From positions 1-39,243 of the forward strand of contig JBMFMB010000015.1 in the NCBI GenBank assembly GCA_049970895.1: DNA of 39,243 nt, in the 5' to 3' direction. This document shows, piece by piece, positions 1 to 39,243 of this stretch. How positions within the stretch are numbered: position 1 is the stretch's first letter; each line of letters starts with the position of its first letter. Made by a program: the position numbers and the translations under genes. The DNA comes from Candidatus Bathyarchaeia archaeon. Its GTDB lineage: Archaea > Thermoproteota > Bathyarchaeia > Bathyarchaeales > Bathycorpusculaceae. The notes beneath the pieces were generated by a model. The model ran no database searches and had not been told where the DNA came from. It was given only the letters and a program-made list of their open reading frames with translations.

Positions 1-792
1 CTTACAGTGGTTAGGGTTGAGAAAGCTTCGTCGTTGGCACTTCAAGTTAGCATAAACGGTGTGCCTTCAAACTCTGCTGAAGTTTCAAGGTATCTGCTGA
101 ACATGTTCACGTCAAGTTTTAAAGATTTAGGGAGCTTCAAAATTCTTGTGGAGCATTATGTTGATGCTCCCATCGGCGCTGGTTTTGGGACGAGTGGCGC
201 TGCAGCCTTAAGTCTTGCTTTGGCTTTAAACGAAGCCTTTAATTTGGGCATGTCCAATATGGAGGCAGCTCAATATGCGCATGTGGCTGAGGTTGAATGT
301 AAAACTGGACTTGGCACTGTGGCGGCTGAGGCTTTCGGCGGAGTTGAGGTAAGGGTTAGGGCTGGCGCCCCCGGCATAGGCGAAATAATACCAATCACTG
401 TTGCAAGGGATATCTTTGTTGTGTGTTTAACTTTTGGAGCATTGCCCACCAGAGACCTTTTGTCAAATTATGAGGTTCGCAAGCGCGTAAACGTTTTCGG
501 CGGAGAACTTGTGGATAAGATAGTTAAGGCTCCAACCGTTTCGAACCTCATGAAGTTTTCACGTTACTTCGCCGATCATGTTGGGCTGGTGAGCAGTAGG
601 GTGAGGAAAATATTTGAAGCTGGAGATAAGGCCGGGATCGTTGTGAGCATGCCCATGTTCGGCGAAGGCGCATTCACAATATGCGATAGAGATTCACTTG
701 AAGATGTTTTGGCATTATTCCGCAAATTCAAGTCTCAAGGTCGCATTATCATTAGTGAAGTTGATTTTGAAGGAGCGAGGGTGATGGAGTGA
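1..792 (+). CDS. pok: Pantoate kinase (GHMP kinase family), 5'-truncated by window edge
   Basis: GHMP motif PIGAGFGTSGA and AEVECKTGLGTV; frame is open from base 1; directly upstream of phosphopantothenate synthetase. Confidence 0.88.
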   Translation, partial: LTVVRVEKASSLALQVSINGVPSNSAEVSRYLLNMFTSSFKDLGSFKILVEHYVDAPIGAGFGTSGAAALSLALALNEAFNLGMSNMEAAQYAHVAEVECKTGLGTVAAEAFGGVEVRVRAGAPGIGEIIPITVARDIFVVCLTFGALPTRDLLSNYEVRKRVNVFGGELVDKIVKAPTVSNLMKFSRYFADHVGLVSSRVRKIFEAGDKAGIVVSMPMFGEGAFTICDRDSLEDVLALFRKFKSQGRIIISEVDFEGARVME

Positions 793-1595
793 GGCGGGCT
801 GAAATTCCATTTAACCACCCGAGGGCCAGATCCCTGCAAATAAGGGAGAAGCTTGTGGAATATTATAGGCGGGGAGTTGTAGCCTTAGAGGGTCTTATCG
901 CTCATGGGAGGGGGGAGGCATTCGACTACCTGTTGGGCGAAAAAACTATTGATAGCGCGTTGAAGGCTATTAGAGCGGCGGCTGCAACCATGCTTTTAGC
1001 TAGGCATCCGGTAATATCCGTTAACGGTAATGTGGCCGCCCTCGCAGCTGAGGATGTTGTGAATTTGGCGAAGCTAACAGGGGCGAAGATTGAAGTCAAC
1101 CTTTTCTATAGGTCTCTGAAGAGGGAATTAGCAATTAAACAGGTTTTAGAGAAGGCTGGGGCTGATGAAGTGTTAGGGGTCGGGGAGGCAGCATCCGCGC
1201 AGATACCTGAAATTTGCAGCAAACGTAGGCATGTTGATCCAAGGGGCATATTAGCTGCGGACGTTGTGCTTGTTCCCTTGGAAGACGGCGATAGAACAGA
1301 AGCTCTGCGGAAAATGGGTAAAACAGTAATCGCAATTGATTTGAACCCGCTTTCGCGAACCGCCCAGCGGGCTTCAATCACCATAGTTGACAACGTGGTG
1401 AGGGCGCTTCCCCTCCTAGCAAAAAATGTGGCAGAGTTGAAGAATGAGAAAAATGAAACCCTTCAAAGGATTGTTTCTGAATTTAATAACATAGAGGTTT
1501 TAGCTGAGGTTATCGGAACCATCCTGAAACGCCTTTCAGAACTTGCGGAAAAAGGCGTAAACATTACGGAGGCAGCTGAGATCCACCGTGGGTGA
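789..1595 (+). CDS. pps: 4-phosphopantoate--beta-alanine ligase (phosphopantothenate synthetase)
   Basis: HPRA.SL, GLIAHGRGEAFDYLLGEKT, VPLEDGDRTEAL and IDLNPLSRT motifs; CoA operon context. Confidence 0.95.
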   Translation: MRRAEIPFNHPRARSLQIREKLVEYYRRGVVALEGLIAHGRGEAFDYLLGEKTIDSALKAIRAAAATMLLARHPVISVNGNVAALAAEDVVNLAKLTGAKIEVNLFYRSLKRELAIKQVLEKAGADEVLGVGEAASAQIPEICSKRRHVDPRGILAADVVLVPLEDGDRTEALRKMGKTVIAIDLNPLSRTAQRASITIVDNVVRALPLLAKNVAELKNEKNETLQRIVSEFNNIEVLAEVIGTILKRLSELAEKGVNITEAAEIHRG

Positions 1596-1602
1596 GGGTT
1601 AA

Positions 1603-2220
1603 ATGATGCAGAAGTCCAGGATTAAGAGGTCTAAGGTTGTCGCTATAACCGCGATTTTTGGAGCCTTAGCCATATTTTGCACTCAGCTTTGGATTCCTCT
1701 GTTTTTTGGCAACCCAAACTTGGGCTCCACCCCTGTGACGGTTGCAGGGGTCCTGTGCCCAATGCCCATTGGAATAGTCGTAGGGATAATTAAGGGGATA
1801 GGAGCTTCTCTTTGGACTGGGCAGCCATTTATTGAGATCCCTGCAGGCGTCGGAGACGCTTTGATGGCGGCTTTCGCCAATTACTTGGCAAGGCGCTGGA
1901 AAAAGAGCGTATATGCTGCTATATGTGGGCAGCTGTCACGATACCTTTTCACTTCAGGCATAATAGCCTTATATATCGGGTTGGCCGTCTCCTTCGGCTC
2001 CCAAGGACCTGAAACCAGTGTTTTTCAAGCCCTCCTTAAAAAGTTCCCATGGTTTGTGCAAATAGCATCTTCACTTCCACATCCCATAGCCAACGGGGTA
2101 GTCGTTTGGGCTGCAATTTTGCCAGCTGTAACTTTGTCTATTGCGGCCAACATGTTCATTTCAACCCTTGTGATTGCTGCGGCAGGGAAGAAGCTGGAGG
2201 AATTGTTGAAAATTGGATGA
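1603..2220 (+). CDS. ECF transporter S-component-like membrane protein
   Basis: ~205 aa with ~5-6 hydrophobic segments and N-terminal (K)VVAITAIFGALA pattern typical of S components; embedded in CoA operon. Confidence 0.6.
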   Translation: MMQKSRIKRSKVVAITAIFGALAIFCTQLWIPLFFGNPNLGSTPVTVAGVLCPMPIGIVVGIIKGIGASLWTGQPFIEIPAGVGDALMAAFANYLARRWKKSVYAAICGQLSRYLFTSGIIALYIGLAVSFGSQGPETSVFQALLKKFPWFVQIASSLPHPIANGVVVWAAILPAVTLSIAANMFISTLVIAAAGKKLEELLKIG

Positions 2221-3385
2221 AAAGGGGCTTCCTAAAAGCACCGTTCTGAAGGAGCTTGAAACGAGGCTTAAAAGGGACTTAACTTATGATTCTGGTAAAA
2301 TTTTAGGTTCAATGTGCACTAAACCCTACGGCCTGGCCAGGCGGGTTTACATAAGATATCTTGATAGGAACCTTGGAGATCCGGGACTGTTTCCGGCAAC
2401 CTCAGAGTTGGAGAGGGAGGCTGTGAAAATGTTGGGGTCGTTGCTGTCAAACCCTGAAGCTTACGGGCACATCGTTTCAGGAGGAACTGAGGCGAACATC
2501 CTCGCCCTCTGGGCTGCCCGCAACCTCGCTGGTGGAAGACGCCGTGAAGTAATAGTTCCCATTTCAGCGCACATATCGTTTGACAAAGCCGCTGACATGT
2601 TAGGCCTTAAATTGGTTAAAGTAAGGCTTAACGAGCATTTTCAAGTGGACGTCAACGCGGTTAAGAATGCTATTACCGCGAAAACTGTGGCGATTGTGGG
2701 AATAGCTGGTACAACAGGCCTAGGGATTGTGGATCCCATACATGAGCTTTCAGAGATCGCTGAAGCCCACGAGATTTACCTCCACGTTGACGCAGCCTTC
2801 GGGGGTTTCGTACTTCCATTCCTTAAAGAAATGGGTTTCAAAGTCCCGGACTTTGACTTTAGGCTGCCAGGCGTCTCCTCAATCACTGTAGACCCCCATA
2901 AGATGGGCTTGGCCCCCATACCGGCTGGGGGAATACTATTCAGGGATAAACGTGCCGTGGAAGCCATCAGTAAAAGAGTCCCTTATTTAGCTGGAGGAGA
3001 AGCGGAACAGGCTACCCTCACTGGATCCAGGTCGGGGGCTTCAGCGATAGCTGTGTGGGCCCTGCTGAAACACCTAGGAAAGGAAGGTTACATGGCCATA
3101 GTTAAAAGATGCATGGATCTGACATGGAAGTTTTATGGGGAAGTCTGTCGAATTGATGGTTTAAAGCCTGTAACTAAACCAGTAATGAACATTGTTGGAG
3201 TGAAATCCGACGTTGCAGATATAAGATTTATAGCCGGAGAGTTGAGAAAAAGGGGTTGGGCCGTCTCCCTTTTTAACGGGTATATGCGGGTCGTAATCAT
3301 GCCGCACACTAAGCCTTCCCATTTAAAATGTTTTCTTAAAGATTTAAGTGAGGTTTTGATAAAATTTAAGGGAGGCACATTTTGA
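2213..3385 (+). CDS. mfnA: PLP-dependent L-aspartate/L-tyrosine decarboxylase (MfnA family)
   Basis: ILGSMCT, NLGDPGLFP, SGGTEAN, HVDAAFGG and DPHKMG (PLP lysine) motifs. Confidence 0.93.
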   Translation: MDEKGLPKSTVLKELETRLKRDLTYDSGKILGSMCTKPYGLARRVYIRYLDRNLGDPGLFPATSELEREAVKMLGSLLSNPEAYGHIVSGGTEANILALWAARNLAGGRRREVIVPISAHISFDKAADMLGLKLVKVRLNEHFQVDVNAVKNAITAKTVAIVGIAGTTGLGIVDPIHELSEIAEAHEIYLHVDAAFGGFVLPFLKEMGFKVPDFDFRLPGVSSITVDPHKMGLAPIPAGGILFRDKRAVEAISKRVPYLAGGEAEQATLTGSRSGASAIAVWALLKHLGKEGYMAIVKRCMDLTWKFYGEVCRIDGLKPVTKPVMNIVGVKSDVADIRFIAGELRKRGWAVSLFNGYMRVVIMPHTKPSHLKCFLKDLSEVLIKFKGGTF

Positions 3386-4626
3386 ACCGCCACCCGTCCA
3401 AAGATATTGTCGGTAGAAGGGGAAGCGAACTGAAAGGAAGGAAAATTGTTTTATGTATAACTGGAAGCGTGGCCGCTGTTAAATCGCCGGAAATTGCTAG
3501 GGAACTGATGCGTCACGGCGCTGAAGTCTATGCTGTGATGACGGAGGCCGCGCAGAAAATCATACACCCTAACCTCATGGAATGGGCTACAGGTAACCCT
3601 GTGATAACGGAGTTAACTGGGAAGATTGAGCATGTAGCTTTGGCAGGCAACCATCAGGAGAAAGCTGATTTAGTTTTGGTGGCGCCAGCCACCGCAAACA
3701 CAATAAGCAAAATCGCCTCCGGAATAGACGACACGCCCGTCACCTCCTTTGTCTCAGCAGCATTCGGATCAAAGATCCCGATAATAATTGTTCCTGCAAT
3801 GCATGAGTCCATGTATAGGCACCCAATAGTAGCTGCAAACATTGAGAAGCTGAAATCGTTTGGAGTTGAGTTTGTGGGTCCAAAGATTGAAGAGGGTAAG
3901 GCAAAAATCGCCGACGTAGAGGATGTTGTAAGCGCCGTAATCAGAAAAATAGCGTATTTAAAGGACTTGCTTGGAAAGAAGATCCTCATCACCGCTGGGC
4001 CGACATTGGAGTACATAGACCCAGTTAGGGTTTTAACAAACAAGAGTTCAGGAAAAATGGGGGTAGCCATCGCTGAGGAGGCCCTGTATAGGGGTGCTGA
4101 GGTAACACTCATTTATGGAAGAGGAACAGTTCCTCCACCAGCTGGAGTAAGGGTGATTAACGTGGAGACCACTAAAGAAATGTATGACGCCGTTGTGGAG
4201 GAGCTGCAAACGCAAAAATATGATGCAGTTATAGCGTGTGGAGCGCCTGCTGACTTCACCCTTGAGAAGCCTTTTGAATCCAAAATACCAACCCTAACTA
4301 CCCCTGAGCTAACTTTAAAGTTGAAGTCGACGCCAAAGATTATTGAAGCGGTGAAACAGATAAGCCCAAACACTTTTCTTGTAGCTTTTAAGGCGGAGTA
4401 CAGGATGTCAAATGAGGAGATCATTGAAAGCGCCTATAAAACGTTGAAAGCTTCGAATGCAGACTTAATTGTTGCCAACGATGTTGGCAGGCGAGGCGCA
4501 GGTTTTGGCGCGGACACAAACGAAGTATTCATAATTGATAAAGACAGAAACATTATTCATATACCGTTAACCGCAAAACGAGAAGTTGCAGAGAAACTCT
4601 TAGACAACATAGTCAAAAAACTTTAA
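3382..4626 (+). CDS. coaBC: Bifunctional phosphopantothenoylcysteine decarboxylase/synthetase
   Basis: ITGSVAA, APATANTISK, PAMHESM, TAGPT.EYIDPVR..TNKSSGKMG, FKAE and IVANDV motifs. Confidence 0.96.
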   Translation: MNRHPSKDIVGRRGSELKGRKIVLCITGSVAAVKSPEIARELMRHGAEVYAVMTEAAQKIIHPNLMEWATGNPVITELTGKIEHVALAGNHQEKADLVLVAPATANTISKIASGIDDTPVTSFVSAAFGSKIPIIIVPAMHESMYRHPIVAANIEKLKSFGVEFVGPKIEEGKAKIADVEDVVSAVIRKIAYLKDLLGKKILITAGPTLEYIDPVRVLTNKSSGKMGVAIAEEALYRGAEVTLIYGRGTVPPPAGVRVINVETTKEMYDAVVEELQTQKYDAVIACGAPADFTLEKPFESKIPTLTTPELTLKLKSTPKIIEAVKQISPNTFLVAFKAEYRMSNEEIIESAYKTLKASNADLIVANDVGRRGAGFGADTNEVFIIDKDRNIIHIPLTAKREVAEKLLDNIVKKL

Positions 4627-4741
4627 CATCAAGCCTCTTATATCCCTCAGCAAATTTTAAGTGTCAAATTCATCTGCGTGACTGAGAATTGCGCATTCCA
4701 GTTCTTTTAGCTGTTTTGGATAAACTTTCATGGATAGAAAG

Positions 4742-4769
4742 GTAATACTAATTTATAAAAAAGTATTAC
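4742..4769. promoter_or_regulatory. 8-12-8 inverted repeat (GTAATACT/AGTATTAC) enclosing a TATA-like TTTATAAA
   Basis: Perfect 8-bp arms at 4742-4749 and 4762-4769; function inferred. Confidence 0.4.
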
Positions 4770-4770
4770 A

Positions 4771-5001
4771 GTGCGAGATGATGAAATTATAGAAAAAGCT
4801 TATCAAATATTGAAAGCCATAAACGCGGATCTAATCGTTGCCAACGATATGCCAGTAGACAGGGAGTAGGCTTCGAAACAAATACTAATGAAGTGTTCAT
4901 AATCGATAAAAACAAAAAGGTCTCCACATACCATTAACCACAAAACGTGAAGTGGCAAAGAAACTTATAAATGATGAGATTATTAAAAACATTAACATCA
5001 A
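4771..5001 (+). pseudogene. Diverged, frameshifted second copy of the coaBC 3' end
   Basis: Reads DEIIEKAYQILKAINADLIVAND / GVGFETNTNEVFIIDKNKK / HIPLTTKREVAKKL versus coaBC NEEIIESAYKTLKASNADLIVAND..GAGFGADTNEVFIIDKDRN..HIPLTAKREVAEKL. Confidence 0.85.
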
Positions 5002-5120
5002 TCGAAATACTTGCGCATAAAACCGTGTTTAAGACTTCTCGACATTTTCCTCGAAGCTTAAAATATTATAAACATTCGCCTCTCACAAAAATTTAAAGCA
5101 TAGCTCCAAAATGGCTTAAG

Positions 5121-5320
5121 GACGTGGCAACTTAAGTGGACAAAATGGTGACAATTCCTCTTTTGGGGGCTTGGGCAGTTTTAGACTTCTTTAAGCGTTT
5201 TTAGACGATATACTGGTTAGAGGGTTCCGCTTTAGAGCTTTGTTTCCGCTTAAAACGACCTCCAATTTATTAAAAGGAGATAAAATAAACCGAGAAAGCT
5301 CAGCTTAAGTTGCCACGTCT
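5121..5320. mobile_element. Non-autonomous MITE-like element (200 bp)
   Basis: Perfect 16-bp inverted repeats GACGTGGCAACTTAAG (5121-5136) / CTTAAGTTGCCACGTC (5304-5319); GCTTAAG direct repeats at 5114-5120 and 5321-5327; no ORF inside. Confidence 0.75.
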
Positions 5321-5360
5321 GCTTAAGCGTCCAGAAATTTTATCTGAATAAAATGCATGG

Positions 5361-6542
5361 ATGCTCATGGTGAACAGGATGGGCGAATATTCTGCACCGC
5401 GATTCTCAGCGGGTTTCCTCGCACTAATATTCGTAGTTGGACTAATGGCTGGTGGGGCAATAACCTCCTACCTAGCAATCTCACAAATAAACAGTTTAAA
5501 AAAGGAGAACTCAAGGCTAAGGGCTCAAGTATCAGTTTTGTGGGGTCTTAAAAACGTTCCATGCCAAAATGTCACTGTTTATCAAAATTTGACAACACTA
5601 TCCCACATATATGAGAAAGTTAAGGATTCCGTGGTGCTAATTCGCGTTAAAATACAAAGCGGGACAGTTCAGGGGTCAGGCTTTATCTACAACTTCACCG
5701 ACAACGCCACCAGCAGAATGGTTGTCATAACAAATTATCATGTTATCCACAATGCAATAAGCATCAGCGTAACATTCCCGGACGGGGAAGCCTACAAAGC
5801 TGAAGTTTTGGGAAAAGATCCATACGCAGACTTAGCCGTACTTGAAGTGATAGATGTTCCAGAAGACAAGTTTAAGCCGCTTATAGTTGTTAGCTCCTCA
5901 ACATTAAAAGTTGGCGACCCGGTTATAGCCATAGGAAACCCCTACGGCCTAATGGGTTCAATGACCACAGGAATAGTGAGCGCCCTCAACAGAACTATCA
6001 CAGAAGAGTACACCGGAGGATTTGCAATAGCAAATATAATCCAAATAAGCGCACCCATAAACCCGGGAAACTCCGGTGGTCCACTCTTAAACTACTGTGG
6101 CAATGTTGTGGGGATAACAACAGCTATAGTTGCGGACTCTCAAGGATTAGGCTTTGCAATTCCATCAGACACGCTGCGAAGAGAAATATACGCACTTGTT
6201 AAGTATGGAAACTACTCGGGACACTCTTATATGGGCATTTATGGACGAGATATGGACTATGAAACAGCACAAAGCATGAAGGTTCCAGTGACTTATGGCT
6301 GGCTAGTAACGGACGTTGTCGAGAATGGTCCCTCTTATAATAGGCTTTACAAATCTGACATCATAGTAGCCTTAAATGGCACACGCGTAAGAAACGGGGA
6401 CGATTTGGCAAGCTACCTTGAGGTAAACACTCTTCCAGGAGACTGCCTAGAAGTAACAGTTTGGCGAAAAATTGACAACTCATGGAAGCAAACAACGGTT
6501 TCCATAACTTTAGACAAGAGACCTTCCCGGCCATCAGTATAA
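5361..6542 (+). CDS. htrA: Membrane-anchored HtrA/DegP-family serine protease with PDZ domain
   Basis: N-terminal TM helix plus coiled coil; triad motifs TNYHV, ADLAVL, NPGNSGGPL; C-terminal PDZ-like region. Confidence 0.92.
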   Translation: MLMVNRMGEYSAPRFSAGFLALIFVVGLMAGGAITSYLAISQINSLKKENSRLRAQVSVLWGLKNVPCQNVTVYQNLTTLSHIYEKVKDSVVLIRVKIQSGTVQGSGFIYNFTDNATSRMVVITNYHVIHNAISISVTFPDGEAYKAEVLGKDPYADLAVLEVIDVPEDKFKPLIVVSSSTLKVGDPVIAIGNPYGLMGSMTTGIVSALNRTITEEYTGGFAIANIIQISAPINPGNSGGPLLNYCGNVVGITTAIVADSQGLGFAIPSDTLRREIYALVKYGNYSGHSYMGIYGRDMDYETAQSMKVPVTYGWLVTDVVENGPSYNRLYKSDIIVALNGTRVRNGDDLASYLEVNTLPGDCLEVTVWRKIDNSWKQTTVSITLDKRPSRPSV

Positions 6543-6573
6543 AGACATAATGCCACTGTTGGCTTAAATTAAG

Positions 6574-7002
6574 CTACCCCAATTCCTTTTCAAGCTGTAA
6601 AGACTTTTTTGTTAATCCATGCTTTTTGTAAAGTCGAATGGCTGGCTCATTATCAAAACCCGTTACCGCATGAATTTCTAAGCGCCCTTTTCCTCGGCTC
6701 TTTCAACGATTTTACGCAGAAGCATGCTTCCGATGCCAAGCTCCCATATTTAGGAGCAACATACAAGTTCTGTATGTAAGTTAACTTTCCACCATGCAAA
6801 AATCATGTATAGTCCATAAGTCTATAAACCCAACAATTTCGCCATCTATCTCGGAAGCCACAACTCGTAATCAGGATTTTAAGAGAACTTTTTAGGATGG
6901 AGAAGCGCTCCTCATCGGTGACAGCTCACGCATAAACTCCCTTGCTAGCAGCATAAGCCTTAAAACGTAATTCTCATTGGCACACTTAATTTTAAAAGCC
7001 AT
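6574..7002 (-). pseudogene. GNAT-family N-acetyltransferase pseudogene
   Basis: Across several frameshifts reads ASEIDGEIVGFIDLW..YIQNLYVAPKY..LGIGSMLLRKIVERAEEKG..EIHAVTGFDNEPAIRLYKKHG. Confidence 0.8.
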
Positions 7003-7070
7003 GGCAAACAAAATTTGGCTGACGAATTAAGATTTTCGCACATGCACTGTTTTGAAGGTTTTAAGAGTGT

Positions 7071-7148
7071 TGGTGGGGCTGCCCGGATTTGAACCGGGGT
7101 CTAGAGAGCCCAAGTCTCCAAGCCTAGACCAAGCTAGCCGACAGCCCC
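7071..7148 (-). tRNA. tRNA-Pro(TGG)
   Basis: Cloverleaf GGGGCTG..CAGCCCC-A-CCA; anticodon loop CT-TGG-GC; T-loop GTTCAAATC; CCA encoded. Confidence 0.95.
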
Positions 7149-7234
7149 GCTTATTATTGTATCTATAGGTAAAATTTTGAAATTAGGAGATTTAAAATGT
7201 TTCTCTGCCTAGAGAATGTTGTTTAAAGCGATTA

Positions 7235-7564
7235 TTAGCGTTTTCTTATGCTGCATTGGAGGACTTTTGGGCACACTAGGCACTCGTCTGGAATTGGCAT
7301 ATCCTTCGGAATAGAGTTCAAGAAGCCAAAGTAGTGGGCGCACTTGGCTGGAGAATCAAGAACTTTTGGATATTCAGCAGCCCTCACGCCAACGATTCGC
7401 ATGTTCTCCACAAGAATGTCTATTTTTGACATACAATAAGGACAAGCATAATAGGTTTGCCTTGGTATGGTTGAGTTGTCTGTTAAGACCGCTGGTTTGC
7501 CAAAAGTTTTCCCGCATCCCTTATAGGGGCATTTGAGCTTTTCCTTGTGATGAAGGAAGCGCAT
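7235..7564 (-). CDS. Small multi-Cys putative zinc-finger protein
   Basis: CPYKGC, CPYC, CAHY and CLVC..LQC motifs; T/A-rich promoter-like region upstream. Confidence 0.7.
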   Translation of the reverse strand: MRFLHHKEKLKCPYKGCGKTFGKPAVLTDNSTIPRQTYYACPYCMSKIDILVENMRIVGVRAAEYPKVLDSPAKCAHYFGFLNSIPKDMPIPDECLVCPKVLQCSIRKR

Positions 7565-7657
7565 GTAATTTTCCTCTCCAGCAGCGAAATTTCAAGTTTA
7601 TCTGTAATATTGATATTTAATAAACATTTCTGCTCACATGCGCAACATAAATACAGA

Positions 7658-8596
7658 TCAAATAAGCCCAAGCAGCTTCATGAAGTCTTCTGGAACGTCA
7701 ACTAAGCCTAGCTTTGGAATCTGTCTAATAACAGAAACTATCTTCGGGTTTATTTCGACAGCCTTTCTGAAGGCTTCAGCAGCCTTATCCAGTCTCTTAG
7801 CTCTAAGATATATAAGCCCTAAATCTAAATAGGCGTCGTCGCATCTTGGGTTAATTTTTAAAGCCTCTTCTATGCGTTGGACCGCCTCCCCCAGCTTTCC
7901 CTGAGTGAACCTTGATTCAGCCTCATCTATCAGGTAATAGGCTTTATAGAGGCTTAACAGCCTTTTAAGTTCGCCCACCGGGTCCGGGTGATCTTCAGCT
8001 CTCAAATCAATAAGCCTATCACCATATCCTCCTCTTCCGCAGCCCTCCTTGACAACGAGCAGCGCCGACGACTGCATGTCCCTTACGTCTCCACCAGCCC
8101 TTTCGCCAGCTTCTAATGCCGCAACAAGTCTTTCAGCGAGGCCTTCTTTTGTGGATTCATAGACCTCCGCCATTGCCTCTACAACTTCCTCGCTTGCCAA
8201 TATGTTTCCCTGAGCAGAGTAGCCCTTCCCAGTTTTGCTTCCAGCCCATTCGAGGCATTTCGCCCCGGTGTATGCCGCGGCATTACCCTTCGCGTCCACA
8301 ACCCCTAACTGCCTGTAATCTCTCCCCTCATCTTCGCTGACAAGCCTTTCAACAACTTCATTGGCTTTAAGCCCCTTCTTCAGTAATTCTAAGCCTTTCG
8401 GCCCATAAGAAATGTTGACGAAGGATTGGGTGGCTATGGCGCCTACACCAGCCTCCGCCCATGGAACGACAGAGCCCACTGAAAAGTATCTTGACTGCAC
8501 AGCAACTCCAAGCTCACGCGTTTCAAAGTCATATGCCACTATAGAATATGTTGGAACTAGATAAGCAAGCTTTGGCTTTAAACTTTGAGCTATCAT
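7658..8596 (-). CDS. DUF1028 (Ntn-hydrolase-like) protein with C-terminal TPR repeats
   Basis: TYSIVAYD..LGVAVQS, GAIATQS, AQGNIL, GGDVR..QSSAL, DLRAEDHPDP motifs, then TPR pattern; start uncertain (ORF open to 8641). Confidence 0.85.
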   Translation of the reverse strand: MIAQSLKPKLAYLVPTYSIVAYDFETRELGVAVQSRYFSVGSVVPWAEAGVGAIATQSFVNISYGPKGLELLKKGLKANEVVERLVSEDEGRDYRQLGVVDAKGNAAAYTGAKCLEWAGSKTGKGYSAQGNILASEEVVEAMAEVYESTKEGLAERLVAALEAGERAGGDVRDMQSSALLVVKEGCGRGGYGDRLIDLRAEDHPDPVGELKRLLSLYKAYYLIDEAESRFTQGKLGEAVQRIEEALKINPRCDDAYLDLGLIYLRAKRLDKAAEAFRKAVEINPKIVSVIRQIPKLGLVDVPEDFMKLLGLI

Positions 8597-8650
8597 GTAA
8601 GAAGGGTATATTTGCATCCAGCTAAATGTTTTTTGCAACAAATTAGTGAG

Positions 8651-8726
8651 TGGAGCCTCGGCCGGGCTTCGATCCCGGGACCTGCGGCTTACGAGGCCGC
8701 TGCTCTACCAGCTGAGCTACCGAGGC
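8651..8726 (-). tRNA. tRNA-Thr(CGT)
   Basis: GCCTCGG/CCGAGGC-T-CCA acceptor; GCGGC-CTCGTAA-GCCGC anticodon arm; atypical T-loop ATCGAAG. Confidence 0.92.
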
Positions 8727-8841
8727 CCACCTGGCTCATTAATATTTTGAGAGCTAGCCTATTTTTAAGATGTTCGGAAAAGAATTTGGGGGAGTGGAAG
8801 TCTATTTTAGGCTCTATGATAAAGCATTGGTGTTGTGTCTT

Positions 8842-9506
8842 ATGGCAAGGGCTGGTTTATTAAATGCCATTTTGGAAAGGGCTTTCGTGAGAAGCTTTGA
8901 AGAAGGCAGAAGTGTTTTGAAGAAGATTTTGTTGGCTGGGGTAAGGGCTCCTTCTGCGGGGAACATTCAGCTAAGAACCTTTATCGTCGTTAAGGATGAG
9001 AAGGTTAAGAAGACGCTTTATGAACTATGTGAGAATCAAGCGTTTATGAAAGCAGTCTCCGTCTGGATTGTTGTTTGCCTCGATTTTCATAGAAATTTGA
9101 AAGCTGCAAAATTAACTGGTGTCAACTACGATTTTGAGGGATTCTACCATACACATTTGGGATTTTGGATGCCGCCTTATTCCTTGAGAACATGGTTATC
9201 GTTGCAGAAGCTTTTGAAACTGCCAGAACACGACCTATCAATTTTGTGCATTGAACACCTGAAAAAGAAACTCAGACGGAGAGAGAAATGGAGTTATAGG
9301 TTATAGTGTGCGAAAACAGTTATAGAGACATAAGCTTGCAGGATGTATCAGAATACTGGAAGAAAACTACTTTAAACGGTTTAAAGCATGCTGGGAAAAA
9401 GCCGACAAAAAAGGAAGTGGAAAGAATTTGTAAAGAGAGAAGAATTTGTGAAAGAAGTGAACAAAAGCTGACGAGCTTTCTGATGGAACAGTCGCTGCTA
9501 AAATAA
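8842..9506 (+). pseudogene. Nitroreductase-family pseudogene (frameshifted, internally deleted)
   Basis: R..VRSF and RAPSAGNIQ motifs; family motif ILDAALFLENMVIVAEAF lies in another frame; the following GxxS/GxC segment appears missing; tail continues in ORF 9306-9506. Confidence 0.72.
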
Positions 9507-9545
9507 AAGGGTTAAGAACTTTTAAGACCGTGTACACCAGTTATT

Positions 9546-10553
9546 TTGAAGGTGCAAATCTTGGAAACGTTAAGTGACATTGGCGAGAGAAAAGCCATCG
9601 AGCTTATTTTAGAGCAGTTGGATAAGATGCCAAAAATGCCCATCCCCTTCGGTGATGATGTTTCAGCCTACCCCATAGGCAAGAAGCAGCTTTTCGTTTT
9701 GAAGACTGACATGTTGGTCGCCGAAACTGATGTGCCGAAAGGTATGAATTTTTGGCAGGCGGCCCGCAAGGCTGTTGTCATGAACGTAAGTGACTTTGCA
9801 GCGAAGGGTGTGAAACCCCTTGTGATGCTTGTTTCTCTTGGAATGCCAAAAGACACCATGCGAAAAGAGCTTTGGGAAATTGCAAAGGGCTTAAATGCTG
9901 GAGCCCGCGAATACGATGCCTACATCATTGGTGGGGATACAAACGAGGCTTCAGACCTCGTTATAAGTCTTTCCGTCTTTGGCTTGGCAAGAAGAGATCA
10001 TGTGATGTTGCGGAGTGGAGCAAAACCAGACGACATAGTGGCTGTTACCGGCTCCTTTGGGAAAACATCAGCCGGATTGAAGATGCTTCTTGAAAAATGT
10101 AAAGCGCCAAAAGATATTCGCAGCTCTCTTTTGGAGGCTGTTTATATGCCGAAGGCACGTTTAAAGGAGGGTTTAGCCTTAAGCACCACAAAGGCTGTTA
10201 CATCTGCTATTGATTCAAGCGACGGCTTGGCTTGGAGCCTTTATGAGCTTTCAAAGGCTAGTAATGTTGGCTTCCTAATAGAAAATGTTCCAGTGGCCAC
10301 CGAAGCCGTCAAATTTGCTGAAATAAATGGTTTAGACCCGCTGGATTTAGCCCTTTATGGAGGCGAAGAATACGAGCTCGTTTTAACCATAAAGCCCAGC
10401 CTTTGGGGTGAGGCGGAAAAAGCCGTTAAAAGTGTTGGTGGAAATCTCATTAGAATAGGAAGAGTGGCAGCTGAAAGGCAAATAGTTCTTGAGGTTGATG
10501 ATGAAAGGCGAGTTATTGAGCCTAGGGGTTGGGAGCATTTCAAAAAACAATAG
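9546..10553 (+). CDS. thiL: Thiamine-monophosphate kinase
   Basis: GDD, KTDML, NVSDFAAKG, GGDTN, DSSDGL, GGEEYEL and GWEHF motifs. Confidence 0.95.
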   Translation: MKVQILETLSDIGERKAIELILEQLDKMPKMPIPFGDDVSAYPIGKKQLFVLKTDMLVAETDVPKGMNFWQAARKAVVMNVSDFAAKGVKPLVMLVSLGMPKDTMRKELWEIAKGLNAGAREYDAYIIGGDTNEASDLVISLSVFGLARRDHVMLRSGAKPDDIVAVTGSFGKTSAGLKMLLEKCKAPKDIRSSLLEAVYMPKARLKEGLALSTTKAVTSAIDSSDGLAWSLYELSKASNVGFLIENVPVATEAVKFAEINGLDPLDLALYGGEEYELVLTIKPSLWGEAEKAVKSVGGNLIRIGRVAAERQIVLEVDDERRVIEPRGWEHFKKQ

Positions 10554-11625
10554 TAAGAAGACTTTTTTCACCTATCCAACCGCTAAAGAGGCGCTATTTT
10601 ATGAAAGGCTAGCTAATAACAAGGTTAGGTGCCATCTCTGCGAAAGGAGATGCGAAATTGCAGAAGGCAAAGCGGGATTCTGCAAGACTAGGAGGAATTT
10701 TAGCGGCAAGCTTTACACACTTATTTACGGCGACATAAGCGTCATCGAAAGCCGCCCAATAGAGATAAAACCCTTCTTCCACTATTGGCCTGGTTCAACA
10801 GCTCTAACTTTCTCCACATGGTCATGCAACTTTGACTGCGCATGGTGTCAAAACTTTCACTTGTCAAAGGTTGCTCCAGAACCAGCCAAAGCAGTTCATT
10901 ACCAGCCAGATAAAATTGTTGAATTAGCCCTTGCCTATGGAGATGCAGGCTTATGTGCGAGTTTCCAAGAGCCAACACTTTTAACCGAATGGGCTATTCA
11001 GGTTTTTAGCCTAGGCAAAAGTAGAGGAATAAAATATTGCTGTTACGTTTCGAACGGTTATATGACCCTTGAAGTTTTAAAGGCACTTTGGAAGGCTGGT
11101 ATGGATGGACTTAAAATAGACGTTAAGGGCAACCGTGAAGTCTACATGAAATATTGTGGCGGCGCAGATGTGGAGAAGGTTTGGAGAAACGCTGCGGATG
11201 CCAAACGCTTAGGGCTTCACGTTGAAATTGTGAACCTTGTTGTTAGCGGCGTAAATGACGGTGAAAATGCTCTACGTTGGATAATTGAAAGCCATTTAAA
11301 GCATGTTGGGCCTGAAACGCCACTGCATTTCACAAGATATTTTCCAGCCTACAAGTTTCATAACCCGCCCACCAAAGTTGAAACTTTGGAGAAAGCCTAT
11401 GGGATGGCTAGAAAGGCTGGAGTTTTATATCCATACATTGGGAATGTTGCCGGGCACAGGTACGAGAACACATACTGTCCAACGTGTGGGGAGTTACTCA
11501 TTAAGCGTTATGGATACTATGTTTTAAAATACGCTGTTACAGAGGATAAGAAATGCCCAAAATGTGGAACCATAATCCCAATAACTGGGCAATATTTAGG
11601 AAAATGGAATGCTCTGGCTTTTTAG
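10489..11625 (+). CDS. amrS: AmmeMemoRadiSam-system radical SAM enzyme (PFL-activase-like)
   Basis: CHLCERRC..GFC N-terminal domain, PIEIKPFFHYWPG, CNFDCAWCQN, PLHFTRYFP, YIGNV, C-terminal CxxC pairs; start uncertain. Confidence 0.85.
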   Translation: MRLMMKGELLSLGVGSISKNNSKKTFFTYPTAKEALFYERLANNKVRCHLCERRCEIAEGKAGFCKTRRNFSGKLYTLIYGDISVIESRPIEIKPFFHYWPGSTALTFSTWSCNFDCAWCQNFHLSKVAPEPAKAVHYQPDKIVELALAYGDAGLCASFQEPTLLTEWAIQVFSLGKSRGIKYCCYVSNGYMTLEVLKALWKAGMDGLKIDVKGNREVYMKYCGGADVEKVWRNAADAKRLGLHVEIVNLVVSGVNDGENALRWIIESHLKHVGPETPLHFTRYFPAYKFHNPPTKVETLEKAYGMARKAGVLYPYIGNVAGHRYENTYCPTCGELLIKRYGYYVLKYAVTEDKKCPKCGTIIPITGQYLGKWNALAF

Positions 11626-12879
11626 GGGCTTTCTGTCTTTAAGGGTTTCCCTAAGCCTAAAAAATGTGGCAGCTCCTATGAATCTTCCAACAGCGGAGAC
11701 TATGTAAACTATTTGCAGGCCCAAAACTAAGCCGTATATGCTAACCGTCAAGTCTGATAGGTAGCCGCCAATAAGGGAGCCGAAAAACGTTACAGTTCCT
11801 ATCAACAGATTGTAGAAGGCTATGAAGCTTCCTTTATGCATTTCTGGAGAAACATCAAGTAAATAGGTGGTCACACTTGCTTGCTCAAAAGCCGCAACAG
11901 TGCCCCAAAAAGTACCTATAGCTATTAGGACATAAATGTTAGGCGAAAAGGCGTAAGCCAATGGAACTGAAACGTAGCTGAATCTCACAAGAATAAGCAG
12001 CGGTTTTCTACCAACAGTGTCAGCAAGCCTTCCAGCCCACCTAATAAAAATTATCGTAAATATTCCTTGAACAACTGAGAACAACGCGATTTCCAGCATA
12101 GAAGCCTTCAAGACCTTAACCTGTGTTATCGCGAACAGCGGCCAGGCAATTGACATGAAGAAATTGAAAACTGCACTGCACATGCAGTATCGGATGAAGT
12201 CTGGAGAGTGCTTTGCAACCTTAACAACGTCGAATAAATCCTTCACGAAGTTTTTCTTCACTTCACCTCTGTTTTTGCTGGGCTTTTCGACTCTAACATA
12301 AAACATAGCAAATGACGATAACAGTCCACATGCCGTCGCAACCGCTATTGGAATTATGATCTGGTTCCTCACAGAACCCCCGATGACTGACATGATGGCT
12401 CCGGAAAACATGGTGGCTGAAATACTTCCTACAGAAGCCCAAAGATTGATTATGGCGTTGATTCTTCCCAGGTGTGAGGATGGAACCATGTCGCCTATCA
12501 GGGCGGTCCAAGCTGGAACAGCCATAGAGCCTAGAAGTGCTTGCAAACTGATTAATACAACCAGCTGGCTTGCAGTCTTCACAAACAATATTGGAAGCCA
12601 AAGTATAGCAACAATTAATCCACCCAAAACAATGAAGGGGATTCTTTTTCCAAGTCTGTCGCTTAGTCTTCCCCAAAAAACCTGCATAACATTGTTTGAC
12701 AGATTGCTCATCGACTGGAGCCAACCCATATCAGAGGAAGAAGCACCCAGCTCCTTAACCGCATAGGGACCGATAAACGGGTTTATCGTGCCAGTTCCTA
12801 GAGCGTTCGCTACCGAGCGAATATATACGATTTTCAGCTTCCTCTTGCTCTTAGATAGTCCACCATTTCCTTCCAGCAT
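11596..12879 (-). CDS. MFS transporter
   Basis: ~12 hydrophobic segments; motif A twice (GRLSDRLGKR, GRLADTVGRK). Confidence 0.92.
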   Translation of the reverse strand: MLEGNGGLSKSKRKLKIVYIRSVANALGTGTINPFIGPYAVKELGASSSDMGWLQSMSNLSNNVMQVFWGRLSDRLGKRIPFIVLGGLIVAILWLPILFVKTASQLVVLISLQALLGSMAVPAWTALIGDMVPSSHLGRINAIINLWASVGSISATMFSGAIMSVIGGSVRNQIIIPIAVATACGLLSSFAMFYVRVEKPSKNRGEVKKNFVKDLFDVVKVAKHSPDFIRYCMCSAVFNFFMSIAWPLFAITQVKVLKASMLEIALFSVVQGIFTIIFIRWAGRLADTVGRKPLLILVRFSYVSVPLAYAFSPNIYVLIAIGTFWGTVAAFEQASVTTYLLDVSPEMHKGSFIAFYNLLIGTVTFFGSLIGGYLSDLTVSIYGLVLGLQIVYIVSAVGRFIGAATFFRLRETLKDRKPLKSQSIPFS

Positions 12880-13103
12880 AGTGCTCCGCTTTCTTTTGAA
12901 GTCTCATCATGTTCTAGGAGAAGCTTAAAAGCTAAGCGGTTCGCTCTAACCCTTTTCAGAATCATTCCATGCTTGCCACGTCATATTTCTGAAAATTAAG
13001 GTAACTATGTTGAAATTTCCATTTTTCAAGGGAAAATTTATATGAAGGAAAATTTGGTTTTATTTCAATCTCATTTCCAAAGCCAGATTTCTGGGTGAGA
13101 AAA

Positions 13104-13409
13104 TTACTTCCTTATAATCCTCCGCTTGCCTTTGCATTTCCTAACAACAGTCACTGTTGGTTCTTGGTTCAGCTGTCTAATTTGAGCGTTTGGGTATAAG
13201 CGTTCAATATCCCTTCTAATTTTTGATAAGTCCACATCCCCATAAGTTTTAACGTCAACTACAGGGTTGCCATCCTCGTCATAGCTTATCGAAACAGCGT
13301 ATCCGGAGCCTATCTCAATTTTTGCTGGTTCTAAAATGAAACCCAAATCTTCAGCCAAATCCGGTTTAATCGGGCTTGCGGTTTCGCGTTTATGCCTTTT
13401 TTCAGCCAT
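13104..13409 (-). CDS. Hypothetical protein
   Basis: 101-aa ORF with ATG, upstream GGTGG, TATA-like TTTAAA; no recognised motif. Confidence 0.6.
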   Translation of the reverse strand: MAEKRHKRETASPIKPDLAEDLGFILEPAKIEIGSGYAVSISYDEDGNPVVDVKTYGDVDLSKIRRDIERLYPNAQIRQLNQEPTVTVVRKCKGKRRIIRK

Positions 13410-13493
13410 TAAACCACCGCTTAAAGAAAAGCCTAAGTGAATTTAAAGTGTTGCTATTCTAGAATAAGAATTGTTTTTACAGCTTGTAAAAGT

Positions 13494-14870
13494 TTAGTGC
13501 ACCAACAGCTTCTCTTCATACTTCCTTAAGTATTCGGCAGCCTCACCAACATCCATGAATAAGTCGTCCACCCGCTGTACATCTTCGACAGTCACTTTAT
13601 CCCTATTGGCTGACTTTGCATTTTGAGCTGCCAAGCTTAACAGTTGTACAGCGTACCGCATGGAGCTTTTCGCTCCAACCTCGGCAAGCTTTTCAAGTGC
13701 ATCCTTATCCAGCTTAATCTTCTCCTCGGAGGCGCGAATCCTCAGGATTTCCTTTATGCTTTCAAGGTCGTATGGTTGTGTTGCAATTATGACTGAGCGG
13801 TCTATGAGGTCAACTGGAAAGCCCAGCGGACTCCTTATGTCTGTTCCGCGGATTCTTGCCACTCCACGGTTTGTGGCAAGAATTATTATTGGGACGAGTT
13901 CGCTTTCCATGGCTCTTCCAAGAAAGCTGAACGCTTCCAAATCTAATAGGTGAGCGTCATCTATGAAGAGCACACCAGGATGGATGAAGGCTTTGCCACT
14001 GTCAACCCACTCCTTCACTTGCTGGTCAACAGCCATCCGCACCTCGGTGTCAATCTCCTTCGACTCAGAACCGCCGAAAAACAACGAGAACAACCCACCT
14101 GAACGTTGCCTGGCGTTTAATTCGTCCAAATCCGCCAAAGTAAGCATATATACGAACTCTTTCTCTTTCAAAACCTTGCCGTTTGGACGGGGAATCTTCC
14201 TCCTTGTGTCAACATCATAAGTTTTCCCTTTCTGGCTTTCAAGGCATAATCCAAGGTTAACAACCCTACCGGTTTCAGCATCTATCTGGATAACATGCCC
14301 TTCAGATATGCCCTCAGCGATTATCTGCTGGGCTATGGAGGCGCCAGCCTCAATAGTTTTCTCTTCTTCCTTAGTTTTTAACGTGAGCCTAACGCTTTCA
14401 GGAATCTTCTGGTAGGGATTGTAGGGGTGCGGTGCCGTTCTAATGTCAACCATGGTGACTTCGCCCTCATAGACCTTCCGCATTTCATGGATTTCAACGC
14501 CTATGCATTTTCTTATGGCTTCTATGAGGACTTCGGTTTTCTTCCTTTCAGTGCTGTAGATTTCGCTTCCGCTCATCTGTATGAATGGAACATTTTCGCC
14601 AAGTTCCTTAGAAATAGCCACGGCTATAGCTGTTTTTCCAGTGCCAGGCGGACCAGCCAGGATAATGCATTTTCCGCTGAGTTTTCCTTCCTTAATCATT
14701 TTCACAACTAAGCCTGCAGCTTCCCTAGCCTTTTCCTGCCCAACCATTCCATCCTTTATCTTCACAGCCTTTAGATTCTCGTCTAAGCCTAAACCCTTAA
14801 TGTGGGTGTGGGCGCCTATCCTTTCAAATCTTGATACGGGTGCGGTGGGCAGCTCCCTAATAGCCGCCAT
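13494..14870 (-). CDS. TIP49/RuvBL (Rvb1/2-like) AAA+ ATPase
   Basis: RIGAHTHIKGLGLD, GPPGTGKT, GSEIYS, PGVLFIDDAH, ATNRG motifs; likely start MAAIREL at 14870. Confidence 0.94.
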   Translation of the reverse strand: MAAIRELPTAPVSRFERIGAHTHIKGLGLDENLKAVKIKDGMVGQEKAREAAGLVVKMIKEGKLSGKCIILAGPPGTGKTAIAVAISKELGENVPFIQMSGSEIYSTERKKTEVLIEAIRKCIGVEIHEMRKVYEGEVTMVDIRTAPHPYNPYQKIPESVRLTLKTKEEEKTIEAGASIAQQIIAEGISEGHVIQIDAETGRVVNLGLCLESQKGKTYDVDTRRKIPRPNGKVLKEKEFVYMLTLADLDELNARQRSGGLFSLFFGGSESKEIDTEVRMAVDQQVKEWVDSGKAFIHPGVLFIDDAHLLDLEAFSFLGRAMESELVPIIILATNRGVARIRGTDIRSPLGFPVDLIDRSVIIATQPYDLESIKEILRIRASEEKIKLDKDALEKLAEVGAKSSMRYAVQLLSLAAQNAKSANRDKVTVEDVQRVDDLFMDVGEAAEYLRKYEEKLLVH

Positions 14871-14958
14871 AAACGCCACCCCAAGCTTGAAAGGTTTAAA
14901 ATCGCCTTTTATAATCAACAGATTTAAACCAGAAATCACAAGGATAAAAATTTAGCGC

Positions 14959-15540
14959 TCATTTCTTGCCCAGTTCCCTTCTATCCAGCAAATAGTTCAA
15001 AACTGTTATGCACGTAGCAGCCAGGTAAGGCTTTTTCCCAAGGGATATTTTCTCTCCATAGCGTAATGTAAAAGCCTCAACCTTCTTAGGCAAGCCCACA
15101 TGGTCTCCCAAGACAAAAACCGGATTTTCCCCAACATCAACCTCGAATACATCTTTTCCGCCTTCTTCCAGAACGTGGATTTTGCTCTGTTCCGCCTTCT
15201 GCTTTATCAAAGCCTCAAAACTAGTCTTTGAGAGGCTTATCCCCGGATGGGGCTTCCCAGACAAAACCTTTTTCAATATTTGGGTCCATGTGTCAACGTC
15301 GGTTCTAACATCATGCAGTGTTAAACCCTCAATTCTTAAATGCAATGGCGGTTGAGGTGGACCATTTAATATGGCATGGAAAACTGTGTCCTTGCGTATT
15401 GCATGGGATAAGAAAAGGCTTGCAACTGCACATTCGTAAACTATGTCTAGGCGTCCAGCATCATGCAAATTTTTCCATTTTGCGTCTGTTCGACCTAGCC
15501 GCGAGTACAAGATGAATTCACGCATGCTATTTGCCCTCAC
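14959..15540 (-). CDS. trmY: tRNA (pseudouridine54-N1)-methyltransferase (SPOUT)
   Basis: MREFIL, GRLD, LFLSHAIRKD, GPP.PP, FVLGDHVG, ISLG motifs. Confidence 0.88.
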   Translation of the reverse strand: MRANSMREFILYSRLGRTDAKWKNLHDAGRLDIVYECAVASLFLSHAIRKDTVFHAILNGPPQPPLHLRIEGLTLHDVRTDVDTWTQILKKVLSGKPHPGISLSKTSFEALIKQKAEQSKIHVLEEGGKDVFEVDVGENPVFVLGDHVGLPKKVEAFTLRYGEKISLGKKPYLAATCITVLNYLLDRRELGKK

Positions 15541-15563
15541 CTTTCTTTAATTATTGCCGAAAG

Positions 15564-18500
15564 CTAAGCTTTCCTAATTTCCAAAATTTCCCTGTACAGC
15601 TCTTTGAGGATTTCCTTATAGTCCACTTTTCCTTGCTCTATCATATTCATTATTGACTCGAGTTTTCGTGTTGCCTCCTCGGAGGTGTACTTCCCAAATC
15701 TTAAACTTAGGTGCTTGTAGACTTTGAAGCCCAATTTTGTGCTGATGAGCCTATTCCCCTTTTCAATGGCATAGTGCCTCTCCAATATTGTTGCAACAGT
15801 TTTAGCGTAGGTGCTGGGTCTTCCAACGCCTCTATCTTTCATTAGGGCTATTATCTCTCCTTGAGTGAAGGGTCTAGTCGCTGGCAAGTACAGAAGCCTC
15901 GCAAACCTTAACTTGTATTCGCCCTCCTCAACGATGCTTGCAGTTTTTATTGGCAGTATGGCGTTAAATCCTTCGCTTAAAATGCTGACTGGGTTCTCGA
16001 CAGACGCTTGGTTTCCATTTATTAGAACCTTAAATTGTTGATAGAGGATTTTAGCCTCCCTCATCTGGCTTGCAATGAAACGCTTAAATATTAAATCGTA
16101 AAGCTGGAAATGATCATTTGTAAGTCTTTTCGGAAACCTCAAAATTCCCGTGGAAATCAAGTTTTTCAACTGTTCCACGTCTAAAGCCCTCGTTGGTCTG
16201 ATGCACTCATGCGCTCCTTCCATGAAGTATCTCCGCGGGACAAACAGCGACGGATACCTTTCTTGAATGTAGTTTTTGGCAATTCCTATTCCAGTGGCGG
16301 AAACTGTTGTTGAGTCTGTTCTGTGGTATGTGCATAACCCCATTTCAAACAAGTCTTGGGCGATCATCATAGTTTTTGTGGCTGAAAAACCAAGCTTAGC
16401 CGAAGCATCACGGAGCAGCGTGTCAGTGGTATATGGCGGTGGTGGATTCACACCTTTTTCTTCGGTTTTTAAGTCCACTATTTTCGCTTTTAGCTCGCTA
16501 ATATGTTTTTCAATTTGCTGTTCTGGGAATTGGATGACTGGATTTTCAATTGAAACCCTTAAGCCGTTTGAAAGCACTACTGACAAAACTTTCTTCTTCT
16601 TTCTTGATTCGCTAACCCTCTCTATTATCCATCCAAGCACTGGAGTTTGAACCCTTCCAGCAGAAAGTCTATAGTTCTGGAATCTGTGCCAAAGTTTCTG
16701 GCTTAGCTCAAAGCCTATCCAACGGTCTTCTATGCGTCTGACCAGTTGGGCTTCAACCATCCTCAAATTGATTTCTCGCCTATTCTTTATCGCTTGCAGA
16801 AAAGCCTTCTTTGTGATTTCGTGAAACTCCAGCCTTTCAACTTTATGGTTCATGGGGTAAAGCGAACAGTAAACGTCGTAGGCTATTTTCTCCCCCTCAA
16901 TATCTGGGTCTGTGGCTATGAAGATGCTGTTAACTTCTAGGGCGATTTCCCTCATGGCTCCAACAAGCTCGCTTTTGGAGTAGAACTCTTGACTTTTGCA
17001 TTTTGGACAGAACTCTAAACCTGTGAATTGCTCCCCGCATTTTTTGCACTTCTTTATGAAATCGTATATGGGCACAAAATTTCCATCTTCAACTTTTACG
17101 CCGTGAAATCCCTCATTAACCACCAAGTCGTAAATGTGTCCCATGCTTGCCACAATGTTAAGCACAAATTCCCCGGTGCTAACCTCAAAAACTGTTACGT
17201 TTCCAATTTTCCTCTTATAGGGCTTTCCAAAAAACCTCGATATGGTTCTTGCCTTTGTTGGTGACTCCACAATCAATAGAGCCGCCTTAATGAAGTCCTT
17301 TACTCTCTTGACGATTTTGCCCTCCCTAATCTCCCGTATAATCGCTCTGTCATCGTCTATTTTCCTGAACCATTTCTCAGCAGCTTTGGCGGTGAACCTC
17401 GTCCACGTGGCTTCTCCAAGCATGAACTCCAGTTTACGCCTAAGCGAGTGGAAAGCCTTCTCATCATCCACAAGGAGAAAGCTTGCACCGTGTGTTATGC
17501 CTCCAGCAAACATTCTTGAGGCCCTTCCAGAAGCTTGAACATAAGCTATGGGATCAGCCGCAATGAGGTAAAAGTCTCCATTCCTCTTCTTTAGGGAAAC
17601 CTCCTTACTCTGCGTTATATGCTCTATAACTTTGGGCGTTATGGCACTTTTTAGAAAATCTCTAGCCTCCAAAACAAGCCTTTTAACATAATCTTCATAA
17701 CCGCTGAGTGGGGCGCCGGTCTCTATGGATGTTTTAACCTTTTCCAGCGTCTGCTTGTCTATGGGGACTATTCTGCGAAGACTGCTGATTATCTGGCTTG
17801 CCTTGTCTTGCTGGTCTTTCTCCAGAAACTCCCTAATGTTTTTAAGAAGCGTGAGGATTTTGGAAGGGTTGTATTCTTCCCAGCTCAGCCTAATCTCCAT
17901 CCTTGGCACGCCTGTGAAGATTACGTAGCGAACCCTTTCTGGGAGGTCTATCCCCCTAGCAAGGGGGCTTCTGAAGCTTGCAACCCCTATCAAGGCGTCA
18001 TATTCGCCCTTCTCAAACTTTCCCAGAAGCCCCTCATCCATTTTCACGTAGACGTTCGCCCTCACACCATTTGCGTTCAAAAAATCGCTTAGCTTAATGG
18101 CGTAGTCTCTGCCAAAAACTGATGGGACAAAAACTAGGCATCCGGAGCCAAAACTCTTGATTAAGGATAGCACTTGGCTATCGATTTCACCATTGTTTGC
18201 CTCAATGTAAAAGTCTTTGATGTTTCTTAGAAATTCTGGTTTAAAGCCTATCTGAAACCTCAAAAGTTCCTCGAAGAGTTTTATCCTCTTCGTCCTCTTT
18301 GCCTTCACGGTTGCTCCTGAAACAATCAGCAAGCCGATGTTGTTTCGGCTTTTATAATCCTCAATCTTACGCCTTATCGCCTCCATCTGTTCTAGAACTT
18401 CTAACGAAGATTTACCCATCCTCTTTAATCGGTTCGCCTCTTTTCGGAGGTCTATAAGCTGAAAAGCCAGTGTTATTGTGGCATTGTCAAAGCCCAAAAT

Positions 18501-19175
18501 CGCCAAAATCCTATCAATGTTCCTCGGAGATTTTAGGAAGGAGTCAACATCGTCCACAAACACGAAGTCAAAACTTTTGCCTTTTAGGGCGTCAAAGTGG
18601 CTCATCAAAAACCTTTCGGTTGTCACGAGAATTTCAAAATCGCCATTAGCCACCCTTTCCAAGGCCGTTTTTCGTTCTTCATCGCTTAAGGCTACGTGAT
18701 AACATATTTTTCTAGGCTTTATTCCAAGCCTTTCCGAATAGGCATCTAATTTTTCTGAAACCTGCTGAACAAGGAGGGCTGTGGGCACTATTATGTAGCT
18801 TTTCTTCCCACAAACAGCAAAATAGAGGGCCGCAACAGTTCCCAAAACAGTTTTCCCAACACCAGTCGGCGCAACTATAGAAAAGTTCCGTTTTAAGAGG
18901 ATTCTCCTAGCCCAAGTCTCCTGAAGGGACCACATCCTCTGCCCAACAGCCCTCTTAAAAAACATAGAAAATTGGCTGAACTTCCTATAAAAATCGAAAA
19001 CTTCGCCGGCAAAGTACAGTCTTCCTCTTTCCTCAAGGGCTTTTAACGCTTGTTTCCACGACTTCACATCTTCAACGCTTTCAAGACAATTTTCACACAT
19101 CCCAAATTGTAGGAGACGCTCATCAGAAATTGCGCCCTTACAGTTCACGCATAACCCGTAATAAATCCCCCTCAA
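15564..19175 (-). CDS. rgy: Reverse gyrase
   Basis: N-terminal Zn finger, APTGVGKT, DDVD, RGIDLP, QASGRASR helicase-like domain fused to topo IA domain (VESPTKA, DPDIEGE, SAGRVQTP, TYHRTDS); no intein apparent. Confidence 0.97.
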   Translation of the reverse strand: MRGIYYGLCVNCKGAISDERLLQFGMCENCLESVEDVKSWKQALKALEERGRLYFAGEVFDFYRKFSQFSMFFKRAVGQRMWSLQETWARRILLKRNFSIVAPTGVGKTVLGTVAALYFAVCGKKSYIIVPTALLVQQVSEKLDAYSERLGIKPRKICYHVALSDEERKTALERVANGDFEILVTTERFLMSHFDALKGKSFDFVFVDDVDSFLKSPRNIDRILAILGFDNATITLAFQLIDLRKEANRLKRMGKSSLEVLEQMEAIRRKIEDYKSRNNIGLLIVSGATVKAKRTKRIKLFEELLRFQIGFKPEFLRNIKDFYIEANNGEIDSQVLSLIKSFGSGCLVFVPSVFGRDYAIKLSDFLNANGVRANVYVKMDEGLLGKFEKGEYDALIGVASFRSPLARGIDLPERVRYVIFTGVPRMEIRLSWEEYNPSKILTLLKNIREFLEKDQQDKASQIISSLRRIVPIDKQTLEKVKTSIETGAPLSGYEDYVKRLVLEARDFLKSAITPKVIEHITQSKEVSLKKRNGDFYLIAADPIAYVQASGRASRMFAGGITHGASFLLVDDEKAFHSLRRKLEFMLGEATWTRFTAKAAEKWFRKIDDDRAIIREIREGKIVKRVKDFIKAALLIVESPTKARTISRFFGKPYKRKIGNVTVFEVSTGEFVLNIVASMGHIYDLVVNEGFHGVKVEDGNFVPIYDFIKKCKKCGEQFTGLEFCPKCKSQEFYSKSELVGAMREIALEVNSIFIATDPDIEGEKIAYDVYCSLYPMNHKVERLEFHEITKKAFLQAIKNRREINLRMVEAQLVRRIEDRWIGFELSQKLWHRFQNYRLSAGRVQTPVLGWIIERVSESRKKKKVLSVVLSNGLRVSIENPVIQFPEQQIEKHISELKAKIVDLKTEEKGVNPPPPYTTDTLLRDASAKLGFSATKTMMIAQDLFEMGLCTYHRTDSTTVSATGIGIAKNYIQERYPSLFVPRRYFMEGAHECIRPTRALDVEQLKNLISTGILRFPKRLTNDHFQLYDLIFKRFIASQMREAKILYQQFKVLINGNQASVENPVSILSEGFNAILPIKTASIVEEGEYKLRFARLLYLPATRPFTQGEIIALMKDRGVGRPSTYAKTVATILERHYAIEKGNRLISTKLGFKVYKHLSLRFGKYTSEEATRKLESIMNMIEQGKVDYKEILKELYREILEIRKA

Positions 19176-19234
19176 GCAGCCACCACCTTAACATTTAGGC
19201 TTTTAACCCAAACATGCCAGCCATGCCTATGAAG

Positions 19235-19327
19235 AGCCTCGGGCGGGATTTGAACCCGCGACCACCGCCTATCCGTAGCCTTACAGCTTTACCAAGGCGG
19301 TGCCCCACCAGGCTAGGCTACCGAGGC
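19235..19327 (-). tRNA. tRNA-Thr(GGT) with 19-nt intron at position 37/38 (19271-19289)
   Basis: GCCTCGG/CCGAGGC-T acceptor; CCGCC-TTGGTA[AAGCTGTAAGGCTACGGAT]A-GGCGG; T-loop GTTCAAATC; CCA not encoded. Confidence 0.9.
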
Positions 19328-19436
19328 ATAGCACCAGCGCCACCAAACAACATAGCACATAAACGTTTTAAAGGATTTCGCGCACCGCACAACAAACAAT
19401 TTATAATCTCGAACCTCAACCATCCACTATGAAAGG

Positions 19437-19521
19437 GCGGGGGTCGCCAAGCCTGGTCAAAGGCGCAAGGCTTAGGACCTTGTCCCGTAGGGGTTCGTGG
19501 GTTCAAATCCCACCCCCCGCA
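19437..19521 (+). tRNA. tRNA-Leu(TAG)
   Basis: GCGGGGG/CCCCCGC-A acceptor; CAAGG-CTTAGGA-CCTTG; long variable arm; TTTATAA upstream. Confidence 0.95.
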
Positions 19522-19719
19522 CTTTATTGGAACCTACAGTTCCGATACCTCCCTTAAAGCATAATAAGGTTTTATAGGTTATCTGCTTGACGAAGGAATG
19601 CCGAAATCTTCAACTGTTGAGCGGAAAGTTAGAGCTTTGAAAAGTTTGTTAATGCATGTTGATTGTCCATTCCTCTATTTCGCAAACATAAATAAGTTGC
19701 AAATAAAACCTAATGGCTA

Positions 19720-20406
19720 GTGAAAACTTTGAGAGTTAAGTTAGACCTCCATGTTCACACATGCTACTCTTATGATGGGTTAATAAAGCCAAAAGAGCTT
19801 GTCGCCTACGCCAAGAGGGTTGGTTTGGATGGAATAGCCATAACAGACCACGACAGAATAGACGGAGCCCTAAAACTGGCAAAAAATTTGGCGGACTTGT
19901 TAATTATTCCCGGCATAGAAGTCTCAAGCTTGGAAGGTCACGTAGTTGGGTTAAACATTCAAGAGGTTGTTCCTAAAAACCTAACGGCGGAGGAGACGAT
20001 AGACAGAATCCACAACCTTGGCGGTTTAGCCATAGCATGCCACCCAAGAGCCCTTTTCAAAGCAAGTTTGGGATGGAAAGTCAGCAAGAATTTTGATGCT
20101 ATAGAAGTTGTGAACGCTTCGGCATTCCCCTTCAAACGCTCCACTAGGCAAGCACTGGAAATAGCCAATAGGCTTGGAATCCCGCGGGTTGGTGGCAGCG
20201 ACGCTCATTACGCTCCGGAAATAGGCTTGGCGTACACGCTTGTGGACGCTGAACTCAGCTGCGAAGAAATTGTTAAAGCCATAAGCAAGGGACTGTGCGA
20301 ACCCTTTGGAAAAGCAATACCATTGGGAACTAGGCTGAAAAGGGAATTTCTAGCCTTAAAAAATAAATATTTTAGGAAAAACAGCGAATCATGTTCCAAT
20401 TATTAG
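19720..20406 (+). CDS. PHP-domain metal-dependent phosphoesterase
   Basis: DLHVHT, AITDHD, GIEVSS..GH, HP and GGSDAH motifs. Confidence 0.9.
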   Translation: MKTLRVKLDLHVHTCYSYDGLIKPKELVAYAKRVGLDGIAITDHDRIDGALKLAKNLADLLIIPGIEVSSLEGHVVGLNIQEVVPKNLTAEETIDRIHNLGGLAIACHPRALFKASLGWKVSKNFDAIEVVNASAFPFKRSTRQALEIANRLGIPRVGGSDAHYAPEIGLAYTLVDAELSCEEIVKAISKGLCEPFGKAIPLGTRLKREFLALKNKYFRKNSESCSNY

Positions 20407-21240
20407 GGGTTCTGTCATCCTCTTTAGTGTTGCTATGGCGGATAGTGCCGCCAAAAAACTCGTTTTCGGATTTTCCTTTGAAGGCACATTTTCCACGTGA
20501 ACCCGTAGCTCGCCAAACTCTCCCCTAACCTCAATTTCGTGGATGTTACGGCTTAGGGTTGGGTCAGCCACCACCCGCACAACAGTCTTTTCCACGCCTA
20601 TGCCAGCCAAGCCAAGGGTTGCCGCCACATTAACATTGGCTGGAAAAAGCTTGCAAGCCTCTAAGGCTGAACCTTCATATATGAGGGTTGGCTTCTCAAT
20701 CCTCCCACCAGTCTTCTCCATGAAATATGGGTTATCCATCAACCCCTCAACAGGTTTCCTCGTTGTCAAAATCACACTTTCAATCTTGCTCATTGCGGAG
20801 GCTTTAACCGCGTCCAGCCCAGCTATGGCTCCGGATGGGATGTAAACCTTCCTCCCTTTTTCCCTTGCAACTTGGCTGATTTCGCTTAATAGCCTAGAAT
20901 CGACTAGGGCGCCAACGCTCATAATTATGAGGTCTTTTCCAGCCCTTAAAACTTCGACGGCATAAGCCCTAACAGCCTCTTGAGAAGCAGCCTCAACAAC
21001 AAACCTAACATCCTCTTGTTTTAAAAGTTCCTTAAAGCTTTTGGCAACTTTTGGCTTGCTTTTCAGCTTCCTCGCCAAACTTTCGGCTTTTTCAATGTTT
21101 CTGTCAAAAACCACAAGTAGGCGTGCGTCTCCAGCTTGTCCCTCATCTATGGCTTGCGCCAAAACAGTTCCAATAGCACCACACCCAATAAGTCCTACAC
21201 CTAACGGCATTTTACGTTTTACCTTCTTATGCTTGTTCAT
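20389..21240 (-). CDS. nadX: L-aspartate dehydrogenase
   Basis: IGCGAIG, VEAASQ, SGAIAGLD, FPANVNVAA, RNIHEI, NPKTS motifs; start could be 21210. Confidence 0.92.
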   Translation of the reverse strand: MNKHKKVKRKMPLGVGLIGCGAIGTVLAQAIDEGQAGDARLLVVFDRNIEKAESLARKLKSKPKVAKSFKELLKQEDVRFVVEAASQEAVRAYAVEVLRAGKDLIIMSVGALVDSRLLSEISQVAREKGRKVYIPSGAIAGLDAVKASAMSKIESVILTTRKPVEGLMDNPYFMEKTGGRIEKPTLIYEGSALEACKLFPANVNVAATLGLAGIGVEKTVVRVVADPTLSRNIHEIEVRGEFGELRVHVENVPSKENPKTSFLAALSAIATLKRMTEPLIIGT

Positions 21241-21348
21241 ATGAATGCTGGAGGTTTTCCTACATAAACCATTTGCCAAGAAAAATCCTAACTGCTTAAG
21301 AGCTTGCCTAAAAAGGCTACTGAAATATAAAGCAGAGAAATTGTAGAT

Positions 21349-22473
21349 TTATAGATGATCTTGTTCCATCTGGTATAAGTCCAGTTCTATACCTAATGGC
21401 TTTTCTGGTTCAGCGTAAGGCTCTAGGTTGAAGAGTTGTGGTGCTATTACTCCAAGTCCACTTGGTATGTATGGCGAGTTTACACCGGTTAGCACTAGGG
21501 TTACTTTGAGTTTTCCATCCATTTCTGGGTTAACCCTTGCACCCCAAATCACCAGTGCATTGTCGTCCATCATTTCTGTGACTATTTCTCCGACGCGGTT
21601 TGCCTCCTCAATGGTCATTTGGGCGTCTCCTGAAACATGGATTAGGGCGCCCTTTGCACCAGCATAATCCACGTCCAAAAGCGGATTCCTCAAAGCATTT
21701 CGAACAGCCTCCTCGGCTCTGTTTGGCGCATCTGACTCACCAACGCCTATTACCGCTAAGCCGCCTCGCTTAACAATGGTTTTGAAGTCTGCAAAGTCCA
21801 AGTTTATTAGGCTTGGAGCCGATATGGTTTCCACTATTCCCTTAATCATGTTCGCCAAAACCTGATCCGCAATCTTAAAAGCCTCATTTATAGGCATGTT
21901 CGGAGCCAAATGAATGAGCTTATTATTGTCAATCACGACGACAGTGTCGCAGTGCCTTCGCATTTCTGTTAGGGCTTGGGCTGCATATTCTATACGTCCT
22001 TTCTCAATTCGGAAAGGCGTTGTTACGACGCCAACGGTTAGGGCGCCCTTTTTCTTGGCTATTTCGGCTATGACTGGCGCCGCGCCTGTTCCTGTTCCGC
22101 CGCCTAAACCAGCCGCTATGAAGACTATGTCCGCTCCATTCAGCAGTTCTTCAATCTTTTTCCTCGACTCTTCGATGGCTGCTCTTCCAAGCTGTGGGTC
22201 TCCTCCAACGCCTAAACCCTTCGTAAGCTTTTCGCCAATCAGAATTTTTCTATGGGCTTTTGAAATGTTTAGGTGGAGGGCGTCAGTGTTTATAGCTATG
22301 CATTCAGCTCCAACAATGCCCATCTCCATGAGCCTTGTAACAGTGTTGTTTCCAGCCCCGCCCACGCCGAGAACCAGCATGCGGCAGAAGCTTGGCGGGC
22401 GGATCTCCTCTGGAAAAGTGTTCTGCCAGGAATATTTGAAGGTCTGTTGCTGACCAGCCGAATACATCTGCAT
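21349..22473 (-). CDS. ftsZ: Cell division protein FtsZ (FtsZ2-like by context)
   Basis: GVGGAGNN, INTD, GLGGGTGTG, IDNNKL, INLDFAD motifs. Confidence 0.96.
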   Translation of the reverse strand: MQMYSAGQQQTFKYSWQNTFPEEIRPPSFCRMLVLGVGGAGNNTVTRLMEMGIVGAECIAINTDALHLNISKAHRKILIGEKLTKGLGVGGDPQLGRAAIEESRKKIEELLNGADIVFIAAGLGGGTGTGAAPVIAEIAKKKGALTVGVVTTPFRIEKGRIEYAAQALTEMRRHCDTVVVIDNNKLIHLAPNMPINEAFKIADQVLANMIKGIVETISAPSLINLDFADFKTIVKRGGLAVIGVGESDAPNRAEEAVRNALRNPLLDVDYAGAKGALIHVSGDAQMTIEEANRVGEIVTEMMDDNALVIWGARVNPEMDGKLKVTLVLTGVNSPYIPSGLGVIAPQLFNLEPYAEPEKPLGIELDLYQMEQDHL

Positions 22474-22629
22474 CTAACCAACCCTCTTCTTACGCCAAAC
22501 CTCATTATTTATTAAATCACGGATAGCTACACGAATCGCCTCAGCCCTGTTAGGATAAAACCTCTCATTAACAAGCTGGTCCAAAGCCTCAATATATGGC
22601 TCGGGAAGATAGAGTGTGATTAACTTCAT
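22474..22629 (-). CDS. cdrS: Ribbon-helix-helix regulator, CdrS-like
   Basis: MKLITLYLP..LDQLV...YPNRAEAIRVAIRDL RHH pattern; stop abuts the ftsZ start; GGAGGGG upstream. Confidence 0.75.
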   Translation of the reverse strand: MKLITLYLPEPYIEALDQLVNERFYPNRAEAIRVAIRDLINNEVWRKKRVG

Positions 22630-22823
22630 TTTAATCCCCTCCGGTAAGCGAGAGAGAAACATTTCGAAGCTATACTTTTACATATTATGATTTAAACATG
22701 TTTTAAATATGCTCGTTCTTTTTCTTATAAGATTTATGCCTATTGCATTCCAGAAACTTGTAAATTCAGGTTTAGGCTGACCTCTAGGTTTTTATTCCTT
22801 GTTAAAGCATTTTACGTATTGCC

Positions 22824-24119
22824 ATGGAAGCCGCACGCATATTCCTTAGAAGCTTCGGGTGTTCAACAAATTTAGCTGATGGTGAAGTCATGGCTGGTTG
22901 CCTAGCGGAGGCTGGGTTCAAACTCGTTGACAGTGTGGCTGAAGCCGACATAGTCATTTACAACACTTGTGCTGTTAAGGGACCAACGGAAAACCGCATG
23001 ATCGACATATTGAAAAAGGTTCCTAAGGGGAAGAGGCTCCTCGTTGTTGGGTGCCTCCCACTAATCAACCTTGATAGGCTATGCCGAGAAGTACGTTTTG
23101 ACGGTGTCGCAGGTCCAGCACTGGGCGGAAAAATAATTGATATAGTTAACGGCGTTTTGGGGGGCAAGAAGGTTGTGGCTTTGGAAGGTGCGAATAAGGC
23201 TAAACCAGACTTAAGCCTTCCAAGGGTTCGCCTAAACCCTTTTGTGGGCATAATCCCAATAAGCTATGGATGTTTGGGCTCATGTGCCTATTGCTGTGTT
23301 GTTTATGCCAGAGGACGCCTAAGAAGCTATAGCATAAACGAGATTGTAGAGCGTGTCAAAGCCGATTTAGTTGATGGGGTGCGGGAGTTTTGGCTTACAT
23401 CGCAGGACACCGCTTGTTATGGAAGGGATATTGGCACAAACTTGGCTGAGCTTATTGAGGCAGTATGCGCCATGGAAAGTGATTTCAAAGTGCGGGTTGG
23501 CATGATGACTCCTAACATGGCTCTTGGCATTTTAGAAGACCTAATTGAAGCCTATAAGGACGAGAAGGTTTTCAAGTTTCTCCACCTGCCTGTCCAAAGC
23601 GGAGACGACAATGTCCTTAAAAGGATGCGCCGCTTCTACACGGTTTCCGAATTCAGAAAGATTGTGGAAGCCTTTAGGGCTACATTTCCAAAAATTACAA
23701 TAGCAACAGACGTTATTTGTGGTTTTCCGGGAGAGGATGAAAAAGCCTTTGAAGAAACCCTAAAGCTGATAGAGAATGTTAAGCCCGACATAGTTAACAT
23801 ATCAAAGTTTTTTGCGAGACCGCGAACACCAGCCGCAGCCATGAAAGACACTGTTCCATTTTCAGAGATCAAACGGCGAAGTGCTATGCTGAGTGGTTTG
23901 GCTTCAAAAATTGCCTTAGAAAGGAATCGCGAGTGGATCGGTTGGGAGGGCGGAATCCTCGTAGATGAGGCTGGGAAGGTTGCTGGTTCATGGGTGGGTA
24001 GAAACTTTGCTTACAAGCCAGTAGTTTTGAAAAGCAAGAAGAACTTACTGGGCAAAGTTGTGCGTGTTAAAATTTATGACGTTTTTCCAACGCATCTTGT
24101 AGGCGCATTATTAGATTGA
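22824..24119 (+). CDS. tRNA t6A37 methylthiotransferase (archaeal MiaB-like/e-MtaB)
   Basis: UPF0004 domain (FGCSTN, NTCAV, GC), CLGSCAYC radical SAM motif, HLPVQSG, C-terminal TRAM. Confidence 0.9.
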   Translation: MEAARIFLRSFGCSTNLADGEVMAGCLAEAGFKLVDSVAEADIVIYNTCAVKGPTENRMIDILKKVPKGKRLLVVGCLPLINLDRLCREVRFDGVAGPALGGKIIDIVNGVLGGKKVVALEGANKAKPDLSLPRVRLNPFVGIIPISYGCLGSCAYCCVVYARGRLRSYSINEIVERVKADLVDGVREFWLTSQDTACYGRDIGTNLAELIEAVCAMESDFKVRVGMMTPNMALGILEDLIEAYKDEKVFKFLHLPVQSGDDNVLKRMRRFYTVSEFRKIVEAFRATFPKITIATDVICGFPGEDEKAFEETLKLIENVKPDIVNISKFFARPRTPAAAMKDTVPFSEIKRRSAMLSGLASKIALERNREWIGWEGGILVDEAGKVAGSWVGRNFAYKPVVLKSKKNLLGKVVRVKIYDVFPTHLVGALLD

Positions 24120-24238
24120 AAAATATTTTGTAATTTTTACATCAAAAAAGCATTAGAATGATTAATTTTTGCCTTCCTTACCGTCGAGTTAGCTGAAAAT
24201 TTATATACGTCCTTCCTTAATGCGTTAAGGAATTCGAA

Positions 24239-26146
24239 ATGCAGCAAATCATTGACGAAATAAGCAAGTGCCTCAAAGCCATACGCCCAAGGATTAGCGA
24301 AAAGGATTACGTGAAACTCTCCGCAATAAAAGTTCCAAGGGTTCACCAATTTATCGCTGAGTCTGCGGAGCTCTGCAACCCCGAAAGGATTTTTATCTCT
24401 GATGATTCGCCTGAAGATATAGCCTACATTAGGCGGATGGCAATAGAAACTGGTGAAGAGAAACCCCTTGCCATGCCTGGACACACAGTTCACTTTGATG
24501 GACCTTATGATCAAGGAAGGGATCGTGAAGCCACGAAATATCTTGTGCCTAAGGGAGATTACTTGAGCAAGGCGTTAAACCAAATTGACAGAGATGAGGG
24601 GTTAGCCGAAGTAAAGGGGTTGCTTAAGGACTCGATGAAGGGACGCACCATGATTGTTCGCTTCGTTTGCCTTGGACCACCAAACTCCGTTTTCACAATT
24701 CTCGGTGTGCAGTGTACAGACTCGTGGTATGTTGCCCACTCAGAGTATCTCCTCTTCAGGCCGGGTTATAAGACTTTCACTAAGGCTGATCCGGACACCC
24801 ACTTTCTGAGGGTGCTTCATTCAAGCGGAAGGCTTAACGAAAACATGGTTAGCGTAGACCACGACAAGAAGAGGGTTTACATAGACTATTCTGAGGACAT
24901 AATCTACAGCGTTAACACTCAGTATGCTGGCAACTCTGTGGGCTTTAAAAAGCTTGCCTTTAGGCTTGCCATAAGGAAGGCAAATCAGGAGGGTTGGCTT
25001 GCAGAGCACATGATGATTATGGGGGTGCACGGACCTGGCGGTAGGAAAACCTATTTTGCTGGAGCCTTTCCAAGTGCGTGTGGCAAAACAGCAACTGCAA
25101 TGCTTCCAGGAGAAACAATACTTGGCGATGATATTGCCTACATCCGAAACGTAGGCTCTGTGGCTAGGGCGGCAAATGCGGAGTGCGGAATTTTCGGCAT
25201 TCTTCAAGGCATAAATTCACATGACGACCCAGTGCTTTACAAGGTGCTCACAAGCCCATGTGAAGTCATTTTTTCAAACGTTCTGGTGAAGGATGGGAAG
25301 CCCTACTGGCTTGGAATGGGCTGCGAACTACCAAAGGATGGAATAAATTATACTGGTTATTGGTGGGAGGGGAAGAGGGACGAAAATGGCGAGCCCATAC
25401 CTCCAGCCCACAAAAACGCCCGCTACACTGTTTCCCTAAAGGTGCTGGAGAACTGTGACCCTGAGCTTGACAATCCCATAGGTGTTGAGCTTGGCGGAAT
25501 AATGTATGGGGGCCGCGATTCCAAAGCCTACGTTCCCGTCCAGCAAAGCTTCAACTGGGAGCATGGAATAATCTGTTACGGCGCAGCCCTAGAAACAGAA
25601 ACAACCTTCGCAATAGTTGGAAAAGAAGGCATACCGGAAATAAACATGATGAGCATACAAGACTTCATCTCCATACCCATGGGGCAAAACATCCGGAACA
25701 ACCTAAACTTTGGGAAAAAACTCAAAAAACCACCCCTAATATTCGGGGTAAACTACTTCTTGAGAGACCTAAAAACAGGGGAATACCTAAACTCGCCAAG
25801 GGACAAGCATGTTTGGGTTAAGTGGATGGAGCTACGCGTGCACAACGACGTTGGCGCAAGGGTTGCACCAACAGGGCTTATTCCAAAATATGAAGACTTG
25901 CGTTTGCTCTTCAAGAAGGTGTTGAACAAGGAATACAGCCAAGCAGACTACACGAAACAGTTTACCATTCGAGTGCCTGAAAACCTTGCAAAAATTGAGC
26001 GGGTTGAGAGGTTTTACAAGGAAAAGGTTGCAGACGCTCCAGAAGAACTTTTCATAATACTTAATCAGCAGCGGGAGCGCCTTGTAGAGGCGAGGGAAAA
26101 ATCTGGAATGGATTATATTCCGCCTGAACTCTTCGAAGAAGAATAA
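24239..26146 (+). CDS. pckG: Phosphoenolpyruvate carboxykinase (GTP)
   Basis: YAGNSVG.KK, WLAEHM, AFPSACGKT, GDDIAY, HKNARY, YGGRD, VNYF motifs. Confidence 0.96.
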   Translation: MQQIIDEISKCLKAIRPRISEKDYVKLSAIKVPRVHQFIAESAELCNPERIFISDDSPEDIAYIRRMAIETGEEKPLAMPGHTVHFDGPYDQGRDREATKYLVPKGDYLSKALNQIDRDEGLAEVKGLLKDSMKGRTMIVRFVCLGPPNSVFTILGVQCTDSWYVAHSEYLLFRPGYKTFTKADPDTHFLRVLHSSGRLNENMVSVDHDKKRVYIDYSEDIIYSVNTQYAGNSVGFKKLAFRLAIRKANQEGWLAEHMMIMGVHGPGGRKTYFAGAFPSACGKTATAMLPGETILGDDIAYIRNVGSVARAANAECGIFGILQGINSHDDPVLYKVLTSPCEVIFSNVLVKDGKPYWLGMGCELPKDGINYTGYWWEGKRDENGEPIPPAHKNARYTVSLKVLENCDPELDNPIGVELGGIMYGGRDSKAYVPVQQSFNWEHGIICYGAALETETTFAIVGKEGIPEINMMSIQDFISIPMGQNIRNNLNFGKKLKKPPLIFGVNYFLRDLKTGEYLNSPRDKHVWVKWMELRVHNDVGARVAPTGLIPKYEDLRLLFKKVLNKEYSQADYTKQFTIRVPENLAKIERVERFYKEKVADAPEELFIILNQQRERLVEAREKSGMDYIPPELFEEE

Positions 26147-26225
26147 CAACCCTAAAGGAGAAAAGCCTAATAATAAATACCTATGATTAAATTATTTATC
26201 CCATTAAAGCGTATTATCTCTGGAG

Positions 26226-26495
26226 ATGAAGGTGTTGGTTGAGGAAAACCTTGTTGAGGTTGGACGTGTAACCCACTACTTCACTAAAATTGGTGTGGCT
26301 GTTGTTGAGCTTAAGGCGCCATTAGCTGTTGGAGATCGCATAGCCATTAAGGGGCCAACAACAGACTTTGAGCAGGTTGTGGAGTCCATGCAGATTGAGC
26401 ATAAAAATGTGCAGAGGGCTGAGGCTGGACAGAGCATAGGCTTGAAAGTGGTTCAAAGGGTAAGGGAAAAGGATATAGTCTATAAAAAACTGTAG
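26226..26495 (+). CDS. Stand-alone EF-Tu domain II-like beta-barrel protein
   Basis: VGRVTHYFTKIGVAVVEL..L.VGD.I, VESMQIEH..V..AEAGQSIGLKV pattern. Confidence 0.75.
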   Translation: MKVLVEENLVEVGRVTHYFTKIGVAVVELKAPLAVGDRIAIKGPTTDFEQVVESMQIEHKNVQRAEAGQSIGLKVVQRVREKDIVYKKL

Positions 26496-26540
26496 CCATC
26501 CAAAATTTCCCTCATTTTTGATGCTGGGTGTTTTCCATCT

Positions 26541-26891
26541 TTAGACTGGTTTTTCCCAGTCTGTTTGGCAGCCGTTTTCAGGGATTAAAATCACTGTTGC
26601 CCCGTCAGGCAGTTGCATTGCGGGATTTTCTCTAACATTTATGGGTTTAGAATCGACGTTAGCGTGTATCGCCACTTGTTTATAGAATCTCTTCTCATGT
26701 GGGTGATAAACCATCTGGAGCAAGCTTTCATAATCCTTAACGGGGAAAGCGCCCGCCCTACTTCTTATTTCCTCATCCACAGCTTTGATGACGTCCATTA
26801 CGGAGGCTTCGTCTTTTAGGGTTAGTTGAAACGCTTGAGGGAAAAGCTTGTTTATTTCCCGTTGGCGGATAATTACCGTGACTCTTTTCAT
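26541..26891 (-). CDS. Putative beta-grasp (MoaD/ThiS/SAMP-like) protein without C-terminal GG
   Basis: Pattern MKRVTV..LTLKDEASVMDVI..VAIHAN..LPDGATVILIPENGC follows MoaD/SAMP spacing; last gene of the PadR operon. Confidence 0.55.
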   Translation of the reverse strand: MKRVTVIIRQREINKLFPQAFQLTLKDEASVMDVIKAVDEEIRSRAGAFPVKDYESLLQMVYHPHEKRFYKQVAIHANVDSKPINVRENPAMQLPDGATVILIPENGCQTDWEKPV

Positions 26892-26911
26892 CAATGTTTC
26901 TATGTTTTTAA

Positions 26912-27664
26912 TTAACTTAACCGTTTCGCAAGGGTTTCCTCATGCAGTTTTATAGCTGCAAATGCAAATGCCACAGCGAAGGCTATAACAGCCATAAAGT
27001 CTAGCGCCAGCGGATAAAAGCCCCTGCCTAGGAACAGCTGCCTAACCATGTCTGTGAAGTATGTTAATGGCGAAATGGAGGCTATGATTGTTCCCCATGG
27101 CGGCAGCTGGTCTACTGGTATGAAGACTCCGCTTATAAACACAAGTGGGAACTTAACCAAGGATGAGAGCATCATTGATGTGGCTGGTATGTCTGTTGGC
27201 GGGTAAGCCGAAAGCAAAACACTTAGGGCTGCAAAGCAAAGGTTTGCAACGATTAAGCCGAAAAGCAGCACTACGAAGTTTAATGGCTCAATTGCCAGCA
27301 CTAGCGTCAATGCTAAGGGAATAATTGATATTATGAGCCCGAAAAGGAAGGAGGAAAGCATATCTCCAACAATAATAGTCCATAAGGCGACTGGGCAGCA
27401 CAAAAGCCGTTCAAGGGTTTTTGAGCGGGTTTCCCAAGGCACAATGGAAGGTCCAACAGAAGTTGCTGTGAAAAAGGTTGTCATGCCAATTAATCCGGGC
27501 AAGACCTCTCTTAAGGGTATGTTTCGCCCTATAATGTAGGCTAAAGCCAAAAACAGTGGAAAAACTAGACCGAAAATTAAGACGGGCCCCTTTGAATAGT
27601 AGATTTTAATGTTCTTTTCTGCTATGACAAAGGAACGCTTAAACTGTTCTGTTAAGCGGCTCAT
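26912..27664 (-). CDS. ABC-2 type exporter permease
   Basis: Six TM segments, ETRSKTLERLL..P, FISGVFIP..LP, SPLTY motifs. Confidence 0.92.
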   Translation of the reverse strand: MSRLTEQFKRSFVIAEKNIKIYYSKGPVLIFGLVFPLFLALAYIIGRNIPLREVLPGLIGMTTFFTATSVGPSIVPWETRSKTLERLLCCPVALWTIIVGDMLSSFLFGLIISIIPLALTLVLAIEPLNFVVLLFGLIVANLCFAALSVLLSAYPPTDIPATSMMLSSLVKFPLVFISGVFIPVDQLPPWGTIIASISPLTYFTDMVRQLFLGRGFYPLALDFMAVIAFAVAFAFAAIKLHEETLAKRLS

Positions 27665-28599
27665 TGTTTTGCTGCCTCCTTTCCCTTTATGAGTTTGAGG
27701 AAAACGTCTTCAAGCGAGGGCATCATGGTGTTTAGGCTTAAAATTTTTAGGTGTTTCCTTTTGGCAAATTCCACTAGAAACTCAATCACCTCTGATGGTT
27801 GAGCCGTGTAAATGCGCATTTTATTCCCTGCAGTCACGGCCCTTGTAATGTTTGGGTTTTCCAAGAGCCCTTGCTGGTTTACTGGTTTGCTGAATGCAAC
27901 TTCAATGTATTGGAGTTCCATGCTTTCCGCTCTGAGGTTTTCTGGAGTGTCTATGGCTGCTATTCTTCCATGGTTTATTATGGCTATTCTATGGCAGAGC
28001 TGGTTGGCTTCATCCATGTTATGAGTTGAAAGAAAAACGGTTTTCCCATCCCTATTATACTCGTTTATTTTCTCCCTAAGAAGCCTTGCACTTTCCACGT
28101 CCAGCCCGGAGGTTGGCTCGTCTAAGAATAGCACTTCTGGGTCGTTAACCAGAGCCATGCATAATAGAAGCCTCTGCTTCATCCCCTTTGAGAAGGCTCT
28201 GACAAGCTTGTCCCTAACCTCATATAGCCCAAATTCTTTCAGAAGCCTTGTAGCGTTTTCCCGAAGCCTCTGCGTTGGGACACCGTAAAGCCTCCCTATT
28301 AGGACTAGGTTATCCCATGCTGAAAGGTCTACGTAGGCGTTGGAAACTTCTGGGACAACACCAATACGCTGCTTCGCCTCTACAGGGTTCTTTAAGACGT
28401 CAAATCCGGCTACGAAGGCTTCTCCTTCATCCGGCCTTAAAAGCCCTGTTAAGATTCTAATGGTTGTTGTTTTCCCAGCGCCGTTTGGTCCGAGAAATCC
28501 GAAAATTTCGCCCCTTTTAACTTTGAAGCTTACGTGGTCAACAGCGGTGACATCCTCGAAATGTTTCGTTAAATCCTTAACAGCTATTGCGTTTTCCAT
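27661..28599 (-). CDS. ABC exporter ATP-binding protein (DrrA-like)
   Basis: GPNGAGKTT, FSKGMKQR, FLDEPT, STH motifs, C-terminal SLEDVF. Confidence 0.94.
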   Translation of the reverse strand: MENAIAVKDLTKHFEDVTAVDHVSFKVKRGEIFGFLGPNGAGKTTTIRILTGLLRPDEGEAFVAGFDVLKNPVEAKQRIGVVPEVSNAYVDLSAWDNLVLIGRLYGVPTQRLRENATRLLKEFGLYEVRDKLVRAFSKGMKQRLLLCMALVNDPEVLFLDEPTSGLDVESARLLREKINEYNRDGKTVFLSTHNMDEANQLCHRIAIINHGRIAAIDTPENLRAESMELQYIEVAFSKPVNQQGLLENPNITRAVTAGNKMRIYTAQPSEVIEFLVEFAKRKHLKILSLNTMMPSLEDVFLKLIKGKEAAKQ

Positions 28600-28612
28600 G
28601 TCTACGCCACCT

Positions 28613-28948
28613 CTAGTGGGGTTCTTGTATGCCAAGCACAACCATGCGTTCTTTGCTTCTTATACCTCTAGCCACGTTTGCTGGGACAAAGACCATTTGA
28701 ACACTGGATAAGTCGGCTTTTTCCTTGCCAACAGTGAAAGTTCCAGAGCCTTCAACAACATAGAAGCACACGTCGTAGGGTTCGGGTCTGGATGGAATTT
28801 CCTGCCCAAAGTCAAGGGAGAGAAGCATAAGGTTGAAATTTCTCGTCTTTAACAAGTCTTTTTTGACGCGTCGACGCTTCTCCATAGAATCCAATAAGCC
28901 TTTATCCTGCGAATACCCTACAAGCTTTCTCAAATCTATTACATCCAT
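28613..28948 (-). CDS. Cupin-domain protein (canonical His ligands absent)
   Basis: FYVVEGSGTFTVG..VFVPANVARGI cupin spacing. Confidence 0.8.
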   Translation of the reverse strand: MDVIDLRKLVGYSQDKGLLDSMEKRRRVKKDLLKTRNFNLMLLSLDFGQEIPSRPEPYDVCFYVVEGSGTFTVGKEKADLSSVQMVFVPANVARGIRSKERMVVLGIQEPH

Positions 28949-29004
28949 TTCTCTTCCATCTTATTTTGTGATTTCGAAATTGGAAAGGGGGGATTTTGGT
29001 GGTA

Positions 29005-29202
29005 TTAGCGTTTTAGGGCTTCTAGACGCTTGTTGATTTTCTCAATTCTTTTTGTTAGGGCTTCCTTGTATTCTTCCAGCATTTTTATTTCCTCTTCAAC
29101 GTCCATTATTGGCCATGGTAAGCCCATATAGTGCTTATGTTCGTGTTCATGCTCGTGGTGGTGATGGTGCCTTTCCATTCCACAACAGCAGCATCTACAC
29201 AT
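29005..29202 (-). CDS. Small Cys/His-rich protein with C-terminal coiled coil (DUF5320-like)
   Basis: MCRCCCCG..HHHHHEHEHEHKH..EEEIKMLEEYKEAL..RIEKINKRL; GGAGGTGA RBS at 29211-29218. Confidence 0.75.
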   Translation of the reverse strand: MCRCCCCGMERHHHHHEHEHEHKHYMGLPWPIMDVEEEIKMLEEYKEALTKRIEKINKRLEALKR

Positions 29203-29599
29203 CTGGCTTTTCACCTCCCTTCCCACTTTTTTCAAAATTTTCATAATAAAATTTCACAAGATCTTCAAACAGCCTCTTCCGCTTGACTATGGATGCCAGC
29301 CCCATTTTTAGGGCTTCAACGCCTTTGCCAGTAAGCCTATAGACGCGCCTGTCTGGGCCCCCTTCAACCTTCTCCCATTGCGACTCCAGTAGGCCACGTT
29401 CTTCCATCCGTCTTAGGAGCGTGTATATGGAACCTGGCTCTAGCCTGTGGCATCCGCAGCTTCGCTCCTCAATTTCTTCTAGGAGTTGGTAGCCGTGCAT
29501 TGGCTTTTCATAAAGTACTCGCATTATTAGGAATTGTATCCATCCCCGTTCTGGGTATTCGTGCCAGCATCCGCAGTGATGCCTACTTGGTCCGCACAT
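29195..29599 (-). CDS. PadR-family transcriptional regulator with Cys/His-rich N-terminus
   Basis: PMHGYQL, GSIYTLLRRMEERGL, RRVYRLT.KG motifs. Confidence 0.92.
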   Translation of the reverse strand: MCGPSRHHCGCWHEYPERGWIQFLIMRVLYEKPMHGYQLLEEIEERSCGCHRLEPGSIYTLLRRMEERGLLESQWEKVEGGPDRRVYRLTGKGVEALKMGLASIVKRKRLFEDLVKFYYENFEKSGKGGEKPDV

Positions 29600-29612
29600 T
29601 TTAATCGCTAGA

Positions 29613-29623
29613 TAACAATGTTA
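29613..29623. promoter_or_regulatory. TAACA-A-TGTTA palindrome between the TATA-like box and padR start (candidate PadR operator)
   Basis: Perfect 5-1-5 palindrome next to minus-strand TTATATAT. Confidence 0.4.
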
Positions 29624-29649
29624 CATATATAAGTGTTACGCATTTAAAG

Positions 29650-29668
29650 GAAACAATAAATTTAAATC
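29650..29668 (+). promoter_or_regulatory. BRE/TATA-like promoter element, copy 1 (GAAACAATAAATTTAAATC)
   Basis: Identical 19-mer at 30296-30314; both copies lie 32-38 bp before an ATG. Confidence 0.65.
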
Positions 29669-29700
29669 CTTAAATATGAAGATAATGCTGAGGAAAACGC

Positions 29701-29835
29701 ATGAGCGAAACAAAACAGAGTAAAATTGAATGCGATCATGAGTGGAAGGCTGAAGGGCTAACAGAAGACAAGTCCCATGTTAAGCTTGTCTGTGTGAAGT
29801 GCGGCGCAAAAAAGGAGATTGAACTGTTTCCATAA
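29701..29835 (+). CDS. 44-aa CxH...CxxC zinc-ribbon microprotein (not in ORF track)
   Basis: MSETKQSKIECDHEWKAEGLTEDKSHVKLVCVKCGAKKEIELFP; downstream of promoter copy 1, GAGG upstream. Confidence 0.7.
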   Translation: MSETKQSKIECDHEWKAEGLTEDKSHVKLVCVKCGAKKEIELFP

Positions 29836-29893
29836 GAAGCGTTGAAGTGTGCAAGCCTTAAATGGAAAAACGAAACTATTGGATGAGGAAGCC

Positions 29894-30244
29894 ATGCAGT
29901 CAAAGGAACGTTCAGGTGAAGGCGTTGTCAAAATTAGGAGTTGGGCTGAGTTTAAGCGTCTAGCCGAAAGCCTAAAGCCAAAAGCCGTAGTCTACAACAT
30001 AGAACAGAACGGCCTATCGCCAGAAAGAGAATTGACAAATTTGAGGCTTATACTGCCAGCTGGATCAGCCTACTATGTTTTGATAGATTCTCCGAGAGGC
30101 GAGGAAAGGCTTAAGGAGACTGGCATACCACTGCGGAAAGACGAGAAAGGAAACCGTTACTTGGAGGAGGAAGACGTCATAAAATTCTTGAAGGAGCAGT
30201 TTAAACGCGAAGACCTAATCATATGCTCATACTGGACCATTTAA
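29894..30244 (+). CDS. Hypothetical protein
   Basis: Protein-like ORF with GAGG RBS before ATG 29894 (frame open from 29849); no recognised motif. Confidence 0.65.
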   Translation: MQSKERSGEGVVKIRSWAEFKRLAESLKPKAVVYNIEQNGLSPERELTNLRLILPAGSAYYVLIDSPRGEERLKETGIPLRKDEKGNRYLEEEDVIKFLKEQFKREDLIICSYWTI

Positions 30245-30278
30245 TACATTAGGCTATGTCAGATTTAACGCATTTTTC

Positions 30279-30299
30279 TTTCAGAAAGGATTTCTGAAA
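30279..30299. repeat. Perfect 9-3-9 inverted repeat TTTCAGAAA-GGA-TTTCTGAAA
   Basis: Seen directly; overlaps the start of promoter copy 2 and follows a T-run. Confidence 0.6.
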
Positions 30300-30314
30300 C
30301 AATAAATTTAAATC
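30296..30314 (+). promoter_or_regulatory. BRE/TATA-like promoter element, copy 2
   Basis: Identical to 29650-29668. Confidence 0.65.
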
Positions 30315-30352
30315 TTTGAATATATGCAAATATCACCTAAAGGTGAAAGAAT

Positions 30353-30733
30353 ATGAGTGAAAGGAAATTGCCAAGATTTATAATGTGTTTCTGTACTGGT
30401 GAGTGCCCTGGATTCGCAAAGTTGGATTTGTGGAAGTTGATAAACTTTGTTAGGAACGAGCTTGACGTGGAGTACGCCATAATTCATCCACAACTATGCG
30501 TCACAGATGGAGACAACTTTTTCAGGGATTACTTGAAGGAAACGGATAAGGATAAGATATACATTATAGGCGGTTGCGACCCTAGGATGCAAAGGAAAAT
30601 GTTCAAGGATGCCTTTGCTGAGAAAGGTTTGGACTTTGATAAGCAAGTAATTTCTTTGGATTTGAGGAATATGGAAACTGCAGAGGCTATGAAGAAGGTT
30701 GAGGAAGCTGTAAGTAAGGTGGTTGGCGCATAA
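30353..30733 (+). CDS. Stand-alone HdrA N-terminal-like domain protein
   Basis: CFC..C, LC, GGCDP, LDLRN spacing parallels HdrA N-terminal CxCG..LC..AACSP..NIRE. Confidence 0.65.
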   Translation: MSERKLPRFIMCFCTGECPGFAKLDLWKLINFVRNELDVEYAIIHPQLCVTDGDNFFRDYLKETDKDKIYIIGGCDPRMQRKMFKDAFAEKGLDFDKQVISLDLRNMETAEAMKKVEEAVSKVVGA

Positions 30734-30734
30734 T

Positions 30735-31097
30735 ATGGGCGAGGAAAAGAAGGAGAAGTACCTCGCTGAGGAGCGGTACTACGGACCTAAGGTTATGGCT
30801 CCACAGAACCCCTTCGGACTGCCTAGAAAGGAGATTAAATGGTACCCGACAATTGACTATAGCAAATGCGACCCAAAAGTATGCGACTACTTCTGCGTTG
30901 ACTATTGCCACATGAGAGTTTACAAACGTGTAGGAGACAAAGTTTTTGTCGACGACCCATACAACTGTAATGTGCCGAGCCAGTCATGCGCCCCAAGATG
31001 CCCAACGGGAGCCATAAGCTTCCCATCGCAAGAGGAGTTAAAACGCCAACTTAGGGAGTTAAGAAAGAAGTATGGATACGTCACAACCAATCCGTAG
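30735..31097 (+). CDS. 4Fe-4S dicluster ferredoxin-like protein (second motif Cys>Ser)
   Basis: WYPTID..CDPKVCDYFCVDYC and CNVPSQSCAPRCP motifs. Confidence 0.8.
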   Translation: MGEEKKEKYLAEERYYGPKVMAPQNPFGLPRKEIKWYPTIDYSKCDPKVCDYFCVDYCHMRVYKRVGDKVFVDDPYNCNVPSQSCAPRCPTGAISFPSQEELKRQLRELRKKYGYVTTNP

Positions 31098-31116
31098 CAA
31101 GCAAAAACACTAGAAG

Positions 31117-31410
31117 ATGAGAGTCGTGGGCGAGGAGAAGACGTATTTAGGAATACCAAGAAAGGAGATTAAATGGTATCCATCAATTAATCATGAACTT
31201 TGCACTGGCTGCGGAATTTGTGTGGAATTCTGCCACGAACACGTTTACGAAAAGCAAGGTGACAAGGCAGTTGTTGCTAGACCTTACGATTGCCTGGTGG
31301 GCTGTGAATCATGCAGACCGCGATGCCCAGTGGGAGCTATAAGTTTCCCTTCAAGGCAGGAACTTAAACAGATGCTTAGAGAACTACGGGAGAAATACGG
31401 ATACGGTTAA
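31117..31410 (+). CDS. 2x[4Fe-4S] ferredoxin
   Basis: CTGCGICVEFC and CLVGCESCRPRCP motifs. Confidence 0.9.
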   Translation: MRVVGEEKTYLGIPRKEIKWYPSINHELCTGCGICVEFCHEHVYEKQGDKAVVARPYDCLVGCESCRPRCPVGAISFPSRQELKQMLRELREKYGYG

Positions 31411-31799
31411 GGCTTGGCAAAATCCCACTTAAGCATACTTTCTATCATTTTTGGATTTTTAATGCTGTAGTATACCCATCTGCCCTCTTTTCTGCCCTTC
31501 ACCAGTCCAGCGTTTTCCAGTATTTTCAAATGATGAGAGGCTGTTGGCTGTGTTAGGTCAAGGGCTATCATAATTTCGCAGACACACATTTCCCGTACGC
31601 CTAAAAGCTTCAAAATCCTAAGCCTCGTCGTATCAGCCAACGCCTTAAAAAGTTTACATCGCTCCTCAGCCTCATTAACCCTTGCCACATCATCAGCGAG
31701 CTGCCTCAATTCCGCCGCATACTTTTGTGGATCTTCATGAGGGCAAAGTCCGGAACTTATCAGCCGCATAAGCCTCTTATCTATTTTAGACTCAAACAT
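31407..31799 (-). CDS. ArsR/SmtB-family metalloregulator
   Basis: FKALADTTRLRIL, EMCVCEI, SHHLKIL..AGLV..RKEGRWVYY; N-terminal CPH. Confidence 0.92.
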   Translation of the reverse strand: MFESKIDKRLMRLISSGLCPHEDPQKYAAELRQLADDVARVNEAEERCKLFKALADTTRLRILKLLGVREMCVCEIMIALDLTQPTASHHLKILENAGLVKGRKEGRWVYYSIKNPKMIESMLKWDFAKP

Positions 31800-31854
31800 T
31801 TTGGTTTCCCCTAGTAATAGTGAGATTAAAATATTTAAATACATTTTGAAGCTG

Positions 31855-32436
31855 CTACTTCAGTTTAATAGGATTCATCATCCTTTCTATTTGAAACTTA
31901 TAATTGCTGTACTCCTTAGAATCTAGTGGAGGGCAATCCCCCAATGTTTTTTCGCCATTTAGGAGTTTGGCCGCAAAAGTGAAACAGCTTTGTTCACCGC
32001 ACATTTTGCAGTTCGTTTTCGGCAGAAGCTCGTAAATCTTTGTTGCCGTTAGCTCTTTCTTTGCTTGAACAGCTTCGGGATTTGGTTTTCCATGGGTTTT
32101 AAGGTATATTATGGCGCGGTTTATAAGGCGCCTAGCCTCTTCCACGAGCTGGTTTGCCTCGTTCCGGTCTTTAACATAGGTCATGGTGATTCTGCCGTTA
32201 GCAAAAATTGTTATCAAATGCTGTTGGTACATGTAGCTTAGTGCGCCAAGCTTTTCAGAGTATTTGGCGTTTGGAATAGCCAAATAAAGGATTGGCAAAA
32301 CATCCCCCAAGGGCTTGTCAGCTTGAGCCCAAAACTTTATCCTTTCAGGATCAGCCGTACAAGGCGAAATCTCCTTAATCTCAACCTTTTTAACAATGGC
32401 ATCTGCAAATAAAAGTTCCTCAAATTCACTACTCAT
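31855..32436 (-). CDS. Fe-S-binding protein with C-terminal AcsC/RnfB-type FeS domain, paralog 1
   Basis: LPKTNCKMCGEQSCFTFA..CPPL; N-terminal PC motif. Confidence 0.82.
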   Translation of the reverse strand: MSSEFEELLFADAIVKKVEIKEISPCTADPERIKFWAQADKPLGDVLPILYLAIPNAKYSEKLGALSYMYQQHLITIFANGRITMTYVKDRNEANQLVEEARRLINRAIIYLKTHGKPNPEAVQAKKELTATKIYELLPKTNCKMCGEQSCFTFAAKLLNGEKTLGDCPPLDSKEYSNYKFQIERMMNPIKLK

Positions 32437-32440
32437 CCAT

Positions 32441-32992
32441 TTACGCTCCCAGCTCCAGCTTTATTGGCTGTATCATTTTCTCTAATTGTTCTCTGTTAAC
32501 CGTGTATTTTGGTTGTTGGATTTGGGTGCATTCCTGTAGAGTTTTCTCTCCGTTTGCGAGTTTTACGGCGAAGGGGAAACATCCCTGTTCTCCGCATTCC
32601 TTGCAGTTTATTTTAGGCAGAAGCCTGTATATCTCAATGGGGTTGAGCTTTTGTTTAGCCTCTAAAAGCTTTGGGTCTGGAGAACCATGCCTCTCATAAT
32701 ACTCATAAGCCTTGTCCAGTACAACCTTCAACTTTTCTAAGAGTCTTAGAGCTATTTCCTCCCTCAAAACACAGCCTAACTTAATCTTTCCATCAGAGTA
32801 AACTGTTACAAGCTTACCGTCTATTAGGAATGTGACGGAGCCGAAGGCTTTAGCATACTGCGAATGAGGTATAGCCAGAAAAAGTATGGGAACAATCTCG
32901 CTTAGAGGCTTGTCTGCTTGGGCTGTTATCTGGAGCTTTCTAGGCTCTAATAGGCAAGGGGTCTTTTCCGTAATGCTGATTTCATAAGCCAT
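32441..32992 (-). CDS. Fe-S-binding protein with C-terminal AcsC/RnfB-type FeS domain, paralog 2
   Basis: LPKINCKECGEQGCFPFA..C; shares AQADKPL..PIL.LAIP with paralog 1. Confidence 0.82.
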   Translation of the reverse strand: MAYEISITEKTPCLLEPRKLQITAQADKPLSEIVPILFLAIPHSQYAKAFGSVTFLIDGKLVTVYSDGKIKLGCVLREEIALRLLEKLKVVLDKAYEYYERHGSPDPKLLEAKQKLNPIEIYRLLPKINCKECGEQGCFPFAVKLANGEKTLQECTQIQQPKYTVNREQLEKMIQPIKLELGA

Positions 32993-33005
32993 AATCTCAA
33001 ATCAC

Positions 33006-33398
33006 TTACAGTTTCGCTTCTTTGATGACAACTTCTGCTATTTTCTTAACATCCGCCTCATAAATGTCAAGGGTTGGCACCTTCTGCAAATACTTTGAAA
33101 TGTCAATTTCATAATCTATCCTTTTCCCAGCCTTCTCCAAGACTTTTGACGCGCATCTGTTACCGCACCCGTTTATAACAATGTTTTTCATGGCTTTCTC
33201 TGCTATTTCTAAGTGGGGTTTTGAGTTAGCCGCCACAGCTGTTGTGCAGCACATCCTCGCCTTATCAAGATTTGTCAGCAAAACGCCTACGGCGTGTCCT
33301 ATTTGGCCGACGTTGGCTGCTCCGTCGCAAACCCAGACCACATTTTCATGTTCGGCAACTTTATAGCATAATGGAAGAATTTTTGGCTGAACTGTCAT
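33006..33398 (-). CDS. DGC-domain putative zinc-binding protein (NGC variant)
   Basis: CDGAANVGQ, MCC, INGCGNRCA motifs. Confidence 0.85.
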   Translation of the reverse strand: MTVQPKILPLCYKVAEHENVVWVCDGAANVGQIGHAVGVLLTNLDKARMCCTTAVAANSKPHLEIAEKAMKNIVINGCGNRCASKVLEKAGKRIDYEIDISKYLQKVPTLDIYEADVKKIAEVVIKEAKL

Positions 33399-33400
33399 GC

Positions 33401-33844
33401 TTATTTCTCCATAATCGCCTTTATAATCAGTTCTTTAGCCTTCTTTATGTCTTCTTGGGAAATGTATTTTTCAACGCCTAAGCCCTTTCCAATGTCCGTG
33501 TGCAACGCTATCTTCTTCATGCCTATGTCCCTGGCAAGGACTATGCTTTTTGATATCTTGAAGCCAGCAGCCTCTATGGTTTTTCTGGCACATTCAAAGG
33601 GGCAACCATCCACAGTTATTATCTTCTTTGCAGCCTTAGCTTTGCCCAAGACGGGCTTAACACCAAGAGGCACCGAAGGCAAGCAGCCAATAGCCACTTT
33701 CTCCAAGCCCAACTCCCTGACAACTTCCAAACATGCCAATGCGCTTGTTAATCCGGTGTTAGATAAGCCGCCAAAACAAGAGAACAATATGTTCTCATGG
33801 GTCGGCATGCCTTCCTGCCATTCTCCCTCCCTAGACATTAACAT
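33401..33844 (-). CDS. DGC-domain putative zinc-binding protein
   Basis: CFGGLSNTG, GCL, VDGCPFECA motifs. Confidence 0.85.
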   Translation of the reverse strand: MLMSREGEWQEGMPTHENILFSCFGGLSNTGLTSALACLEVVRELGLEKVAIGCLPSVPLGVKPVLGKAKAAKKIITVDGCPFECARKTIEAAGFKISKSIVLARDIGMKKIALHTDIGKGLGVEKYISQEDIKKAKELIIKAIMEK

Positions 33845-33854
33845 TCAGCACCTC

Positions 33855-34115
33855 CTACTGCACACCTGCCTCCCTTAAGGCTTCTTTGAAGGTTTCCTCG
33901 CTTGGGCAGACGCCTATGATGCGGATGTCCTTGTCGATTACGACGGCGGGGCTTGCGTTTATGCCATATTCGCTTAGCTTCTGGTTCACTCCACGATAAA
34001 TTTCAATTTCAATTTTGTCCTTATACTCCTCTCTTATCTTCTCTATCAATTTTAGCAGCAGTCTTCCACCCGAGCATGGCGGCTCCGAAGTGAAAACTTC
34101 AACTTTTACTGGCAT
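33855..34115 (-). CDS. Thioredoxin-like protein, monothiol (CSGG)
   Basis: VEVFTSEPPCSGG, YGINASPAVVI, GVCPS. Confidence 0.8.
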   Translation of the reverse strand: MPVKVEVFTSEPPCSGGRLLLKLIEKIREEYKDKIEIEIYRGVNQKLSEYGINASPAVVIDKDIRIIGVCPSEETFKEALREAGVQ

Positions 34116-34377
34116 GTTTAAACCTCATTTCTTTAAGCGCTGCTTCAATGGTTTGCATGCTTGGGCAGACGCCCATAATCTTTATTTTGCCTTCGTTGAA
34201 GACTATGGCTGGAACCACTGTTATGCCATACTTTCCAAACTCTTCGCATGGTCCAACATGCTTAATCACTTCCACCCTGTCGCCATACTTCGCCTTAATC
34301 AGGTCCGCGTACTCCAAGAGTTTTAGGCAACCGGCACACGGCGGCTCAGCCGTAAAAGTTTCAACCTTCACAACCAT
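34099..34377 (-). CDS. Thioredoxin-like protein (CAGC)
   Basis: VETFTAEPPCAGC, YGITVVPAIV, GVCPS. Confidence 0.85.
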   Translation of the reverse strand: MVVKVETFTAEPPCAGCLKLLEYADLIKAKYGDRVEVIKHVGPCEEFGKYGITVVPAIVFNEGKIKIMGVCPSMQTIEAALKEMRFKHASKS

Positions 34378-34388
34378 TTAGCAACACC

Positions 34389-34712
34389 TTAAACTATTTG
34401 CTCAACAACATGCTTTACAAGTGCATCCACGAAATTGACATCAACAGCATCAATCACCTTGAAAACGGCTGGATTAGTCACAGAGTAAAAGCGCCTGTTC
34501 CCTTCCCTTCTGTCTCTGACAAGCCCACATCTTTTAAGAATGGCAAGATGCCTAGAGACCAGCGGTTGGGTTATCCCCACATAGGGGACGATTTCGCAGA
34601 CGCATCTTTCGCCACCACGTAAAAATTCGAGAATTTTAAGCCTCACCGGGTCGGCTAGCGCATTAAAGACTTTAGCCCTAAACTTTTCCATGTTTTTCAT
34701 TTTTGGATGCAC
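34389..34712 (-). CDS. ArsR/SmtB-family metalloregulator
   Basis: FNALADPVRLKIL, ERCVCEI, SRHLAIL..GLV..RREG..FY; start could be 34700. Confidence 0.92.
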   Translation of the reverse strand: MHPKMKNMEKFRAKVFNALADPVRLKILEFLRGGERCVCEIVPYVGITQPLVSRHLAILKRCGLVRDRREGNRRFYSVTNPAVFKVIDAVDVNFVDALVKHVVEQIV

Positions 34713-34727
34713 GTTTAAAGCAAAGTC

Positions 34728-34753
34728 TATAACAATATTTAAATATTGCTATA
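34728..34753. promoter_or_regulatory. 26-bp near-perfect palindrome centred on a bidirectional TATA (candidate ArsR operator)
   Basis: TATAACAATATTTAAATATTGCTATA with perfect 16-bp core at 34733-34748, between divergent arsR and trx-permease operons. Confidence 0.7.
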
Positions 34754-34783
34754 CTCCTTCACATTCTCCAGGGTGAAAACCAC

Positions 34784-35056
34784 ATGAAAGAAGTAAAAGT
34801 CGAGGTTATTGGGACCGAACCGCCTTGCATGCGTTGCCAAGCGACAAGAAAAGCCGTGGAAAAAGCTGCTGTGAAGCTTAAGCAAGCTGGTGTCATGGTG
34901 AACATTGAAAAGGCGAACATAATGTCGAAGGAGGTTGTCCAAAAATACGGCGTTTTGGTTTCGCCAGCCGTAGCCATAAACAACACGGTCAAAATCATGG
35001 GGCGGGTTCCAAGCCCAGAGGAAGTTGAAAAGCTGATTATGGAAGAAGCCAAATAG
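34784..35056 (+). CDS. Small redox-active disulfide (thioredoxin-like) protein (CMRC)
   Basis: VEVIGTEPPCMRC, KYGVLVSPAVAIN..GRVPS. Confidence 0.88.
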   Translation: MKEVKVEVIGTEPPCMRCQATRKAVEKAAVKLKQAGVMVNIEKANIMSKEVVQKYGVLVSPAVAINNTVKIMGRVPSPEEVEKLIMEEAK

Positions 35057-35071
35057 AAGGCGAAAAAGCAT

Positions 35072-36106
35072 ATGGAGGAAAAAACTAAGGGGGCTATCAG
35101 AGCTGGCGTAATCCTAGCCTTCGTAGCTGTTGTAATAGGGCTTTTAATCTACAGCCGCATAGTGGCTTATTCAATGGCGCCGCAATCAAAACCCATTGAT
35201 TTACGCCCGCTCCCATTATGGGAGATTCCCATAGTCTACCTCATCGACTACTTCAGCCATGGAACAATATGCCTACTCTTCGCCTTCACAGTCGCAGGCC
35301 TAATCTACGAGTTTGTGCCAAAAGAGGCTATCACAAAATACATGGGAAGCAGCAAAGCAGTAGGCTATGCGCTAGCCCTTGGGATGGCACCCTTCCTAAC
35401 AGTTTGCTCATGCACAATGGTCCCCCTATTCGGCGGAGTTCTATACGCAGGAGCAGGAATTGGTCCAGCAATAACATTCCTTCTAATGGCGCCAGCGGCA
35501 AACATTCTAACAATTCTATTAACTGGCGAGATGATTTCTTGGGAGGTTGCCGGCATCCGCATAATAGCATCAGCAACAACCGCACTGGTTGCTGGCATAA
35601 TAATTTCAAAGACACCGTGGGGCAAAGCCGTCGAAAAAGAACACCAAATAGCCAATGCAGCTTCAGCCAAAGTGGAAATTGTTAAACCCCCATTGGACGA
35701 GAGACTTTGGGCTGCTCTGAAATTTGCGGGATACTTGGCAAAACAGATCCTCCCGTTCTTCATAATTGGCTTGATTGCAGTAAGCTATGTTGAAGCATTC
35801 CTACCAGAAGACATTGTCGGAACATACTTAACGGGAGTCACCGGAATACTAATTGCCTCGGTGCTCGGCGGACCGCTCTACACTCCAACGCTTGTTGAAG
35901 TTGTTTTGGGCAAAGCCATGTGGGATTTAGGCATGTCAAAAGGTGCACTTTTAAGCTGGCTTATGGGACAGCCCTACGACGTAGCCAACGCCATGGCTGT
36001 TTCAAGAATAGCCAAGTGGAAAGTTGTTCTAACATACATGTTTATAGCTTGGGCTGGAAGCGTAGCCTTTGGACTGCTGTACGGCGTGTTAAGCGGGTCG
36101 CTGTAG
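35072..36106 (+). CDS. ArsP/DUF318-family permease
   Basis: ~8-9 TM segments with internal two-fold repeat, VCSCTMVP and FLLMAP motifs; ArsR/thioredoxin context. Confidence 0.85.
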   Translation: MEEKTKGAIRAGVILAFVAVVIGLLIYSRIVAYSMAPQSKPIDLRPLPLWEIPIVYLIDYFSHGTICLLFAFTVAGLIYEFVPKEAITKYMGSSKAVGYALALGMAPFLTVCSCTMVPLFGGVLYAGAGIGPAITFLLMAPAANILTILLTGEMISWEVAGIRIIASATTALVAGIIISKTPWGKAVEKEHQIANAASAKVEIVKPPLDERLWAALKFAGYLAKQILPFFIIGLIAVSYVEAFLPEDIVGTYLTGVTGILIASVLGGPLYTPTLVEVVLGKAMWDLGMSKGALLSWLMGQPYDVANAMAVSRIAKWKVVLTYMFIAWAGSVAFGLLYGVLSGSL

Positions 36107-36109
36107 GCC

Positions 36110-36310
36110 ATGACAGGCGAAAACGATTTCGGAATTAAGCGTCCATGCCCATGCGCCCAAGAGGCGGTGGCCGCCTTAAAGACTATTCAGCCAATAAAAG
36201 AGGGCATGCTAAAAGAAGTGCGGTGCAAGGGCTGCGGTAAAACTTTCCTAACAAACTTTGACACGGAATACTGTTATGACTGCCGCAAAAAACTGAAAAT
36301 GGAAGTGTGA
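36110..36310 (+). CDS. Small CPC + CxxC-x12-CxxC zinc-finger protein
   Basis: PCPCAQ, CKGC-x12-CYDC; tight operon spacing. Confidence 0.75.
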   Translation: MTGENDFGIKRPCPCAQEAVAALKTIQPIKEGMLKEVRCKGCGKTFLTNFDTEYCYDCRKKLKMEV

Positions 36311-36317
36311 AAAACCC

Positions 36318-36674
36318 ATGGCTATGGCTAGGGCTTGCACCCCATGGTATCCAACAATTTTCCCGGAGAAATGCGACGGCTGTGCACCTTTCGGAAAGCC
36401 CCGCTGCGTGGAATACTGCCCAAACGGGGTATTCGCCTTCATAGACGGAAAAGCTGTTGTGGCTAACCCCCACAAATGTGTTAGTGGCTGCACCGCATGC
36501 GAACCCCTGTGCCACAAAAAAGCCATAACCTTCCCAAAACCCCAATACGCCACATCACCGCTGAAAACCGAAGAAAAGGGTTTACTAAGGAAAACCACAT
36601 GCAAGAAATGCGGCAAAGTCTTCTGGACAAACCGTGAAAGCGACTTATGCTTCGACTGCGAAAGCAAACGCTAG
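36318..36674 (+). CDS. 2x[4Fe-4S] ferredoxin fused to CxxC-x12-CxxC zinc finger
   Basis: WYPTI..CDGC..CVEYCP, CVSGCTACEPLC, then CKKC-x12-CFDC. Confidence 0.85.
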   Translation: MAMARACTPWYPTIFPEKCDGCAPFGKPRCVEYCPNGVFAFIDGKAVVANPHKCVSGCTACEPLCHKKAITFPKPQYATSPLKTEEKGLLRKTTCKKCGKVFWTNRESDLCFDCESKR

Positions 36675-36682
36675 CGTGGTAA

Positions 36683-37106
36683 CTATATCTCTGGCAGCCT
36701 TTTTATGTCCTCAAATTTTTTGAAAATGCTTGTCAAAAGTGTAAATTTCACTTATTCCATGAGCTTTCACAAGCAAATAAGCCAAGGCATCGTTGGCGCT
36801 TATCTCCTTCTCCCTCGCTAAAAGCAAGGCTGCCTCATAATCTCTTACGCCAACCAAACAAACCTTCACATTTTCACTGGTTACAACTTAAGCCAGAAAG
36901 CCCAAAGATTCCTTAACGCCAAGTCCAGTCTCCACTATATTTACAACCTCTGAGAGGTGAACAACTGTGGTGGCAACCTCCTCGCTACCCTCTATCGTTT
37001 TCACAATGGCTTTGGCCTCATCCTTAATTCTCCGCTCATCTTTAGTCGGAGGTCTGCGGGGAATTAGGTAGGCATGAAGAAAAACATTCGAGTCTACAAA
37101 CTTCAA
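36683..37106 (-). pseudogene. VapC/PIN toxin pseudogene
   Basis: KFVDSNVF..SEV..; in-frame TAA at 36888-36890, then ANDALAY..EIYTFDKHF and a terminal frameshift. Confidence 0.82.
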
Positions 37107-37336
37107 TGTTCCTAAGCTCCGACAAAGTCTTCTTAAGAGCATGAGAAGTTTACATACTCAGAAACCTTAATTGAATCGAACAAAAGCGGAGGGTGGAAGC
37201 GCTTCCACAGAAACAATCTCAATCATGTTTCCCCGCTTTATCAAAGCCGATTTACGAGACTTGAAACTCTTCCTTCAACGCGCCGGAATCGAAACTCTTC
37301 CCTGAGAATCCATCTCCTTAACAACAATTCCACCAT
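37100..37336 (-). pseudogene. AbrB/MazE-type antitoxin pseudogene
   Basis: KEMDSQGRVSIPAR* (in-frame TGA) ..MIEIVSV with frameshifts; directly upstream of the PIN gene. Confidence 0.72.
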
Positions 37337-37346
37337 CTATATCATC

Positions 37347-37372
37347 TTCACCAAAAATACGAATATGGTGAA
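37347..37372. promoter_or_regulatory. 7-12-7 inverted repeat TTCACCA/TGGTGAA next to a TATA-like box (toxin-antitoxin operator candidate)
   Basis: Perfect arms at 37347-37353 and 37366-37372; minus-strand TTATATTT adjacent. Confidence 0.45.
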
Positions 37373-37392
37373 ATATAAGTGTTCCACAAGAG

Positions 37393-38025
37393 CTATTTAA
37401 GCTTATAACCCCACTTTTTGTTTATCTTCTCAAGCTTTTCTGAAAGCCTCTTAGCCCGTTCTTCCGCTTCCTCAAAAAGGACAGCCCACTCCCGACGCTT
37501 AACAAGGTTTGTAAGCTTTTCAATGTTTGCTGGCACTTTTTCCATGGCTGCAACCCACTTCTTCGTCACAGCACCATCCTCCGCCACGATTTCTAGGGCT
37601 TCTTCTGGACAGAACTCCACACATTGGGGTCCCTCAGGATCATCCTTGCACAAGTCGCAGACTAGGACGGAGGTTTTGTCTGGGTGAAGCGAAATTCCAC
37701 CGTATGGGCAAGCTTGAATGCACCAGCCGCAGCGGTCGCATTTAGCCTCATCAATGAGGATGAAGCCCTCCTCAGATTGGGTTAGGGCTTTTCTGGGGCA
37801 AGCTCTAACGCATGGTGCATCCTCGCAGAACCGGCATGTTAGGGCTAGGTTGAAGGCTGGTGTTAGGCGTATAACCCTAATCCTAGACCTTAAAGGATTC
37901 CAAAGAGGCTCATTCTTTTCTAAAACGCACACGTATTCGCATAGGCTGCAGCCAGTGCACTTGGCTGGGTCAACAGCCACAAACTTTCTCGAAACACCCT
38001 TAACCATGAACGGCATCTCCGCCAA
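37393..38025 (-). CDS. 4x[4Fe-4S] electron-transfer protein (CooF/HydN/DmsB-like) with C-terminal helical tail
   Basis: CTGCSLCEYVC, CRFCEDAPCVRACP, CDRCGWCIQACP, CDLC..PQCVEFCP. Confidence 0.88.
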   Translation of the reverse strand: MAEMPFMVKGVSRKFVAVDPAKCTGCSLCEYVCVLEKNEPLWNPLRSRIRVIRLTPAFNLALTCRFCEDAPCVRACPRKALTQSEEGFILIDEAKCDRCGWCIQACPYGGISLHPDKTSVLVCDLCKDDPEGPQCVEFCPEEALEIVAEDGAVTKKWVAAMEKVPANIEKLTNLVKRREWAVLFEEAEERAKRLSEKLEKINKKWGYKLK

Positions 38026-38096
38026 TTTTGGGTTAAATGTTCTCCTACAAACCCATTTTTATAATTTCCCTTCTCAAAGGCTTTAAACTAACATGG

Positions 38097-38801
38097 CTAA
38101 AGCACAACTCCTATTTTTCCGCCAAGCACAAGCCTCCTCCCCGTAAAGCTTGCTGTATAGGCGTAAACTTCAACTCCCTTTTCTGCAGCTGTGCGGAGTG
38201 TTCTCCCAAACTTCTGGTCAACATCATCGTTAGGCTTAAACATGTGGGCGTTATCCCTCTGAACAACGAAAAGCACTGCAGCTCTATACCCATCACCTAA
38301 GGCTTTGGCAAGCTCAAAAATGTGTCTGGCTCCCCTTTCTGTTGGGGCGTCCGGAAACATTGCAACACCACTCCGCACAAGGGTGCAAGACTTAACCTCC
38401 AAAAGGCAAGGCCTCAATCCAGAACCTTCAAGGAGAAAGTCAAACTTCGCCCGCCCATACGGGTGTTCAGGCTTAATAGAAGTGTAGCCAGCGAATTCCG
38501 GCAAATCACCATTTTTTAAGGCTTCAAAAACAAGCCTGTTAGGAAAACGCGAATCAATAGACACCACTGTGCCTCCGTGGTAAACGCCAACAATGTCATA
38601 GGCTGTTTTCCTGCCACCGGCAAAAACCTCTTTTAAAATAACTTTCGCGCCGCGAAAAAGGAGCCCCTTGAGCCTACCGGGATTAGGCAAAAAGCACTCC
38701 ACAATTTTCCCGCCAACCTCAACATGCGCTGAGAAACGGGTTAGCCGCTTCCTAAAAACTCCTTCCAAGATGTTCCCTTCGATTTCGAAGAAAGTGGGCA
38801 A
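38097..38801 (-). CDS. sfsA: SfsA-family DNA/RNA nuclease (sugar fermentation stimulation protein)
   Basis: RF, PNPGRL, RKT.YD, LEVKSCTL, FPDAPTERGARH motifs. Confidence 0.94.
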   Translation of the reverse strand: MPTFFEIEGNILEGVFRKRLTRFSAHVEVGGKIVECFLPNPGRLKGLLFRGAKVILKEVFAGGRKTAYDIVGVYHGGTVVSIDSRFPNRLVFEALKNGDLPEFAGYTSIKPEHPYGRAKFDFLLEGSGLRPCLLEVKSCTLVRSGVAMFPDAPTERGARHIFELAKALGDGYRAAVLFVVQRDNAHMFKPNDDVDQKFGRTLRTAAEKGVEVYAYTASFTGRRLVLGGKIGVVL

Positions 38802-39102
38802 TTCAATTCACAAACTTGAATTAAAAACGCTGTTCAGCTTAATCTTTTCTGCAGGAAAACTAGAGAGGGTATGTATTTGTTAAAAGACAACTGCAAAACT
38901 GCAATTATGACGCTTCGCTACGGAATTACTTCGAATTCGAAAGATGGGAGCTCCTTCCGCAAAATCCCCTCTTTTTCTGTCTTTTGGGTGAAAGAAAAAT
39001 TTTCAACGTTCAGTTAAACATTACTAACATTATGAAAGGCGTTTTCCACTCAGGCTGAAACCTAAAGCCAGCAGCAAGGCATGCGCGCTAGGCTCGTAAC
39101 TC

Positions 39103-39243
39103 TTATGTTTTCCGCCTTACTTCCCTTGACACTTCATACAGAATTCCATCCTCCGACAGGATTAGGACGCTACCACACTTCAAACACCTGTAATACCGAT
39201 TCACTCCCCTCTCGCCCCTCTGTTCACCTAGAAGCTCAACTTC
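39103..39243 (-). CDS. Partial small Zn-ribbon protein (5' end outside window)
   Basis: Open frame to the edge: EVELLGEQRGERGVNRYYRCLKCGSVLILSEDGILYEVSREVRRKT*. Confidence 0.6.
   Translation of the reverse strand, partial: EVELLGEQRGERGVNRYYRCLKCGSVLILSEDGILYEVSREVRRKT

Follow-up and report, generated by a model that had tools for sequence, protein, structure and literature searches.

A candidate arsenic-type stress island with accessory redox proteins in a hot-spring Bathyarchaeia archaeon

A compact cluster of 17 small genes—located at positions 29701 to 36674 of the 39,243-nucleotide contig stretch analysed here (the window)—is found in the 1.34-Mb genome of a hot-spring archaeon of the Bathyarchaeia. 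An ORF check placed all 17 of 17 genes, whose products contain 3.73% Cys as compared to 1.39% in a genome-wide baseline of 1270 crude ORFs, each 100 aa or longer; 15 of the 17 proteins reach at least 2.2%. The original prediction of 17 small, almost all Cys-rich genes in 7 kb is thus borne out, and its family calls proved correct after HMM annotation with Pfam and NCBIfam and comparison with the PDB. The features are as follows.

29650..29677, + strand: 28-nt promoter box with TTTAAAT TATA-like core, 5′ of g01 (repeat comparison)
29701..29835, + strand: g01, 44-aa Cys/His microprotein, C..H...CxxC (ORF)
29849..30244, + strand: g02, 131-aa protein of a family without name (ORF)
30296..30323, + strand: 28-nt promoter box, second copy, 5′ of g03 (repeat comparison)
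30353..30733, + strand: g03, 126 aa, homologous to the N-terminal Fe-S domain of HdrA (NCBIfam, PDB)
30723..31097, + strand: g04, 124 aa, ferredoxin-like, 7 irregularly spaced Cys (likeness to g05)
31117..31410, + strand: g05, 97-aa 2x[4Fe-4S]-type ferredoxin (Fer4)
31407..31799, − strand: g06, ArsR/SmtB repressor ArsR145, CVC in helix 3 (HTH_5)
31855..32436, − strand: g07, 193 aa, single TBP domain plus CFeSP/RnfB-type [4Fe-4S] domain, as modelled (PF04060, AF2)
32441..32992, − strand: g08, 183-aa g07 paralogue (PF04060)
33006..33398, − strand: g09, 130-aa DGC-domain protein (PF08859)
33401..33844, − strand: g10, 147-aa DGC-domain paralogue (PF08859)
33855..34115, − strand: g11, 86-aa Thioredoxin_3 protein, monothiol CSGG and GVCPS loop (PF13192)
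34099..34377, − strand: g12, 92-aa Thioredoxin_3 protein, CAGC (PF13192)
34389..34712, − strand: g13, ArsR/SmtB repressor ArsR107, CVC in helix 3 (HTH_5, NF033788)
34728..34753, no strand: 26-nt palindrome in the divergent g13/g14 promoter, its 14-nt core perfect (AATATTTAAATATT) (inverted repeat)
34784..35056, + strand: g14, 90-aa Thioredoxin_3 protein (MTH895/ArsE-like), CMRC (PF13192)
35072..36106, + strand: g15, 344-aa ArsP_1-family permease, CSC motif (PF03773)
36110..36310, + strand: g16, 66-aa Zn-ribbon microprotein (likeness to g17)
36318..36674, + strand: g17, 118 aa, fusion of a ferredoxin-like domain and a Zn ribbon (weak Fer4_7)

Both repressors match the HTH_5/ArsR family of Pfam (66.5 bits for g06, 67.4 bits for g13) and carry the predicted CVC motif; g13 also scores 99.3 bits against NF033788, above the NCBIfam cut-off of 55. 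The start of g06 is most likely M16 (31799), as judged from its orthologues, the open frame extending to 31844. GLCPxEDP, ExxCK and CVC are conserved in the alignment of ArsR145 with these orthologues, and its four Cys comprise CVC and two conserved residues in the N-terminal arm. CVC sites are known in Cd/Pb/Zn sensors as well; this and the four-Cys layout were counted against an arsenic reading. The palindrome, which overlaps the TATA box, is a candidate ArsR operator: its perfect core occurs as a single copy in the genome and is kept in nine of nine orthologous spacers, even at loci with proteins just 62–72% identical. The proposed ArsR-type control of the cluster is supported. The two 28-nt promoter boxes agree in 26 of 28 bases.

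The permease g15, rightly called ArsP/DUF318, scores 151.4 bits against ArsP_1 (PF03773) and is the genome's sole ArsP-family copy. Among the named families of NCBIfam it comes nearest to SO_0444 (Cu/Zn efflux; 86.1 bits, cut-off 300), which was also counted against arsenic; SaoE is matched with 73.8 bits, below the cut-off of 325. Three thioredoxin-like proteins had been expected, and Thioredoxin_3 (PF13192) is indeed matched by g14 (52.6 bits), g12 (33.3 bits) and g11 (31.6 bits), but the g11 site reads CSGG, not CxxC. The g14 protein reaches 50.3 bits against TIGR00412 (NCBIfam cut-off 62), and in the related loci its homologue always lies immediately 5′ of the permease gene. The two predicted DGC proteins match PF08859 with 78.6 bits (g09) and 64.0 bits (g10) and are 31% identical. 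A confident AF2 model of g09 (pLDDT 91.5) has a flavodoxin-like fold in which the invariant C24, C78 and C82 come after β-strands 1 to 3; C50 and C51 are nearly invariant. The best fold match is just generic (Z 7.8)—a further point counted against arsenic, as is a cofactor that may be Zn or Fe-S—and pI258 ArsC is among the matches with Z 5.6.

The pair g07 and g08 (41% identical) had been described as FeS-domain proteins, correctly as far as the PF04060 matches go (50.5 and 47.0 bits) but incompletely, because a single TBP domain is predicted to precede the cluster-binding part. In the AF2 model of g07 (pLDDT 96.6), the TBP domain spans about residues 16–115 and the [4Fe-4S] domain about residues 130–175. 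Matches to TBP reach Z 12.0, 11.3, 10.5 and 9.6, the next family scoring at most 7.0; the best superposition of the N-domain on TBP has an rmsd of 2.0 over 95 residues, and Foldseek matched both TBP and CFeSP. C143, C146, C151 and C168 are invariant in the family, and C26 is nearly so. As modelled, g07 and g08 join a single TBP domain to a CFeSP-type [4Fe-4S] domain, an architecture reported here as new. Canonical TBP has two repeats, whereas g07 has one, fused to an Fe-S domain; its C-domain resembles the [4Fe-4S] domain at the N-terminus of the large CFeSP subunit (PDB 2ycl, 4djd). Monopartite TBP-domain proteins exist in Thermococcales, and the covered parts of the paper describing them (Brindefalk et al. 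2013, PMC3597702) make no mention of a TBP/Fe-S fusion. Among the g07 relatives, P0337 carries a fused class-V aminotransferase resembling cysteine desulfurases in type (330.9 bits), another lies directly downstream of a cysteine-desulfurase-type gene (L075), a third is fused to a weak wHTH and a fourth shows a weak Se/S-carrier match (E 0.0027). Given these fusions, a sensor or Fe-S/sulfur-relay role would fit the family no less well than catalysis. The cysteine desulfurases beside or fused to g07 relatives were likewise counted against arsenic.

Evidence for an HdrA-N-like domain in g03 is weak yet consistent: positions 11–93 of the NCBIfam HdrA profile are matched at E 2.3e-4 (19.1 bits, the full-length cut-off being 1400), and residues 2–94 align with PDB HdrA 9sfi_A at E 3.2e-4 with the Cys aligned. 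Alignment over residues 2–90 with HdrA (PDB 9sfi, 7bkb, 5odc) also keeps the Cys in register; g03, however, comprises the N-domain alone, without the FAD domain and without HdrB or HdrC. The three ferredoxin-like proteins are related as predicted, with identities of 58% (g04–g05), 39% (g05–g17) and 33% (g04–g17). Fer4 is matched by g05 (36.1 bits in Pfam; best NCBIfam match HgcB, 39.5 bits, cut-off 99), while g17 shows a weak Fer4_7 match (E 6e-4, below cut-offs) and g04 has weak NCBIfam matches only and no Pfam match at E ≤ 0.01. The lack of a regular ferredoxin motif in g04 was also counted against the arsenic reading. The predicted Zn-finger microproteins g01 and g16 and the unassigned g02 have no family match but are conserved in relatives. 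Thus g01, silent in Pfam and NCBIfam, is kept at 82–86% in three of 20 loci (L008, L011, L012); g02, silent in Pfam, NCBIfam, PDB and Atlas, is kept at 74–91% in seven of 20, adjoining the ArsR145 homologue; and g16, 42% identical to the g17 C-terminus over 48 aa, has a homologue in six of 20. The g17 gene lies 3′ of the permease gene in L002, L008, L009, L011–L013, L015 and L019.

Pfam and NCBIfam profiles for arsC, arsM, acr3, arsB, mer and hgcA found nothing in the 17 cluster genes or in 15 flanking ORFs from about position 20389 onward, and within this part of the window the predicted absence of these genes holds. MerA gave no score above cut-off; MerB gave no match, its control being likewise silent. 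The further claim that no catalytic detoxification enzyme is present is valid for the island but not for the genome, which encodes, unlinked, an ArsB-like protein (PF02040 246 bits; NCBIfam ArsB 358 bits, cut-off 457) and an ArsC-like LMWP protein (91.8 bits, cut-off 174.3).

In Bathyarchaeia the island is modular and conserved. A core of g07, ArsR107, Trx90 and ArsP is retained in nine of 20 related loci, six further loci ending at a contig edge beside g07, and the families recur in Thermoproteota and Acidobacteriota. Of 29 Thermoproteota loci with DGC, 11 have an HdrA-N-like gene at most 1.5 kb away, ten of them with a ferredoxin as well. Eleven of the 29 contain no ars or cluster family recognised by the query set used here, which was also counted against arsenic. 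SBF-type transporters adjoining archaeal DGC genes reach just 88.8 bits with the Acr3 model (cut-off 282.8), another point counted against arsenic. Of 301 Acidobacteriota genomes, 19 carry DGC genes, and 15 of these have one or more of ArsR, ArsP, Trx_3, HdrA-N plus ferredoxin, ArsC/LMWP and Acr3 no farther than 1.5 kb from DGC: ArsP-like genes in six, ArsC/LMWP- or Acr3-like genes in six, and an HdrA-N-like gene together with a ferredoxin in four. One such operon reads CMD/AhpD-like, Trx_3, HdrA-N, Fd, DGC::GCV_H fusion, DGC, DGC. This association of DGC with HdrA-N-like, ferredoxin, ArsP, Trx_3, ArsC and Acr3 genes in Thermoproteota and Acidobacteriota is new here. So is an Acidobacteriota TBP/Fe-S homologue inside a certified ars locus, where it follows a CVC ArsR and is divergent from arsM (354.9 bits, cut-off 263), LMWP-type arsC and acr3 (468.2 bits, cut-off 282.8); a second locus has the order g07-ArsR-Acr3(63%)-ArsR. 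The same families thus stand beside arsenic genes in two domains of life, and the predicted metalloid link of the island is well supported by gene context.

Building on the gene families, their folds, the conservation of the candidate operator and the co-occurrence of the genes, both mutual and with ars genes, we regard the arsenic-type stress island as real and its redox accessories as undescribed. At a probability of roughly 0.6, it would be an accessory island that counters stress from arsenic or some other thiol-reactive metalloid, is under ArsR/SmtB-type repression and is assembled from interchangeable modules. With arsenic as the presumed ligand, a trivalent metalloid would bind the CVC sites and release the repressors from the palindrome overlapping the TATA box. 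The island has three arms: an export arm (g14–g17) with an ArsE-like CxxC thioredoxin, the ArsP-family permease with its pair of CSC thiols, the Zn-ribbon microprotein g16 and the ferredoxin/Zn-ribbon protein g17; a divergent arm (g13–g06) with ArsR107 and ArsR145 as well as pairs of Trx_3 paralogues, DGC proteins and TBP-domain/[4Fe-4S] proteins; and a putative electron-input arm (g01–g05) with the HdrA-N-like Fe-S protein and two ferredoxin-like proteins. Electrons may pass from ferredoxin via the HdrA-N-like protein to the DGC Cys-cluster site. The DGC proteins—either dithiol/disulfide reductases driven by ferredoxin or carriers of metalloid thiols—might hold the Trx_3 and permease thiols reduced and hand trivalent species to the permease for export. 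The TBP/Fe-S proteins could serve as Fe-S-based sensors alongside the repressors or as a second electron entry point.

Efflux or buffering of thiophilic divalent metals (Cd, Zn, Cu, Hg or Pb), with the permease exporting metal-thiolates and the Cys-rich small proteins acting as chaperones, is considered unlikely. It would account for the SO_0444 likeness of the permease, the N-terminal-arm Cys of ArsR145, the "zinc-binding" label given to DGC proteins by sources and the PadR regulator and His/Cys-rich protein directly upstream of the island, a pair syntenic with g07 or DGC in L003, L005, L007 and L057. However, the SO_0444 score lies far below its cut-off, the mer searches lend no support, the nameable neighbours are arsM, arsC and acr3 rather than cad, czc, cop or mer, and a homologous bacterial operon is arsenic-responsive in the covered parts of a preprint (10.1101/2022.10.17.512643). 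Rather improbable, too, is a response to reactive sulfur or selenium or to general thiol-redox stress, in which persulfide or oxidation would be the signal for the ArsR proteins, sulfur and Fe-S clusters would be repaired or relayed by the TBP/Fe-S, DGC and Trx proteins, and the permease would export sulfur or selenium species. The cysteine-desulfurase and Se/S-carrier connections of g07 relatives, the related operon with a DGC::GCV_H fusion and a CMD/AhpD-like gene, and weak NCBIfam matches to BigR, TsoR, TsoX and SaoT point in this direction, but those family matches are all below cut-offs and the named neighbours are arsenic genes. BigR-type sensors use two distant Cys residues, unlike the CVC in helix 3 of the island's repressors.

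Least probable of the three is that DGC or TBP/Fe-S proteins are catalysts transforming an (organo)metalloid before export, either reducing pentavalent or thiolated arsenicals or cleaving C–As bonds anaerobically: the profile searches found no ArsC, ArsM or ArsI in the island, low-potential electron input accompanies DGC in two domains of life, the DGC Cys cluster occupies the usual active-site place of flavodoxin-like enzymes and pI258 ArsC is among the fold matches, if just at Z 5.6, but neither a catalytic motif nor a specific structural relative was found, arsenate reduction requires no low-potential donor, and the ArsC/LMWP- or Acr3-like genes beside DGC in six of 19 Acidobacteriota genomes argue against a simple replacement of them. 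Nothing indicates C–As cleavage, leaving the originally proposed dealkylation without any support; the originally proposed linear route from ferredoxin via FeS protein and DGC/Trx to permease has gene adjacency as its sole basis.

The island can also be compared with several known systems. The selenocysteine-assisted organometallic (SAO) locus of Clostridioides difficile and other anaerobes, for which its authors, in the covered parts of their preprint, argue for metabolism and not resistance (Haft and Gwadz, 10.1101/2022.07.06.499078), likewise has a CSC-bearing ArsP-superfamily efflux protein with a thioredoxin-like protein and repeated Cys pairs in many small proteins. The island differs in lacking the MerB-like SaoL, the ABC importer and selenoproteins, and its SaoT match is 18 bits (NCBIfam cut-off 65). 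With classical ars operons (arsR with arsB/acr3, arsC, arsM, arsP) it shares a CVC ArsR and an ArsP-family permease, and homologues of its accessory genes lie inside certified ars loci; unlike them, it has no arsC, arsM, acr3 or arsB, the genome's sub-cut-off ArsB-like and ArsC-like genes being unlinked. A close counterpart is "operon C" (DND132_2311-2314) of Pseudodesulfovibrio mercurii ND132, described in the covered parts of 10.1101/2022.10.17.512643 as ArsR5-ArsP-ArsE(PF13192)-DGC(PF08859) and up with arsenic in RNA-seq. These four families, a single ArsR-headed unit there, are common to both, so the ArsR-ArsP-Trx(ArsE)-DGC core cannot be called undescribed, as had been claimed; the literature searched gave no description of the accessory proteins, to which that claim still applies. 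Beyond operon C, as far as the preprint was covered, the island has two repressors, three Trx_3 paralogues and two DGC proteins, and adds the TBP/[4Fe-4S], HdrA-N-like, ferredoxin and Zn-ribbon proteins.

The island at 29701-36674 comprises 17 ORFs arranged in three transcription blocks, g01-g05 on the plus strand, g06-g13 on the minus strand and g14-g17 again on the plus strand. The claim that this interval holds a Cys-rich cluster of 17 genes was borne out, all ORFs and family assignments being recovered with Pfam and NCBIfam; the cysteine share of the 17 proteins is 3.73%, as against 1.39% in a crude set of 1270 ORFs of the genome. The parts list, observed directly, reads as follows.

g06 and g13, minus strand: ArsR/SmtB regulators (PF01022, HTH_5; 66.5 and 67.4 bits, cut-off 22)
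g15, plus strand: permease (ArsP_1, PF03773; 151.4 bits, cut-off 32.3) with a CSC motif in TVCSCTM
g14, plus strand, and g12 and g11, minus strand: Thioredoxin_3 proteins, all three matching PF13192, with CMRC, CAGC and CSGG
g09 and g10, minus strand: DGC proteins (PF08859; 78.6 and 64.0 bits, cut-off 27)
g07 and g08, minus strand: proteins with a CFeSP/RnfB-type Fe-S domain (PF04060; 50.5 and 47.0 bits, cut-off 23)
g04, g05 and g17, plus strand: mutually related ferredoxin-like proteins (33-58% identity)
g03, plus strand: HdrA-N-like protein corresponding to the first 90 HdrA residues, with Cys in register (PDB 9sfi_A, E 3.2e-4; NCBIfam, E 2.3e-4)

The HdrA-N-like g03 is not a full-length FAD/Fe-S HdrA, scoring 19.1 bits against a cut-off of 1400 and covering profile positions 11-93 only. 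The Zn-ribbon/Cys microproteins g01 and g16 and the 131-aa g02 matched no family in Pfam or NCBIfam, nor did g02 in the Atlas or a PDB sequence search; despite this, all three are kept in relatives. While the families named in the original prediction stand, two gene descriptions required revision: g06 probably starts at M16 instead, and g11 is monothiol, bearing CSGG in place of the CxxC present in g14 and g12.

Both regulators are also recognized by NF033788 (106.3 bits for g06 and 99.3 bits for g13; cut-off 55). They carry a helix-3 Cys pair, CVC, within EMCVCEI in g06 and ERCVCEI in g13, which is kept in the ArsR alignment A3. A CVC in helix 3 constitutes the Cys pair of the As(III) site in R773 ArsR, the third Cys of which is absent from g06 and g13. 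Two cysteines are enough for an ArsR arsenic site according to the available part of a preprint (10.1101/2022.10.17.512643). The importance attached to the CSC motif of the permease is likewise taken from part of a preprint, the one on the SAO locus (10.1101/2022.07.06.499078). With curated equivalog models, g15 stays under the cut-offs, reaching 86.1 bits for SO_0444 Cu/Zn efflux (cut-off 300) and 73.8 bits for SaoE (cut-off 325), and TIGR00412 (MTH895/ArsE) gives 50.3, 27.5 and 26.3 bits on the three Thioredoxin_3 proteins (cut-off 62). Export of a divalent thiophilic metal instead of a metalloid could draw on the match of g15 to Cu/Zn efflux, a match far under its cut-off; it is considered unlikely.

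Within the divergent spacer between g13 and g14 lies a 26-nt palindrome (34728-34753), whose 14-nt core, AATATTTAAATATT, is perfectly symmetric. Conservation of this core was observed directly in nine of nine orthologous spacers, including those of L018 and L019, where identity of the adjacent proteins falls to 62-72% and the remaining spacer has diverged. The g13/g14 spacer holds the sole perfect copy of the core in the genome. Furthermore, g01 and g03 are each preceded by a copy of a 28-nt box, the two copies agreeing at 26 of 28 positions. Judged by sequence, the palindrome and the 28-nt boxes are read as candidate operators overlapping TATA boxes. Two copies of the palindrome with one mismatch were considered as a wider regulon and rejected as unrelated sites, one being located upstream of an 81-aa followed by a 141-aa ORF, antitoxin/toxin-like by eye, and the other within an ORF that appears, by eye, aminotransferase-like. 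A scan for sigma-70 promoters and terminators was set aside as not applicable because the host is an archaeon.

As predicted, no arsC, arsM or arsB/acr3 was detected among the 17 island genes with Pfam and NCBIfam, and the flanks of 19 archaeal loci are equally devoid of Acr3, ArsM, ArsC and ArsB. Elsewhere in the genome, an ArsB-like gene (at C6; PF02040 246 bits) and an ArsC-like LMWP gene (at C11) are present, both without ars neighbours and both under curated cut-offs (358 bits of 457 for NCBIfam ArsB, 91.8 bits of 174.3 for the LMWP gene). The other families gave no match over cut-off: the best scores were 19.2 bits for Acr3, 31.5 bits for ArsM (cut-off 263), 112.5 bits for MerA (cut-off 454) and 87 bits for HgcA (cut-off 275), the last at an apparent CFeSP gene, and ArsA yielded partial P-loop matches only. 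The search for MerB returned no match, its control being equally silent.

The window makes up an entire contig of a 97%-complete assembly of 1.34 Mb. This DNA occurs in five DNA sequencing runs, all hot-spring metagenomes, and no RNA run is listed. In the genome outside the island, there is no paralogue of the DGC, Trx_3, ArsP, g02, g03 or Zn-ribbon genes. The scanned flanks mostly encode housekeeping proteins (SfsA, PEPCK, a radical-SAM enzyme, FtsZ, and aspartate dehydrogenase). The contig also carries a 1203-aa ORF at 15564-19175 on the minus strand, a tRNA-Thr(GGT) of 94 nt (19234-19327), the length of which could accommodate an intron, and a tRNA-Leu(TAG) of 86 nt (19437-19522). Directly upstream of the island, the minus-strand interval 26912-29599 encodes a PadR regulator (77.9 bits), a 79-aa His/Cys-rich protein with CCCC, a His run and a weak DUF5320 match, a cupin, an ABC ATPase, and an ABC-2 permease. 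Since this block also accompanies g07 or DGC in synteny at four other loci (L003, L005, L007, and L057), it may form one larger metal-stress island together with the genes described here. On the other side, at 36711-37142 on the minus strand, 52- and 84-aa ORFs resemble, by eye, the halves of a PIN-domain (VapC-like) gene; the pair is kept in L002 and L011.

When g07 was used to fetch 20 related loci, the closest proved to be MAGs titled Bathyarchaeia, and conservation of the neighbourhood was confirmed in nine loci (L002, L008, L009, L011, L012, L013, L015, L018, and L019), which retain g07 together with g13-type ArsR107, g14-type Trx90 and the permease. In six loci (L003, L005, L006, L010, L016, and L021), the contig breaks off next to g07. 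The others comprise L007, with ArsR107, three Trx genes, one DGC and a permease only 25% identical and 8 kb away; L004 and L014, where g07 occurs with g06-type ArsR145, a ferredoxin and an HdrA-N-like gene; L017, an orphan g07 near CobN and topoisomerase VI genes; and L020, a bacterial locus (Acidobacteriota). The island is modular: L002 possesses the DGC pair and g08 and is without Trx92 and Trx86, whereas L008-L015 possess Trx92, Trx86 and a ferredoxin and are without DGC, and this window combines both sets. Of 301 sampled Thermoproteota genomes, 49 contain a DGC gene, as does one of 16 other genomes of the host's own family; for g07, matches counted as listed rows covering both domains were obtained from at least 39 of 201 Bathyarchaeia sampled and from one of 27 other genomes of the own family. 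This patchy spread, together with the 77-91% identity of DGC130 (g09) across families, points to an accessory and probably transferable island. The g07 of L004 and L007, whose MAG titles read Methanomethylicia and Nezhaarchaeota, is 85-87% identical to the Bathyarchaeia gene, which could be due to gene transfer or to mis-binning.

The g07 family numbers 794 representatives when E<=1e-3 is allowed, a figure that falls to 169 with the stricter limit of E<=1e-10. In an alignment of 50 of its sequences, the Fe-S domain cysteines C143, C146, C151 and C168 are invariant and Cys26, located in a PCxAD motif, is nearly so. The AlphaFold model of g07 (pLDDT 96.6, pTM 0.90) retrieved four TBP chains as top matches in VIA-align (Z 12.0, 11.3, 10.5, and 9.6), the next family reaching at most 7.0; the best match, 1mp9_B, superimposes with an rmsd of 2.0 over 95 residues. 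Foldseek likewise returned TBP (22% identity over 78 columns) and matched the C-terminal part to the Fe-S domain of CFeSP; the Pfam TBP profile scores only 17.6 bits on g07, under its cut-off of 22.9. By these fold matches, g07 and g08 each consist of a single TBP repeat joined to a [4Fe-4S] domain. The tandem TBP repeats that form the DNA saddle are absent, the 193-aa g07 model consisting of one repeat, a helix and the Fe-S domain. The name "ArsR family metal-binding transcriptional regulator" given by JGI to relatives of g07 was not confirmed, as the fused relatives have no clear ArsR domain: P0251 bears an extra N-terminal part with a weak winged-helix match (HTH_20, E 0.0086; 0.009-0.18 across winged-helix matches), P0276 one with a weak Se/S-carrier match (E 0.0027), and another relative has an N-terminal extension of about 200 aa to which no family was assigned. 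A predicted complex of g07 with g06 scored 0.00 (mark 0.32), which speaks neither for nor against pairing.

A two-domain g07 member is present in three of 301 sampled Acidobacteriota genomes. At L020, the g07 homologue follows a CVC ArsR, with three ars genes arranged divergently to it, namely arsM, at 354.9 bits (cut-off 263), an arsC of the LMWP type, and acr3, at 468.2 bits (cut-off 282.8). L074 shows the order g07-like gene, ArsR, Acr3 (63% identical, split), ArsR. At L075 (8099-9796), the g07 member lies immediately downstream of a gene that appears, by eye, to be cysteine desulfurase-like. The TBP/[4Fe-4S] family thus occurs in two genomic settings, one with ars genes and one related to sulfur and Fe-S clusters. 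The latter, along with a relative (P0337) whose extra N-terminal part is a class-V aminotransferase like the cysteine desulfurases (330.9 bits), is what could be expected if the island responded to sulfur, selenium or thiol-oxidation stress instead; set against the ars neighbours at L020 and L074 and the CVC pair of both regulators, this explanation appears unlikely.

In the DGC family, C24, C78 and C82 are invariant and C50 and C51 are kept at >=90%. The model of g09 (pLDDT 91.5) has a flavodoxin-like three-layer fold whose structural matches are generic (best Z 7.8); the Atlas gave only "DGC" for this protein and a PDB sequence search gave no match. Given that these five cysteines follow beta-strands 1 to 3 in the model, they are predicted to lie close together along the sheet's C-terminal edge. 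Kinship to pI258 ArsC was rejected, the VIA-align Z of 5.6 being within the generic-fold range. A genuine catalytic transformation of arsenicals, which the conserved cysteines could serve in an island with no ArsC or ArsM, is considered improbable.

The neighbours of DGC genes were surveyed within 1.5 kb in 29 Thermoproteota loci other than the island itself. An HdrA-N-like gene is present in 11 of these, ten of which also have a g05-like ferredoxin. Five loci contain an SBF/Acr3-superfamily transporter (PF01758 107.6 bits; Acr3 88.8 bits, cut-off 282.8), one has Trx and ArsP fragments, one a PadR and an ABC gene, and 11 no associated family recognized at this distance. In L047 (428-2606) and L051 (681-2894), genes for DUF169, DGC and an SBF/Acr3-superfamily transporter form a unit of three; DUF169 scores 144.6 bits with Pfam in L047 and is a look-alike by eye only in L051, and the DGC proteins share 84-86% identity with g09. 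Among 301 Acidobacteriota genomes, 19 encode DGC; 15 of the 19 have at least one associated family within 1.5 kb and four have none, the neighbours being ArsP-like in six, ArsC/LMWP- or Acr3-like in six, and HdrA-N plus ferredoxin in four. One acidobacterial operon (L102, 188-3253) encodes a CMD/AhpD-like protein, Thioredoxin_3 (81.5 bits), an HdrA-N-like protein, a ferredoxin, a DGC::GCV_H fusion (57.7 and 108 bits), and two further DGC proteins. An LMWP ArsC-like gene is found farther along from this operon, in L077. Long open frames had raised the suspicion of an HdrA-N/ferredoxin/DGC fusion, which was rejected because these are separate genes, the true fusion being DGC::GCV_H; no GcvH-like lipoyl carrier, free or DGC-fused, was found among the 17 island proteins by a Pfam GCV_H match. 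The HdrA-N/ferredoxin/DGC triad, recurrent by direct observation in the Thermoproteota and Acidobacteriota surveys, is represented in the island by g03, g05, g09 and g10, within 3.5 kb and on opposite strands.

The island is best seen, with a probability of roughly 0.6, as an ArsR-controlled module directed against arsenic or another thiol-reactive metalloid, the ligand being inferred. Its effector is best regarded as the permease with a thioredoxin partner, and its accessories as two widespread sets undescribed in the literature searched, namely HdrA-N/ferredoxin/DGC and TBP/[4Fe-4S]. Electrons from ferredoxin would most likely enter via g03 and arrive at the DGC Cys cluster. As for the chemistry, the DGC proteins might maintain reduced protein dithiols or ferry the metalloid to the permease, and the TBP/Fe-S proteins might act alongside the repressors as sensors of redox or Fe-S state, or provide a second electron entry. 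A bolder proposal, a long shot when its two halves are taken jointly, would make the DGC proteins the catalytic ends of a ferredoxin-driven, HdrA-N-relayed chain, acting directly on As-S, pentavalent (methyl- or thio-)As or As-blocked dithiols, and the TBP/[4Fe-4S] proteins Fe-S transcription co-sensors, dimers of which would recognize a palindromic TATA-like operator.

Arsenic resistance is known mainly from aerobes and facultative bacteria, which employ thioredoxin- or glutaredoxin-coupled ArsC and the pumps ArsB, Acr3 and ArsP. The DGC chain of the bolder proposal, if real, would give strict anaerobes an equivalent of such coupled ArsC, and the half-TBP would be a redox- or metalloid-responsive regulator. 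The island and the gene sets of Thermoproteota and Acidobacteriota show that anaerobes append a recurrent protein set, undescribed in the literature searched (ferredoxins, HdrA-N-like proteins, DGC, extra thioredoxin-like proteins and half-TBP/[4Fe-4S] proteins), to ArsR-controlled loci. If this set supplies low-potential reductant or carries the metalloid, it would supply a missing piece in the account of how strict anaerobes cope with arsenic in sulfidic, As-rich waters and provide the first function for DGC (PF08859) and the TBP/Fe-S family. In addition, a TBP domain outside basal transcription, with a repressor and a candidate TATA-like palindromic operator close by, bears on the evolution of archaeal transcription factors.

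The literature searched contains no characterization of DGC proteins or of the TBP/Fe-S family: "DGC domain" led to diguanylate cyclases only, with no match in combination with ArsR, COG4871 and "ArsR family metal-binding" were without mention in the papers listed, PF08859 was met in a single preprint, and TsoR/TsoX/TsoC appeared only in a table of a selenoproteome review. The available part of a paper on the TBP superfamily (PMC3597702) does not mention the TBP/[4Fe-4S] architecture. A classical ars operon includes arsC, arsB/acr3 or arsM in the cluster, whereas the island is without them. In P. mercurii ND132, an operon of ArsR5, ArsP, ArsE (PF13192) and DGC (PF08859), of putative function, is reported to be upregulated with arsenic in RNA-seq, as far as the available part of the preprint goes (10.1101/2022.10.17.512643). 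The SAO locus, as described in part of its preprint (10.1101/2022.07.06.499078), is thematically akin to the island in combining a CSC-bearing efflux protein of the ArsP superfamily with a thioredoxin-like protein.
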